Below, one piece after another: positions 1 to 64,000 of a stretch of 64,000 nucleotides of DNA. The notes below the pieces were generated by a model. That model was given only the letters and a program-made list of their open reading frames with translations, made no database searches and was not told the origin of the DNA. Numbering within the stretch: the first letter of the stretch is position 1; the number at the start of each line of letters is the position of its first letter. The position numbers and the translations under genes were made by a program. The DNA lies in NCBI RefSeq assembly GCF_030028105.1, contig NC_092376.1, positions 26,892,009 to 26,956,008 on the forward strand. Reading direction: 5' to 3'. The stretch comes from Mobula birostris. Lineage: Eukaryota.

Positions 1-1640
1 TCCCAAACCAGATGTGGTGGATGTTCTAGGAGATTTACAGTCTGAAGGCTAGATTTGTGGCATTCAAGACTAGCAATCCAGAATCCTACAAGCAGTCTAA
101 TTTTGACCTAGGGAAGCTTGTTGTGAGAGGAAAAAGGCAAAGCATAGCTAGGGACAGAATTGGATGCCTGACAGCTGTGGCAAGATTTGCAAGCCTTGAC
201 TTCCCAAAAGATAAAACCTAACATCATAAATGGCTGTGATGCTTCACTCAACGACGAGCTCAGTGTCTTTTATGCACACTTTGATATGGAGAATAACATC
301 ACACTTGTGCAAACTCCTACAACATCTGGATGCCCTATCAGAGACTGATGTCCAAACATCATTCAAGAGGGTAAACCCCCCCACAAGCCCTGCTGATGAA
401 CCACTGAAAACCTGTGCTGATCAACTGGGGGGAGTGCTCAAGGGCATCTTCAAGCTCTCACTACAGAAGGGCAGCAATCTCTTCCAGTGCTCAAGAGCAG
501 AGTGAGCTGCCTCAATGACTATACTCTCACCTATCAAAATTAAGTGATTCAATAGGTTGGTTACAGCTAGACTTAACTTCTGCCTGAGCAAGGACTGTAG
601 CCACCACAATGCTCCTACTACCCATAACAGGTCTACAGCAAATACAATTTCACTGGTTGTCCACTCTGCTTTGAAGCACCTAAACAATGGCAAGATTATT
701 GTCTATTGACTACAATTTGATATTCAATTCCATTATTGCCTTAGCACTAATAAGCATCTGGAATTCCGTACCTCCTGCAACTGGATCCTTAGCTTCCTTA
801 TTGGGAGACCATAGTTAGTGCAGATTAGTAATAGCATCTCCTCCGCGCTGACTATCAAAACAGGTGTACCTCAAGGTTGCATGCTTGTCCCACCACTCTA
901 CATTGCGTGGCTAGGCACAGCTCAAACGCCATTTATAAATTTGCCGATTACACCACTATTGTGGTAGAATGACAACTGAGATGGCGTACAGAAAGGAGGT
1001 AAAGTAGCTGGCTGAGCTGGCTGAGATGTTGCAACAACAACATCACACTCAGTGTCAAGGAACTGATTGTGGACTTCAAGGCGAAGTTGAAGGAACACAC
1101 ACTAGTCCTCACTGAGGAATCAGCAATTTAGCAACTGGGTAACAACACCTCAGAGGATCAGTCCTGAGCCCAAAACACTGATGCTATCATGAAAGCAGCA
1201 TATTAGTGGCACTACTTTGTCAAGATTTGGTATGTCACCAAAGATTTACAAATTTCTACAGATATACAGTGGAGAACATTCTGACAGGTCACATCACAAC
1301 CTGGTTTACAGCCTCCAGAGAGATGTGAACTTAGTCAGCTCTACCACAGGCTCACATTCACCATCATCACGAACACCTTTAAGAGGTAATACCAGAAGGC
1401 GGCAGCATCATCCAGGACACATCCTCCCTGCATCACTACCATCAGTGAGGAGGCAAAGGAGCCTGAAGACCCACACACATTCTAGAAACAGCTTTGTCCC
1501 TCTGCCATCAGAAATTAGAATAGTCCATAGCACTTCCATTTTATTTATTTTCCACCACTGTGTAATTTATAGTAACTTTACGACTTGGTACTGTATTGTA
1601 ATTATTTTACATATGTCATGATGGTAATTCCAATTCTTAT
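1..1640 (+). mobile_element. Degenerate Rex1/Babar-like non-LTR retrotransposon, 3' part (RT region and tail)
   Basis: RT motif remnants GGT GTA CCT CAA GGT TGC ATG CTT (GVPQGCML) at 863 and AAA TTT GCC GAT (KFAD) at 937; many stops and frameshifts; boundaries approximate. Confidence 0.65.
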
Positions 1641-1774
1641 TATTCAATAAGATGTACATATACACACAAACAATGCTGGAACAATGTTGAAAGCAATTAC
1701 CAGGTGCTTGAGTTCTCTTGCAAAATACTTTGAAAGATAGCTACATGTATACAAAACAGTTCTAAACTAATCAC

Positions 1775-1897
1775 CTGAAAACTAAGTAGAAAATCATCCT
1801 GATTAATTTGAGCTCTGTCTTTAAATCCTGCGAGTTCAAGGGCCAACTCCGAACCAATATTCTGACCCAAGAAGTCTAGGATATTTATTACAATTTC
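1775..1897 (-). CDS. Candidate internal coding exon of an unidentified leftward gene (EIVINILDFLGQNIGSELALELAGFKDRAQINQDDFLLSFQ)
   Basis: Minus strand: strong polypyrimidine acceptor tttactttttctttcttatccag, donor CAG|gtgatt, 123 nt = 41 open codons, phase 0-0, in non-repetitive sequence. Confidence 0.45.
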
Positions 1898-2999
1898 CTG
1901 GATAAGAAAGAAAAAGTAAATCTATAGCATTTTGAATGCGTTCTAAGATATTGTGTTCTAAATAGGTTAATGGCAATGAAATTGTATCTAAGTAAGCTGC
2001 ATTAAGATTCCCAGTTTGGAATTGAGAACGCTTTTTATCAATTGCATGAGTAAAGCATTAAAAGTATAAATGCCAAAAGCAAAATACTGCATGTGAAAAT
2101 CTGAAATAAAACGACAGATGCAGAATTTATTCAGCAGATAAGACAGCATCCATAGAAAGCAGTTCAGGTAATTACCCTTTTGTCAAAACTGCAAACGTTT
2201 ACAGATGAAAGGAATAGATGTAAAACCAAAGTCTGTGACTTGGTGAAAGGCAGGTAACTAAACGACAAAATAGGCACCGCAGGTAAACGTGGTTAAGGGC
2301 ACCAGTGAATAATTAGAGACACAATAAACAAAAATTACATTAAATTACACAACAGAAATGTACAATGTCAAAAATGTTATTTGGGTTATACTATATAGAT
2401 TATGTGAATATATTTCATGTTAGAAGTCAAAAACCATTTTCTTCAGACCCAATCACAAACTGTTCACTTGTCCCTGTCTCTTAACAATTGCTCAAAATTG
2501 AATCAGACTGTTTAAACTTGTCAGTGCTAAGATGTGCTTTGGAACACATTGTGCTACAGCCTAGACAACCTGTTTCCACTATAATTTAATCCAGCTCCGT
2601 TTCTGCTTCTTCACTTCTGTTACCTTTTGACCTCAATATTCCACACAAGACAAGCAAGCTTCTAAATCCTATGCGAATGTCCTCCAATTCTTGTCATTTT
2701 TATTGTCCCCAGGAGGTCTTCTACACCTCTAAATTTCACTTTTTCCTTAATGGCAGCACTCCTCTTCAATCAAGCTTAGATTATTGCTGTGATTTTCACC
2801 TTCAATAGGTGTCAATTTTAATTTGATAACACTCCCAGGAAATGCCTAGAATTTTGCTGCATTAAGGAGGGAGTACATAAAATGCTGATTTGTGTTTTTA
2901 AAAAAACATCAACTTACTTCAGGTCAACTTAAAAGTTAGATTGCATATTTGTTTCTTTATTGTGTACCAAAATGGATGGCAGGTCAGAAGATTGGACAG

Positions 3000-5632
3000 A
3001 AGGCAAAAATAAGAAAACATTGATAGTCAATGAAAGATTAGAATACAGGACATTGCTAGCTAAAAAATTTAAAACAGATATCTAAGTTTCTGTTGATATT
3101 AAAAGGATGAAAATAAGCTCCTGTCCTTTAAAAAGGAAATCTGGGCAATAGTGGAAAACGAAAAGCAAATGAACTAAGTTGTGTCGCATCAGTCTTTGCT
3201 CAATGAATACAAGCAGCATCCCGGATGGGATTAAAGTGGAACAAAGAACTGAAAAGTGACCAAACAACTGGTTCTAAGCAAATTGGTGGGCTAACAAGTC
3301 CTCAACCCTAATGAACTCATTCTAGGATCAGATACTAGTTAATGATAACCTTGCCAGTATCAGATAAAAATTCCATAACATTTATAATTCCAGTCCTCGT
3401 CAAAAAACTGAAACTATAAACACGAGGAAGTCTACAGATACTGGAATCCAAAGCAACACACATAAAATACTAGAGAAACTTCAACACTTCCCTTATGCAG
3501 GATGTTAACATCCGACACAAGAACTGTGTTGAAAATTATTAAAGACATTACAACAGGCCAAAAATATTAAGGAAAGGAAAATCAAATTGATTTATCAGTT
3601 TATTGGAACACAGGAATGATACAATAGTTGGACAAATTGGATCCTCAGTACAATCTTGTCTCAATAAACTGCACTCCCCACCCCCCCCCCCCACATCACT
3701 CAGCTCCATTGACAATTAAAGGTCAATTTGCCTTGAATGTATTCAATGAATCCATCTTCATAATCAAGAAAGGAATAACACAGGTCAGTGCTAGGGTCTC
3801 ACTTCTTACAATTTATCTAAATAACTTGGTTGAAAGTGCCAAAGATACAATTCCCAAATTTGCTGATGACAAAGATAGACACGTGTGGAAAAATGTGGAA
3901 ATAAAAAAGAGAAATTGCCCATGTAGTAAGGAAAATAAAGCAGCATTTTGCTAAACAGTGAAAGATTGCAAAACTAAATTGCAGAAGGATCCAGGGTGCC
4001 CTCTATCATTCACAAAAAGGCTCAAATGCAAGTAGTGCAAGGAATTTGATAAACTAACATCTGACACAAGAACAGACTTATTAGGGAATTGAACACGAAA
4101 GGAGGTGGTTTTGTTATACAGCAGCATAGTACTCCAGTTGTGGTTGTCAGTGCAACCACAACTGGAGTACTATGTTCAATACTGATTTTGTCTAGTAAAG
4201 GATGTTAACATATTGGCAATTCAGAGAATGCTTATTAGTCTAACACCAGGGATAAGCCAGCTGTTTTATGAGGGCAAGTTACTAGAGGCTAGAAGAGTGA
4301 AATGGGACTTAGTTGAAAAACAAGACCTCCAAATCTCAACAGGTTGGAGAATCTAGAAAAAGGCATCATTTATTTAAGGAAAGGCAAAATTTCTTTCCTT
4401 AAGTGGTTCCAAGTACTTGGTACTTTTATTCTCAAGGATGGTTGAAGCGGAGTCTGAATATATAAGGCAAAAGGAGATTCTTGATAGCCAAACATTCTAG
4501 GTGAGAATGCAGAGGGGAGATAACAAAATTAGACAGAACCTTAATGGATGGAAGAGAGGTTCAACGGGCCTACATTTTATCTCCCTGCTCTTTTGTATGA
4601 AGATGTTAAAAAGTGGGTTTCCACAATCAGACAAGACAACAACATTGAGACTGAATGAAAACCGGTCTCTAAAACATTGATGCCCACCCACCAGTTGGGA
4701 AACGTTGTCAGTCAAGATATACTGGTGTATCATTTTCAATTTTGGACAGCCCACTTACAGGAAAGATATCATTAAGCTGGAAAGAGTGCAGAAAAGATTT
4801 AAGATGATTTTATCAGGATGCAAGGGCCAACGTTACGAAGAGAAGTTGAGCAGGCTAGGACTTTATTCTTTGGAGCATAGGAAATGAACTGATCTTATAA
4901 AGGTATATAGACAGGGTGGATGCATATTTTTTTTTTTTTTTTTTTTTTTTACCAGGGTTGGCGAAATCCAGAAGATGCCATAAATTTAGGGTGAGAGATG
5001 TAATAGCAACACAAGAGGCAACTTGTTTCACATAGAAGGGGGTACATATATGGAACCACCATTCAGAAGATGAGACAAAGTTCAAAGTACAATAACATTT
5101 AAAAAGATGTTTAGACTGCTACATGGGTAAAGAGATATGGGTCAAATGCAAAAATGGCAGTAGACAGAGTTGGTGATAGTTGTGTTTCACAGGAACAGTT
5201 CTGGGACCCTTGCTCTTTGAATAAATGACTTCAGTAAGGGAGTGGAAGTGTAGGTAATTATGTTTCAGATGACACAAAGATTGGTGTTATAGATAGTGGT
5301 TCCTAACCTGGGGTCCACAGACCTCTCAGATAATAGCAGAGATCTATAGCATAAGGTTAGCTACCCCGGGAAGGAAAAAGTATGAAGTGATACGCCTTGG
5401 AAGATTGAACTTGAAGGCCGAGTACAAAGTTAATGGCAATATTCTTAGTACAGTAGTGTAAAAGAACAATTGGGTGTTGGATTTCATGTATGTATATCCC
5501 TTAAAGTTGCCAAACAAATTGAGATGGTGGTTAAAAAGGCATATGAAATGTCGGCCTTCGTTAGTCGGGAGATTGAGTTCAAGAGCTGCAAGGTACAGTT
5601 GCAGAACTATAAAACTCTGGTTAGAAAACACT
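3000..5632 (+). mobile_element. Several decayed CR1-type LINE fragments
   Basis: Remnant peptides IPKFADD (ORF 3628-3954), YRKDIIKLERVQKRF...LGLYSLE (ORF 4705-4887), YKTLVR (about 5610). Confidence 0.6.
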
Positions 5633-5639
5633 CAGTATC

Positions 5640-6510
5640 CATGAAACCACACACCCAGAGGCTGTTTTCATCATCACTGAAGACTTTAACCAAGCGTTGT
5701 TGACTAGAGCTTACCCGAAGTCCTGCCAACACATTTAGGTGAGAACACAGGGAGAAAGCATACTTGACCACTGCTACTCTCCCATCCGCAACATGTATTA
5801 AGCACATCTCCACCCTCCACTTGGGAAGTCTGACCACTCCCCCATCTTGCTCCTGCCCACCTACAAGCAGAAACGCAAACTGGAAACAGCCATGGTGAAA
5901 ACCATCCACTGCTGGTCCAACCAACCAGACTCAATGTTACAAGACTACTTTGACAGCGTCACTTGGAAGGTATTTCGAGCTGAGAGCCTCTCCGAATACA
6001 CGCAAGTGGTCACATGCTTCATTCGGAAGTGCATTGAAGACATTGCTCCCAAAAATCAGTCTGTGTTTACCAAACTAGAAACCTTGGTTAAATAGTTCAG
6101 TGTGTGTTGCTTTCAGTGCAAGGGATAAAGCCTTCACCTCTGCAAACCAACAGAAGCTCAAGAGATGCCACTATGATTTACATAGAGCTATCAAGGGGCA
6201 AAATAGCAGCACAGGGACAGAATCCAGTCAGAACTCTGTGACAATGACACACACAGCATGTGGCAAGGACTGCACACCATTGTGGATTCAAGCAGAAATG
6301 CAGCAGTACTGCCAACATTGCCGCTTCGCTCCCGGATCAGCAAATTATTATTTTTTTTTTTAAAATGCTTGATTCATAGTTGACAGGACTGATCACCACC
6401 ACCACCCCGCCCAAAGAGACCTACATCTTGGACATCTCAGAGGCTGAGGTACATAGAACATTCCAGTGCGTCATAGCCACAAGGCAACAGGGCCAGACTG
6501 CATCCCTGGG
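5640..6510 (+). mobile_element. Rex1/Babar-like LINE fragment (end of endonuclease and tether region)
   Basis: Peptides HLGKSDH...LLPTYKQK...LQDYFDSVTWKVF and ISEAEVHRTF; same family as 1-1640 and 37490-39190. Confidence 0.55.
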
Positions 6511-6514
6511 CAGA

Positions 6515-8335
6515 TTACAGTTAATTAGTCAGGTTAAACAACTGATTACTAAGTGGTCCCCATTGTCTCTACCTCTGATTGGCCCAGTTAATGCTATTAA
6601 ATTGATTATTTTACCTAAATTTTTATATCTATTTCAAGCGATACCAATTTTTATTCCCAAATCTTTTTTTGATAATATCGATTCTAAAATTTCTTATATA
6701 TGGCAGAACAAAAATCCCAGGTTAAGAAAAAAATATTTATACAAGTCCAAGAAAGATGGTGGTTTAGCATTGCCTAATCTAAGATTCTACTATTGGGCAA
6801 TTATTATTCAATATTTAATATTTTGGACACGATTGGAATATAATTCCAAGTCCACATTGGGTAAATCTTGAAGGTTACTCTGTACAAGGGTTCTCTCTGG
6901 CTTCCATTTTAGGAACTTCACTTCCTTTTGTATTATCCAAATTGAATAAACAAATGGTTAATCCAATAATTAAACATACATTATGAATATGGTTTCAATT
7001 TCATAAATTTTTTGGTTTGAACAAATTTATATTATCAAGCCCTATTATATCTAATTTTTTTTCAACCCTCGGTTATGGACCAAGCCTTTTTGATATGGAA
7101 AATGAAAGGTATAACATGTTTTCGTGACTTATTTCTGGATAACTGTTTCATGTCTTTTGAACAGTTATCTAATAAATTTAATTTGCCCAGATCCCAGTTT
7201 TTTTTTTTAGATATTTACAAATAAGAAACTTTTTAAATAACATGCTGCCTACCTTCCCGATCTCATACCCCACTGATATCATTGATAAAATGTTAGGTTT
7301 AAATCCCTTTCAGAAGGGATTAATAGCATCTATTTATGAAATAATTATGAAATTACAGCCAGGTATATCTGATAAAATTAAAAATGAATGGGAAAGGGAA
7401 CTTCAACTTTGCCTACCTATAGAGAAATGGGATAAAATTTTTCAATTAGTTAGTTCTTCCTCTATATGTGCCAAACACACACACAAATACAATTTAAAGT
7501 AGTGCATAGGGCCAATATGTCTAAAGATAAATTAGCCCATTTTTATTCCATATATACCCTATTTGTGACAGATGTCACTCTGAGGTGGCTTCCTTAAATC
7601 ATATGTTTTGGTCCTGTCCTCTTTTGGAAAAATTCTGGAAAGATATTTTTGATATTATCCCAACAGTTTTGCATTTTGATTTACAACCACATCCTGTTAC
7701 GACAATTTTTGGTTTGCAAATGACAGAACATAGATTTTTATCCTCTTCAGCCTGTCGGATGATCGCATTTGTTACTTTAATGGCCAGAAGATCCATTTTA
7801 TTGAACTGGAAGGAGACCAATCCTCCTACTACATTCTAATGGTTTTCCCAAACTATATCATGTTTAAATTTAGAAAAAAATCAGAAGTGACATTTTTGAC
7901 CCTTCGGTTAAACTTGAAGAGACTTGGAAACCATTTATTCAACATTTTCATATGATGTAATTTGACTTCTCCGAATCCTTCTTATTAACTTAAAATATAT
8001 GAATAGAGGAGCGGAGTTGATGACATTACTGAACATGTTCAACTTAAGATATTGGTCTAGCCTTGTTTTGTTCCATTTGCTTTTTTTTTGGGGTTTAGTA
8101 TTTAGTTTCTTTTTTTTTTTGTTTTTTTTGGGGGGTTTCTTTGTATTTTTTTTCTTTTTATTTCTTTTTTCTCTGTGATTAATTATATTAGGAGTTTGGA
8201 AGTCTATTATACCTGTATTATTTGAAATCATTTTTATACATGCTTATCAACAATAAGATTATTCCAATCCCTCTGTATCAATATTGTTATTGTTTATAAT
8301 TTTGGAAGATTAATAAAAAGATTTAAAAAGAGAGA
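6515..8335 (+). mobile_element. 5'-truncated L1-clade LINE (ORF2 C-terminal half and 3'UTR)
   Basis: L1 ORF2 motifs ILPKFLYLFQAIPIFIP, KKDGGLALPNLRFYYWA, CDRC...HMFWSCP zinc knuckle; T-rich 3'UTR, AATAAA at about 8312 and A-rich end. Confidence 0.85.
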
Positions 8336-9315
8336 TTGAAAAACTGCAGAGAAAATTTACAAGGATTTTGCCAAGACTTGAGGACCTGAGTTATAGGGAA
8401 AGGTTGAATATGTTGGGGCTTTATCGCCTAGAGTGTAGAAGATTGAGAGGAAATTTGGCGGGTATACAAAATCATGTGGGGTAAAGAAAGGATAAATGCA
8501 AGCAGGCTTTTTTCACTGAGGTTGAGTGAGACCAGACCTAGAAGCTATAGATTAAATCAAAATCAAATCAAGTTTAATTGTCATTCAGACCATACATGGA
8601 TACAGCTGAATGAGACAGCGCTCCTCTAGGGCCGAAGTGCAAAAAAATACAAAAACATACATTCAAAATAACGAGAAAGGAAAAAAAGAACATAGTCACA
8701 CAAGAAAACAAATTTTTAGACCAAATTCCTGAGCAACAAATCCCGCAAACTGATTGGAATAGAGGCTGAACTGCTAGGAACACCAATGCACCACTGGAGG
8801 GCAGCACTGATGGGAGAGGCCACCCCCAGATGAGCTTGGATACCACACTATAATGCAAGCTCAAGGACTGAGACCTAGTCCTAGCTATAACCAAGGCGAT
8901 ACTGTTGCCTCACCACCTGTCACACCACAAAACAAGGGCAGCAGACCTGCGGCAATTAATGTCCAACAGGGTTTTACGATCACAAAAATGTCCAAGACAG
9001 ACCCTCAAGGTTTCACTGCACGCCGCCTTCGAACCAACTCAAGTGCCTCCTGAGTAGCAGGTTAAGGGTGAAAGATGAAATGTTGAAGGGCAACCTCTTC
9101 ACACAGAGGTTGGTAAGAGTGTAGAATAAGATCCAATGCAAGTGGTGGGTTCAGGACTGGCTTCAATATTTAAGAGAAATTTGAATAGGTACATGGATTC
9201 GAGGGAAATGGAGGGCTATAGCCCAGGTGCAAGTCAATAGGACTAGGCAGTTAATGGTTTTGGCATGGAATAGGTGGGCAAAAGTGCCCTTTTATGTGCT
9301 GTAGTGTTCTATGAC
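8336..9315 (+). mobile_element. CR1 3' end, interrupted by a reverse-oriented non-autonomous element at about 8555-9055
   Basis: Typical CR1 C-terminal and 3'UTR sequence; ttaagggtgaaa resumes at 9062 after the insert. Confidence 0.6.
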
Positions 9316-9978
9316 TACCAAGTGGACAACTAGAGACTTTTCTCCAGGGCGGAAATGGCCAACGTAAAAGAGCGTAATTTTAAGGTAATTTGAGGAAAGT
9401 ATTGGGGGGGGAGGGGGTCAGAAATAGATTTTATTAAACAGTGTGGTAGATGTGTGAAACACTGCCAGGGCTCATGGTGGAGGCAAATACAGAGACATTT
9501 AAGAGATTCTTAGATAGGCACATGATGAAGGGCTAAGTGGGATGGAGTGTTAGTTTGTACTTTGAGTAGGTTCAAAGGTCAGCATAACTGTACTGCTCTA
9601 TATTTTGCATTCTATGTTCATATTGACATGGTTTACTCAAACTGCTAGAGTGGAATTTGAACTCTCATTTGTTAAATCACCAGTCAAGCAAAATAATAAC
9701 GCTATAGCACTTTTTGACCTTTACCAAGATACAGCATCCAAAAGGGATAATTTTTCAGTTGTAAACTAGTCATTTATTTGATTGAACAATCGTTAGATTT
9801 ATGGACATGCTAATTAATTGTTGCATATTACAGTCCTATGGTTGCTCATTTACACAAAAGGGACAATTGGAAATTCAGTTGACAGTTGGTTAACTGGGTT
9901 CACCTTTCATACAGCTTTATTTGGATGAGGAAATTTTCTAGTTGTTTGATCCAGGAGAAACAACCACAGGAGTACACA

Positions 9979-11060
9979 GTTGCTATAGGAACTACTGAGC
10001 TTTTAGGATTGTTTTACTTGCAAAATCTTGAAGACTTTTTAAACAAACTTTGGTTCAAATTCACATTACAGAAAGCTTGCTTTTTGAAAAGATGCTACCC
10101 AAGAACAATTACTTTTAAAGTTGCTAGCTACTTTACTATCCCGAGTACCACTTCTTTAAACAAAAAAAAACAGTTGACTTTAGCGTCTACCTGAGTATTC
10201 CCAGTTTATTTTTAACTTTTACCTTGAAGTTAGAGACTGACCAACTCCATCTCCGCGTAGGCAAGTCCGAAGACATGCTGGGAAAACAGGGCGAGTTTTC
10301 TCTTCACTCCTCCCCTCACCCTTGCGGTTAAAACCGCTCGGTACTTTCAGTGCCCTCAAGAAGTCCCCCTTCCCCCCCAGTTTCCCCAAACCTGACCCCC
10401 CCCCCCAGCTTGTTGCTGTCATGCAAAATAGGTTGCGTGGCTTTAAGACATCAAGAGGACTGGAGAGGGAGATCGGGGTGCGCAAATACACCCATGTACA
10501 AGATAAACTAAGAGCCAGTAACTTCACCAAGAGCCCCTCCAGTATTTTCACACCAGGTCGTCCCTGTCACAGCCACACTTTCTCTTCACAATACCTCACC
10601 CGTTTGAGCAGAACGGCATCAATGAGATACCAGAATCGCACCTGCAGCTCTTCATGGACCCCACCTGTGGACACTCCAGCTGAAGCCACCTGTTCTCTCT
10701 CTTTCTGCGGGCACCTGGTCATTCCAACTCCGCCTATGGCAGCCGACCTTCCACCAAGCGTGCGGAACAACCAATCAAAACACTCCGCTCTCCGCCGTTG
10801 CCCGGTGAGTTCTAACCAATCAACGCCCGGTAACGGGAAAAGTAATCTCCCCGGGACGATCAATAAAGGGCTATGTTTGTTAAAAGTTTTTTCCCTCTCT
10901 CTTTTGCTCCCGCACAATTGCAGAAAGCCGAGCTACCGATTTAATCAACAGAAACACAGCCGTTAGCCCCTCCCATACGACACCGGTTGCCCGGTTACGC
11001 CGCGTACTTGACAACCGAAACAATCCGGATGAAAGGTCACCTACAGCGTCCAGCTCGTTA
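9979..11060. promoter_or_regulatory. CpG-rich promoter with RFX X-box motifs and two CCAAT boxes
   Basis: Local CpG enrichment. GTTGCCCGGTTAC at 10986-10998 (reverse complement GTAACC-G-GGCAAC matches GTNRCC-N-RGYAAC exactly), GTTGCTATAGGAAC at 9979-9992, partial boxes at 10797-10809 and 10822-10834. CCAAT at 10771 and 10816. Minus-strand donors after 10600 (gg|gtgagg) and 10223. Confidence 0.7.
10223..10276 (-). CDS. Candidate first coding exon (MSSDLPTRRWSWSVSNFK) of the leftward gene
   Basis: Acceptor ctgttttcccag|c-ATG (ATG 10276-10274), donor AAG|gtaaaa, phase 0 compatible with exon 1775-1897. Could equally be a UTR exon. Confidence 0.3.
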
Positions 11061-11764
11061 TAAGTTTCTCAATTAACTGACATTATTAACAGGATAAAAT
11101 ACATCAAATCATGTATCATTTCCTGTCACCGTATTACAGATACTCCTGCACATAACGTCATTTTGTACATTCCATCTGTCTGTGTATATAAGCTAACCTT
11201 ATTATGTATATTCGGCCACACTCAGTTACTTATACATTGTATCGTATAGGATTGTCTTTATATTTATATTATTTTCGTTGTTCTCCCCTTTGTACTCATT
11301 GTGTTTTTTTATGTTGCATCGAATCCGTAGCAACGATAATTTCATTTTCCTTTACATATTAAGTTAGTTAATAAGTCAATAAATTCGGTGCAAAATATTA
11401 AGGGGAAATGTTTATCAATCAACGCGATCCGAAAACTTAACAGCGCCATATAATTCATAGGCAAGAAAAAAGAGTAAAATAAATCATATGCCAGTTCAAT
11501 TATTCAGATTAGTTTAACATACATTCATGCATCAACAGTGAGGAAGGTGCGATGCAATGAACAATTTGCGGCGGTGCATTTTCTTGAGAGCAAATCCGTT
11601 TTATCTCTGCCAGACTCTGAGATTTAGGCAACATGCGCACTTTCCGCCTTGTACTGTATTTTTTTCCTCTGCATGGGGTCGTTAACTGGGGAACTGGTAA
11701 AAGGGAGGCTCGCAAGATCAGGGGAGCGGCGAATTCAGAATTCATGTGGCTCTGCACTTAAGCC

Positions 11765-12190
11765 TGGAAACCTGAGAAATAAGGAACATTTGAATAGGTT
11801 AGGATTTTATTCTCTGGAGAGCGGGAAAATGGGAGCGTGTTCTTACAGAGGTAAACGAAATCATGAGGGGCATATTACAGGGTGAATACATAAAGGTTTT
11901 TCCCTTCAGGTTGGTTGGGATTAGAAGTACTGGTTTAGGGCGAAAAGGGAAATTTAAGGGGAACCTGACGGGGAACTTCTTTACTCAGATGGTGTGGAAG
12001 GAGTTTCCAGCAGAAGCCGTGGGTGCACATTTAATCGTAACATTCGGGAGAAATTTGGAGAGGTACAAGGATGAGCGAGTATGGAAGACTACGATCCAGG
12101 TGTAGGTAGACGGGAATAGGCAGAAAACCAAATCAACGTGGATTAGATGGGCTGAAGGGCCTGTGTCTTTGCTGTAGTACTTCTGTGACT
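11765..12190 (+). mobile_element. CR1 3' fragment
   Basis: LNRLGFYSLE and GNFFTQ motifs, CR1-type 3'UTR. Confidence 0.65.
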
Positions 12191-12292
12191 CATCGAAAAG
12201 CAAGGCTGTCACTATTGAGGGAATGTTGTCATGTTATCACAGAGTTATACCGCACAAGAACAGGGCTTGCAGCCTAACTTATCCATGCCAAC

Positions 12293-12525
12293 TGTTATGT
12301 TTTGTAATTGCAAAAACTAATCAATAGAAAAACACAGGGAGAATCAGGATAAACTTGCCTACTTCAGTCTTTACTTTTTAGTGAGGCATGCACTTATGAT
12401 ATGGTGGCAGAATCACATATGCCACGTACTTTTACATATAACCCATGTAAAGAACAAATAATGCTTAATTAAACAGTATATTTACAATATTACTCAAATA
12501 TTACTATAATATTAAATACACTACA
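12293..12525 (-). repeat. 3' LTR of the Mag-like element
   Basis: TG...CA termini, adjacent PPT, aligns by eye with 24432-24669. Confidence 0.8.
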
Positions 12526-12685
12526 CTTCTTCCTGCTTAGCTATAAACTCTAACTCAATATAGAATGTGTATCAACTATATACACTGTGTACTATATAAT
12601 ACAACTACTATCTAGACATCCACAGAAAAGTAAATTTTAAATTGTCCCATTCAGGCCTAAAGATTTAATTACTTGGAGGATTTCT

Positions 12686-14253
12686 CAAGGATAGATTTGT
12701 TTCTATTATCAATGCATATTCAACACAGAGTGAAAAATATGGAATATAAAGCAAGAATATTATCAGATCATTCTCCTTTATTAATGACAATAATAATGGC
12801 TGATAAGGAAGAAGTGGCTTATAGATGGAGATATAATTCAACACTATTAAAACATCAAGATTTTTGTGATTTTATGAAAAAACAGATTCAATTTTTTTTG
12901 GATACAAATTTTCATTCAGTGGATGATAAATTTATATTATGGGATGCAATGAAAGCATATCTTAGGGGCCAGATAATAAGTTATACGTCTAAAATTAAGA
13001 AAGTATATATGGCAGAACTAGATCAATTGGAAAAAGAGATTACAAAAATAGAAAAAGAATCTCAAAGATATATGTCAGAAGAAAAACGAAAACAACTTGT
13101 CAATAAGAAGTTACAACATAATACGCTTCAGACATATAGAACGGAAAAAGCAATTATAAGAACTAAACAAAGGTATTATGAGTTAGGTGAGAGAGCACAT
13201 AAAATTCTTGCCTGGCAGTTGAAAACAGAACAAGCTTCCAAAACAATAAATGCAAATAGAACAAGGGCAAATAAAATATCTTATAAACCTCTTGAAATAA
13301 ATGAAACCTTTAAAAAATTTTATTCTGAATTATATCAATCAGAATCCCAAAATGATGTTAATGAGATAGAAAGGTTTTTATCACAAGTTTCTCTTCCAAA
13401 ATTGAAATTGGAAGAACAGAAGGGATTAGATATGTCTTTTACATTAAAAGAAGTTGAAGAAGCTTTAGGATCACTCCAAAGTAATAAATCTCCAGGAGAA
13501 GATGGTTTTCCACCTGAATTTTATAAAAAATTTAAAGATTTATTATTTCCTCTTTTTATGGAACTAATACGTCAAGCAGAAAAAATACATAAACTTCCAG
13601 AATCTTTTTCAACAGCGATTGTAATAGTATTGCCAAAAAAAGACAGAGATCCTATGAAACCAGCATCATACAGGCCTATTTCTTTATTGAATACGGATTA
13701 TAAAATAATAGCAAATATTTTATTGAATAGATTATCTAAATATTTACCAAAATTAATACATATGGATCAAACAGGATTAATTAAAAATAGACAATTGGCA
13801 GATAATGTAACCCGGCTACTCAGTATAATTCATTTGGCACAAAAAAAGGATGAGAAGAGTATATTTGGCACAAAAAAGGGATGAGAAGAGTATAGTAGTA
13901 GCTTTGGATGCAGAAAAAGCATTTGATAGACTAGAATGGGATTTTTTATTTAAAGTACTAGAAAAATATGGGTTAGGGACATCTTTTATAAATTGGATTA
14001 AAACTTCAAATTCTAACCCTAAAGCTAAAGTAGTGACAAACTCTCAAATTTCAACACCATTCCAGTTAAAAAGGTCAACTAGACAAGGTTGTCCACTATC
14101 ACCTGCTTTATTTGTATTGGCGATAGAGCCATTAGCAGAACTAATTAGAATTGATCCAGATATTATGGGTTTTAGAGTTAATCAGGAGGAATATAAAATT
14201 AATCTTTTTGCCGATGATGTTTTGATCTATTTAACAAACCCACAACATTTGTT
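12686..14253 (+). mobile_element. Internal L1 ORF2 fragment (end of APE endonuclease to RT FADD), flanked by a perfect 62-bp direct repeat
   Basis: SRIDLF, LSDHSP, KSPGEDGF, YRPISLLN, LDAEKAFD, TRQGCPLSP, LFADD; only lesion is a 31-bp tandem duplication at 13832-13893; repeat copies at 12624-12685 and 14254-14315. Confidence 0.92.
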
Positions 14254-15063
14254 AGAAAAGTAAATTTTAAATTGTCCCATTCAGGCCTAAAGATTTAATT
14301 ACTTGGAGGATTTCTTACTCTTTTAAGATAATGTTTTTCCTGAGGGTGGTGGTGGCTGGAGAAACTTGTGACTGTGAACCAATCTCAGGTTCTGGGGCTT
14401 CCACTGTGGTGTTTGTAGGATTTGACTCTGGGACTGCAGGAAGTGGTTCTGGCAGCTCTGGACACCTTTCTTCTCCAGCAATCGACTCTGCTCTCCTCAG
14501 CTGATCCATGTGCCAACTCCAGACAACATCAGGTGCAATCTCCACCATGCAGGAGAGTGGTCCCATTCTGGTCCTAATCTTTCCAAGTGCCCGATTTTGA
14601 TCAGCTACAGTATGTAGCCCTCTCCAGGATTGCTTGTCCACAAGTGAAGCATCGAACTTCTTTGTTTGAGGAGCCCTCAATTTGTCTCAGCTGGTTATCC
14701 TGCATCCTCCTTCTGAGATCGTCTTGAGTACAAGGGTTGACCCAGGAACAACACGGCTTGGCTGGTGAGTTGTCGGTTGTGGAGTGTGCTGCATTGCAAT
14801 ATGCAAAGAGGAAATTGGCAAGCTTCCTATTCAGTGTCAGTGTGGTGTGTTCTGCTGACGTTGCTCACAGTGTGCTCTTTAGATTCTGGACTAATCTTTC
14901 CACTAAGCCATTTGTAGCTGAGTGTTATAGTGCAGATGTAACATATCTTATTCTGTTCATTTTCAAGCAAGACTAAAATCCTTCTGCAACAAACTGTGGT
15001 ACATAGTCACTAAGTGTCCTGGAATACCAGTCTTTGAGAAGAGGCTTCCCAACACACCAACAA

Positions 15064-18000
15064 TGTGACGAGAGACCTTGACAAGGATGATTAGGACTCA
15101 AGTGCTAGATTATCCAAGACTAGGATCAAGACACAATATGAGACTGAAACACGAAAAACGAGCTCTACACAAGATGTTAGACGATAACCCAAGTTGAGCT
15201 TACGATTGAGCACTGAACCTCTGTTCAGGTGCTCCTTAAATACTGAAATCCTGGCACCAAAACGCAGCAGCCAATTAGTGAGATAGTCCTGAAAACTAAA
15301 CGGGGCCACAGCAGCTACCCATTTTCTGAAGGGTTAGAGTGTCTAAACCCTGGAAGCTGGCATGGTTGGGTGCTTGTCGTAACAGGACCCCCCTCCCCTG
15401 TGGCCGACTCCTGATGGCCCTGGCTGCTCGGAGAGATGGTGGTGGTAGTCATGGGTGAGAGCTGGATCCCAGATGGCCTTTTCAGGCACCCAGCACCTTT
15501 CCTCGGGTCTGAATCCTTCCCAGTCCATGAGGTACTGCCGAATATCCCAAACCTTTCGCAAGTCCAAAATTCTTCTTACGGTGAAAACCTGTTCCCCTTT
15601 GATAAACCTGAGTGATGGCGGGGCTGATGGTGGTGGGGCTAAGGGACTGGTTCTGTCAGATGTTAACTTAGAGATGTGGAAGGTGGGATTGATCTTCGGG
15701 GTCTTGGGGAGCTGCAGGGTGTAAGGCTTACTTTCTTGAGGACTTTGAAGGGTCCAATGAATTTGGATACCAACTTTCTAGACTCCACCCAGAGAGGCAA
15801 CTCCTGAGTGGTCAGCCAGACTGCAAAGCGGGTCCCTGTCTTATCCTTCAGTTACTTGGCTTCCGCCTCCAGGCCACCAAAATCTCTCGCCCTAGTCCAC
15901 TTCTACTTGTAGTGTTGGATGTGATCTTTGGCTGCAGGAACCCCAACCTTGGCCTCCTGCCCCTGGAAGAGTGGCAGAGATTATCCAAACTTGCACTCGA
16001 ACGGTGACATCCTGTGCATTAAATGCCATAAGGTGCTGTGGGCGACCTCTGTCCACGTCAAATGGTCACACCACTCATCAGGTCTTTCTGAGGCCAGGCA
16101 TCTTGGAGTTCATTCCAAATCTTGGCTGACCCACTCCGTCTGACCGTTAGACTGCAGGTGAAACCAGAGGAAAGTCTTGCTGTTGCCCCATTCAGCTTTC
16201 AGAAACGTGATGTGAATTGTGGACCTCGATCCATTACAATGTCCATCCTTGGCTCCTGAAGACTTGATTCAGGACAATTTTGGCAGTCTCCACCACAGAC
16301 GGTAGATGGTCCAAGGTAATGAATTTGCAAGCCTTCGAAAACCAATCGACAATTACCATGATGACAGTCTTCCCCTTGGAAGAATTGGCGAGTTGGTGTA
16401 TCAACTTGGCTTGAGGTAAAATGGTGGTAGGCTTCTCCTCTCTTTCAGGTTTGTCGAACTGACAAGATAAGGTGTTCGGTTTCTGGTTCTTTGACCCCAG
16501 TCGATAGATCAGGACAAAATTGAAATGGTTAATAAAAAGAGACCACCTGGACTGCCTGGACGTCTCTTGGCCTCCTGAATGTAAGCCAGGTTCATGGGAC
16601 TGTCCAGACAATAAAAGTGTTTGTGACCCCCTCAAGCCAGTGATACCATTCCTCCAAGGCCAACGTAACCGCAAGTAGCTCCCGATTCCTGATGTCATAG
16701 TTTCTCTCTGCTGAGGATAGACGCCTGGAGAAGAACCCACACAGGTGCAGTTTACTGTCCAGAGGTGACCATTGAGACAACACTGCACCCACTCTGATGT
16801 CTGAGGAGACCCACCTCCATGACAAAAGGAAGGTCCAGGTTAGATAAAACCAAGAGCAGATGTGAACTGTTGTTTGAGCTCTGCAAAAGCAGCCTTGGTA
16901 GTCCAGACAATAGGGTCTGTGGATTTCTTAGTCTGAGCCATCTGCCACTCAGCTGAAGTTCTTGATGAACTTCAGGTAAAATATAGCAAATCCTAGGAAT
17001 GGTTGGAGTTGTTTGACACAAGATGGTTGTGGCCAGTCTCTGAGTGTCTGGGTCTTGGTGGGATCCATCTTGAAATTGACATTGGAGATGATGAAACCCA
17101 AATATGCACATGAAATTCAGACTTCTCCAGCTTAACATAAATTCATGGTCTAGAAGCTTCTTTAAAATGTCCCTGACATGGGTGGTGTGCTCCTCCATGG
17201 ACTTCAAGGAGATTAGGATATGATCCAAGTAGACGAAGGACGTCATTTATAAAGACCTGAGAAATTGCTGGAGCGTTTGCAAAACTGAAGGGCATAACCA
17301 GATGCTCATAGTGCCCTGTCAGTGTACTGAATGCATTTTTCAACTCATCACCCTCCTTCATGTGGACCAGATTGTATGCACTCCACAAGTCTAGCTTCGT
17401 GAATACTGTTGGCCCTCGAAGAATCTTGAAGGCAGTATTCATGAGTGGAAAGGGCTAACAATTCTCGGCCATCATGTTGTTTAACCATCTATAATCAATG
17501 CATGGTTGCAGGCGCCCATCCTTTTTTTTGTACGAAGCCTACGCCGGCTGCTGAGGTGGAGGGCTGAATAAAACCCATGGAAAGAACTTCATTTATATAC
17601 TCTTACATTCCGTTTCTCTCTGGGCCTGAGAATGAGTATAATCAACCTCACAGTGTCATGGTCTGGTCTGTGAAGTCCGCATTCTAGTTCACGGTCTGGT
17701 CCATCGATCTGTATTCCAAGTTTTCTGGTTTTCCCTTGTCCTGTTGTGTGCCTTAATTGAGGCACATGATCCTCATTTTGGGTTGGCTATGTAAATAGCT
17801 CCTGGGTTCAGCTTCATTTGCTGGACTGTTCCCTTCCCCTCCCCTTCCTTCTGAAGCCTTGCCTGTGTCCTTGCCTGTATTGCTGTCAAGTTCTACTGCT
17901 GGAGCAAGACAGAGGCCTTGCTGTGTCTATGTTCTTTGGAACTGTCTCTTTGTGTCCTCGCCTTCGTTAGGTAGATCTGACCATTTGCCGCTACCTCCTG

Positions 18001-18750
18001 TTGGGAACCGTCTCTGTGTCCACACCTTCGCTAGGTAGGTCCGGCCATTTGCTGCTACCTTGTGTTAGGAACCATCTCGTCATGTTCAGCATTCTGTGTA
18101 TGAGTCTCGGCCCTACATCCTGTTCCCAAGGAAGGGTCCCAGCTCTGTGTTCCATGTTCCTGTCTCTCAAGACCCAGGCTCTGTGTTCTGCGTTCCTGTC
18201 TCCCAAGATTACCAAGGCTTTGTGTTCTGTGTTCCTGTCTCCCAAGATTACCAAGGCTCTGTGTTCTGTGTGCCTGTCTCCCAAGACCAAGTCAAGGCTT
18301 TAGGTTCTCGTCCTGTCCACGTGCCTCGTCCTGTGCAGGAGTTCCACGTCCAGTCCTGTAGCCACGTCTCATCCTCGCCTAGATCCGGAGTCCAAGCCCG
18401 AGTCAAGACCCAGGTTCCGAGTCCCTGTCCAGTCTCTGGCTCGGAGTCCTTGTCCAGGTTCCAAGTTCCTAGTTCCTCTTCCAGGTCCCGCTTTCCTAGT
18501 CTAGTCCTAGCCCAGGCCCTGTATCCTAGTCTCATCCAGGGCCGGTGTCTTGTCCAGCATCCTTTCTTCCTCACTTCCCTTGCTTTCTTGACACACCTAG
18601 TCCTGTTCCTAGTACTTTAGTGTCTGTGTCTTGCATTTGGGTCCACTCCCATCAACGCCCACTTTATGACACAGAGGACAAATACCAGGCAATAGGTCTG
18701 TAGCACTGTCATACGGTCAAGCACGTTCCCTTGCTGAAGACCTCTTCCAA
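15064..18750 (-). mobile_element. Chromodomain-bearing Gypsy (Sushi/chromovirus-like) pol remnant with 3' LTR, nested in the Mag-like element
   Basis: LTR 15064-15384 (TGTGACGA...TCGTAACA), PPT 15385-15398; chromodomain QYLMDWEGFRPEERCWVP; integrase IVDWFSK; RNase [16 protein letters not shown]; RT FTKLDL...[16 protein letters not shown]. Confidence 0.88.
17654..18671. mobile_element. Solo LTR (about 1.0 kb) with internal 39-bp tandem repeats, inserted in the Sushi-like RT
   Basis: TGTCAT...ATGACA termini, near-TSD CACAG/CAGAG; removing it rejoins RPYDSATDLLPG-ICPL...LYSFSGPE; repeat units start at 18143, 18179, 18218, 18257. Confidence 0.75.
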
Positions 18751-19749
18751 GTCTTTGAAAGGATTTTGAGTGGTTTGAGTATTGCAATTTCCTTCAGACC
18801 TTCCCTCAAGGTTGACTCTTAAGGCTTCTTAGGTGGCCAAGGTGATTTGACAGACCTCAGAGTCTCCTCTCTAGGTTCACGAGGCTCATTCGTTGGAACA
18901 GTGGCCAAATCAGAGTCCAAATCCTCATCCGTATCTTCGGGTGGCCCCAGCGAGGTATAACAAGTGGTCCTTGTGCCCCCGGGAATTGGTTCCAATGGTC
19001 TGCGTTTAGGAGTCTTTCCTTCATTCAAGACCTGGCAACTGGATCCCTTAGGCTTAGCTGCTAAAGCTCCAGACTGCTTGGGCACCTCCGGAATAGAGAT
19101 CCTCTCTCTCTAGTTCTAGCATGCCCCAAATTGACAGGGTCAGGACTTGCACAATCCTGTTGACTGGAGCTGGCTTGTCTGTCCTTAAGTGCAGGACTGG
19201 ATCTCCAGAAGGCTTCAGGGTACCCTGAACTGAAGTCTATCCCCTCGTTAGTCCATAGTTTCAGGAGAGTCTAGGTGTTGGAGTACCCAACCAAAAACAT
19301 AACCTCTTACACCATCTGGACCAAGTGATGATCCTTCCTCCCTTCCAGTTCATGGAAGGATTGTGCAAGGGTGCCCGAGGTTCGGGGGTATGAGAGGCAA
19401 GTCAATGATATAGAAGCTAATATCCTATCCATACATGATCCTCAGTTTTCATCTGTAAACCCAGTGTCTGCTGCCGGATCTGCCTGGACCCTGTAATGTT
19501 GAATCAGCCTTGCAGGTCCAGCAAGTGAGACAGAAAACACTGACTGCAAATAAGTGTATTAATCATTTATTTACAAACAGTAAAAATTCAACCAAACGTT
19601 CATGTTCCCCCAAGTTACAGACGCTACAAAGCTGAATATTCAACAGGCATATGTACATCCAGCAAACACACTTAGGAGTGCACTCAGAGCATACCTTCCC
19701 AACGGCCAAGTGCATCGCTTGCCTTAAACAAAGGAAGAGAGACAGAACC

Positions 19750-22420
19750 TCCCACACGACTCTCTATATACTCAAGATATTTGGAACTGGACACCAGACA
19801 GCTATACTCAAAATTAGGCCTCACCAAAGTCTTATACAGCTTCAACATAGCATCGTGCTCAATACTTTGATTTATGAAGGTCAGTATGCCAGAAGCTTAC
19901 TTTACGACTCTATCTACATGTGATGCTACTTTCAGTGAATTATGGACTTGTACTCCCTGATTCCTTTGTTCTCCCACACTCCTCAGTGCCCGACCATTCG
20001 CTGTGCAAGACCTAGCCTGGTTGGTCCTACCGAAGTATAACACCTTGCACTTGTGTGCATTAAATTCCATCTTTTTCCAGCTGGTCAGATCCAGCTGCAA
20101 ACTCTGATAGTCTTCCTCACTGTCCACTACAAACTTGGCATCATCTGCAAATTTGCTGAACCAATTAACCGTATTATCATCTAGATCTTGATATAGATAA
20201 CAAACAACAATGGACCCAGCACTGATCCCTGCAGTGTTCTACTAGTTACAGGCCTCCAGTCAGAAAGGCAACCATCTACTACCACTCTCTGGCTCACACA
20301 AAGCCAATGTCTAACCCAATTTACTACTTCATCCTGAATGCCAAGCCACTGAACCTTCCTGACCAACCTCCCATGCGGGCCCTTGTCAAATGCCTTGTTA
20401 AAGTCCATGTAAACAACATCCACTGCCTTTCCTTCATCAACATTCCTGGTAACTTCCTCGAAAAACTCTAAAGATTGGTTAGGCATGGTCTACCACACTC
20501 AAAACCATGTTGACTATCCATAATCAGTTCCTGTCTACTCAAATACTCATGTTCGGCTCACTGGCCTACAATTTCCTGGTTTATTTTTAGAGCCTTTCTT
20601 AAACAGTGGAACAACATTAACTATCTTCCAATCCCCCGGTACCTCACTTGTCACTAAGGATCATTTAAATATCCCCCCTAGGGACCCAGCAGTTTCTAGA
20701 TTTGCCTCTCACAGGGTCCGAGAGAATACCTTGTCAGGCCCTGGGGATTTGTCCACCCTAATTTGCCTCAAGACAGCAAACACCTCCTCCTCTGTAATCT
20801 CTATAGAGTCCATGACCTCACTGCTACTTTGCCTCATTTCTATAGACTCTGTGTCCATCTCCCAAGTAAATACAGATGCAAAAAAATCATTTAAGATTCC
20901 CCCATCTCTTTTGATTCCACACATAAATTATCATTTTGATTGTCAAGTCAAACTAGAGATTCTAGAAAGTATTGGGACCTAGAGCCAAAAGAAAATAAAA
21001 TTTGAAAGTAATAGCAAGAATCCACTGATAGACTGGATGGAACTCGCTGCCTCTGTGCTGCTTCCGCCCAGAACATCGGGGGGACCCAGCAGCATCACAG
21101 CGGCAGTCCGGGAGCAGCGTTGGAATCTGCAGTAAGATGCTAACTTTAAATAACTTGAGAGACTGTTTCATGGAAAAGAGCACTGCTGTCACTGCATTTT
21201 GGGTTAGCGCTAGCTTCACGTCACGGGGATCATCGCACGCAGGTGCTTCTGGGAAATGGCGCGAGGTTTAAGAAGAGCTCGAGAACCTTCGGGAGGGGTC
21301 GCCTGGTTTGAAAACATAAAAGTCTATTAGGGAGCGAAGACTGTGCAGGTCGAATCTGTCTACAAAGTCCGGAGAGGCAGCCAGTTTTCTCGACCAATGA
21401 CCAATGTCTGATGGGTCTGATGGAACTAACGGAACTATCAAACTGCCACACTTGTGAAGAATAAAAGGAGGATAAAGGAAAAGTTGTTTGGTCATTGAGT
21501 GGAATCCAATTAAAAAACCTTCGGGTAGAGGCATTCAATCTCTTTCAAGTGGGGAAGCTGCGCATGTTCAAAGAAGAAAAAGAAATCCGACTTGACATTG
21601 ATCTTCCAGGGGACCAATTTTGTCCCTTGCAATCCTTTTGCCCTAAACATATCAGTAGAATCTTAGGATTCTCTTTCTCTTTGTTTGCTAGGGCAACTTC
21701 ATGCCTTCCTTTAGCCCTCCTGATACCTTAAGTGTTCACTTGCATTTCTTATACTCCTTAAGCACCTCATTTGTTCCTACCTACATATACCTTCTATGCA
21801 CCCTTTTTTTCTTAACCAGGGCCTCAATATCTCTTGAAAACCAAGGTTCCCTGCACCTGTTATCTTTACCTTTTATTCTCACAGACACGTAAAAGTGTTA
21901 TACCCTCAAAATTTCACTCCTGAAGGCCTCCCACTTACCAAGTCCACCTTTGCCAGAAAACAGCTGTTCCAGTCCACACTTACCGGATCCTTTCTGAAAG
22001 CCTCAAAAATGGCCTTTCGCCAATTTAGAATCTCAACCTGTGGACCAGACAAATCTTCCTCCATATTTACTTTGAAACCAATGACATTGTGATCACTAGA
22101 TGCAAAGTATTCCTCTACACAAACTTCTTTCACCTGCCCCAACTCATTCTCTAGTAGGAGATCAAGTATTGCACACTCTCTCATTGGGACTTCTGTGTAC
22201 TGATTAAGGAAACTTACATGAACACATTTGATAAACTCCATCCATTTAGTTCATTTATAGAAAGGGAATCCCAGTCAACATGTAGAAAGTTGAAATCACC
22301 TACTATAGCAACTTTATGTTTCTTGCAACAATCTGCGATCTCTCTATAAATTTGTTCCTCAAAATCCTGCAGTCTAAAATCTAGCCCCATTAATGTGGTC
22401 ATACCTTTCCCATTTGGATA
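19750..22420 (-). mobile_element. CR1 LINE (endonuclease-RT portion)
   Basis: IVGDFNF, SDHN, KSPGPD, VDVVYMDFNKAFDK, QGSVLGPLLFVIY. Confidence 0.88.
20941..21597. mobile_element. Solo LTR (657 bp) inserted in the CR1
   Basis: 9-bp inverted termini TGTCAAGTC...GACTTGACA; perfect 5-bp TSD TTGAT (20936-20940, 21598-21602); CpGs retained. Confidence 0.8.
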
Positions 22421-24431
22421 TGGATCTATGGATTCAATCTGGTTCACAACGCTGTTGTTGTTGCTGACTTCTATTGTTTAAATGATTTGTTTTGTGTATT
22501 TTTCTCTTTCTCTGTGAGCACTGAGGGTTGGTCTTATTTTATCTTAATTGTTTTTTTTCAGGTTCCTTGCTTGATGACTGCCTGTAAGCATACAAATCTT
22601 AAGGTTGTATAATTTATACGTTATTTTATAATAAATGCACTTTGAAAATTTATTCCTCAGTTCCACCCATAAAGACTCACTAGGCAAGTTCCTCAGTATT
22701 GCCTTACTTTCATTACTGGGTTGATGGTGACCTTAAAATTACCACAGATTCTTACAGACCTATTCTTTTTGGCTGCTGGGATCACTGGCATTGCCTATGA
22801 GCTCCACTAAACCTCGGAAAGAGTTCCTTCAGCCTCCACGCTATTTAGCTCACTGGCTAGTTTATCACAGATGGTGAAAGGAACTGGATGGACTTCGTAA
22901 AACTTGGATGAGGCATTTTCATTTAACACTATTTTACCTTTAATATGTTTGACTTTTTGAATGCCATCCTTGAACACTTGTGACATCATCCAGTACCTTT
23001 CTTAATTCGCTTTCAGTTGATTCTGTTGCAGGGAATGTGGCATGCAATTGGTGGATGGATCTCCAATCAAGTTGTAGTCGTCTCAGCCAATCATGGCCCC
23101 ACAATGCTGGCCTTCTTGCTTTTACCACATACAAACCCAATGTGGCTTGTTGGTTGTTGTATTGCACAGTTATGAGTGTCACTCCCATAGGAGTTTCTCC
23201 AGTATAAGTTCGCAGTTGGATATCTGTAAGCTTCAGTTCAATATCTTTCAAACGCCATTCAAGTTCATTTTTTGGAATGAGTGAAACAGCAGAACTGGTG
23301 TCCAATTCCATTTTCATTAATTTGCCAATCACTTCTGGTGTAAGCCATATTGCTTATCTCCTGTTAGTTTTTCACATTACAAAACCCACTCCTGTGTCAC
23401 TCTCATCATAATCAGATTTCTCATCAACAGCATGCAGCTTAATGCTCTTTTTGAAAATGTAACTTGACTTTATATCTTTTTCTCTTCCCAGTGCAGTCTA
23501 TTTATTTTTGTCTATTTCCCAACATGCTCTTTTTGTGTCCTACTTTGTTACATTTTCCGCAAGTTTCACCTTTAAGCTAATATTGGTCTGGTGTATGTGA
23601 GCCCTGCCACAACAGCATGGCAATTTGTTTGGCCAGACAAGTTTCTGTTTAGACTTCGCAATTTTGTTCACGCTCACTTTCATTATTGACTGCAACTCAA
23701 TTGCATCTCTGTCTGCTGTTTCCTTTGATACAGCAATTTTAACTGATCTTTTAAATGTGAGTTGTGCTTCAATTAACAACCGTTTTTGAAAGCTTTCTTG
23801 CAAGATTCCACAAACTAAACGATCTCTCAGTGCATCATTAAGCCCATCACTGAACTGGCAGTGCTTGGATAATGTCTTCAGTTCAACCATGTACGCTGAA
23901 ATGAACAGCGCCTTACTTTTGATACCGCTTATGAAACTTAAAGCATTCTGCCTTCAACAATAGTTTTGGTTCTAAGTATTCCTGCATTACTTTCACAATA
24001 TCAGTTAAGCTCAGTTTGGCTGGTTTGGTTGGAGCAGTTAAACTTCTAAGCAAACTGTATGCTCTTCCACTAATAGCACTCAGCAAAATGGGCACTCGTT
24101 TCTCATTAGCTATTCCATTTGCTTTAAAATACTGCTTAACTTGCTCAGTATACATATTCCAGTTATCTCTTATGCAAGCAAATGTGTCTATCTTTCCTAT
24201 ATAGCCAGCCATTTCAGCTTTTTTAAATTTATTATTATCACCTGGTACTCACTACTTATGAACCTGTGAATTCCACACATTTTCTGCCTTTTTTAAAAAA
24301 ACTTGACATCTTTCTCTCCTTTCTGAAGAACAAAAAACCTGCTGCGCTATTCTTCTTTGACTTGAGTGTCTTGCAGTGCTTCAGCAGGTAGGTAGCCATT
24401 TCGGGTTTGCTTTAAAATTCCTCGTCATCGC

Positions 24432-24669
24432 TCTTATTGCTTTGTAACTCCAAAAATTAATCAAAAGAAAAACACAGGGAGACCAGGATAAACATGTCTA
24501 CTTTGTTCTTTACTTTTTAAATGAGGCACTCATTTATGTCATGGTGGCATAATAACATTCATGTATTTTTACATATAATCCATAATGAACTATGGAAACA
24601 ACAAAGAATGCTTAATCAAACAATATATTTGCGATATTCCTCAAATACTACTGAAATATTAAATACACA
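24432..24669 (-). repeat. 5' LTR of the Mag-like element
   Basis: Homologous to 12293-12525, adjacent to PBS-like sequence and TSD. Confidence 0.8.
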
Positions 24670-25442
24670 CCAACAATGGTGCTTATTTGAGCTGATCCAT
24701 TTCCCTGTATTTGACCCTTATCGACTAATATCTTTCCAATCCATGTATCTTTCTAAATGTCTTTTGTACATTGAAATTGTACCACTCTCACATTTCCTTC
24801 CTCTGGACAAATAGGACTACCTTAGATGGGTGACTTGAACAACATGGGTGATTAGGACAAAAGGACTTGTTTCCTTGCTGTTTTATTCTGTCTCTGGCAG
24901 CCTATTCCACACACCTACCACCCTCTGTGTGAAAAACTTCCCTTACCTCCCCTTTAAATCTTTCCTCTCTCGCAGTCTGCTTTCAGGTAACCTGGGTCCT
25001 GGATAATATCTGTCCCATCATTGAGTACTTCTACATGCAACGCTGTCACAAGAAAGCAGCATCCATCATCAAAGACCCCGCTATCCTGGCCACGCCCTCT
25101 ACTTTCTACTATCGTCAGGCAGGCAGTACATTAGCTTTACCTCCCACAACACCAGGTTTTGGAACGGCCAGGTTCCCTACAACCATCAGGCTCATGAACC
25201 AGCATAGATAACTTCAATCACTTCAACTCTGAACTGATTCCACAACCTACAGAATCACTTTCGAGAACCCTTTACAACACATGTTCTCAGCATTAGTTTA
25301 TTGCACAGTTTGTCTTCTTTTGGTCTTTGATTGTTTGTCCAATTTTGTATAGTATTTTGTAAAATTCTATTCTTCTTTTTTTTGTAAATGCCTGCAAGGA
25401 AATGGATCTCCAGGTAGCTTATGGTAACATATACATCCTTTG

Positions 25443-25736
25443 GGCACGTGGTCAAGTGGTTAAGGCATTGGACTAGCGACCTGAAGGTTATGAGTTCGAG
25501 CCCCAGCTGAGGGAACGTGTTGTGTCCTCGAGCAAGGCACTTAATCACACAACACTGGTGCCAAGCTGTATGGGTCCTAATGCCCTTCTCTTGGACAACA
25601 TCGGTGTCATGGAGAAGGGAGACTTGCAGCATGGGCAACTGCTGGTCTTCCATACAACCTTGCCCAGGCCTGCGCCCTGGAGAGTGAAGACTTTCCAGGT
25701 GCAGATCCATGGTCTCGCAAGACTAACGGATGCTCT
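25443..25736 (+). mobile_element. tRNA-derived SINE
   Basis: A box (TGGTCAAGTGG) and B box (GTTCGAGCC); 14-bp TSD atataCAtcctttg / atataTGtcctttg (reciprocal CpG decay). Confidence 0.8.
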
Positions 25737-26724
25737 ATATATGTCCTTTGATAATAAACTGAATAGAACTTTAAATTCAGTCAATATTCCTAAGTAAACT
25801 AACTTTTTTTTAAAATCACGGCCCTGTGTATAGGAATTTGCAGTGTGCATTACAACGGCGACTCCACTTTGATGACTGCAAAGTACTGCAGGCATTCTGA
25901 AATGAATGAAAAATTATAAATAATTGTAAGGCTTTCTCTCTTATTTTTGTCTACATGAGTGTCTTCACCCAAGATGAATTAGGTTGTATGCCTTTGCATA
26001 AGGATAATAAAAACAAGAGTAATAGCTTCAGCATTCATAATGTTCTTGAATAAAAATGCAGCTGGATGTCAGACCAGAGGTGTGATTGATAAAAGATAGG
26101 GTAGAGATTCATAGTGTAAACACAACAATAGAATAGATTACATTAATGTACAAATGGAATCTGAAGTCACAGGAGACTGCAGATACTGGGATCTGGAGCA
26201 AATGACAAAATGCTGGATTAATTCAGATAGAATCTGCAGAGGGAAATGAACAGTCAAAGCTTTAGGTCAAGACCCTTCATCTGAACTTGCTACAAGTGGA
26301 GTGTGATGTATTTCAAACTTGGTAACGCCAACAGGTGACACGTAGAAGGGAGCCAAAGACAGAAAGGTCTTTCAACAAAGTTAAAAATAAGGGATTTTTA
26401 TATTGACCTGACTGGGAAAGAGCTTTGGGATGGCACCTTCAGTGAGGCAGATCCTCCTCCACATCAAAATGTCAGCTTGGTTGAGTACTTCTGAGAGTTA
26501 AACCAGAGTCTTTTACAGATTTTAGAGTGCTCAAGCTTACTTTGATTGAAAAATACAACAAAAGCATCTTGAACTCCATTTTAAATTCATACAAAAGTTT
26601 ACACAATTCCGTATATGCACAGAAGACCGTAGGAGATAGGAGCAGAGTTAGGCCATTCAGGTCTGCTCCGCTATTCCATTATCCCTCTTAACCCCATTCT
26701 TCTGCCTTCTCTCCATAAGATAAT

Positions 26725-27009
26725 TCAATCAATATCTATTATCTCCATCCCATCATTTTCATTAACATAGGAGACAGATTGCACAACCTTCTCTTCAGAT
26801 GCCGCTGGATAGAGTTCGGTGTTAGGTTTGATGATACACAGTTCTGCTGTGGGACTGGTGCTAGACAGCCTTCTGACACTTGTTGTTAAAAGGGTTTCTT
26901 CAACACTGCTTTGCAAATCCCCTATACTTTCTACATCCTCTGCCTTTGTATCATCTTTGTTCAGGCCTGAAGCAACAGGACTGGAAGATTTCCCAGAGCA
27001 TAGCCCCAT
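26725..27009 (-). CDS. C2orf15: C2orf15-like small protein (94 aa, single coding exon)
   Basis: MGLCSGKSSSPVAS...KVVQSVSYVNENDGMEIIDID resembles remembered human C2orf15 (MGFSLSKSATQVSA...KALGSVVYVKESDGLEMTDVE); similar length; LIPT1 neighbourhood; acceptor tttctgttttatctgaaaatag|27108; in-frame stop upstream of ATG. Confidence 0.75.
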   Translation of the reverse strand: MGLCSGKSSSPVASGLNKDDTKAEDVESIGDLQSSVEETLLTTSVRRLSSTSPTAELCIIKPNTELYPAASEEKVVQSVSYVNENDGMEIIDID

Positions 27010-27317
27010 TGGGTAGTCACAAAGAATCACAGCTCGTTGGCTCTTGTGTTAGGGTAAGATTTGTTCAGAAGTGTTCTGCTGCTTTTCAACTGGAATCCCA
27101 TAAGTAATCTATTTTCAGATAAAACAGAAATTAGAGTGATTAATATGCAAGGAGACTGCAGCTAAATTGTTTGATAAATTTAAGAGGTTGTGGCTGAGTT
27201 ACAGAGGAGGCAGACATAATTATTAAAAAATAAACTTTAGTTTTATTAGCTTATTATTTAGCTTGCATGTGAAACAACACTTTCTTTTCTGAGGAAACGA
27301 GAAAGTTTTAACTACGT

Positions 27318-27710
27318 GAACACAAGATATTCTGCAAATGCTGGAAAATCCAGAGTGACACACATAAAATACTGGAGGAACTCAGCAGATCCGGGACCAT
27401 CCATGGAAAGGAATAAAGAGTCGACATTTCAGGCCGAGGTCCAAAGCTCAGACCTGACGAAGGGTCTCAGCCGGAAACATCAACTGTACTTCTTCCTATA
27501 GATGCTGCCTGGCCTGCTGCGTTCCACCAGCATTTTGTGTGTGTTGCTTGAATTTCCAGCATCTGCAGATTTTCTCATGTTTGGGTTTCTGAAGATGCTG
27601 GAAATCCAGAGAAACACACCATTCCTCCAATATTTTGTATGTATACTGTTTATTCCTTTCCATAGATGCTGCCTGACCTGCAGACTTCCTCCAGCATTTT
27701 GTGTGTGTTA
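27318..27710. mobile_element. Penelope-like (PLE) pseudo-LTR fold-back units
   Basis: Inverted copies of CACAAAATGCTGGAGGAACTCAGCAGG...CAGCATCTATGGA with a central CTGACGA...GAAA core. Confidence 0.65.
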
Positions 27711-28560
27711 GATGACATTCTTATAGTCTTTTTAGCACAGTTAAATCACTTAGTGTTTTACCACAGTAATTATCATTTTCTCTTTCACCTTTGGTGAACT
27801 ACAACCCTCTTCTCCAAACAACCTACAGCTGATTCTAATGTCTGGTTCTTGGTGTACAAATGCATACCTCACTGGAGACCAAATGGAGGTAGAAGACAGA
27901 GGTTGTCAAGGAGAGGATCTGGGAGCAGTTATATGGAGACCACAGACCCAAGAACTGAGGCAGGCCAGGTAAAACACAGAAGTACAGAAGAGAAGAGCAG
28001 TGATCAGGGTAGTCATAGTGTTACTAAGCTGTGGGGTATTGCCAGTTGGTTCAAGAAACAACTGGTTGAAAGGAAGTGTTGAATGCTGGAGCAGGCCCCA
28101 AGGGCATTTTGTCCTCTACCATTCAACACTTCCTTTCAACCATTTGGTTCTTGAACCAACTGGCAATACGTCAGAGCTTAGTAACATTATGCCCGCCATG
28201 ATCACTTTGCACTAAAATGGACCTTGTTTTTTTTTTTGTTCTAATTGTATTTTACTTCTTGCAAAAATTATATTTAATCTATGTTCTTTCCTGTGACTGG
28301 TGCTTATATGGTGCTACGTGCCTGCGATGCTGCTTTAAGTTTTTCATTGCACCTGGGCATAACACAAATTTGACTTTGCCATTAAGTAATACACCTAACT
28401 GCTTATCATAGAGCACAGCACAGAAATGGAGCCTGCAACACAACTCACCAGTACTGGTCACGATGCCTCACACGAATTGCTGGAGGAATTCAGCAGGCCA
28501 GGCAGCATCAGTGGAAAAGAGTAAAAAGACAACGTTTTGGATCGAGACCACCTCATCATC

Positions 28561-28598
28561 CGGTCCTGATGAAGGGTCTCGGCCTGAAACGTCGACTG
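28561..28598 (+). ncRNA. Minimal type I hammerhead ribozyme (Penelope pLTR)
   Basis: CGGTC (stem I) CTGATGA AGGGTCTCGGCCT (stem II) GAA ACGT (palindromic stem III) C GACTG (stem I'); GUC cleavage triplet. Confidence 0.75.
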
Positions 28599-28929
28599 CT
28601 TACTTTTCTCTATAGATGCTGCCTGGCCTGCAGAGCTCTTCCAGCATTTTGTATGTGTTACTTGAATTTCCAACAGCTACAGATTTTCTTATGTTTGTGA
28701 TCATGATGCTTTCTTGAATATACCGAATGACTTCATTTCTACTGCCTTCTGTGGTAGTGAATTCCACAGGTTTACCCTCTATGTGGAGAATTTTCACCTA
28801 AACTCAATTCCTAAATCTGTGGCCTCTGGTCCTGCACTCTCAGGCCATACAGAACATCCTCGCCATCTAGACCCATTGAAATGTGATAGGTTTCTGTAAG
28901 TTCCCTTCCATTGCTTCTCCTAAAGGGTT

Positions 28930-29477
28930 GGTGGCCACGTTATTAGGTACCTCCTTTATCAAAGAAAGTTGCCACTGAGTGTACGTCTGTGGTCTTCCAC
29001 TGCCATAGAATCTATTTCAAGGTTCAACATGTTGTGCTCTTCTGCACTCCACTGTTGTATCGCATGGTTCTTTTAGTTTCTGTCACCTTGTCAGCTTGAA
29101 CCAATCGAACCATTCTCCTCTGACCTTTACCATTAACAAGGCATTTTCACCACAAAACCGCTACTCGCTGAATGTTTTTTGTTTTTCACACCATTCTCTG
29201 TAAACTCCAGAGACTGTTGTGGATGAAAATTCCAGGAGATCAGCAGTTTCTGAAATACTCAAACCACCACATCTGGCACCAAGAATTATTCTACAGTCAA
29301 AGTCACTTAGGTCACATTTCTTCCTCATTCTGATGTTTGGTCTGAACAACAACTGAACCTCTTAATCATGTCTGCATGTTTTGATGCATTGAGTTGCTAC
29401 CACATGACTGGCCAATTAGATATTTGCACAAAGGAGCACATGTACAGGTATACCTTAAAAAGTGGCCACTAAGTGTA
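28930..29477 (-). mobile_element. Non-autonomous Tc1-family DNA transposon
   Basis: TIR remnants GTGGCCAC(T)TTATTAGGTAC and AGTGGCCACTAAGTG-TA; HTH remnant KKCDLSDFD...LSISETADLLEFSSTTVSGVYREW. Confidence 0.75.
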
Positions 29478-30435
29478 TTTCCAGTGAAAATAGACCTAAC
29501 CAAGACAATCTGTCATTAAATGTCCATCCAAAGATGGTATCATTTTGCAATGAGGAGAAATTGGGGTAACTTGCCCAGTATTCATCAGGCTTCAGAAGAA
29601 TGAGAGACAACCTTATTGATTGGTGGAAAATTCTGAGAGGGCTTGTTAGACTGGATGCAGGATGGATTTTCTCCTGGTACAGAGGTTAGAATCAGTTATC
29701 ACAATTTCAGGATAGAGGACTAGAAATTCAGAATTGACATCAGGTGAAATTTCCTCACTCAGAAGATGGTCAACTCAGTGAAATTCTCCACCACAGATGC
29801 CTGTGGAGGCCAAGTCACTGAATATATTTAAGAAAATCGATTTGTGGACACAAGACATGAATAGTATGGGGAAAGAATGGTGATCATGAAAATCAGAATC
29901 AGGTTAATCTAATGTATGTCGTGAATTTTTTGTGGCAGGTCGAAGTTAAGATGGAGCTAAACAGCAACCGCATTGCTTGCATCTTTGGGAACTGCTTTAT
30001 TTCTATTTTTGATATCTCTTTTTTTTCCTTTCCAGGGTGTGGGGGGTCCTCTTTTGAAGACTGTTCTTTGTGGGAATGGGACCCACTCTCAGGGCCTCAT
30101 GACCGGCCACTTTCCGATATCCCAAAGACGTGGGCTGGAAAACAAATACGCATTCAGGCTTCTGGGATTTCGAGGCTCTGGGAATGTGTTGATTCTAGGC
30201 CAGTGCCCCTGACTGAAGTGTCACAGGAGAACACGGAACATCGGGAGCAGCGGGTTAGCTGCTGGGGGCTGTGTGTCCGGAGAGTTGCGCCTTTTTGGTG
30301 CCGACTCTCTGGGTGCAGAGCTCAGAAAAAGCGACACAACAGACTTGTAACATTGTAAATCAGCGAGTTGTTTGTTATGTCTCCACTCTCTCTGTGAAAT
30401 GGGGACACCTCTTTTTCCCTTAATAGTGGGTGGGG

Positions 30436-30437
<2 letters not shown>

Positions 30438-30492
<55 letters not shown>
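30438..30492. repeat. (GA)n(GACA)n microsatellite
   Basis: Directly visible. Confidence 0.95.
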
Positions 30493-31570
30493 TGTGGTAT
30501 GTAGAATTACCGGGTGACCACACAGTTTTTGGGTACTGCAAGTCTGTATATTTATTAATGCTTTGCTTGATGCTTGAATGCTCGGTGAAGGGTGCTAATG
30601 CTTTTTTTCTGGTGGGGGTGGTATGGGGGTTGTTGTCTTACCGCTGCTTGTGCCTGGGAAGGGGGTGCTGGGGGGTATTTTGGGGTTCTAACATTCAACT
30701 GTCATTCATTCTTTGGGACACTCCTCTGTTTTTGTGGATTTGATGAAAAAAATTCAATATGTATATTGTTTATATTTCTCTGACATTAAGTGCACCTATT
30801 GACACCTATTAAAGATTGAATATTAGTCATGAAGCATATTCAATGGTAAAACAAGCTGAAAGGGCCAATTGACCTACTTTAGCCCCTATTTTTCTACATT
30901 TCTTAATGGGGTGTTATTCATGTCAACAATGGGCCTCAATAATGAGGATTCATTTGTACAATAGGCAGTGCACTAGCCCATCCAGGGGACAACATTAAAG
31001 AGAAGTTTCAGATGATCGCAACCACATAGAGAAAACTATTTGAAAATCACAAGACAATTAAGCTGAATAAATTCAGAGTAAATTCATTACCAAAGTCTGT
31101 TTATGCTACCATATGTTACCCTGAAATTCATTTTCTTGTGGATATTCATAGTAGATATAAAGAAACACAATAGAATCAATGAAAAGCTACACTCAAACAA
31201 AGATGGATAAGCAACCAATGCACAAAAGAAGACAAACTGTGCAAATACTGAAAAACAAATACTAATAATGAACAAATAAATAAATAATAAATAATAATGA
31301 AAACATGAGTTGCAGAGTCCTTGAAAGTGAGTCCATTGGTTATGGAAATTATATTCAACTCATTCACTAGCGTGTTTTGTGCATGTCGCATAGAATGGTT
31401 AAAGGAGAATCAGTGGATGTTGTGTATCTGGATTTTCAGAAGGCGTGCTGCTATGTTTAGCTGAGCCATCAATCTGCCATTCCACTGCTGGCTCATGGAG
31501 AGTACAAGTGACCTGCATGACTGAATAAGCAATTGTGACTTTCCTTTTGTCTCTATGCATGGCTCATTGA

Positions 31571-31945
31571 TTATGTTACTAATGGTCCCCTAGGACAGCT
31601 GGAGAATTCATGGTCACTGCCCAATGTTGGGGGCAGACTATGGTTTCTTTGTATTATCTGGTATAACTCATCACTGACTTTCTTTATGAAGTGCAGTCTC
31701 TGCAAGCACAGGTCAATTAGAGGTTGAAATATTTTGTTCAGTCTGTTCTGGCTGTACATCGAACAACTCCTGTAATGCCTCGCCTTCTTTTGCTTTCTCT
31801 AAAACCAAGGGAACATATACAGTACTTCTCTTGGAAGATGATGTGCCTTCTTTTTGACTGGGTGAAGCTGAGAGAACAGGAAGGACCACCTCTGAAAGTA
31901 CAAAAGTGAAGCAGTTTTCAACAGTGCAGAAAGTATTAATGTCAC
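31571..31945 (-). pseudogene. Orphan exon-like segment with two overlapping long frames
   Basis: Acceptor gtttaattttcag|31945; phase-0 frame runs to 31571 with a single internal TAG; phase-1 frame gives 76 open codons to TGA at 31715-31713. Confidence 0.3.
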
Positions 31946-33119
31946 CTGAAAATTAAACTTTACGTGAATCACTGTTGAAGTATACACAAAATGTATTAGA
32001 TCAGTTTCCCTTCACCTCACCAGTAGCATCTATTTAGTGAGGTATGAATGTGGAATAGAAATGGTATTGATGAAAAATTGGAATATTACTATTTAAATGT
32101 GCCAGCCAATTTCCGCGTAAGTACTGCAGGCTTTATTGGAACTGGCAATAAAAATGAGTGAAAGCAATAATGGGCAGGACCCAAACATTGTAGGAGCCAT
32201 CTACCGGAAAGCTAACCATATGTGAGGTACAGTAAGTAAGAGATGATTTGGTCCTTGATGTTGCCTTGCTGGACGGCAGACAGCAATGTACCTTTGACAG
32301 CGTTGGCTATATTTTGCCTTTACAGGAGAAGGCCTTCAATTTTCCTCCCTGCTTGAAGTATCTTCTAAGAACCTGCTGAATGCTTGTTGCTTTCTGTATT
32401 TTATGAGTCTCAGGGCAAGTGCATGATTTGGGAATATGAGGATAATACAAGATTTTAAAAGCAGGTTAACTATTTCCTGAGTGTGTTGGCCCTGTGTGGT
32501 GTATGGGGTGTCCAGGGAGGGTTAGCACCTCTGGTGAAGGGGCTTGTTATGTTCATTTTGGGGCTGCTCAATCACCTTTGGTCCCCAACGGACACTTAGC
32601 TCTCACAAGTAGCTGTTTGTATGTGACAATGGCCACACCCCAGTACACCGCTCCGACAGGCAGGCTAAAACCAGGTGAGGGTAGCTGGCAGCTTTGTGCC
32701 TGTTCTAGGATGTGAAGTCAGCTCTGGCAGACCAGGTAGACGAGATCTACAGTGAGATCCAATGGCCAGGAAGGCACTTTTGCAATGGTCTGTGGAGAGC
32801 GAAGGGCATAATAAGGCACAGTAAATGTCATGGTCACCCACTGCAACCAAGGAAGACCACAGTCTGTGAAGCTTGTTCGTACCACTGGACTCAGACTTCT
32901 GAGGTTGAGAGAGTAGGGCTGCCCCAGTGGCTTTTCCACTTTGAAAACTCTCCCACACAGGTTTCCTGGCATTGTCAGACACAATGGACAACCACCATTG
33001 TCCTTTTACATTTAAGTGCCAATAAGATCCCTTGTGAGACAGCAGAATTAGAATACATAAACTGGCATGCCAATGTGTTTGCAATAGATCATCAAAATTC
33101 TCCCTCGCATTCTATTAGA

Positions 33120-34010
33120 GTAATAGAGTCATCAAACACTACAGCACAGAAACAGACCCTTCAGCCCGTCTAGTTTGTGCTGAGCTAATAACCCCCCTAG
33201 TCTCATTGACCTGCACCCAGACCATAGCTCCACACCCCTCCCCTTCCATGGATCTATCCAAATTTCTCTTAACTGTTGAAATCAAATACATGTCCACCAA
33301 TTCCACTGGCAGCTTCTTCCACACTCTCAACACAGCCTGAGAGAAGAAGATCCGCGCCCCCCCCCCCCATGTTCCACTTCAATATTTTACCTTTCATCCT
33401 TAAGCCATGACCTCTAGTTCTAGTCTCACGCAACCTCGGTGAAAAAGCCTGCTTACATTTACGCTATCTTTACCTGACATAATTTTGTACACCTCTACCA
33501 AATCTTCCATCATTCTCTCACACTCTAGGAAATAAAGTCCTAACGTAGTCAACCTTTCCCTATATTCAGGTTCTCAAGTCCTGGCAACATCCTTAAAAAT
33601 TTTATCTGCACTCTTTCAATCTTATTGAAATCTTTCCTGTAGATAGGTGATCAGAGCTGCACACAATACTCCAAATTAGGCCTCACCAACACATTATACA
33701 ATTTCAACACAACATCCCAACTCCTGTACCCAGTACTTGGATTTATGAAAGCTTATGTGCCAAAATCTCGCTTTACAACCCTATCTAGCTGCGATGCCAC
33801 TTTCAAGAAATTACGGATCTGTATTCCCAGATCCCTCACTTCTACTGCACTCCTCAGAGTCCTAGCCCCTCACTGTGTAAGTCCTACCCTGGTTTGTCCT
33901 CCCAAAGAGCAACACCTCATTACATTCCATCTGTCTGCATTAAATTCCATCTGTCATCTTTCAGCCCATTTTTCCATGGTCCAGATCCCGCTGCAAGCTA
34001 TGACAGCCTT
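33120..34010 (-). mobile_element. CR1 3' fragment
   Basis: Reverse complement of CR1 C-terminus (EYCVQ-like, VWKKLP) and tail. Confidence 0.7.
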
Positions 34011-34774
34011 AAGCTAAACCTTGGGCTTGAAGCTCATATGAAATAGTATTAAATCACTTTGTTGCTTCAATCTAGGCTACTCTAGTAATACCAGTCACTT
34101 GCTAGTAATGCCAGTGACTGGATGGTGATCTCCACTGTACCTCTCTTCTGTAAGTCTTAGAGAACAAAAACCAGAGCAAGATTTTGAAGTGGTGCTATTA
34201 TTGCCAATCATTAAACTTAGATTAATTTTTCCTTGTGACCTATAACCCATTAACAACCATCAATACTGTATTCTCCTACACCTGACCCCTAAGAACTGCA
34301 AGAATACCCTATATTATCGGTAATATGACAATAATAAACCAATTTACCAATTTACATGCCAAACTTATTTAGCCTCCTGAGGAAGTAGAGGCACTAGTAT
34401 GCTTTCTTGGCCTTGGCATCCTTATGGTTAGACCAGAGTGATTTTACTCCCAGAAGATTGAGACTCTCAACCTCAGCATTGTTGATGTAAACAGCATGTG
34501 AATTGCCACTCTTCCTGAAGTCAATAACCCTCTCTTTAGTTTTGCTTGTTGTCATGACAGCCTGCTACTGGGTTCCCTATCTCCTTCCAGTACTTCAACA
34601 CACCACTATTTGAGACTTGGCTCACTACCGCGTTGTCATCTGCAAACTCATAGGTGGCGTTAGGGCAGAATCTGCCCATGCAGTCGAGGATGTATAGACA
34701 ATAGACAATAGGTGCAGGAGTAGGCTAAGTAGAGGGCCGAGGACGTAGCATTGTAAGACACCAATTTTACAGAG

Positions 34775-35815
34775 CAGGGGCGGTGAACCACCTTGAAAGC
34801 ATGCGCCCAAATTGGCAATAATCTTCCAAACAATTTTGAGCAGAGATTATCATTGATTAATAAATTAGTAACAATAATAATGGACTTCTTTAAGAAAAAA
34901 GGATGAGTCCCTCATTTATGCGTATTCATTGTTTTACTATTAATAAAGGTATAACGGAGACAGACTGAAATAAATGAAGCATTATTGAAAACCTGTTTGA
35001 AAATTATTAATATTAATTTTTAAAAGGACGATTGAAAAATGACATCATTTCTAAATGGTATTGTTATTATAATCTATTACTGTCCAAATACTGCACAATG
35101 TGCAGTATTTATATTTCTTATTTACACACTTTATATTCTGTCTGGGTAGCCTCCAACCTGATGATATAAATATCAATTTCTTCTTTCGACGATTTTTTCC
35201 CTCCCTCTCCCCTTCTAATCCCCTCCATGGGTTCTTACTGCTTCTCACCTGCCTATCATCTCCCCCAGGTCACCTCTTCCTTTCCTTTTACCCGTGGTCC
35301 ACTCTCTTCTTCCTCTCCAGCCCTTTACCTTCCCCAACCACCTGGCTTCACTTATCACCATCCAGCTGTCCTCCATCCCCTCCCCCTACCTTTTTATTCT
35401 GCCATCTGTCCCCTTCCTTTCCAGTCCTGAAGAAGGATCTGGACCCGAAACATCGACCGTGTATTCATTTCCATAGATGTTGCCTGACCTGCTGAGTTCC
35501 TCCAGCATTTTGTATGTGTTGATGTGTACGTCAAGTCTTGAAGATTTTAAAATGTATATTCCAGCATCACGTGCTCTTGCAACCTGTCTCCCTGGCGTCA
35601 AGCCAGCATGAGATGTTTCCTTTCAAAACATCTCAGTGCTTTCTGGTTGTAAAAAAATCATTCGCCGCTTCATTTAGCAGTGAAGATAATCGCTATGAAT
35701 CATTTTTATTATAGGTGGGGTTTAAAGAATTGAAGGGCGGCACTACAAACTGTGTGGCAACGGAAGTTTTTGCATGTGCCATCTTGGGCATGTGTGCTAC
35801 AGGTTCACTATCCCG
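34775..35815. mobile_element. hAT-type non-autonomous element interrupted by a PLE fragment (about 35125-35520)
   Basis: Ends CAGGGGCGGTGAACC / GGTTCACTATCCCG; PLE insert encodes IFCLGSLQPDDININF (GIY-YIG C-terminus). Confidence 0.5.
35422..35459 (+). ncRNA. Degenerate PLE hammerhead ribozyme
   Basis: CAGTC CTGAAGA AGGATCTGGACCC GAA ACAT C GACCG; palindrome ACGT decayed to ACAT. Confidence 0.5.
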
Positions 35816-36361
35816 TTACACCACAGAACTAGGCCCATGTAGTTGAGGCCAATTGTGTCTGCCTGTACGATTTAAGATGGCGCTACCAAAGATGTGGTGG
35901 TTCGGAAAGCAAGAGATTCGACTATAAACATTACTTATAACATCTTTTCTGAAGCAAATTGTGGTGAGCTATTGCCGAAGACAGTGGGGAGGCAGGAGAG
36001 GTGAAACTGGTTCAGGGGATGACCTGTGCTAGGGCATTGTGCGGCCCAACATGTTTAAGCTGCCCAGTTCACAGATGGAATTGGTGGTATCACTCAATTT
36101 GGCGAGATCAAGAATGGCTTTGAGCTGGGCAGCCCAAGTTTATTGTGGCACCGGGGTCTGGGTCCTGGAGCTAGGCACTACCCGGTGCATGAACAATTTA
36201 AACCGGTCAAGTTAGACTGGAAACCCAAGTGTTGAGACCGGCAGCAAGCGTTAGGCTGATTTTGCTCACTCTCCCGCGAATATTCACTCTTTCTCTGCAG
36301 CACCGAGGCTGGAAATTGATCCAACTGCTGTTTGTTTTTGCTGCACTGGTGTGATGAACTG

Positions 36362-36910
36362 CAGATATCCCACCCTGCAAAAACTCATTTCAGGGAGGTA
36401 GCACCATCAATTTGCGGGAGACTCCCGGAACTTCCGGGAGAGGTGGGATGTCTGCAATAGAGTAGCTCCTTAGCAGCTAGCCAGCTAGTTTAAATAACAT
36501 TAGCTATGCTAATGAACGAATGACACCTGTTAAACTCATCTCAAAATGTCTTTTACAGTCTTAACTGACCATGGGCAATAAAAAAGTCACTGTTGCAAAC
36601 AGTGCAGCAAGCAACACTGTCATTATTTTGACACCTATTAGGCAGGGGTACACTTTAGTGTAGTCTGGGGCGAAGTACATTTTATATTTTCTTGTTTTGG
36701 ATCAATCTGCCATGGCGCTCTCTCTCGCTCTCGCGCTTTCTCACTCTCTCTCTCTCGTGCATGCTCTCTTGCTCTCTATCTCTCTCTTGCTCTCTCTTTC
36801 GCTCTCAAAAAAATTGATTTCTGGGATATTGTATATAATTTGCGGGCATCAGAGAGCCGCTATCAATATGCAGGAGACTCCTGGAACTTCCGGGAGAGGT
36901 GGGATGTCTG
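36362..36910. mobile_element. MITE with 13-bp TIRs, 6-bp TSD and a duplicated right end
   Basis: CAGATATCCCACC / GGTGGGATGTCTG; TSD GAACTG (36356-36361, 36911-36916); internal second right end at 36442-36454. Confidence 0.75.
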
Positions 36911-37489
36911 GAACTGGGACTGAGGCCTGGGCCTACTCTGGCTGCTCTGGGAGCAGATCTGGGGACTCAGTCTAATTCGAATGCTGTTGTCTTGCTTCTA
37001 TTGTTTGCATGATATGTGCGTGTTTGTGTGTGTGTGTGGGCTAGTTTTTTCTCTTTCTCTGCACTGTGGTTTTTGGCCTTTCTTTTTTTTTTAATTGAGT
37101 TATTCGGGATTCTTGCTTTGTGGCTGCCTATAAGCAGACAAATCTCAAGGTGTATAGTTTATGCATTCTTTGATAATCTATGTGCTTTGAATCTATTTTT
37201 ACTGATTGCAGTCTGCTGGTCAAGAATCCTGTTGCAAAGGTAGGTGTTGAGACCCAGACCTATGTCTAGTAATTTGGAGATGAGTTTGCTTAGCATTATG
37301 GAATTGAAAGCAGTAATTGTATTAAAAGCTATTGTACTTCAAATGATGTTATTGAAGGAAATAAGATGTGGTGAAATATCATAGTTAGAAGTCTGTCTTA
37401 TATTGTTTTAAACTAACTCCCCAGATTTCTGCAGGTGATTTGCTATTGAGCGGTTTAAAGAAGGAAGGCCTAATTCCTAATGGCTCACT

Positions 37490-39190
37490 GTAAACATGCC
37501 AATTCAGCAATCAGACCCAAACACTTCTCAATACACAGGATGGACCGAACTACTGATTTGGAAAAGGCAAAAGGTAGGGGGAGGGGGGTGTGCTTCATGA
37601 GAAACTCTCTGCGGTGCTCCCATCTGCAGGTTTTGTCATACTCTTGTTACCCTGACCTGAGTTAAAAATACACGTGGACTAAGATGTTAACTGTCCTGTG
37701 CTATCACCAGTGGGATCATCAGTTGATCTGCCACCTGTCTTCAGTTTCAGCCCGCTTATGATCAAGACTCCCCTCGAGGTGGTGGGCCAGCGGTGCTAAA
37801 GCATCATCTCCCACTGGTGAGCTTAAAAACTTGGCATCTGCCTCTATCAGAGTTGTTGGTCACTTTCATGCAACAGATAGTCTGCTCTTCAGGAGTCTAT
37901 GCAACTACTGAAGGGTTTGCAAGATATGTGTATACTGTCTGACTACCTGCCCTTCTGGACATACTTGGTCCACACCCATGCTGATCCTTTCTCTGCTGCC
38001 TCAGCTACTACCCTGCTGGTTGACTTGATCTCTCTTCTAGTGAAGCCAAGGTCATGCAGCCACTTCTGGAGAGTGAACGCAATAAACCCACAGCAGCCTA
38101 CTTCGAATGCATAGCATGAGACCTTCCACCCTCTGTCTCTGCACTCTGATCTTAATTCCGCATACTTGGTTAACTTGCGCTCATGGGCTTCATTGATGTT
38201 GTCTTCCCAGGGGACTGTCAGTTCACCAATAACCACTTCTCTACTGGTGTCAGAGCATACGATTCTGACCTGCAACGTCTAATAATTAAGTGCTGACCGT
38301 TCTACTTATCAAGAGAGTTCTCCTACATGATCCTGACCACAGTTCCTGTACCATCAACAGCCGAATGTAATCAAGTACTCGAGATACTGCAAGCTGCAAT
38401 CACTGATCAAGAAACAGTCCACCCTGACACATGTCAAGTCATATTCAGAGACTTTAATCTCTGTCCATATAACCTGTATCACTACACGTCCCAACACACT
38501 AGACCATACTACAATAATAAATACCTACCGTTCCGTGCCTAGACCACATTTCAGAAAATCTGATCACTTGACTGCTCTTCTCCTACCTGCATACAGGCAG
38601 AGGCAAAAGATCAAAAGTCCAGAGATAAGGACAACAAAGAGGTGGTCACAGGAAGCGGAGGGGCGGCTACGGGATTGGTTTAAGTCCATGGTTTGGGCTG
38701 TGTTCATGGACGTCGTCATGGATTTCATAAAAGTAGTTGTAGATGAGAGTGTCCCCACAAAATCATCAGAGTTGTCTCCAACCAGGAGTCCTGGATGAAC
38801 CCTGAGATCCACAATCTGCTGAGGGCCAGGTCAGTGGTATTCAGATCTGGCAACAAGTAAATGCAAGAGGTCCTATTACGATCGCCGGAAAGCTTTCCCA
38901 CATGCGAAGTGGCAATTCTGGACTAAACGTGAATCACTAAAGGATGCTTGACAGCTGTGTGGCAGGGCTTGAATGTTACCTCCTGTAAAGTGAAATCAAG
39001 TGCCACAGGTGACAACAGGGCTTTGCTTTCCGATGAGCACAATGTCTTCAATGCTCACTTTGACTGTCAAAACAAGTAGGAAACATCACAAGCTCCCACA
39101 GCCCCAATGACCCTGTGATTTCAGTCTCTGAAGCTGGTGCGAGAGCATCTTTCAAGAGGGTGAACCCACAGAAAGCATCTGGACCAGATG
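37490..39190 (+). mobile_element. Rex1/Babar-like LINE fragment (endonuclease region)
   Basis: GRGRGVCFM, DFN, PRPHFRKSDH...LLLPAYRQ, KASGPD. Confidence 0.65.
37660..38264 (-). mobile_element. 5'-truncated Hero-like (RLE-endonuclease, R2-group) non-LTR retrotransposon
   Basis: Open frame VVIGELTVPWEDNINEAHERKLTKY...GWKV...FEVGCCGF...AAEKGSAWVW; 8-bp TSD CTGACCTG (37652-37659, 38265-38272). Confidence 0.8.
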
Positions 39191-41029
39191 ATCATATCCA
39201 GACAAAAAGTAGATATATATTCTTTGGGGTTCAGAAGAAATTAAAAAGATTTTACTTAAGCATATAAAATCCTTAGGACAGGGTAGATATTGAGATCATT
39301 CCATTAGAAGCCTATGGTTACAAATAGAAGAAGGTCATTAGGTGCTTCTTCTTGTAGAGGTTGGTTGATTGCTGGAATACTTTACTCAGGGTGGTTGTGG
39401 AGGTGATATCATTGAGATATTTAAAGAGGAAATAGGTAACTTATTTGACCCATTAGGGAAATGAGGCCTATACGGAAGCAGCACAGAACATTCAAAACCT
39501 ACAGAAATAATCATACTGAATGATAGGGCAGGCCTGTGGCTCCTGTTTCTTATGTTCTAATGTTCTGAATTTCATTCATAATCCAAACTAAATTAGCCCA
39601 TTTCAGTTTCAGGGCACGCGTAGAGGTGCCACATTAGAATCGATGTCACGACCCCCGGCAAACTCTTCTCATGAAGAAAACTAATAAAATAGGGGAAAAG
39701 GCCAATATTTGAAAAAGAACTGTCTTACATTTCCTGATTTAGTTAAGTACTGAGCATCTTTTACATGGCTGAAAACATTCAAAGCATGGACTTTAATGGG
39801 ATTGTCATTCTACATGTAAATATGGACCAAGACTATTCATGGAGCAGTGATGTTGTGGGGATGGAACTGGACTCTCTGACTGTGGTGTCTGAAAAGAGGA
39901 TGCTGTCTAAGTTGCATGCCATCTTGGACAATTGTCTTCCATCCACTACATAATGTACTGGTTGGGCACAGGAGTACATTCAGCCAGAGATTCATTCCAC
40001 TGAGATGCAACACTGAGCGTCATAGGAAGTCATTCCTGCCTGTGGCCATCAAACTTTACAACTCCTCCCTTGGAGGGTCAGACACCCTGAGCCAATAGGC
40101 TGGTCCTGGACTTATTTCCTGGCATAATTTACATATTACTATTTAATTATCTATGGTTTTATTACTATTTAATTATTTATGGTGCAACTGTAACAAAAAC
40201 CAATTTCCCTCAGGATCAATAAAGTATGACTATGTATGACTATGTAAACACTCAAGAAATGTAGCAATTCAGAAGTTGCCACCAGAGACATGGTAGTGTT
40301 GAGATCACCCCAACTGTTTAAAGTCAATTGTTTGCTCTTAAGCATCTTTACAAAATTAGCTACACTCATCTGCTTTCCGTAACGAATTCCATTTCATATT
40401 AACCCTCAGCATTAAAAAAAATCACTCTCCACACATTTTCTTTGAATCTGTTAGAAGTAATTGAGAATTTATCTCCCTTGTTTCCCATTGTTGAACTGTG
40501 AAGGTACTCTTGACCTAATTGCTCAAACTCTTCCATAATTTTAGTAATTTATATAAAATGCTCCATTAGCCTACAGTCTTACAGACAACCTTGTCTCAAA
40601 TTTGGGAATCCATGTTGATGTTTTTTTTCTGTATCTTTTCCAGAATGAAATTCTACCCTTTGCATATTAGGATTAAGGACATTTGTGGTTCTATTCAGCA
40701 ATCATTGGAGAGCGAAAGATTCATAATGTTTCACAGACTAACCTTGATTAACAATCAGAAGGACATAAAAAGGAGCATATTCCTATGACCTTGTTTAGCT
40801 GCTCATTTGACCTGGGATTATAAAATCACAGAGCTGGTACTTTAAAGTTAGCAGTAAGAACTTCCTGCTTGTCTTAAAGCTGCCTCGACAATGATCTTGA
40901 AAGTCTATGTTTTCTCTTTGTTTACAATAAGTAATCTGCCTTTTCAGAGACTAATTTTCCTGGCTATTATCCTGGAGAAACATCCATCAGCAAAGTGAAA
41001 ATGTCAAGACATTGTTCAGATTGCACTTG

Positions 41030-41565
41030 AGCAAAATTTAGGCCCTATATCTAAGAAAGGATATGCTGGAACTGGAGAGAGTTCAGAGAAAGTTTACAAG
41101 AATGATCCTAGGAATGAAAGGATTAATATAAATGAGGAGCATTTGATGGTTCTTAATCTGTACTCACTGGAGTTTAGAAGACTGGGGGTGGGGGGGGGTC
41201 TCATTGAAACCTACCAAATATTGAAAGGCATAAATAGAGTGGATGTGGCGAGGATCGTTCTAATGGTGGGAGAGTCCTGAGCCTCAGAGTACAAGGATGT
41301 CCCTTTAGAACAGAGTTGAGGAAGAATTTCTTCAGCCAGTGGAAGTGAATCTGTGGAATTCATTCCCACAGACAGCAATGGAAGCCAAGTCATTAAGTAT
41401 ATTTAAAGTAGAGGTTGATAGGTTTTTTAATTAGTAAGGGGGAATCAAAGGTTATGGGGAGAAAGCAGGAGACTGGGGCTGTTATTGAAAATAAATCAGC
41501 CTTGATTAAATGGTGAAGAAACTTGATGGGCCAAAGGGCCCAATTCTTATCGTCTTTGGTCTTTT
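41030..41565 (+). mobile_element. CR1 3' fragment
   Basis: PYLRKDMLELERVQRKFTRMI, LYSLEFRR, CR1 tail. Confidence 0.75.
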
Positions 41566-41616
41566 AGCTAATTTTTAAAGGTTTTATGTCATTCTCCTCC
41601 TTCAGTCCACACTCAC

Positions 41617-43951
41617 CCTCCATACTCCTCTTTCACATTACTTAGGATTTCAAAAACTTCCCCAAGGCGTAGTGAGGTAAGTATTTCTTTATCATATGTC
41701 TCAATAATATACAATTCTGAATAAAGTGGATTAGACAAGTCCAGCTTCCTATTTAAATCTCCTGTCAGTGGACTCACACTACCTAAACACACAGAGGCCC
41801 CGAAGACACTGATTGCGAATTTGTTATGGGACTTTCTTGGGGAACCGGTCAACTGAATCTCTTCAACCCTGGAACTTCTTGGATTATGGTGAATTGATTT
41901 TATCTACCTTGACCAAATTTGCTGCAAATTCTTTTGCGTTATTCCTCTCAGTCTGCTGAATCCCATGGACATACCTCTTTAATAATTCCAAATTCAGATC
42001 ATTTATTTGTGTGAAGTTTACATAGCCTCAGTGAGAAAACCACCACATTTCTCCTACTTTCTATTCTCTGCCATTCAGCTGAACTTATAACAATGTTTTC
42101 ACATTACCTTTAATGCCCTTTGCCTCAATTTTGTAGAAGCTCTTGAATCCGTGCAGTTCCTCCCTCCACATTGACTTTCTTGATGAATTCTATTAGATTG
42201 CTCAAGCACGATCAACCTTTTGGAAAAAATATGCGTTGTTATTTATTAACTTATACCTAAGGAAATACTCATCCATGTTATTCCAATTCAGGGTGTCAGG
42301 AAAAGTGATAAAGTTGAAATATAATTTATGTGTATAATAATATAAACTTATAGGAGTAATCTGTAAGAAAGAACAAGGAGCACTATTGTAAACCATTAAG
42401 TCACCTCCAAGGGTTTCAAATGGACAATGTGTGAACTATACTGCCATCTAATGCATTGAATTATCATGATACCAGCTGTAGCATGAAAAGATTATTCTTA
42501 ACTAAGCAACAACATAATCAAAGGAGTAGCTGAACAACATTAATATTGCTGGTATTTTTTAAATACTCACGGTTAGGATAACGTCAAATGAATCTGCCAT
42601 TCTTCTAGCTTCTTCGAAATGACACAGTCTTCTGTTGGTAAGGTATAAATGTCAGTTTGAGTAGTTGTACAGAAAGCCTGAACATCTGGGTGGGATCAGC
42701 AGCTAACACAAAGCTCAGGATCTCTTTCTAGTCCATCTTCTATTATATAAAAGCAATCTTGATACCCTTAGTAAAGAGAACATTACTGTGGCCTAACATT
42801 GCAGCCAACGATACAATGATAAACAAGAATCTTTGTTTTCTTCCTGTAGCTCTCATACATTCAATCATAATCTTTTAAATTGTAGCCACAATAGGATACA
42901 ATATTATGGGCAACCAGAACGCAGAATAATCTTGTTTACTATCAGATCCCAGTTTCTTATACATTCACCATTTTACCCTCCTTCAGAGTTCAGGATAAAT
43001 TATTATTCAATTCAGAAGGGTAACAGTGCTCTCTGCCGACCTGCTGGGAGATCGCTCTTGAATATATTCAAAATAAATTGCTTTAAACCAGTTCCAAATC
43101 TAAGTCGATTTTAACATTTATTTTAATTTTAATTTTAATTTGTTCAATGCCTTATACATACATTTTAGAAATATAGTTCATATTTATAAACCAAGAATGT
43201 GAAATCCTCCAAGAGGACTACAACCTTGCTGTGGGGTTTGGAGGCTTGCGTGCCTCAATGACCTGGAGATCTATGTTGGCTGGAGTCAGGGCTTTGTGCC
43301 TTGGCTGTTGGTAGGGTCACCCATGCCAAACAAGTCAAAGGGTAGAGGCCTGGCTAGAGTGATCCACCACCGGCCCTCCAGGTTCGGGTGTTCAGACCAG
43401 GGCTAACAACACTTACAGGTCCAAAAAAATGGTTACGGAAACAGCAATAAAGAATCCTATATATGTGTGTGACGGTATGGACAGACAGAGATGGAGGACC
43501 TTAAATGCTGCCCTAAATGCCAACGGTGTAATGGGCACCAAGAAGAAAGACTGTGATGTACGTCTTTTAACTTGTAAAGTAATACGAATTACCAAAACAT
43601 AATATGAGAATTCATGTTGAAAATCTAATGGACAAAGTGAATATTGGTCTTGTACATTGATTCTTCACCTTTGGAGATCATGACTAATTGATACAGTTCT
43701 TATGAGAACTGAGTAATTGTCAGCATTGACCATTAGTGAGCTTAGCAGCTCGTGCATTCTTGTAGGGGTCCACAGCACTGCAGCTCCCAGCTGGCAATTC
43801 TACAATTCTGCCCCTGGTATAAGCAGAGAATATTAGTATAGGAAAGGAAAAGTATCTCTGGGGTTGCTAATACCTTGAAGGTACAATTAAAATGCATTGT
43901 GAACCTTCTGTACATTGCTTAACACTGCAATCTGCTCTACTAAGCAGAAAC
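41617..43951 (-). pseudogene. Cluster of small exon-like segments of an unidentified, probably decayed gene
   Basis: AG/GT-bounded segments 43874-43951 (GFCLVEQIAVLSNVQKVHNAF*LYLQ), 42571-42631 (RLCHFEEARRMADSFDVILT|gtgagt), 41617-41782 (GSVSPLTG...VFEILSNVKEEYG|gtgagt). Confidence 0.3.
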
Positions 43952-44351
43952 CTGTGGATTGATAAATTGGGAAAAGCTCACAGCAACAATACCTTTACTT
44001 GGAAAAGTATCTAGAAGGAAATTAAATTAAGTATTGAATATGATAGCAATGATTTTCTGAAAGGAGGGTTCAAAAGGATCATTTTATTATCAAAGTATGC
44101 ATGTACAATACAGCTCTGATATTCATCTTCTCCAGGTAGCCATGTACAGAAAGGCCAAGGGAACTGTTGAAAGAAAAGACATCAACCCCCACTCCCCTCC
44201 AACTGCATGAAAGAGAAACAAAACTAGCAAACCCTAAATGCCCCACACCCTCCCTTAAACAAAAAAATCTAACAGATTGCCCGTAGGGAAATTGGCAGCT
44301 GGAATATCAAACCCCAAACCAGATAATAATATAAACATTAGTGAACCCAAT

Positions 44352-44640
44352 CAGCACCATCGTAGTGTAGTGAATGGCAAGATGTGACTTAGCAAGTGGC
44401 ATTCTGGAGTTCAAAGTTCAATCACAGAGCCATCTGTAAGCAGTTTGTACGTTCTTCCCATGAACCACGAGGGTTTCCTCCGGGTGCTCCAGTTTCCTCC
44501 CACAGTCCAAAGACCTACTGGTTTCTAGATTAATTGGCCATTGTAAATTGTCCTGTGATTAGGCTAGTGTTAAATAAGTGGCTCGTTAGGCCAGAGCGGC
44601 CTGTTCCATGCTGTATCTGTAATAAATAAATAAATAAAAT
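44352..44640 (+). mobile_element. V-SINE (HE1-like tRNA-derived SINE)
   Basis: V-domain GGGTTTCCTCCGGGTGCTCCAGTTTCCTCCCACAGTCCAAAGAC, B-box-like GTTCAATC, (TAAA)n tail. Confidence 0.8.
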
Positions 44641-47600
44641 ATAATAACACTGAGCAACAAGCACAAAATGCTGGAGGAACTCAGCAGGTCGGGCAACATT
44701 TATAGAGAGGGCTAAACACTTAATGTTTCAGCTTGAGACCCCTCATCAGGAGACCCTTTATTCCTCTCCATAGATGCTGCCAGACCATCTAAGTTCCTTC
44801 AGCATATCGTGTTTGCTGCTCTGGCATTTGAAAAATCTCCTGTGTTTATGATAATGCTGAGGTTATTCCCATATCTAAGTTATTTTCATCCTTTTGGTAA
44901 ACTCTATCAGAATGATCAAGCAGTTGTGCTTCTCATTTTTTTGTCATGACAGCAATCAGCAGACAGGATATTTGCTGTAATAAAACTGAGGGATTGGCAA
45001 TTACTATCTAAACACTGAAATTTTATACCCAATAAATTCTAGCAGTTTACCAGAAACACATATGCTCAAAATCTAATAAGCATATATCACAGATATGAAG
45101 ACCTTAACTCTCTGATAGGAGCAGCATACTACTATCAAGCTTAAGCCTATAGTTTAAAAGGGTATTTTCATGACCAATCACTGCAGTGGGATTTCAGAAC
45201 TCTCCACTAAGCATTTTTTTAAATCAACACAATAAAGTTCTTTTGAATCTGTGCTCCTGCTCTAGCCTGCTGGTGGTTGGCCATGCTATTTTGCTTCATT
45301 CGTAAAATAATTTATTTTAAAGTAAAATGCAGACAAAATTTTATCATTAATGTACTAATACAAGGACATGAAAGCAATTAAATTTTGATGCATTGATCGA
45401 CTCTTAGGTCAGTATATACTGCCGCTACTGAACAGAATTTTGAGAATTGTGGATTTGTATAAAGGACTTCTATGATGTAAAATCTCTCTACTTGTCAAGA
45501 AATTCTAAATAACTGTCCTATCTATTTTCCATTACTATTTGTTATTTTCAGTAGCATACTGTGAATCATAAAGCAATAACAAGAAAAATGCATTTTGGCC
45601 GATACCAAAATATTCCATAACATTGCATCTTTCAATTAAATGTTAGCCTAAATTTTCCTCCTTTTTGCTTATATTGCTATACTTAACTATTACTTAACTA
45701 ATACAGTACATCGCAGTGTTGGTATTTAATCTACTTCTCCACTAGACAAAATACTAATCCAGAAAAATCAATTTCCTTGTTGTTAAAAAGTCTCAATGAA
45801 TTTAGTTTTTAATGAATACACATTTCTTATTTTTAAATGAATGCATGAAGCTTTTACTGTTTGAGGTTTAGCTTCAGTTTGGATTGTTGTATACATCATT
45901 TGATCATAAGTTTACACGTGGACCCTTTGCTTTTAGGATTTGTGTTATAAAGTGCTTGGAATACTTTCTACACATGTTATTTATTTATTAATAGTTTAGT
46001 CTGGTTTATCAATATCAGTTTATTTCTTACCCTGTTCAAATCTGCTTTGCTTGAATGCAACACCTTGCCATTTATGCTTTGACCTGTTAAATCTAACAGC
46101 AAAGTCAATCTCCATGTTGACATCAGCCTTCCTATGATGCACCCTCCGTCATACTGCTGTCCATTTTATTCACCACTAAACCTTGTTGCATAATCTATTT
46201 TAAATGACTACTTTGAAAGAGTGCAGACAAAACTTTTCATAGATGTACTAAAACTAGTACAATAGAAATAATTCAACCTTCAGCAGGCCAGGCAGCATCT
46301 GTGGAGAGAGAAACAAGATTAAAGTTTTAGGATGGTGACTTTTTATCTGAAAGCTGTGTTTGCAATCATCAATTGAAACATTATTTTTTTTCTCTCTTAC
46401 TCTCCACAGACCTGCCAAGTATTTCCAGCATTTTGATATTGGTTTATTATTGTTGTCTGTACCAAAGTACAGTGAAAATCTTGTCTTGCATACTGTTCAT
46501 GCAGATCAAATTATTACACAATGCATTGAGCTAGAACAAGGTAAAACAATAACAATGCAGAATAAAGGGTAAAAGATACCAAAAGAGTCTGAGGCCTCGT
46601 TGGTCAGTGTTGAACATGAATTCTCCATCCAGCTGTCTAGATACACAAGCCAGGACAGAAGGATATCGAGACCAAGCTGTTGCCCATGTAGCAGACTCCC
46701 AGAATCCTCCTCTCCGTGCACCTGATAAACCCAAAGGAACAGCAGACCGATACAGTTTGGCACCAGAGACGTGCGGAAGTTGCCCATCAGCGTTGAACTC
46801 AACATAGGACTGCCTTGGGGTTTACTCCTGAAGCCTTCCCCGTGAGTCCATGAGTGGGTATAGCCAGAAGGCAGGGGAGGTTTGAGATCAGAGTTTTCCT
46901 TCTCCTAGGTGAGCTGCCACCCATGGCTGACGAGCCCCATCTGCCTGAAGTCACTGGCTTTAAGATGCCAGCAACTCACCTTTGCTCATCTCCTGTCAGT
47001 AGAAATGGTTCTGCTGGGTTTAGTAGCTAAGGCAGACATGAAGGCCAGGAGCTGGTCTTGCTTGTTAGATGCTAATTGAGGCACACGTCATTGAGAGCAT
47101 TTCATAGGTAGTCGGACCCTGTCCTGATTACCACCCAAGGTTATACCAACCTTAAGGAACCTACCAAAAGTATGCAGTCCAGGTAGACAATCAAGTGCAT
47201 GATCATAACGAGGTAGATTATCATAAAAGAGTCTGAGAACAGTAGGGTAGAAGTTGTCCTTGAGCCTGGTGGTGCAGCTTACTACAGGTTTCCAATACTG
47301 CAATATGTTTTCTTTCGGATTCTCATTCAGTGTTTTGGCTCCAAGATAATGTTGCTCTACAAAGACATCTAAATGTATTCTAAAAGTTTGATGCCTTTGC
47401 TATTCAGACCAGTCCATTTCTCCCAGATGGAAAGATTAAAATGTTCCATTATGACTCATATTTCCCTAATCTCTGCATTCTTTCTCTTCCCATTATGCCA
47501 CAGCTAGCAAGAGATCCATAGGTAATTACTAGTCATGTCTTGCACCCTTAACCTTTGGCTATTGAAGAAACTTCTGGAAATGACACAATTAGAGAAATGT

Positions 47601-48891
47601 TTGCTATTAAGCCACATTTTCAGATACTGTAAGATCTATTTGTATGAAGGTAGCTATTCGAGCAGTCATCATGCATGTATTTCTCAATGACAATAAACGA
47701 GGACTGAGTGTCCTCATAATCTAATCTAATCTAATCAACCCTCATGTTCACGGCCACATACTCGTATATTAACATATGGAAATTAGTAAAAATATACAAA
47801 GATCTAGTGAATTGAGAGGGAAAGGTATCACAATACTCCGTGAAGAAGTAACCTGGTCATCTTTTCCTGATTGGTTCAATGTTTGACTACATTTGATGCA
47901 GCTAATTTTTCCTAAAATTGTTAAAAAAAACTATTGAATTGATGCGGAAGATCAAGCACCACTTTCTTAAGCCAATTTGAACAAGAAATAACTCTGCCCT
48001 ACATCCAAAGAAGTTAAAAAATAAGTCTACCTTCCAAACTTTAGTGTCAAATACAAATTATAGTACTCACTGAATTTGAACGATCAGTTAAAAAAAAGTT
48101 TCCTCAGCTATAACACAGAACTGCGAGTGTTAATCTGAAACAGTACTGATAAACTTTTCCCATTTATTTTTCTCCAATTATTTATTAAGGTCTTGTTCAA
48201 AGCATATTCACTGACCTTAGGCACAGATCATTTTTCTTTGAAAGAACTAGAATGTCGTTCTTCTTTCTCATCTAATTCTGAGAACACAGTCTTCATCAAC
48301 TTTAATTCCAATTCAGAAGGTGTAATAGTGTCTGTCCTGGATGAGTCCTGAACTTTAGAAGGATAATGCCTGCATGCTAATGGTAGGACAGTTTGTGTCA
48401 CTTAATAAGGTTTGTTTGGATTCCATGGATACTGTAATAACCTTCTGTGGTTGACCTTGCTATAGGGGAATTCACGTTTATCAAATGCTGGCTGATCTCC
48501 GTGACTGAGCATTTAATAGTTTATCATTAACAGAGGCATTATGTAGAATGGCTGAGTATGTGGCACATAGTCAACTGTTGAAGAAAGTCATTTGTTCTGC
48601 AGCCTCTGATCTTTCTGGCACATAATGCCCAATGGGGCAGAGAGTGTGACTATTGTTTATCCATTAAAACAGACAGAAATTACAGTGGTCTCATGGAATT
48701 ACATTCTGTCCATCTGATCCATGATCACTCCCACCTAATTCATTCATCCCAATCAGTATAACCTGCAACTCCATTATAGGTTAACCACTCCCCCTTAAAT
48801 CCATGTGTGCTGTTCACAGGATAAAGATAGTAAGAGAAACTGTTCTAATATCTGCCATTGTTTAGCTGAAACTCATGTGGATTAGTACAGG

Positions 48892-49078
48892 TAACACGCA
48901 CAAAATGCTGGACGAGCTCAGCAGGCCAGGCAGCATCTATGGAGAAAAGTACAGTTGATGTTTTGGGCCTGAAATGTCAACGGTACTTTTTTCCATAGAT
49001 GCTGCCTGGTCTGCTGAATTCCTCCAGCATTTTGTGTGTGTTGCTTGGATTTCCAGCATCTGCAGATTCTCTCTTGTT
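48892..49078. mobile_element. PLE-derived palindromic unit inserted as one event
   Basis: Inverted arms; 14-bp TSD TGGATTAGTACAGG (48878-48891, 49079-49092). Confidence 0.75.
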
Positions 49079-49088
49079 TGGATTAGTA

Positions 49089-49168
49089 CAGGGGTTCCCA
49101 ACCAGGGGTCCATGGATGCCTTGCTTAGTGGCATTGGTCCATGGCTTTAACATGTTTTGGAACCTCTG
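49089..49168. mobile_element. 80-bp hAT MITE
   Basis: CAGGGGTTCC...GGAACCTCTG ends; 8-bp TSD GATTAGTA (49081-49088, 49169-49176); related copy near 5294-5368. Confidence 0.7.
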
Positions 49169-50319
49169 GATTAGTAGCATGTTGACGATGGAGGGATGTC
49201 CATTTGAAACAGAGGTGAGGAGGAATTTCTTTAGCCAGAGAGTGGTGAGTCTATGGAATTCATTGCCACAGGTGGCTGTGGAGGCCAAGTCATTGGGTAT
49301 ATTTAAGGCAGAGGTTGATAGATTCTTGATTAGTCAAGGTGTGAAGGGATACAGGGAGAAGGCAGAAGATTGGGACTGAGAGGGAAATGGATCAGCCATG
49401 ATGAAATGACAGAGCAGACTCAATGGGCCAAATGGCCTACTTCTGCTCCTATATCTTAAAATGAACGAGGTTGCCAAATAGCAAGTCAAAGTAAATTATT
49501 GTCAATGTATACGTACGTCTCCATATACTACCGTGAGATTCATTTTCCTGCAGGTATTCACAGTAGAACATGTCATAGAATCAATCAGAACTGCACACAA
49601 GAAATACTGACAAACAACCAAGATGCAAAAGATGACAAACTGTGCAAATACAAAAATGATAATAATAATAAATAAAGCAAATAAATAATACTGAGATAGG
49701 AAGAGAAGTATGAGAAATAGAAAGAGTAGTTTCCGAAGTAAGAAAATAGAAGAAGGGGGTTCTGCAGGAGTCGGTATTGGGGCCATTGCTTTCAACGTTA
49801 TATGTCAGTGATCTGGACGATGGAATTTAGAGCTTTGTGGCCAAGTTTGCAGATGATACAAAGATCAGTGGAGGGGCAGGTGGTGTTGAGAAAGCAGATT
49901 AGGAGAGTGGCCAAAGAAATGGCAGATGGAATATAGTATATGGAAATGTATGGTCATGCAGTTCTGTAGTGGGAATAAAGGCAAAGACTACTTTCTAAAC
50001 AGGGAGAAAATTCAGAAATCAGAAGTGCAGAGGGACTTGGGATCTCATTGAAACCTATCAAATACTGAAAGGCCTGGGCAGAGTGAACATGGAGGTGGTG
50101 TTTCCTATCGTAAGGGAGTCTGGGATCGGAGGGCAAGACTCAGAATACAGGGATGTCCTTCTAGAAAAGAGATGAGGAGGAATTTCTTTATCCAGAGGGT
50201 GGTGAATCTGTGGAATTCATTGCCATGGACTGCTGTGGAGGCCAAGTCATTGGGTATAATTAAAGCAGAGATTGGTAGATTCTTGATTAGAAAGGGCATC
50301 GCAAGTCATGGGGACAACA

Positions 50320-51105
50320 CAAGTTTCAAGTGTAATTATCATGCAACTATGCATGAACATAGCCAAATGAAACAGCATTCCTCTGGGGCCAAGTACCAAA
50401 ACACGTTACCAACAGCACACAGCACACAGCATAAATAGCATGCATGGTGACAATTTTAGAATACATACAGTTACAAAGAGAAAAAGATATATAGCCCAAG
50501 TCCCTGAGTTGTCTGCTAGTTCTTCCACCAAGCGAACACCAGAGGGCAGCACTGAATAAGCATCAGAGATCAGCACCAAGTGGGCACTGGAGGGCAGCAC
50601 CAAAGGTAGGTGCCAGCCCCAACCCAATACAAAATCCAGTGGCACGCAGCCAGCACCGGTGCCTCCTTTGCCGGTGACCACAACCGGCAACTCCGAGGCA
50701 TGGGGGCTTTATCCGCACAACAACCGAGGCAACACAACTCCCCCATTGGTCACACCAATGAACCAGTGAACTGAACTTTCAGTACTCTGCGTTACCAATG
50801 TCCAACAGGGTCTTGCGATGACAGTGAAAGCATCTCAGACAATCACTCACGGCTTTTTTTTGGACCGCACATCCCACCTCGGCACAACAGTACGCAACAA
50901 GTCCAGGCAATGACACAACGGTACACAGTAAGTCCAGCTCCGTCGCTATCAAGCAACTCGCCGATGGGATGGTCCTGCATTATTGATGTTCTTGGTTTCC
51001 AGCAGTGACTTGCGATCATGAAAGAAACATACAGGATGAACAAGCACACCTTTGATTGAACCCGGAGTGGTCGCTGTGTCAGAGCGCGCCGCCATCTTAC
51101 CGGAA
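50320..51105 (-). mobile_element. Non-autonomous LINE-related element (same family as about 8555-9055)
   Basis: Shared sequence with 8555-9055; 5' end CCGGTAAGATGGCGGCG; splits a CR1 tail. Confidence 0.55.
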
Positions 51106-53943
51106 GGGGATTGAGCGGGACAATAAATCAGCCATGACGGAATGGCGGACCATTCTCAGTGGGCCAAATGGCCTAACTTCATCCCCGTGCCTTATGGTTT
51201 TATGGTCTAAGAAAGAGAAATAGAAAGAAAAGTAATGAGTCTGGGTTGTGAGTAACTGCTGACGTATATTCATATAATGGTTGTTTGCAGAGATATAAGA
51301 CCTTACAACCCAAAGATTGGCTTTGTTGTAGGAGTGTCCACATCAGGATCAAAAGCACAGGGGAAATCAAATACACAACACATCAGAAAATATGGTTCCA
51401 ACTTTGAATGCATGGTGTGTGCAATGCAATGCTTCTGTTATATAATATAATTGGAGCCTAACGTTTAGAAAATGCACCTCTTCGACAATAAATTTACTTT
51501 GAACCTTGAACACTGAAACTGCTTTTATTTTTAATATGATGGATAGAGAATAGTACATTAATGCACACATTCCTCTCCGCAATTCACCTGAACATCAAAC
51601 ACAGAAGATTATTCCTTCCTACAACTATTGAGACATTTCCCCTTGAAAACAACCTTTATAGCCTCTCAACTTTAACTGATTGATGGATTTGAAGGAATTT
51701 TTTGATTCTTTTATTTCTATTGATACTGTTAACTCATTCATTTCAAGGAAGTCTGCTCTTTTAATTAGAATTGGAGTCATGGTTATAGATTTATACAGCA
51801 CAGAAACAGGCCCTTCAGCACAATGTGTCTATGCCAGCCATGGGGCCTTTCTGAGCGAGTCCAATTTGCATGTATCAGGTCCATATCTCTCTGAATTTTT
51901 CCTATCCATGAACATGTGAAAATTTCCTCTAAACACTGTAACTGTATCCTTCACAACCACTTTCTCTATCAGATCTTCCTACACGCCTTCTATTGCCTGT
52001 GTGAAAAACTTGCTCCTCTGGACCCTTTTAAATCTTTCCTCACTCACCTTGAACCTATGTGCTCTAGTTTTTGACTCCCCTACCCTGGGAAAAAGACTAC
52101 GCCCCTCAGGATTTTATAAACCTCATCTACATTCCAGAATAAATAGTCTCTACTTGTAACTTAAGGAGAGACTAGTCTTGCAACATCCTTGTGAATCTTT
52201 TCAGATTCCCCCTCTCCTTTAATCATGGGCTTCCTGCACGTAGCTTGGTGACCAGAAAGGCACACAAAATTGCAGCTGTAGTATCACCAACACTCTATAC
52301 AGTTGCAACATGATACACCAAGTCTAGTACTCAGTGCTTTGTCAGATGAAAACAAGAATGCCATATCCACAGTACTGTAAATGGCAATGAGGTTCACTCC
52401 ATGATAAGCCCAAGACTTTTGCCAGTACTGTACTTCTACGCTGGGTCTCAGCTCCACAACACTCCCCAGGGGCCTGTTGTTCAGAGTGTAAGTCCTGCCC
52501 TGGTTTAACTTTCCTAAATGCTTTCCTGTCTCACCCTTCAGTAACTTACCCATCATTGATGTTAGGCTCACAGGATGGTAGTTCAGAGGATGTGCTCTCC
52601 AATGCATTGATAAAATTGTGAAAATATTAAGCGACGATGAAAGGTTACACAAACTCCTTTTGAGTAGCCTGATAGCAGAATGCTGCACGTGGTAGAGACT
52701 TGATGTTAAAAACAAAATGATAGAAATGTTCTGCAGGTCAGAAAGCGTAAGTATATAGTATTTAAATTTACACTCAGTGGCCACTTTATAAGATGCACCT
52801 GTACACCTTCTCGTTAAATCAAATATCTAATCAGCCAATCATGTGGCAGCAACTCAATACATAAAAGCATGCAGGCATGATCAAGAGGTTCAGCTGTTGT
52901 TCAGACCAAACATCAGAATGGGGAAGAAATGTGACCCAGTGACTTTGACCGTGGAATGATCGTTGGTGCCTGGTTTGACTATCTCAGAAACTGCTGAGAT
53001 CTTAGCCTGACAGTATAGAGCAATAGAATCATAGAATATTACAGCACAGAAACAGGCTCTTTGGGGCATCTAGTCCATTCCAACCTGATCTGCTTAGTCC
53101 CATCCACCTGCACCTGGAACATATCCTTGTAAACCCCGTCCATCCACATGCATATCCAAAATTCTCTTAAATTTTGTAATTAAACTCACATCTACCACTT
53201 TCCCCGGCAGGTTACTTCTGCACTTGCAAAACCCTATGGGTGAAGGAGCTCTCTCTCAGATACCCCTTAACCATTTCACCTTTCACTCTAAAGTACCCGT
53301 GAACATTCACTATATTTTTAGACGTTAACACAGATACAGTAGAGTTTAATAAGTTAAATATATTGATGATTTCAAAAACTGCAAATTTACATGAAATAAC
53401 AAATTGTTTGCATGATTCTCTAAAGAAAAATAATGATCGATTATTTTAGAATATCCTTCTCAATTCATCTTGTGAACATTTGTTGAGATTTTTCGAAGTA
53501 TTATTGATGCTGAATTTCTGACAATGCTTTTATGTCTTAAAGCAGAATAGCGCTCGGCAACATAAGAGACAGAAGACAAAATCCTATACAATGCATTGCT
53601 TTGGAAGGGATCAATTAATTCAAGTGGTTTAGTTGTACGTTTGTAAATATTGGGGTAAGCAACAATAACATTCTCTTAATAGTCTTAATAAAAATATTGT
53701 ATTAATTATTCAGTCATCATAAATCTGAGACCATGACAACTGGACTATGAATATTAATAATCCAATTTTTATCTTACTTCTGAGATGTGTTAGAAAAATG
53801 TGTCTTCATATTCAATAAGAAATTTAATTGAAATTGTATGAGATTAACCCTCACTATACATGTAAAATCAATATTCAAGGTCATTAAATGAGCTAATTGT
53901 TACAAAAGCTCATCTAGAATTTAGGGAAGGTATCTGCCTTTCC

Positions 53944-54164
53944 AAGCTGGCTAATGGCATAGTGGCATCAGTGCTGGACTTCGGAGCGAAGACTCCCGAG
54001 TTCGAATCCAGCTGGCTCCTGTGCACGCTTTCCACCCATGCTGGGTTGAGCATCAAGCTAGCAACTCGGCCTTGTAAAAATAAGAAAGCCTGCTAAAAAA
54101 ACGCAGTCATGACGGCGTCCCGATGACTCCACTCGGAGTTAAGTGCTTTCTTCTTTCTTCTTCT
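53944..54164 (+). mobile_element. tRNA-derived SINE inserted in a pseudo-exon
   Basis: A box TGGCATAGTGG, B box GTTCGAATCC, (TTC)n tail; perfect 11-bp TSD TCTGCCTTTCC (53933-53943, 54165-54175). Confidence 0.85.
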
Positions 54165-54351
54165 TCTGCCTTTCCTACACAGACTATCTATGATTGCAGA
54201 CTCAACAATATGATTGATTTTCACCTGCCTTGGGGGAAATATAGATGGATCATAAATGCTTGCCATATCATGTGAACAAAAAAGGTTCAATAGAATATAC
54301 TGTAACAAAAAACCTAAACCTAACTCCAAGGGTTTCCCTGCAGGAAATTTT

Positions 54352-54896
54352 CACACAGTGACCACTTTATCAGGTACACCTGTTCAATCATGCAAATCAG
54401 TCAATCTAATCAACCAATCATGTGGCAGCAACTCAATGAATAAAAGCATGCATATACGGTCAAGAGACTCAGTTGTTGTTCAGAACGGGGGAAGAAATGT
54501 GATCTGTGACTTTGACTGTGGAGTGATTGTTAGGAGCCAGACAGGGTGGTTTCAGTATCTCAGAAACTGCTGATCTCCTGGAATTTCCACGCACAACAGT
54601 CTCTAGAGTTTACAGAGAATGGTGCAAAAAACAGAGGATCATCTAGTGAGTGGCAGTTCTGTGGACAAAAACACCTGATTAATGAGAGAGGCCAGAGGAG
54701 AATGGTCAGAGTGGTTTGAGCTGATGGAAGGTGACAGTAACTCAAATAACCAAGTATTACAACAGAAGTGTGCAGAAAAGCATCTCGGAATGCACAACAT
54801 GTCAACCCTTGAAGTGGATGGACTACAGCAGCAGAAGACCATGGAGATACACTCAGTGGCTACTTTACTAACTTAATAAAATGGCCACTGAATGTA
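54352..54896 (+). mobile_element. Non-autonomous Tc1-family element (partial copy also at about 52770-53000)
   Basis: TIR-like CAGTGACCACTTTATCAGGTAC ... AATAAAATGGCCACTGAATG-TA; transposase HTH remnant. Confidence 0.7.
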
Positions 54897-55389
54897 GCTT
54901 TAAATTGTTCACTAGAAGTCAGACTTCAACATCAGAAATTTGTCTTAAAATATTAACAGTTGGGCAATGTTTGTTATAGTGTGTTTGTGATAGTCTATGT
55001 GGATTCACCCATTGAAACTAGCCCTCTATATTCCCTCTGAGAAAACAAGGCCATAACTGAGGCTTGTTAATATCTAGGAGCACAGTGGATGAAGCAGCAT
55101 CAGTAAAGGGAAACAGACAGTCAACATTTCAGGACAAGACCCTTCACCTGAGAAGTCGAAGGGAAATAACCAGTGCGAAGAGGTGAGGGCATGGTGTAGG
55201 GCCAGAGCTGGAAAGCGATAGGTGGATTCAGATGGGGGGGGTGGAGGAGAAAGGAAAAGTGGAAATAGCAACAGAGGCTGACAGGTGTCAAGTGGAGGTA
55301 ATAACGGGCTGCAGGTGTTGGAACCTGTTACAAAAGGAAGGTGGAACTAAATAAAGAAGGTGGTGTAGGCAGATTGGGACAGCGGGGTG

Positions 55390-56055
55390 AGGGAACCCAA
55401 CTGGAAGAGTTGGAGAGGGAATTCACTTGGATGAGTGTGAGAGATTACACCCAGATGGAAGAGTTGGAGAAGAGATCCAGTTGGAAGTGTTGGAATGGAG
55501 ACCCAGTTGGAAGTGTTGGAGAGGGGATACACAGATGAAAGATTAGGAGAGGACACCCAGTTGGAAGAGTTGGAGATGGACCAAGTTGGAAGAGTGTGAG
55601 AGAGGGGACACAGCTGGAAGAGTGTGATAGAAGGTTCCCAGTTGGAAAAGCTGGAGAGGGGACACAGCTGGAAGAGTGTGTGAGAGGGGACCCGGTTAGA
55701 AGAGTTGGAAAGGAGACATGGTTGGAAGGGTTGAAGAATGTGAGAGAAGGAATCCAGCTGGAAGAGTTGGAGAGGGGACTCGATTCGAAGGTTTGGAGAG
55801 GGAACTCAATTCAAAGGTTTGAAGAGGGAACTTGATTTGAAGGTTTGGAGAGGGGACTCGGTTGGAAGAATGTGTGAGAGGGAACTCAGTTGGAAGAGTT
55901 GGAGAGGAGACCCAGTTGGAAGAGTGTGAGAGAGGGAATCCAGCAGGAAGAATTGGAGAGGGGATCTGGCTGGAAGGTTTGGAGAGGGGATCTGGCTGGA
56001 AGGTTTGGAGAGGGGATTCGGCTGGACGATTTGGAGAGGAGACCCAGTTGGAAGG
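55390..56055. repeat. Degenerate purine-rich minisatellite (about 26-29 bp unit) inside a PLE fragment
   Basis: Repeated CAGYTGGAAGAGTTGGAGAGGGGA; flanked by reverse-oriented PLE sequence (about 55075-55385 and 56055-56220). Confidence 0.8.
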
Positions 56056-57269
56056 CTATATGGTGGGGAAAGAAACAGGGTCAGGGACCTGGGAAGTTGG
56101 GGGGGGGGGGGAAAGAGAGACTGGGAGTTTGGTGTGTGAGGATAGACCAGGAGGAGAGAGAAAGTGACATAGTGGGAGAAGGTTAACTGAAACTGGAGAA
56201 TTCAATCTTTATGCCCCAGGCAAAATATGGTGCTTGTCATCAGTTTTTATTTGCCACAGTTACCAGCATCTGCACTCTTGTGTGTATCCAAGCTTGTGTT
56301 TCCAGTACTCATACTGTGATTTTTTTTATTAGTAACTTTGTACCTTTTCCTCTTTTTCTTCTTTATTTCTTCCTTTCCCCCAAACCAGTGTGCTTTCTGC
56401 TCCAACATACAACGTGCTAGAGGAACTCAGCAAATCAGGCAGCATCTATGGAGAGAAATGGACAGTCAACTCAGGAACATTACCTCATTAGTCATATTTT
56501 TTGCACTATTCATTTATTTTGTAATTTATACTAGTTTGATGTCTTACACTGTAATTTCAGATCCTATCAGACAGTGATAATAAACCTGATTCTGATTCTG
56601 ACATTTTGGGTCAAGACTGTTCATCGGGACTTCCAGAACCAAAAGGTTAAATGTCTGTTTCTCTCCACAGATCTGCTGATGTCCTTCAGTATGTTGTGCA
56701 TTGCTTCAGATCTCAGCACTTGTGGTATCTTGTGCCCCATGCTATCTCTAGAATATTTCTACAGATGTACTGTGGAGAGCACTCTGACTGCTTGCATCAC
56801 TGTCTTATATGGAGGGTCCAATGCCCAGGATTGAAAGAGGCTGCAGAGGTTTTTAGACTTCTCCATCACTCACAAGCTGCCACACCATTGAGGACATCTT
56901 CAAAAGTCAGTGCCTCAGGAAGTCAACAGCCAACGTTAAGGATCTTCATTAGCCAGGATTCTCTTTTCACTGCTACCATCAGGAAGGAGGTAAAGAAACT
57001 TGAAGACCCTCACAACGTTCCGTGTACAACTTCTTTCCCTTTGCTATCAGATTTCTGAACGGTCCATGAACCCATCAACACTTACCTCGCAGTTCCTCTT
57101 TTGTCCTTTTTATTTGTTCATTTTTTTGTAATTTATTGTAATTTCTCTACGTTTTGATCTATACCACTGCTACAAAAGAACGTATTTCACGACTTATGTC
57201 AGTGATAATAAACGGGATTCTGATTCTGACCTGACTGTCAGATTTGCCTGTGTTTCGGCTACAGTAATG

Positions 57270-57548
57270 GAGGTGGGGGCATCCCAGAATCCCCCTCGGC
57301 AGTAAATTGCCTGTATAACATCCGCCGGGTGTTGTGCGGTACTCCCGCCTGTAGATGGCGGCATGCGAGGGCGAAACGCGTCCCCTCAGCATTTGCAGTG
57401 ACAGTGACAGACGCTGCTGAAAGTTGAAAGTGGAACGAAGTGCTGCATGTAACCGTGGAAGCACTCGGAAGGGGATCGGGTGAGTGAATTTGCCTCACAT
57501 TTCAGTCTGCTCCCGCTGCTTGCCAGTACGCCTGTTTGGGTTTTGCAG
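57270..57548 (+). promoter_or_regulatory. LIPT1 promoter, non-coding exon 1 and predicted 69-nt intron (57480-57548)
   Basis: CpG-rich; CCTGTAGATGGCGGC (YY1/CTCF-like) at about 57348-57362; donor CGG|GTGAGT at 57480; acceptor ggttttgcag|57549, 7 nt before the ATG. Confidence 0.65.
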
Positions 57549-57555
57549 CGACCTG

Positions 57556-58683
57556 ATGCCCTACCTGCATGCTGGTCTCCGAGCAGCTTGGAGAGGGCTC
57601 TCCCCTGCTCGGTACGCCACTCTGACCGCTTTGCAAGACCCTAAGGCCGGCGCCCTTGTCCTGAAGTCCCTATCCACCGATGTCTACGAGAACCTGGGGC
57701 TGGAGGACTGGCTGCACCAGTGCGTGGAGCCCCGGGACCGGGAGATGCTCCTGCTCTGGAGGAATAGCCCTGCCGTGGTCATCGGCCGCCACCAGAACCC
57801 CTGGCAGGAATGCAACTTGAAGCTCATGAGGCACAAGGGCGTCCAGCTTAGCCGCAGGAGAAGCGGGGGAGGCACAGTCTACCACGACCTGGGCAACATT
57901 AACGTGACCTTCTTTACCTCCAAGAAGCGATACGACAGGCGCGGCAACCTGGAACTGATCATCTCTGCCCTGAAGGGAATTCGACCTCACTTGGACATCA
58001 TGGCCACCGACAGGCTGGATCTGCTGCTCAACCGCGCCTTCAAGATCTCGGGGACAGCCTCCAAGATCGGAAGGACCACTGCTTACCACCATTGCACCTT
58101 GCTTTGTAATTCAGATAGCTCCCTATTGTCCTCTGTGCTCTGCACTCCTCATCAGGGTCTGAAAAGCAATGCTACCCCTAGTATACCTGCCATTGTGAAA
58201 AACCTCCAGGAAGAGGATCCCACTCTCACTTGCGACATCTTGATGGATGCTATTGCAGCAGAATATTCAAGGCGCCATGGCCTCCAGAACCAAATCTTGT
58301 TCATAGACCCCAAAGACACATTGGTGCTGCCAGGAGTTGACAGGTTTACGCAAGAGCTTAAAAGCTGGGACTGGATCTATGGAAGAACCCCCACGTTTAA
58401 TGTCTGTCACACCTTCTCTGTGGACCATAACTTATCAAAGGCAGAAGTTAAATTGAGTATGAATATCAACCGTGGCCGGATTGAAACCTGTAACATTGAT
58501 GTCTTGTCTGACTGGCTGCCTTCGGAAATGTGTGACCAGTTGTCCACAGACCTCATCGGCAGCAAGTTTTGTCCCACTGAAACGATGGTTTTGGCAAATG
58601 CCCACTTAAGGGTTTGTCCCCAGGATAGTATACTCCATAATAAATGGAATATGCTTTGTGAGCAAGTTATGGCAATTATGTAA
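57556..58683 (+). CDS. LIPT1: Lipoyltransferase 1, mitochondrial (375 aa, single coding exon)
   Basis: LplA-family motifs LWRNSPAVVIGRHQNPWQECN, RRRSGGGTVYHDLGN, KISGTA, YHHCTLL, SWDWIYGRTP; Arg/Leu-rich N-terminal presequence; ATTAAA at 58855. Confidence 0.97.
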   Translation: MPYLHAGLRAAWRGLSPARYATLTALQDPKAGALVLKSLSTDVYENLGLEDWLHQCVEPRDREMLLLWRNSPAVVIGRHQNPWQECNLKLMRHKGVQLSRRRSGGGTVYHDLGNINVTFFTSKKRYDRRGNLELIISALKGIRPHLDIMATDRLDLLLNRAFKISGTASKIGRTTAYHHCTLLCNSDSSLLSSVLCTPHQGLKSNATPSIPAIVKNLQEEDPTLTCDILMDAIAAEYSRRHGLQNQILFIDPKDTLVLPGVDRFTQELKSWDWIYGRTPTFNVCHTFSVDHNLSKAEVKLSMNINRGRIETCNIDVLSDWLPSEMCDQLSTDLIGSKFCPTETMVLANAHLRVCPQDSILHNKWNMLCEQVMAIM

Positions 58684-58875
58684 TTTTTGGTCTGAATGAT
58701 TGTAGAGGATATGTTGTACATCTGGATAGACTTGAATTTAACACAGCTGAAACTGCAAGCTGTTAGCTTGAATCTAGAGAGGGTTTGTTCTATTTTTTAA
58801 CTCTTACTCAAAGATGAATTTTACCAGAACATTTTCTCTTTTATACTCCACTTTATTAAATTAAATATGAAAATA

Positions 58876-59416
58876 CACTCAATGACCGCTTTATTGGGTA
58901 CAGGAATGAACCTGATGTGGTCTTCTGTCTCTGTCACCCATCTACTTCAAGGTTCAACGCATTGTGTTCAGAGAGACTGCTCTTCACTCCACTGTAGTAA
59001 CAAGTGGTTATCTGAGTTACTGTCTCCTTCCCGTTAGCTTGAACCAGTCTGGTCATTCTCTAACCTCTCTCATTAATGTGGCATTTTCGCCCAGAGAACT
59101 GCCACTCACTAGTTTTTTTTTTGATTTTTGCTCCATTCTTTGTAAACTCTACAGATTGTTGGGCATGAAAATCCCAGGAGATCAGCAGTTTCTGAGACAC
59201 TCAAAACACCCTGTCTGGTACCAACAGCTATTCCACAGTCAAAGTTACTTAGATCGTATTTCTTCCCCATTCTGATGTCTGATCTGAGCAACAACTGAAC
59301 CTCTTAACCATGTTGGTGTGCTGTTCTTTGTTCGGTTGCTGCCAGATGATTGGTTGTTTAGATATTTGCATTAATGAGCAAGGTACAAGTGTACCTAATA
59401 AAGTGGGCACTAAGTG
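58876..59416 (-). mobile_element. Non-autonomous Tc1-family element
   Basis: TA-flanked TIRs CACTCAATGACCGCTTTATTGGGTAC / GTACCTAATAAAGTGGGCACTAAGTG; MGKKYDLSNFD...SETADLLGFS. Confidence 0.8.
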
Positions 59417-59955
59417 TAATTGCACATACAAACTGCTGGAGGAACTCAGCAGACCAGGCAGCAACTATGGCAAAAAGTAAACAATTGACATTTCAGGCTG
59501 AGATGCTGCTATCCCATAAATGCTGCCTGTCCTGCTGAGTTCCTCCAGCATTTTGTGTGTGTTGCTTTGGATTTCCAGCATCTGTCAGGGTTATTTCAGT
59601 GTGAATAGAAACAGGGTGCTTAATTTTAAATTAAAATTGGAAATTTTTGGAATTATGCTGCCTTGGTCTCTATGTATTTCCAGCATTGCCCATTTATTGC
59701 AGATTCCACCCTTTTGAGGTATTTTTACAGAGCCCTTGAATTTTAATCTAGAGATTTAAAATCCCATTCTGGGTCGCTGAAGAAATTAAATTTGAAGAAA
59801 TTAATATTTCTGCAATTTAAAAGGAAGCTCATCCCAGAAATGATATACACAATCTTCTGGATTGTGAAAACAAACAGCGTGTTTACTTGAGCATTGAAAA
59901 CGACTGTATGTGAAGTTCAAAGTACAGTTATTATTGAAGTATGTATGCACTATAC

Positions 59956-61230
59956 CAGTGGTCCCCAACCACCGGGCCGTGAGGAAACAATATGATTTGG
60001 CAGCGTGACCGTGTTGCCGACTTGCTGGTTGGCGCCTTCTTGCCCAGACTCTTGGTGGCAGATATGCCAAATGTAACTGACCAAAAAACATTTTTCTTAA
60101 AATAAAAATGTTTTAGAAAAAGGATGGTATGTAATTTTCGTGCAGATAATTTTAGCATGTAAAAAAGCCAGGAAAAAGCCAAAAAGCCAGATGAATTTTC
60201 TGACGACAACCACATTGGGAGGGGGAGGTGGGGCCTAGCAGAAGTTAGAGAAGTTGATGTTCATGCCATCAGGTTGGAGGCTACCCAGACGGAATATAAG
60301 CTGTTGTTCCTCCAACCTGAGTGTGGCTTCATCTTTACAGTAGCTAGGCCCCACCTCCCCCTCGTACCCCATCTGTTACTTATTTTTATGCACACATTCT
60401 TTCTCTCACTCTCCTTTTTCTCCCTCTGTCCCTCTGAATATACCTCTTGCCCATCCTCTGGGTCCCCCCCCCCTTGTCTTTCTTCCCGGACCTCCTGTCC
60501 CATGATCCCCTCGTATCCCCTTTTGCCAATCACCTGTCCAGCTCTTGGCTCCATCCCTCCCCCTCCTGTCTTCTCCTATCATTTTGGATCTCCCCCTCCC
60601 CCTCCAACTTTCAAATCCCTTACTCACTCTTCCTTCAGTTAGTCCTGACGAAGGGTCTCGGCCTGAAACGTTGACCGCACCTCTTCCTACAGATGCTGCC
60701 TGGCCTGCTGCGTTCACCAGCAACTTTGATGTGTGTTGCTTGAATTTCCAGCATCTGCAGAATTCCTGTTGTTTGGATATAAGGAACCACCTTCCAGTAT
60801 CACCCCTCAATGTGACCATCTTGTTACCGGAAACAAGCCCAGGGCTCCCACTGATTCAGCAATGTAGGTGTGTTGCAATGATTTTATATGTTCATACAAG
60901 GAAAATATGCACTGTGTTTAATATCCAAATGTTACTGAAAATGTTATGATGCTATTGACTTATAAATGATTTATAATTGACTTATCACTTTCATGCGAGG
61001 AAAATATGCGCGGTGTGTTTAATATTAAATTCATTAGATAAACCCTTTTAGAAACAAAATTGAGTTTATTAGCCACTTATAAGTGCCTTAGTTGAATTAT
61101 CACCTATATTCCAGTCGTGATTAACGCCTTCCCTGACCGCCCCCCCCCCCCCCCCCCGCCGTCGGCCAGTCCGCAGGAATATTGTCAATATTAAACCGGT
61201 CCGCGGTGCAAAAAAGGTTGGGGACCATTG
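59956..61230. mobile_element. hAT (Charlie-like) non-autonomous transposon containing a PLE insertion (about 60215-60775)
   Basis: TIRs CAGTGGTCCCCAACC / GGTTGGGGACCATTG; 8-bp TSD CACTATAC/CTCTATAC; PLE part encodes DEATLRLEEQQLIFRLGSLQPDGMNINF on the minus strand, inverted to its pLTR. Confidence 0.85.
60640..60677 (+). ncRNA. Minimal PLE hammerhead ribozyme
   Basis: TAGTC CTGACGA AGGGTCTCGGCCT GAA ACGT T GACCG; core intact, GUU triplet, stem I partly mismatched. Confidence 0.6.
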
Positions 61231-61339
61231 CTCTATACAGCCTTGAGATTCGTCTCCTTACAGGCAGCCACAAAACAAAGAAACCCAATAGAACCCATTT
61301 TTAACAAAAGATTGTCGAACACCCAACTCTACTTGCTTT

Positions 61340-62335
61340 ACACTTATGACCATGTGGCTAAGCACGGCTTCAATGCTATATTCAAGTTTGCTGCCGTAGG
61401 CTGAATCAAAGATCGTGATAAACCACCACACAGGAGGAGATTGAAAATCTGGCCGAGTAGTGCCATAACAGCAACCTTTCACTCAATGTCAGCAAGACCC
61501 AGGATCTGAGTATCAATTTCAGGTGAAGGAAACCAGTAGTCCATGAGTCAATCCTCAATGGAGGATCGGAGACAGAGAGGGTTTAAATTCCTAGGTGTTA
61601 TTATTTCAGAGGACCTGTCCTGGGCCGAGCACGTGTGCAATTATGAAGAAAGCATGGAAGCACCTCTACTTCCTTTGGAGTCTACGATGATTTGGCATGA
61701 CATCTAAAACTTTGTCAAACTCCTATAGAGTATATTGACTGGCTGCATGCCAGCCTAGTATGGAAACACCAATTCCCTGAATGGAAACTTCTACAAAAAG
61801 TAATGGATATGGCCCGGTCCATCACAGGTAAAGACCTCCCAATCATTGAGCCCATCTATACGGAGTGTTGTCACAGGAAAGCAGCATCCACCATCACCCA
61901 GCCCATGTTCTCGTCTCACTGTTGCCGTCAGGAAGAAGATACAAGAGCCTTCGGATTTGTACCACCAGGTTTAGCAATAGTTGCTACTCCTCAACCATCA
62001 GTCTCTGAACAAAGGGGATAACTTCACTCGGAGTATCAGTTCACTTGCCCCATCATTGAGATGTTCTCACAACCAATGGACTCACTTTCAAATACGCTTC
62101 ATCTCATGTTCTTGATCATTATTATTTATTTATATTATTGTTTCTTATTGCATTTGCACAGTTTGGTGTCTTCTGCACTCTGATTGAATCCACAAGTTGA
62201 GCGGTCTTTCATTGATTCTGTTACAATCTATAGTCTATAGATTTGTTGAGTATGCCCACAAGAAAAAGAATCTCAGGGCTGTGTATGGTGACATATATGT
62301 ACTTTGATAATAAATTTACTTTGAACTTTGAATGT
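61340..62335 (+). mobile_element. Rex1/Babar-like LINE 3' fragment
   Basis: KFA remnant, FKFLGVIISEDLSW, tail aataaatttactttgaactttgaa. Confidence 0.65.
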
Positions 62336-62579
62336 GCAGGAAAAAATACAAATCGTGAATACTATAACAGTGAGCAAACAATGTTCAGAACGAATTTCAC
62401 AAAAGTGAGTGCGCAGCCATGAAGCCGGTCATCACTGCAGCCGGTCTTGGAGCTCATTGGTTGCTGGCCACAGCCTCAGCTCAGCATAGAGACGGTTAAA
62501 CGTTGTGGAGCAGCTAGCAGAACACTGGCCCGTCCCTCTTCTATTGCCCCAACCGTATTTTATTTCCTCTCATTTTGTG

Positions 62580-63298
62580 CTGCTTATTTAATTTATCTAT
62601 AAACTGCTATTTAATTTGGTAACAAATTAGGTGTTTAAATGAAATACAGAACAAATACTACTACAGTGCTATAAAGCTGAGTATCAGTTCTTTAAAGTTA
62701 TTGATGGAGGAATTCAGCCAGTATGTTACCGTATCCTTTTGATTGACTGTAAATGAACAAAATCAGTGTAGACGTCTAGTGTAGATAATGGACTGCCTTC
62801 ATGCAATGTTTTTGACAAATGAATCCTCCGAATCTTCATTTTCATTGTAACATTCAAGGTGATTGTTGATACTTTCAATGTAATTCCTAACTTGTTGACG
62901 TAGTGAAATTGTTTCATTTTCACTCCCGGCCATTTCTGGCATCTCCAAGCCTGAATGCTTGAGACTGCAGTGAGCAAAATAAGTTCTAAATGATCTTGTT
63001 ACTGATTTCTCACCAACTATCAGTGACAAAAATCACTGCTTTTTGAACACAAGCCAATGCAACTGACGCTATTCAAAGCTTCGCTCTAAGCACGGTGTTG
63101 TGTCCATGAGCGATGCAGGTACACACAACTGATGCAAATTGGAAACTGGCAACAGTCTCCTGCCCCAATTAAGTGGTTTAGTCTAAATAAACTAAGAAAT
63201 ACGGCTGTTCCGTCAATTAGTTTTTGTTCTTGAAGTGTTATCCCAAATAAGTGATTTGACTCCGACTTACTGATGGCCCAATTATCCAGAATCCACTG
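62580..63298 (-). mobile_element. Pogo/Tigger-like DNA transposon remnant
   Basis: TA-flanked terminus CAGTGGATTCTGGATAATTGGGCCA (minus strand, from 63298); acidic transposase C-terminus-like peptide; left end not resolved. Confidence 0.5.
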
Positions 63299-63424
63299 TA
63301 CTTCTAATAATTTTGATTATGTATTAAAATGTATTGCTGCTGGAAAACAACGAATTTCACAATATACGCCAGTATTATTCAACCTGATCCTGATTCTGAT
63401 TCTGATTTTTGCATTGAGCTTGTA

Positions 63425-63572
63425 CAGGTCGACCTTCACTAATCCGGCACCATTGGGACCTGAGGAGTGCCGGATTGGCGAAAATGCCAAATTACAGAAG
63501 GATCACATCTATCAATGCCGGATTATTGAAGGGACTGGATTACAGGTAGTCGGATTAGTGAAGGTCGATCTG
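63425..63572. mobile_element. 148-bp Tc1/mariner-pogo-type MITE
   Basis: 22-bp TIRs CAGGTCGACCTTCACTAATCCG / CGGATTAGTGAAGGTCGATCTG (1 mismatch), TA on both sides. Confidence 0.85.
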
Positions 63573-63576
63573 TACT

Positions 63577-64000
63577 AACATAGAAACATAGAAAATAGGT
63601 GCAGGAGTAGGCCATTCGGCCCTTCGAGCCTGCACCGCCATTTATTATGATCATGGCTGATCATCCAACTCAGAACCCCGCCCCAGCCTTCCCTCCATAC
63701 CCCCTGACCCCCGTAGCCACAAGGGCCATATCTAACTCCCTCTTAAATATAGCCAATGAACTGGCCTCAACTGTTTCCTGTGGCAGAGAATTCCACAGAT
63801 TCACCACTCTCTGTGTGAAGAAGTTTTTCCTAATCTCGGTCCTAAAAGGCTTCCCCTCTATCCTCAATCTGTGGCCCCTCGTTCTGGACTTCCCCAACAT
63901 CGGGAACAATCTTCCTGCATCTAGCCTGTCCAATCCCTTTAGGATCTTATACGTTTCAATCAGATCCCCCCTCAATCTTCTAAATTCCAACGAGTACAAG
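63577..64000 (-). mobile_element. Young CR1 3' end (runs off the window)
   Basis: Uninterrupted YSLEFRRLRGDLIETYKILKG...FFTQRVVNLWNSLP; (TTCTATGT)n tail; CpGs retained. Confidence 0.92.

Follow-up and report, generated by a model that had tools for sequence, protein, structure and literature searches.

On the minus strand of Mobula birostris DNA, between a LIPT1-type lipoyltransferase gene and a C2orf15-like exon, eight stretches (segments A to H, Table 1) appear, on balance, to be the old relic of a dead coding gene of some family, LRRIQ3-like families included, one exon end of which lies in a spliced transcript. The analysis covered a window of 64,000 nucleotides (contig NC_092376.1, positions 26,892,009 to 26,956,008), and all positions given here are those of the window. 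A preliminary description had proposed a dead LRRIQ3-like gene divergent to LIPT1; a decayed, partly exon-like locus in this place is plausible, whereas the LRRIQ3 identity was not confirmed and the one spliced form seen departs from the proposed chain of exons.

Results

Locus setting

The plus-strand ORF at one end of the locus encodes a lipoate-ligase-fold protein which we take to be LIPT1. It was covered from 57404 or 57450 onwards by contigs of all three RNA-type runs (3/3), and the kilobase at 57-58 kb of the window is CpG-rich. A metagenome scan with LIPT1 returned five distant loci (35-44% identity), none of which was used. On the opposite strand, the C2orf15-like exon gave a match to DUF5547, presumably the C2orf15 family, which was sub-threshold (E=0.013, below the Pfam cut-off; profile positions 18-121 of 122); this match begins ahead of the Met, which is separated from the acceptor by an in-frame stop. 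In human, C2orf15 and LIPT1 are on the same strand. A gene start at the CpG island at 10-11 kb is perhaps that of TSGA10, and was taken as a candidate TSGA10-like first exon.

The gene order given for cattle is TSGA10, C2orf15, LIPT1 and MITD1 (PMC10804543), and a C2orf15-like exon and LIPT1 are likewise found together in this window. The entries of the cattle list for this block hold no other gene between C2orf15 and LIPT1; in the window the two are on opposite strands.

Reading frames, insertion and splice sites

All of the peptides quoted in the preliminary description were found in the minus-strand translations, and the decay that it reported was seen in the sequence, as stops in B, D, E and F and as a 2-nt offset at 46147 in G. 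Stops made up 13 of the 459 codons of the chosen minus-strand frames, where the regional share of stop trimers is 5.5%, a count to be read with the fact that frames and ends of A to H were picked after the fact. The frames counted for D, E and F were 51588-51756, 48216-48572 and 47442-47573. In F the stop density exceeds the background (5 in 44 codons).

Segments A and B are separated by a high-copy insertion that is SINE-like by eye, with what we take to be A/B-box-like motifs; its bin had a depth of 17150 compared to about 10-15 in unique bins, and no tRNA was found in it by ARAGORN. Once the 232 nt are discounted, the frames of A and B are in register (chance 1 in 3).

Good donors end D (51588, 8/9 consensus letters), E (48216, 8/9) and G (46031, 7/9), and acceptors are present at 48574, 47573 and 46194. 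Four proposed boundaries have no such site: GT is absent at 47440 and 53463 and AG at 51770 and 45311. Donors of at least 7/9 showed no strand bias (22 on the minus strand versus 23 on the plus strand), while minus-strand donors of at least 8/9 numbered four, two of which end D and E and two of which lie in repetitive-looking stretches. The frames of D and E that score highest connect in phase 1, for which the chance is again 1 in 3. As an exon-intron structure, the locus has one donor used in RNA and D and E in phase, set against four proposed boundaries without GT or AG.

Table 1. Features of the locus, with window positions, strand and basis of each assignment.
Feature	Position	Strand	Stops or other basis
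LIPT1-type lipoyltransferase ORF, coding region without introns	57559..58683	+	Pfam LplA-B_cat, E=1e-50
Segment A: ATG at 54266 and 34 open codons, reaching the insertion; candidate relic start	54165..54266	-	0/34 stops
232-nt high-copy insertion with 11-bp target-site duplication	53933..54175	.	duplication copies at 53933 and 54165
Segment B: loose leucine-rich pattern only	53778..53935	-	2/52 stops
Segment C: no GT at end	53466..53675	-	0/70 stops
Segment D: resembles an exon, with strong donor and weak acceptor; its best frame closes in phase 1	51588..51757	-	3/56 stops
Segment E: strongest candidate for a relic exon; acceptor in phase 1, donor in use in RNA	48216..48574	-	3/119 stops
Segment F: good acceptor, no donor at 47440; weakest piece	47440..47573	-	5/44 stops
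Segment G: resembles an exon bounded by AG and GT; open in two half-frames, shifted by 2 nt at 46147	46031..46194	-	0/54 stops over two frames
Segment H: no AG acceptor; ends in a stop	45222..45311	-	0/30 stops
61-nt AG...GT exon, inferred second exon of spliced RNA	42571..42631	-	gap arithmetic
109-nt AG...GT exon of spliced RNA	42108..42216	-	record 13 piece 42108-42214 and splice sites
C2orf15-like exon; 94-codon ORF from Met at 27009	26728..27108	-	Pfam DUF5547

DNA contigs and the 46147 variant

Contigs of DNA run X1 showed 0 differences from the window over 44757-46308, 47712-48928 and 53032-53978, an identity that takes in B, C, E, G and H (the listed pieces do not reach A, D and F) and that comes from what is possibly the source sample, so that it is not independent. 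As these contigs repeat the stops of B and E and the frameshift of G with 0 differences, an error in the assembly consensus, the artefact against which the preliminary description had cautioned, is unlikely for B, E and G. One shallow contig of run X12 (depth 2.6) carries an additional 2 bases at 46147, with which G would read without a stop through all 55 codons between its acceptor and its donor; a 2-base gain would open G wholly at 19 of 163 positions. The window's form at 46147 is shown by X1 and by an X22 contig, and the 2 extra bases may be an ancestral allele or an error.

Spliced RNA

Splicing was observed in a single contig (record 13; 1742 nt, depth 28.4, 0 differences) of run X12, which is a different sample with the same organism code and whose RNA type was assigned by guess. 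Positions 1576-1742 of this contig correspond to 48216-48382 and positions 1406-1512 to 42108-42214; the two are joined at canonical GT/AG ends, with the donor at 48216 in use, the joints being taken from the piece table of this one contig rather than from listed joints. The 63 unlisted letters between them equal, as an exact fit, the 61 nt of an exon at 42631-42571 and 2 GT letters shared with the next exon, and the depth of bin 42305-42965 (2.71) equals 28.4 x 63/661. Because both the gap arithmetic and the bin depth fit exactly, 42631-42571 was placed as the middle exon.

In the 61-nt exon an ATG opens a frame that reaches a stop after 14 codons, and the frame of E hits a stop 9 codons into this exon; the exon 42216-42108 has one frame free of stops over 36 codons. 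Record 13 uses the predicted donor at 48216 and passes over segments F, G and H. It does not follow the exon chain of the preliminary description, running instead into exons that lie beyond the stretch described there. No splicing at 45794-46243 was seen in shallow RNA-run contigs, two of which cross the boundaries of G.

The remaining 1405 of the 1742 letters were unmapped. If they run on from the acceptor at 27108, their end falls at 25704, a little way into a stretch that is SINE-like by eye; such a stretch is where a contig of this kind would break, which fits a C2orf15-like mRNA with a leader derived from the relic. On that count the C2orf15-like gene is the likely destination of the RNA, though there could be further exons in between.

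Two side observations concern coverage. Runs X21 and X22 had next to no cover at 41644-42965, which carries no weight, and runs of organism B shared about 0.48 of the words of 47400-48700, those of organisms C to G sharing 0.10-0.15, which was not counted as evidence.

Coding signal against chance

The amino-acid composition of each segment was tested against 500 dinucleotide shuffles under two background models. With a BLOSUM62-derived background none of the eight segments reached p<0.05 (best E, p=0.076), and the combined z of A to H was 1.2, or 0.7 without E, which is not significant; under a hydrophilic-biased background, two of the eight beat their shuffles (E, p=0.003; C, p=0.03). The composition of A was not above that of its shuffles. 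The test has low power for short sequences: with the BLOSUM62-derived background it gave p=0.12 for the intact C2orf15-like ORF and p=0.002 for LIPT1. Open runs of at least 70 codons numbered 29 versus 14 in shuffles, a count which includes repeats and was set aside.

Identity searches

Pfam was searched with 9, 30 and 12 pieces, made up of minus frames of the main non-repeat stretches at 25.7-57.5 kb and of single pieces; only LIPT1 was above the cut-off, with DUF5547 below it. The read-through of E gave 0 matches in an exhaustive phmmer search over 1.84 billion representatives; if that library includes ray gene models, E should have matched any annotated intact copy from a close ray, so that either the loss is old or there was no gene. 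Word-based searches against longer proteins gave 15 candidates and 0 matches for C, and 144 candidates and 0 matches for 41616-41903. PDB searches with B, C, G and 31722-31952 gave a best E of 1, no homolog was found in the Atlas with C and 31722-31943, and Rfam gave 0 matches over 41000-57500. A possible resemblance of some pieces to TFIIA subunits was dropped as it had no support from Pfam, PDB or Atlas. Single-sequence AlphaFold models had a mean pLDDT of 33 and 55 and were too poor to use.

Little weight can be put on these nulls, since even for the intact C2orf15-like ORF no relative was found: it had 5 candidates and 0 matches among proteins of similar length, and exact look-up of LIPT1 and of this ORF found neither (0/2). 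Homolog searches for an intact orthologue at the same locus were null, as they were for the intact C2orf15-like control.

LRRIQ3 (leucine-rich repeats and IQ motif containing 3) carries leucine-rich repeats, then an IQ motif and then a coiled-coil tail. No Pfam LRR was found in the read-through frames and the strict LRR pattern occurred 0 times, although decay could hide repeats; a loose LRR pattern had 18 occurrences across the region, B accounting for 2. The strict IQ pattern occurred 0 times in the three minus frames, and there was no Pfam IQ match. With neither a Pfam LRR/IQ match, nor a strict LRR/IQ pattern, nor a homolog, the LRRIQ3-like identity had no support from these searches, none of which returned an LRRIQ3 sequence. 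The likeness would be one of layout (leucine-rich start, helical end); the locus was not filed under LRRIQ3, and the resemblance stays a tentative lead. In cattle the neighbours of LRRIQ3 are given as FPGT and TNNI3K (PMC3751663), compared to LIPT1 and the C2orf15-like exon here, a difference which leaves room for a paralogue.

Discussion

Our preferred reading is that A to H would be long-decayed exons of a protein-coding gene, a former coding status that we infer. Stops, a 2-nt frameshift and a retroposon would have accumulated after the gene died, and the strong donor at 48216 would have been kept in use, in a transcript which encodes none of the old protein. The 3' part of E (48382-48216), spliced into this RNA, likely serves as non-coding leader of the downstream C2orf15-like gene. 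The A/B register, the D/E phase, the G-opening variant at 46147, the 48216 donor and the frame of E were counted as hints in favour of a dead gene; against it stand the combined z of 1.2, the faulty boundaries of F, C and H, the unbiased donors, the want of homologs, the shallow depth of the 46147 contig and the single spliced contig.

A close rival, which we hold to be a real possibility if a lesser one, is that the region was never coding and consists of exons of a non-coding leader or lncRNA (the 3' part of E, 42631-42571 and 42216-42108) together with chance frames in AT-rich DNA. The combined coding signal, which is not significant, the null homolog searches and donors equally common on both strands all suit such a region, as does the sole spliced form, which is non-coding across these exons. 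Yet the insertion register, the D-E phase match and the frame-opening variant would then all be coincidences, and the homolog nulls say little where an intact ORF also has no relative. At the other extreme, an intact gene that looks broken through assembly errors is extremely improbable: one shallow contig does differ from the window at the frameshift of G, but X1 reproduces that frameshift and the stops of B and E with 0 differences, and the insertion is a clean repeat copy.

Within the preferred reading of a dead gene, a dead paralogue of LRRIQ3 specifically, with LRR, IQ and helical tail, is a subset that we consider unlikely. Two loose leucine-rich patterns in B, and an order and rough length (about 460 codons) which would fit the LRRIQ3 layout, speak for it; the loose pattern, however, occurs 18 times in the region, the strict LRR and IQ patterns 0 times, and Pfam is null. 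The gene block, moreover, matches TSGA10-C2orf15-LIPT1 as given for cattle (PMC10804543) and not the FPGT and TNNI3K setting given for LRRIQ3 (PMC3751663). More improbable still is the fuller account of an ancient undescribed LRRIQ3 paralogue, head-to-head with LIPT1, that was lost in mammals and died in rays, that gave an exon to the C2orf15-like leader and whose frameshift is still polymorphic. It is very unlikely that A to H, the stretches resembling exons at 41.6-42.6 and 31.7-31.9 kb, and the C2orf15-like exon were once a single long gene of which the last exon alone still codes. RNA does pass from E into the 42-kb exons, 42216-42108 has its open frame of 36 codons, and in the C2orf15-like exon the match to Pfam extends beyond the Met on its upstream side, with an in-frame stop between acceptor and Met; but in the 61-nt exon the frame of E is stopped after 9 codons, a stop also closes H, and a long protein containing 41616-41903 was not found among 144 candidates.

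Nothing on this locus in cartilaginous fish was found in the literature searched. Unitary pseudogenes are a known kind of event (PMC2864566), and the locus is probably an ordinary instance of it, one more probable gene relic. As in such pseudogenes, the remains are unprocessed and resemble exons, they carry stops, a frameshift and an insertion, and they lie in place between conserved neighbours; no functional orthologue that would name the lost gene was identified here. Relics of lost genes are also known to persist in transcripts (PMC10195156), and the feature shared with those lncRNAs is a relic exon with its splice donor kept in a spliced transcript. The lncRNAs of that account stand alone, whereas the transcript of this locus probably runs on into the coding gene next to it; LIPT1, TSGA10, C2orf15, LRRIQ3 and MITD1 are absent from its one supplement.

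Should an intact orthologue be present in sharks or chimaeras, it would name a gene that is missing from the mammalian LIPT1 block, and the locus would be a further case in which the exon of a dead gene is reused in the transcript of its neighbour.

Exon-like pieces between the probable gene relic and the C2orf15-like exon

A second set of minus-strand exon-like pieces (31.7-42.6 kb) was identified between segments A-H, the stop-bearing relic of a probable decayed gene upstream of LIPT1, and the C2orf15-like exon; this set is possibly another decayed gene.

Exon-like pieces of the second set
Feature	Coordinates	Strand
Exon-like piece	42571-42631	minus
Exon-like piece	42108-42216	minus
Exon-like piece	41613-41998	minus
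Exon-like piece	31722-31945	minus

The last piece has 74 open codons, a composition above that of shuffles in both of two tests (P =0.003 and P =0.036) and a phase 1 acceptor compatible with the end of the 42108 exon. Searches for homologues of the set (41616-41903 against longer proteins; Pfam; 31722-31952 against PDB; 31722-31943 against Atlas) returned none.

Sequence differences and other features of the window

A 2-nt indel at 46147, within segment G, distinguishes the window from one shallow contig of another sample and is a candidate polymorphic frameshift. Contigs of X1, a DNA run possibly from the source sample, differ from the window by single bases at 57944, 57279 and 57422, within or ahead of LIPT1; these are probably alleles, and the 57944 difference is also present in a contig of X12, a presumed RNA-type run from another sample.

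Between segments A-H and the promoter of LIPT1 lies a degenerate G-rich tandem repeat (55347-56055), the source of several spurious long ORFs. Long reverse-transcriptase-type frames of 407 and 144 codons occupy 12661-14263 and, judged by their motifs, are LINE-like. At the CpG island at 10-12 kb, a short minus-strand exon (10224-10277) begins with ATG and ends at a GT donor; it may resemble the start of long TSGA10 forms.

C2orf15-like exon

The C2orf15-like exon (26728-27108, minus) and LIPT1 (plus) are on opposite strands, unlike the human arrangement, in which both share a strand. From its acceptor onward the exon's frame is open except for a single stop at codon 20, and its sub-threshold match to DUF5547 starts 5' of the Met; on this sequence evidence, the C2orf15-like protein may once have had an N-terminal extension, since lost.
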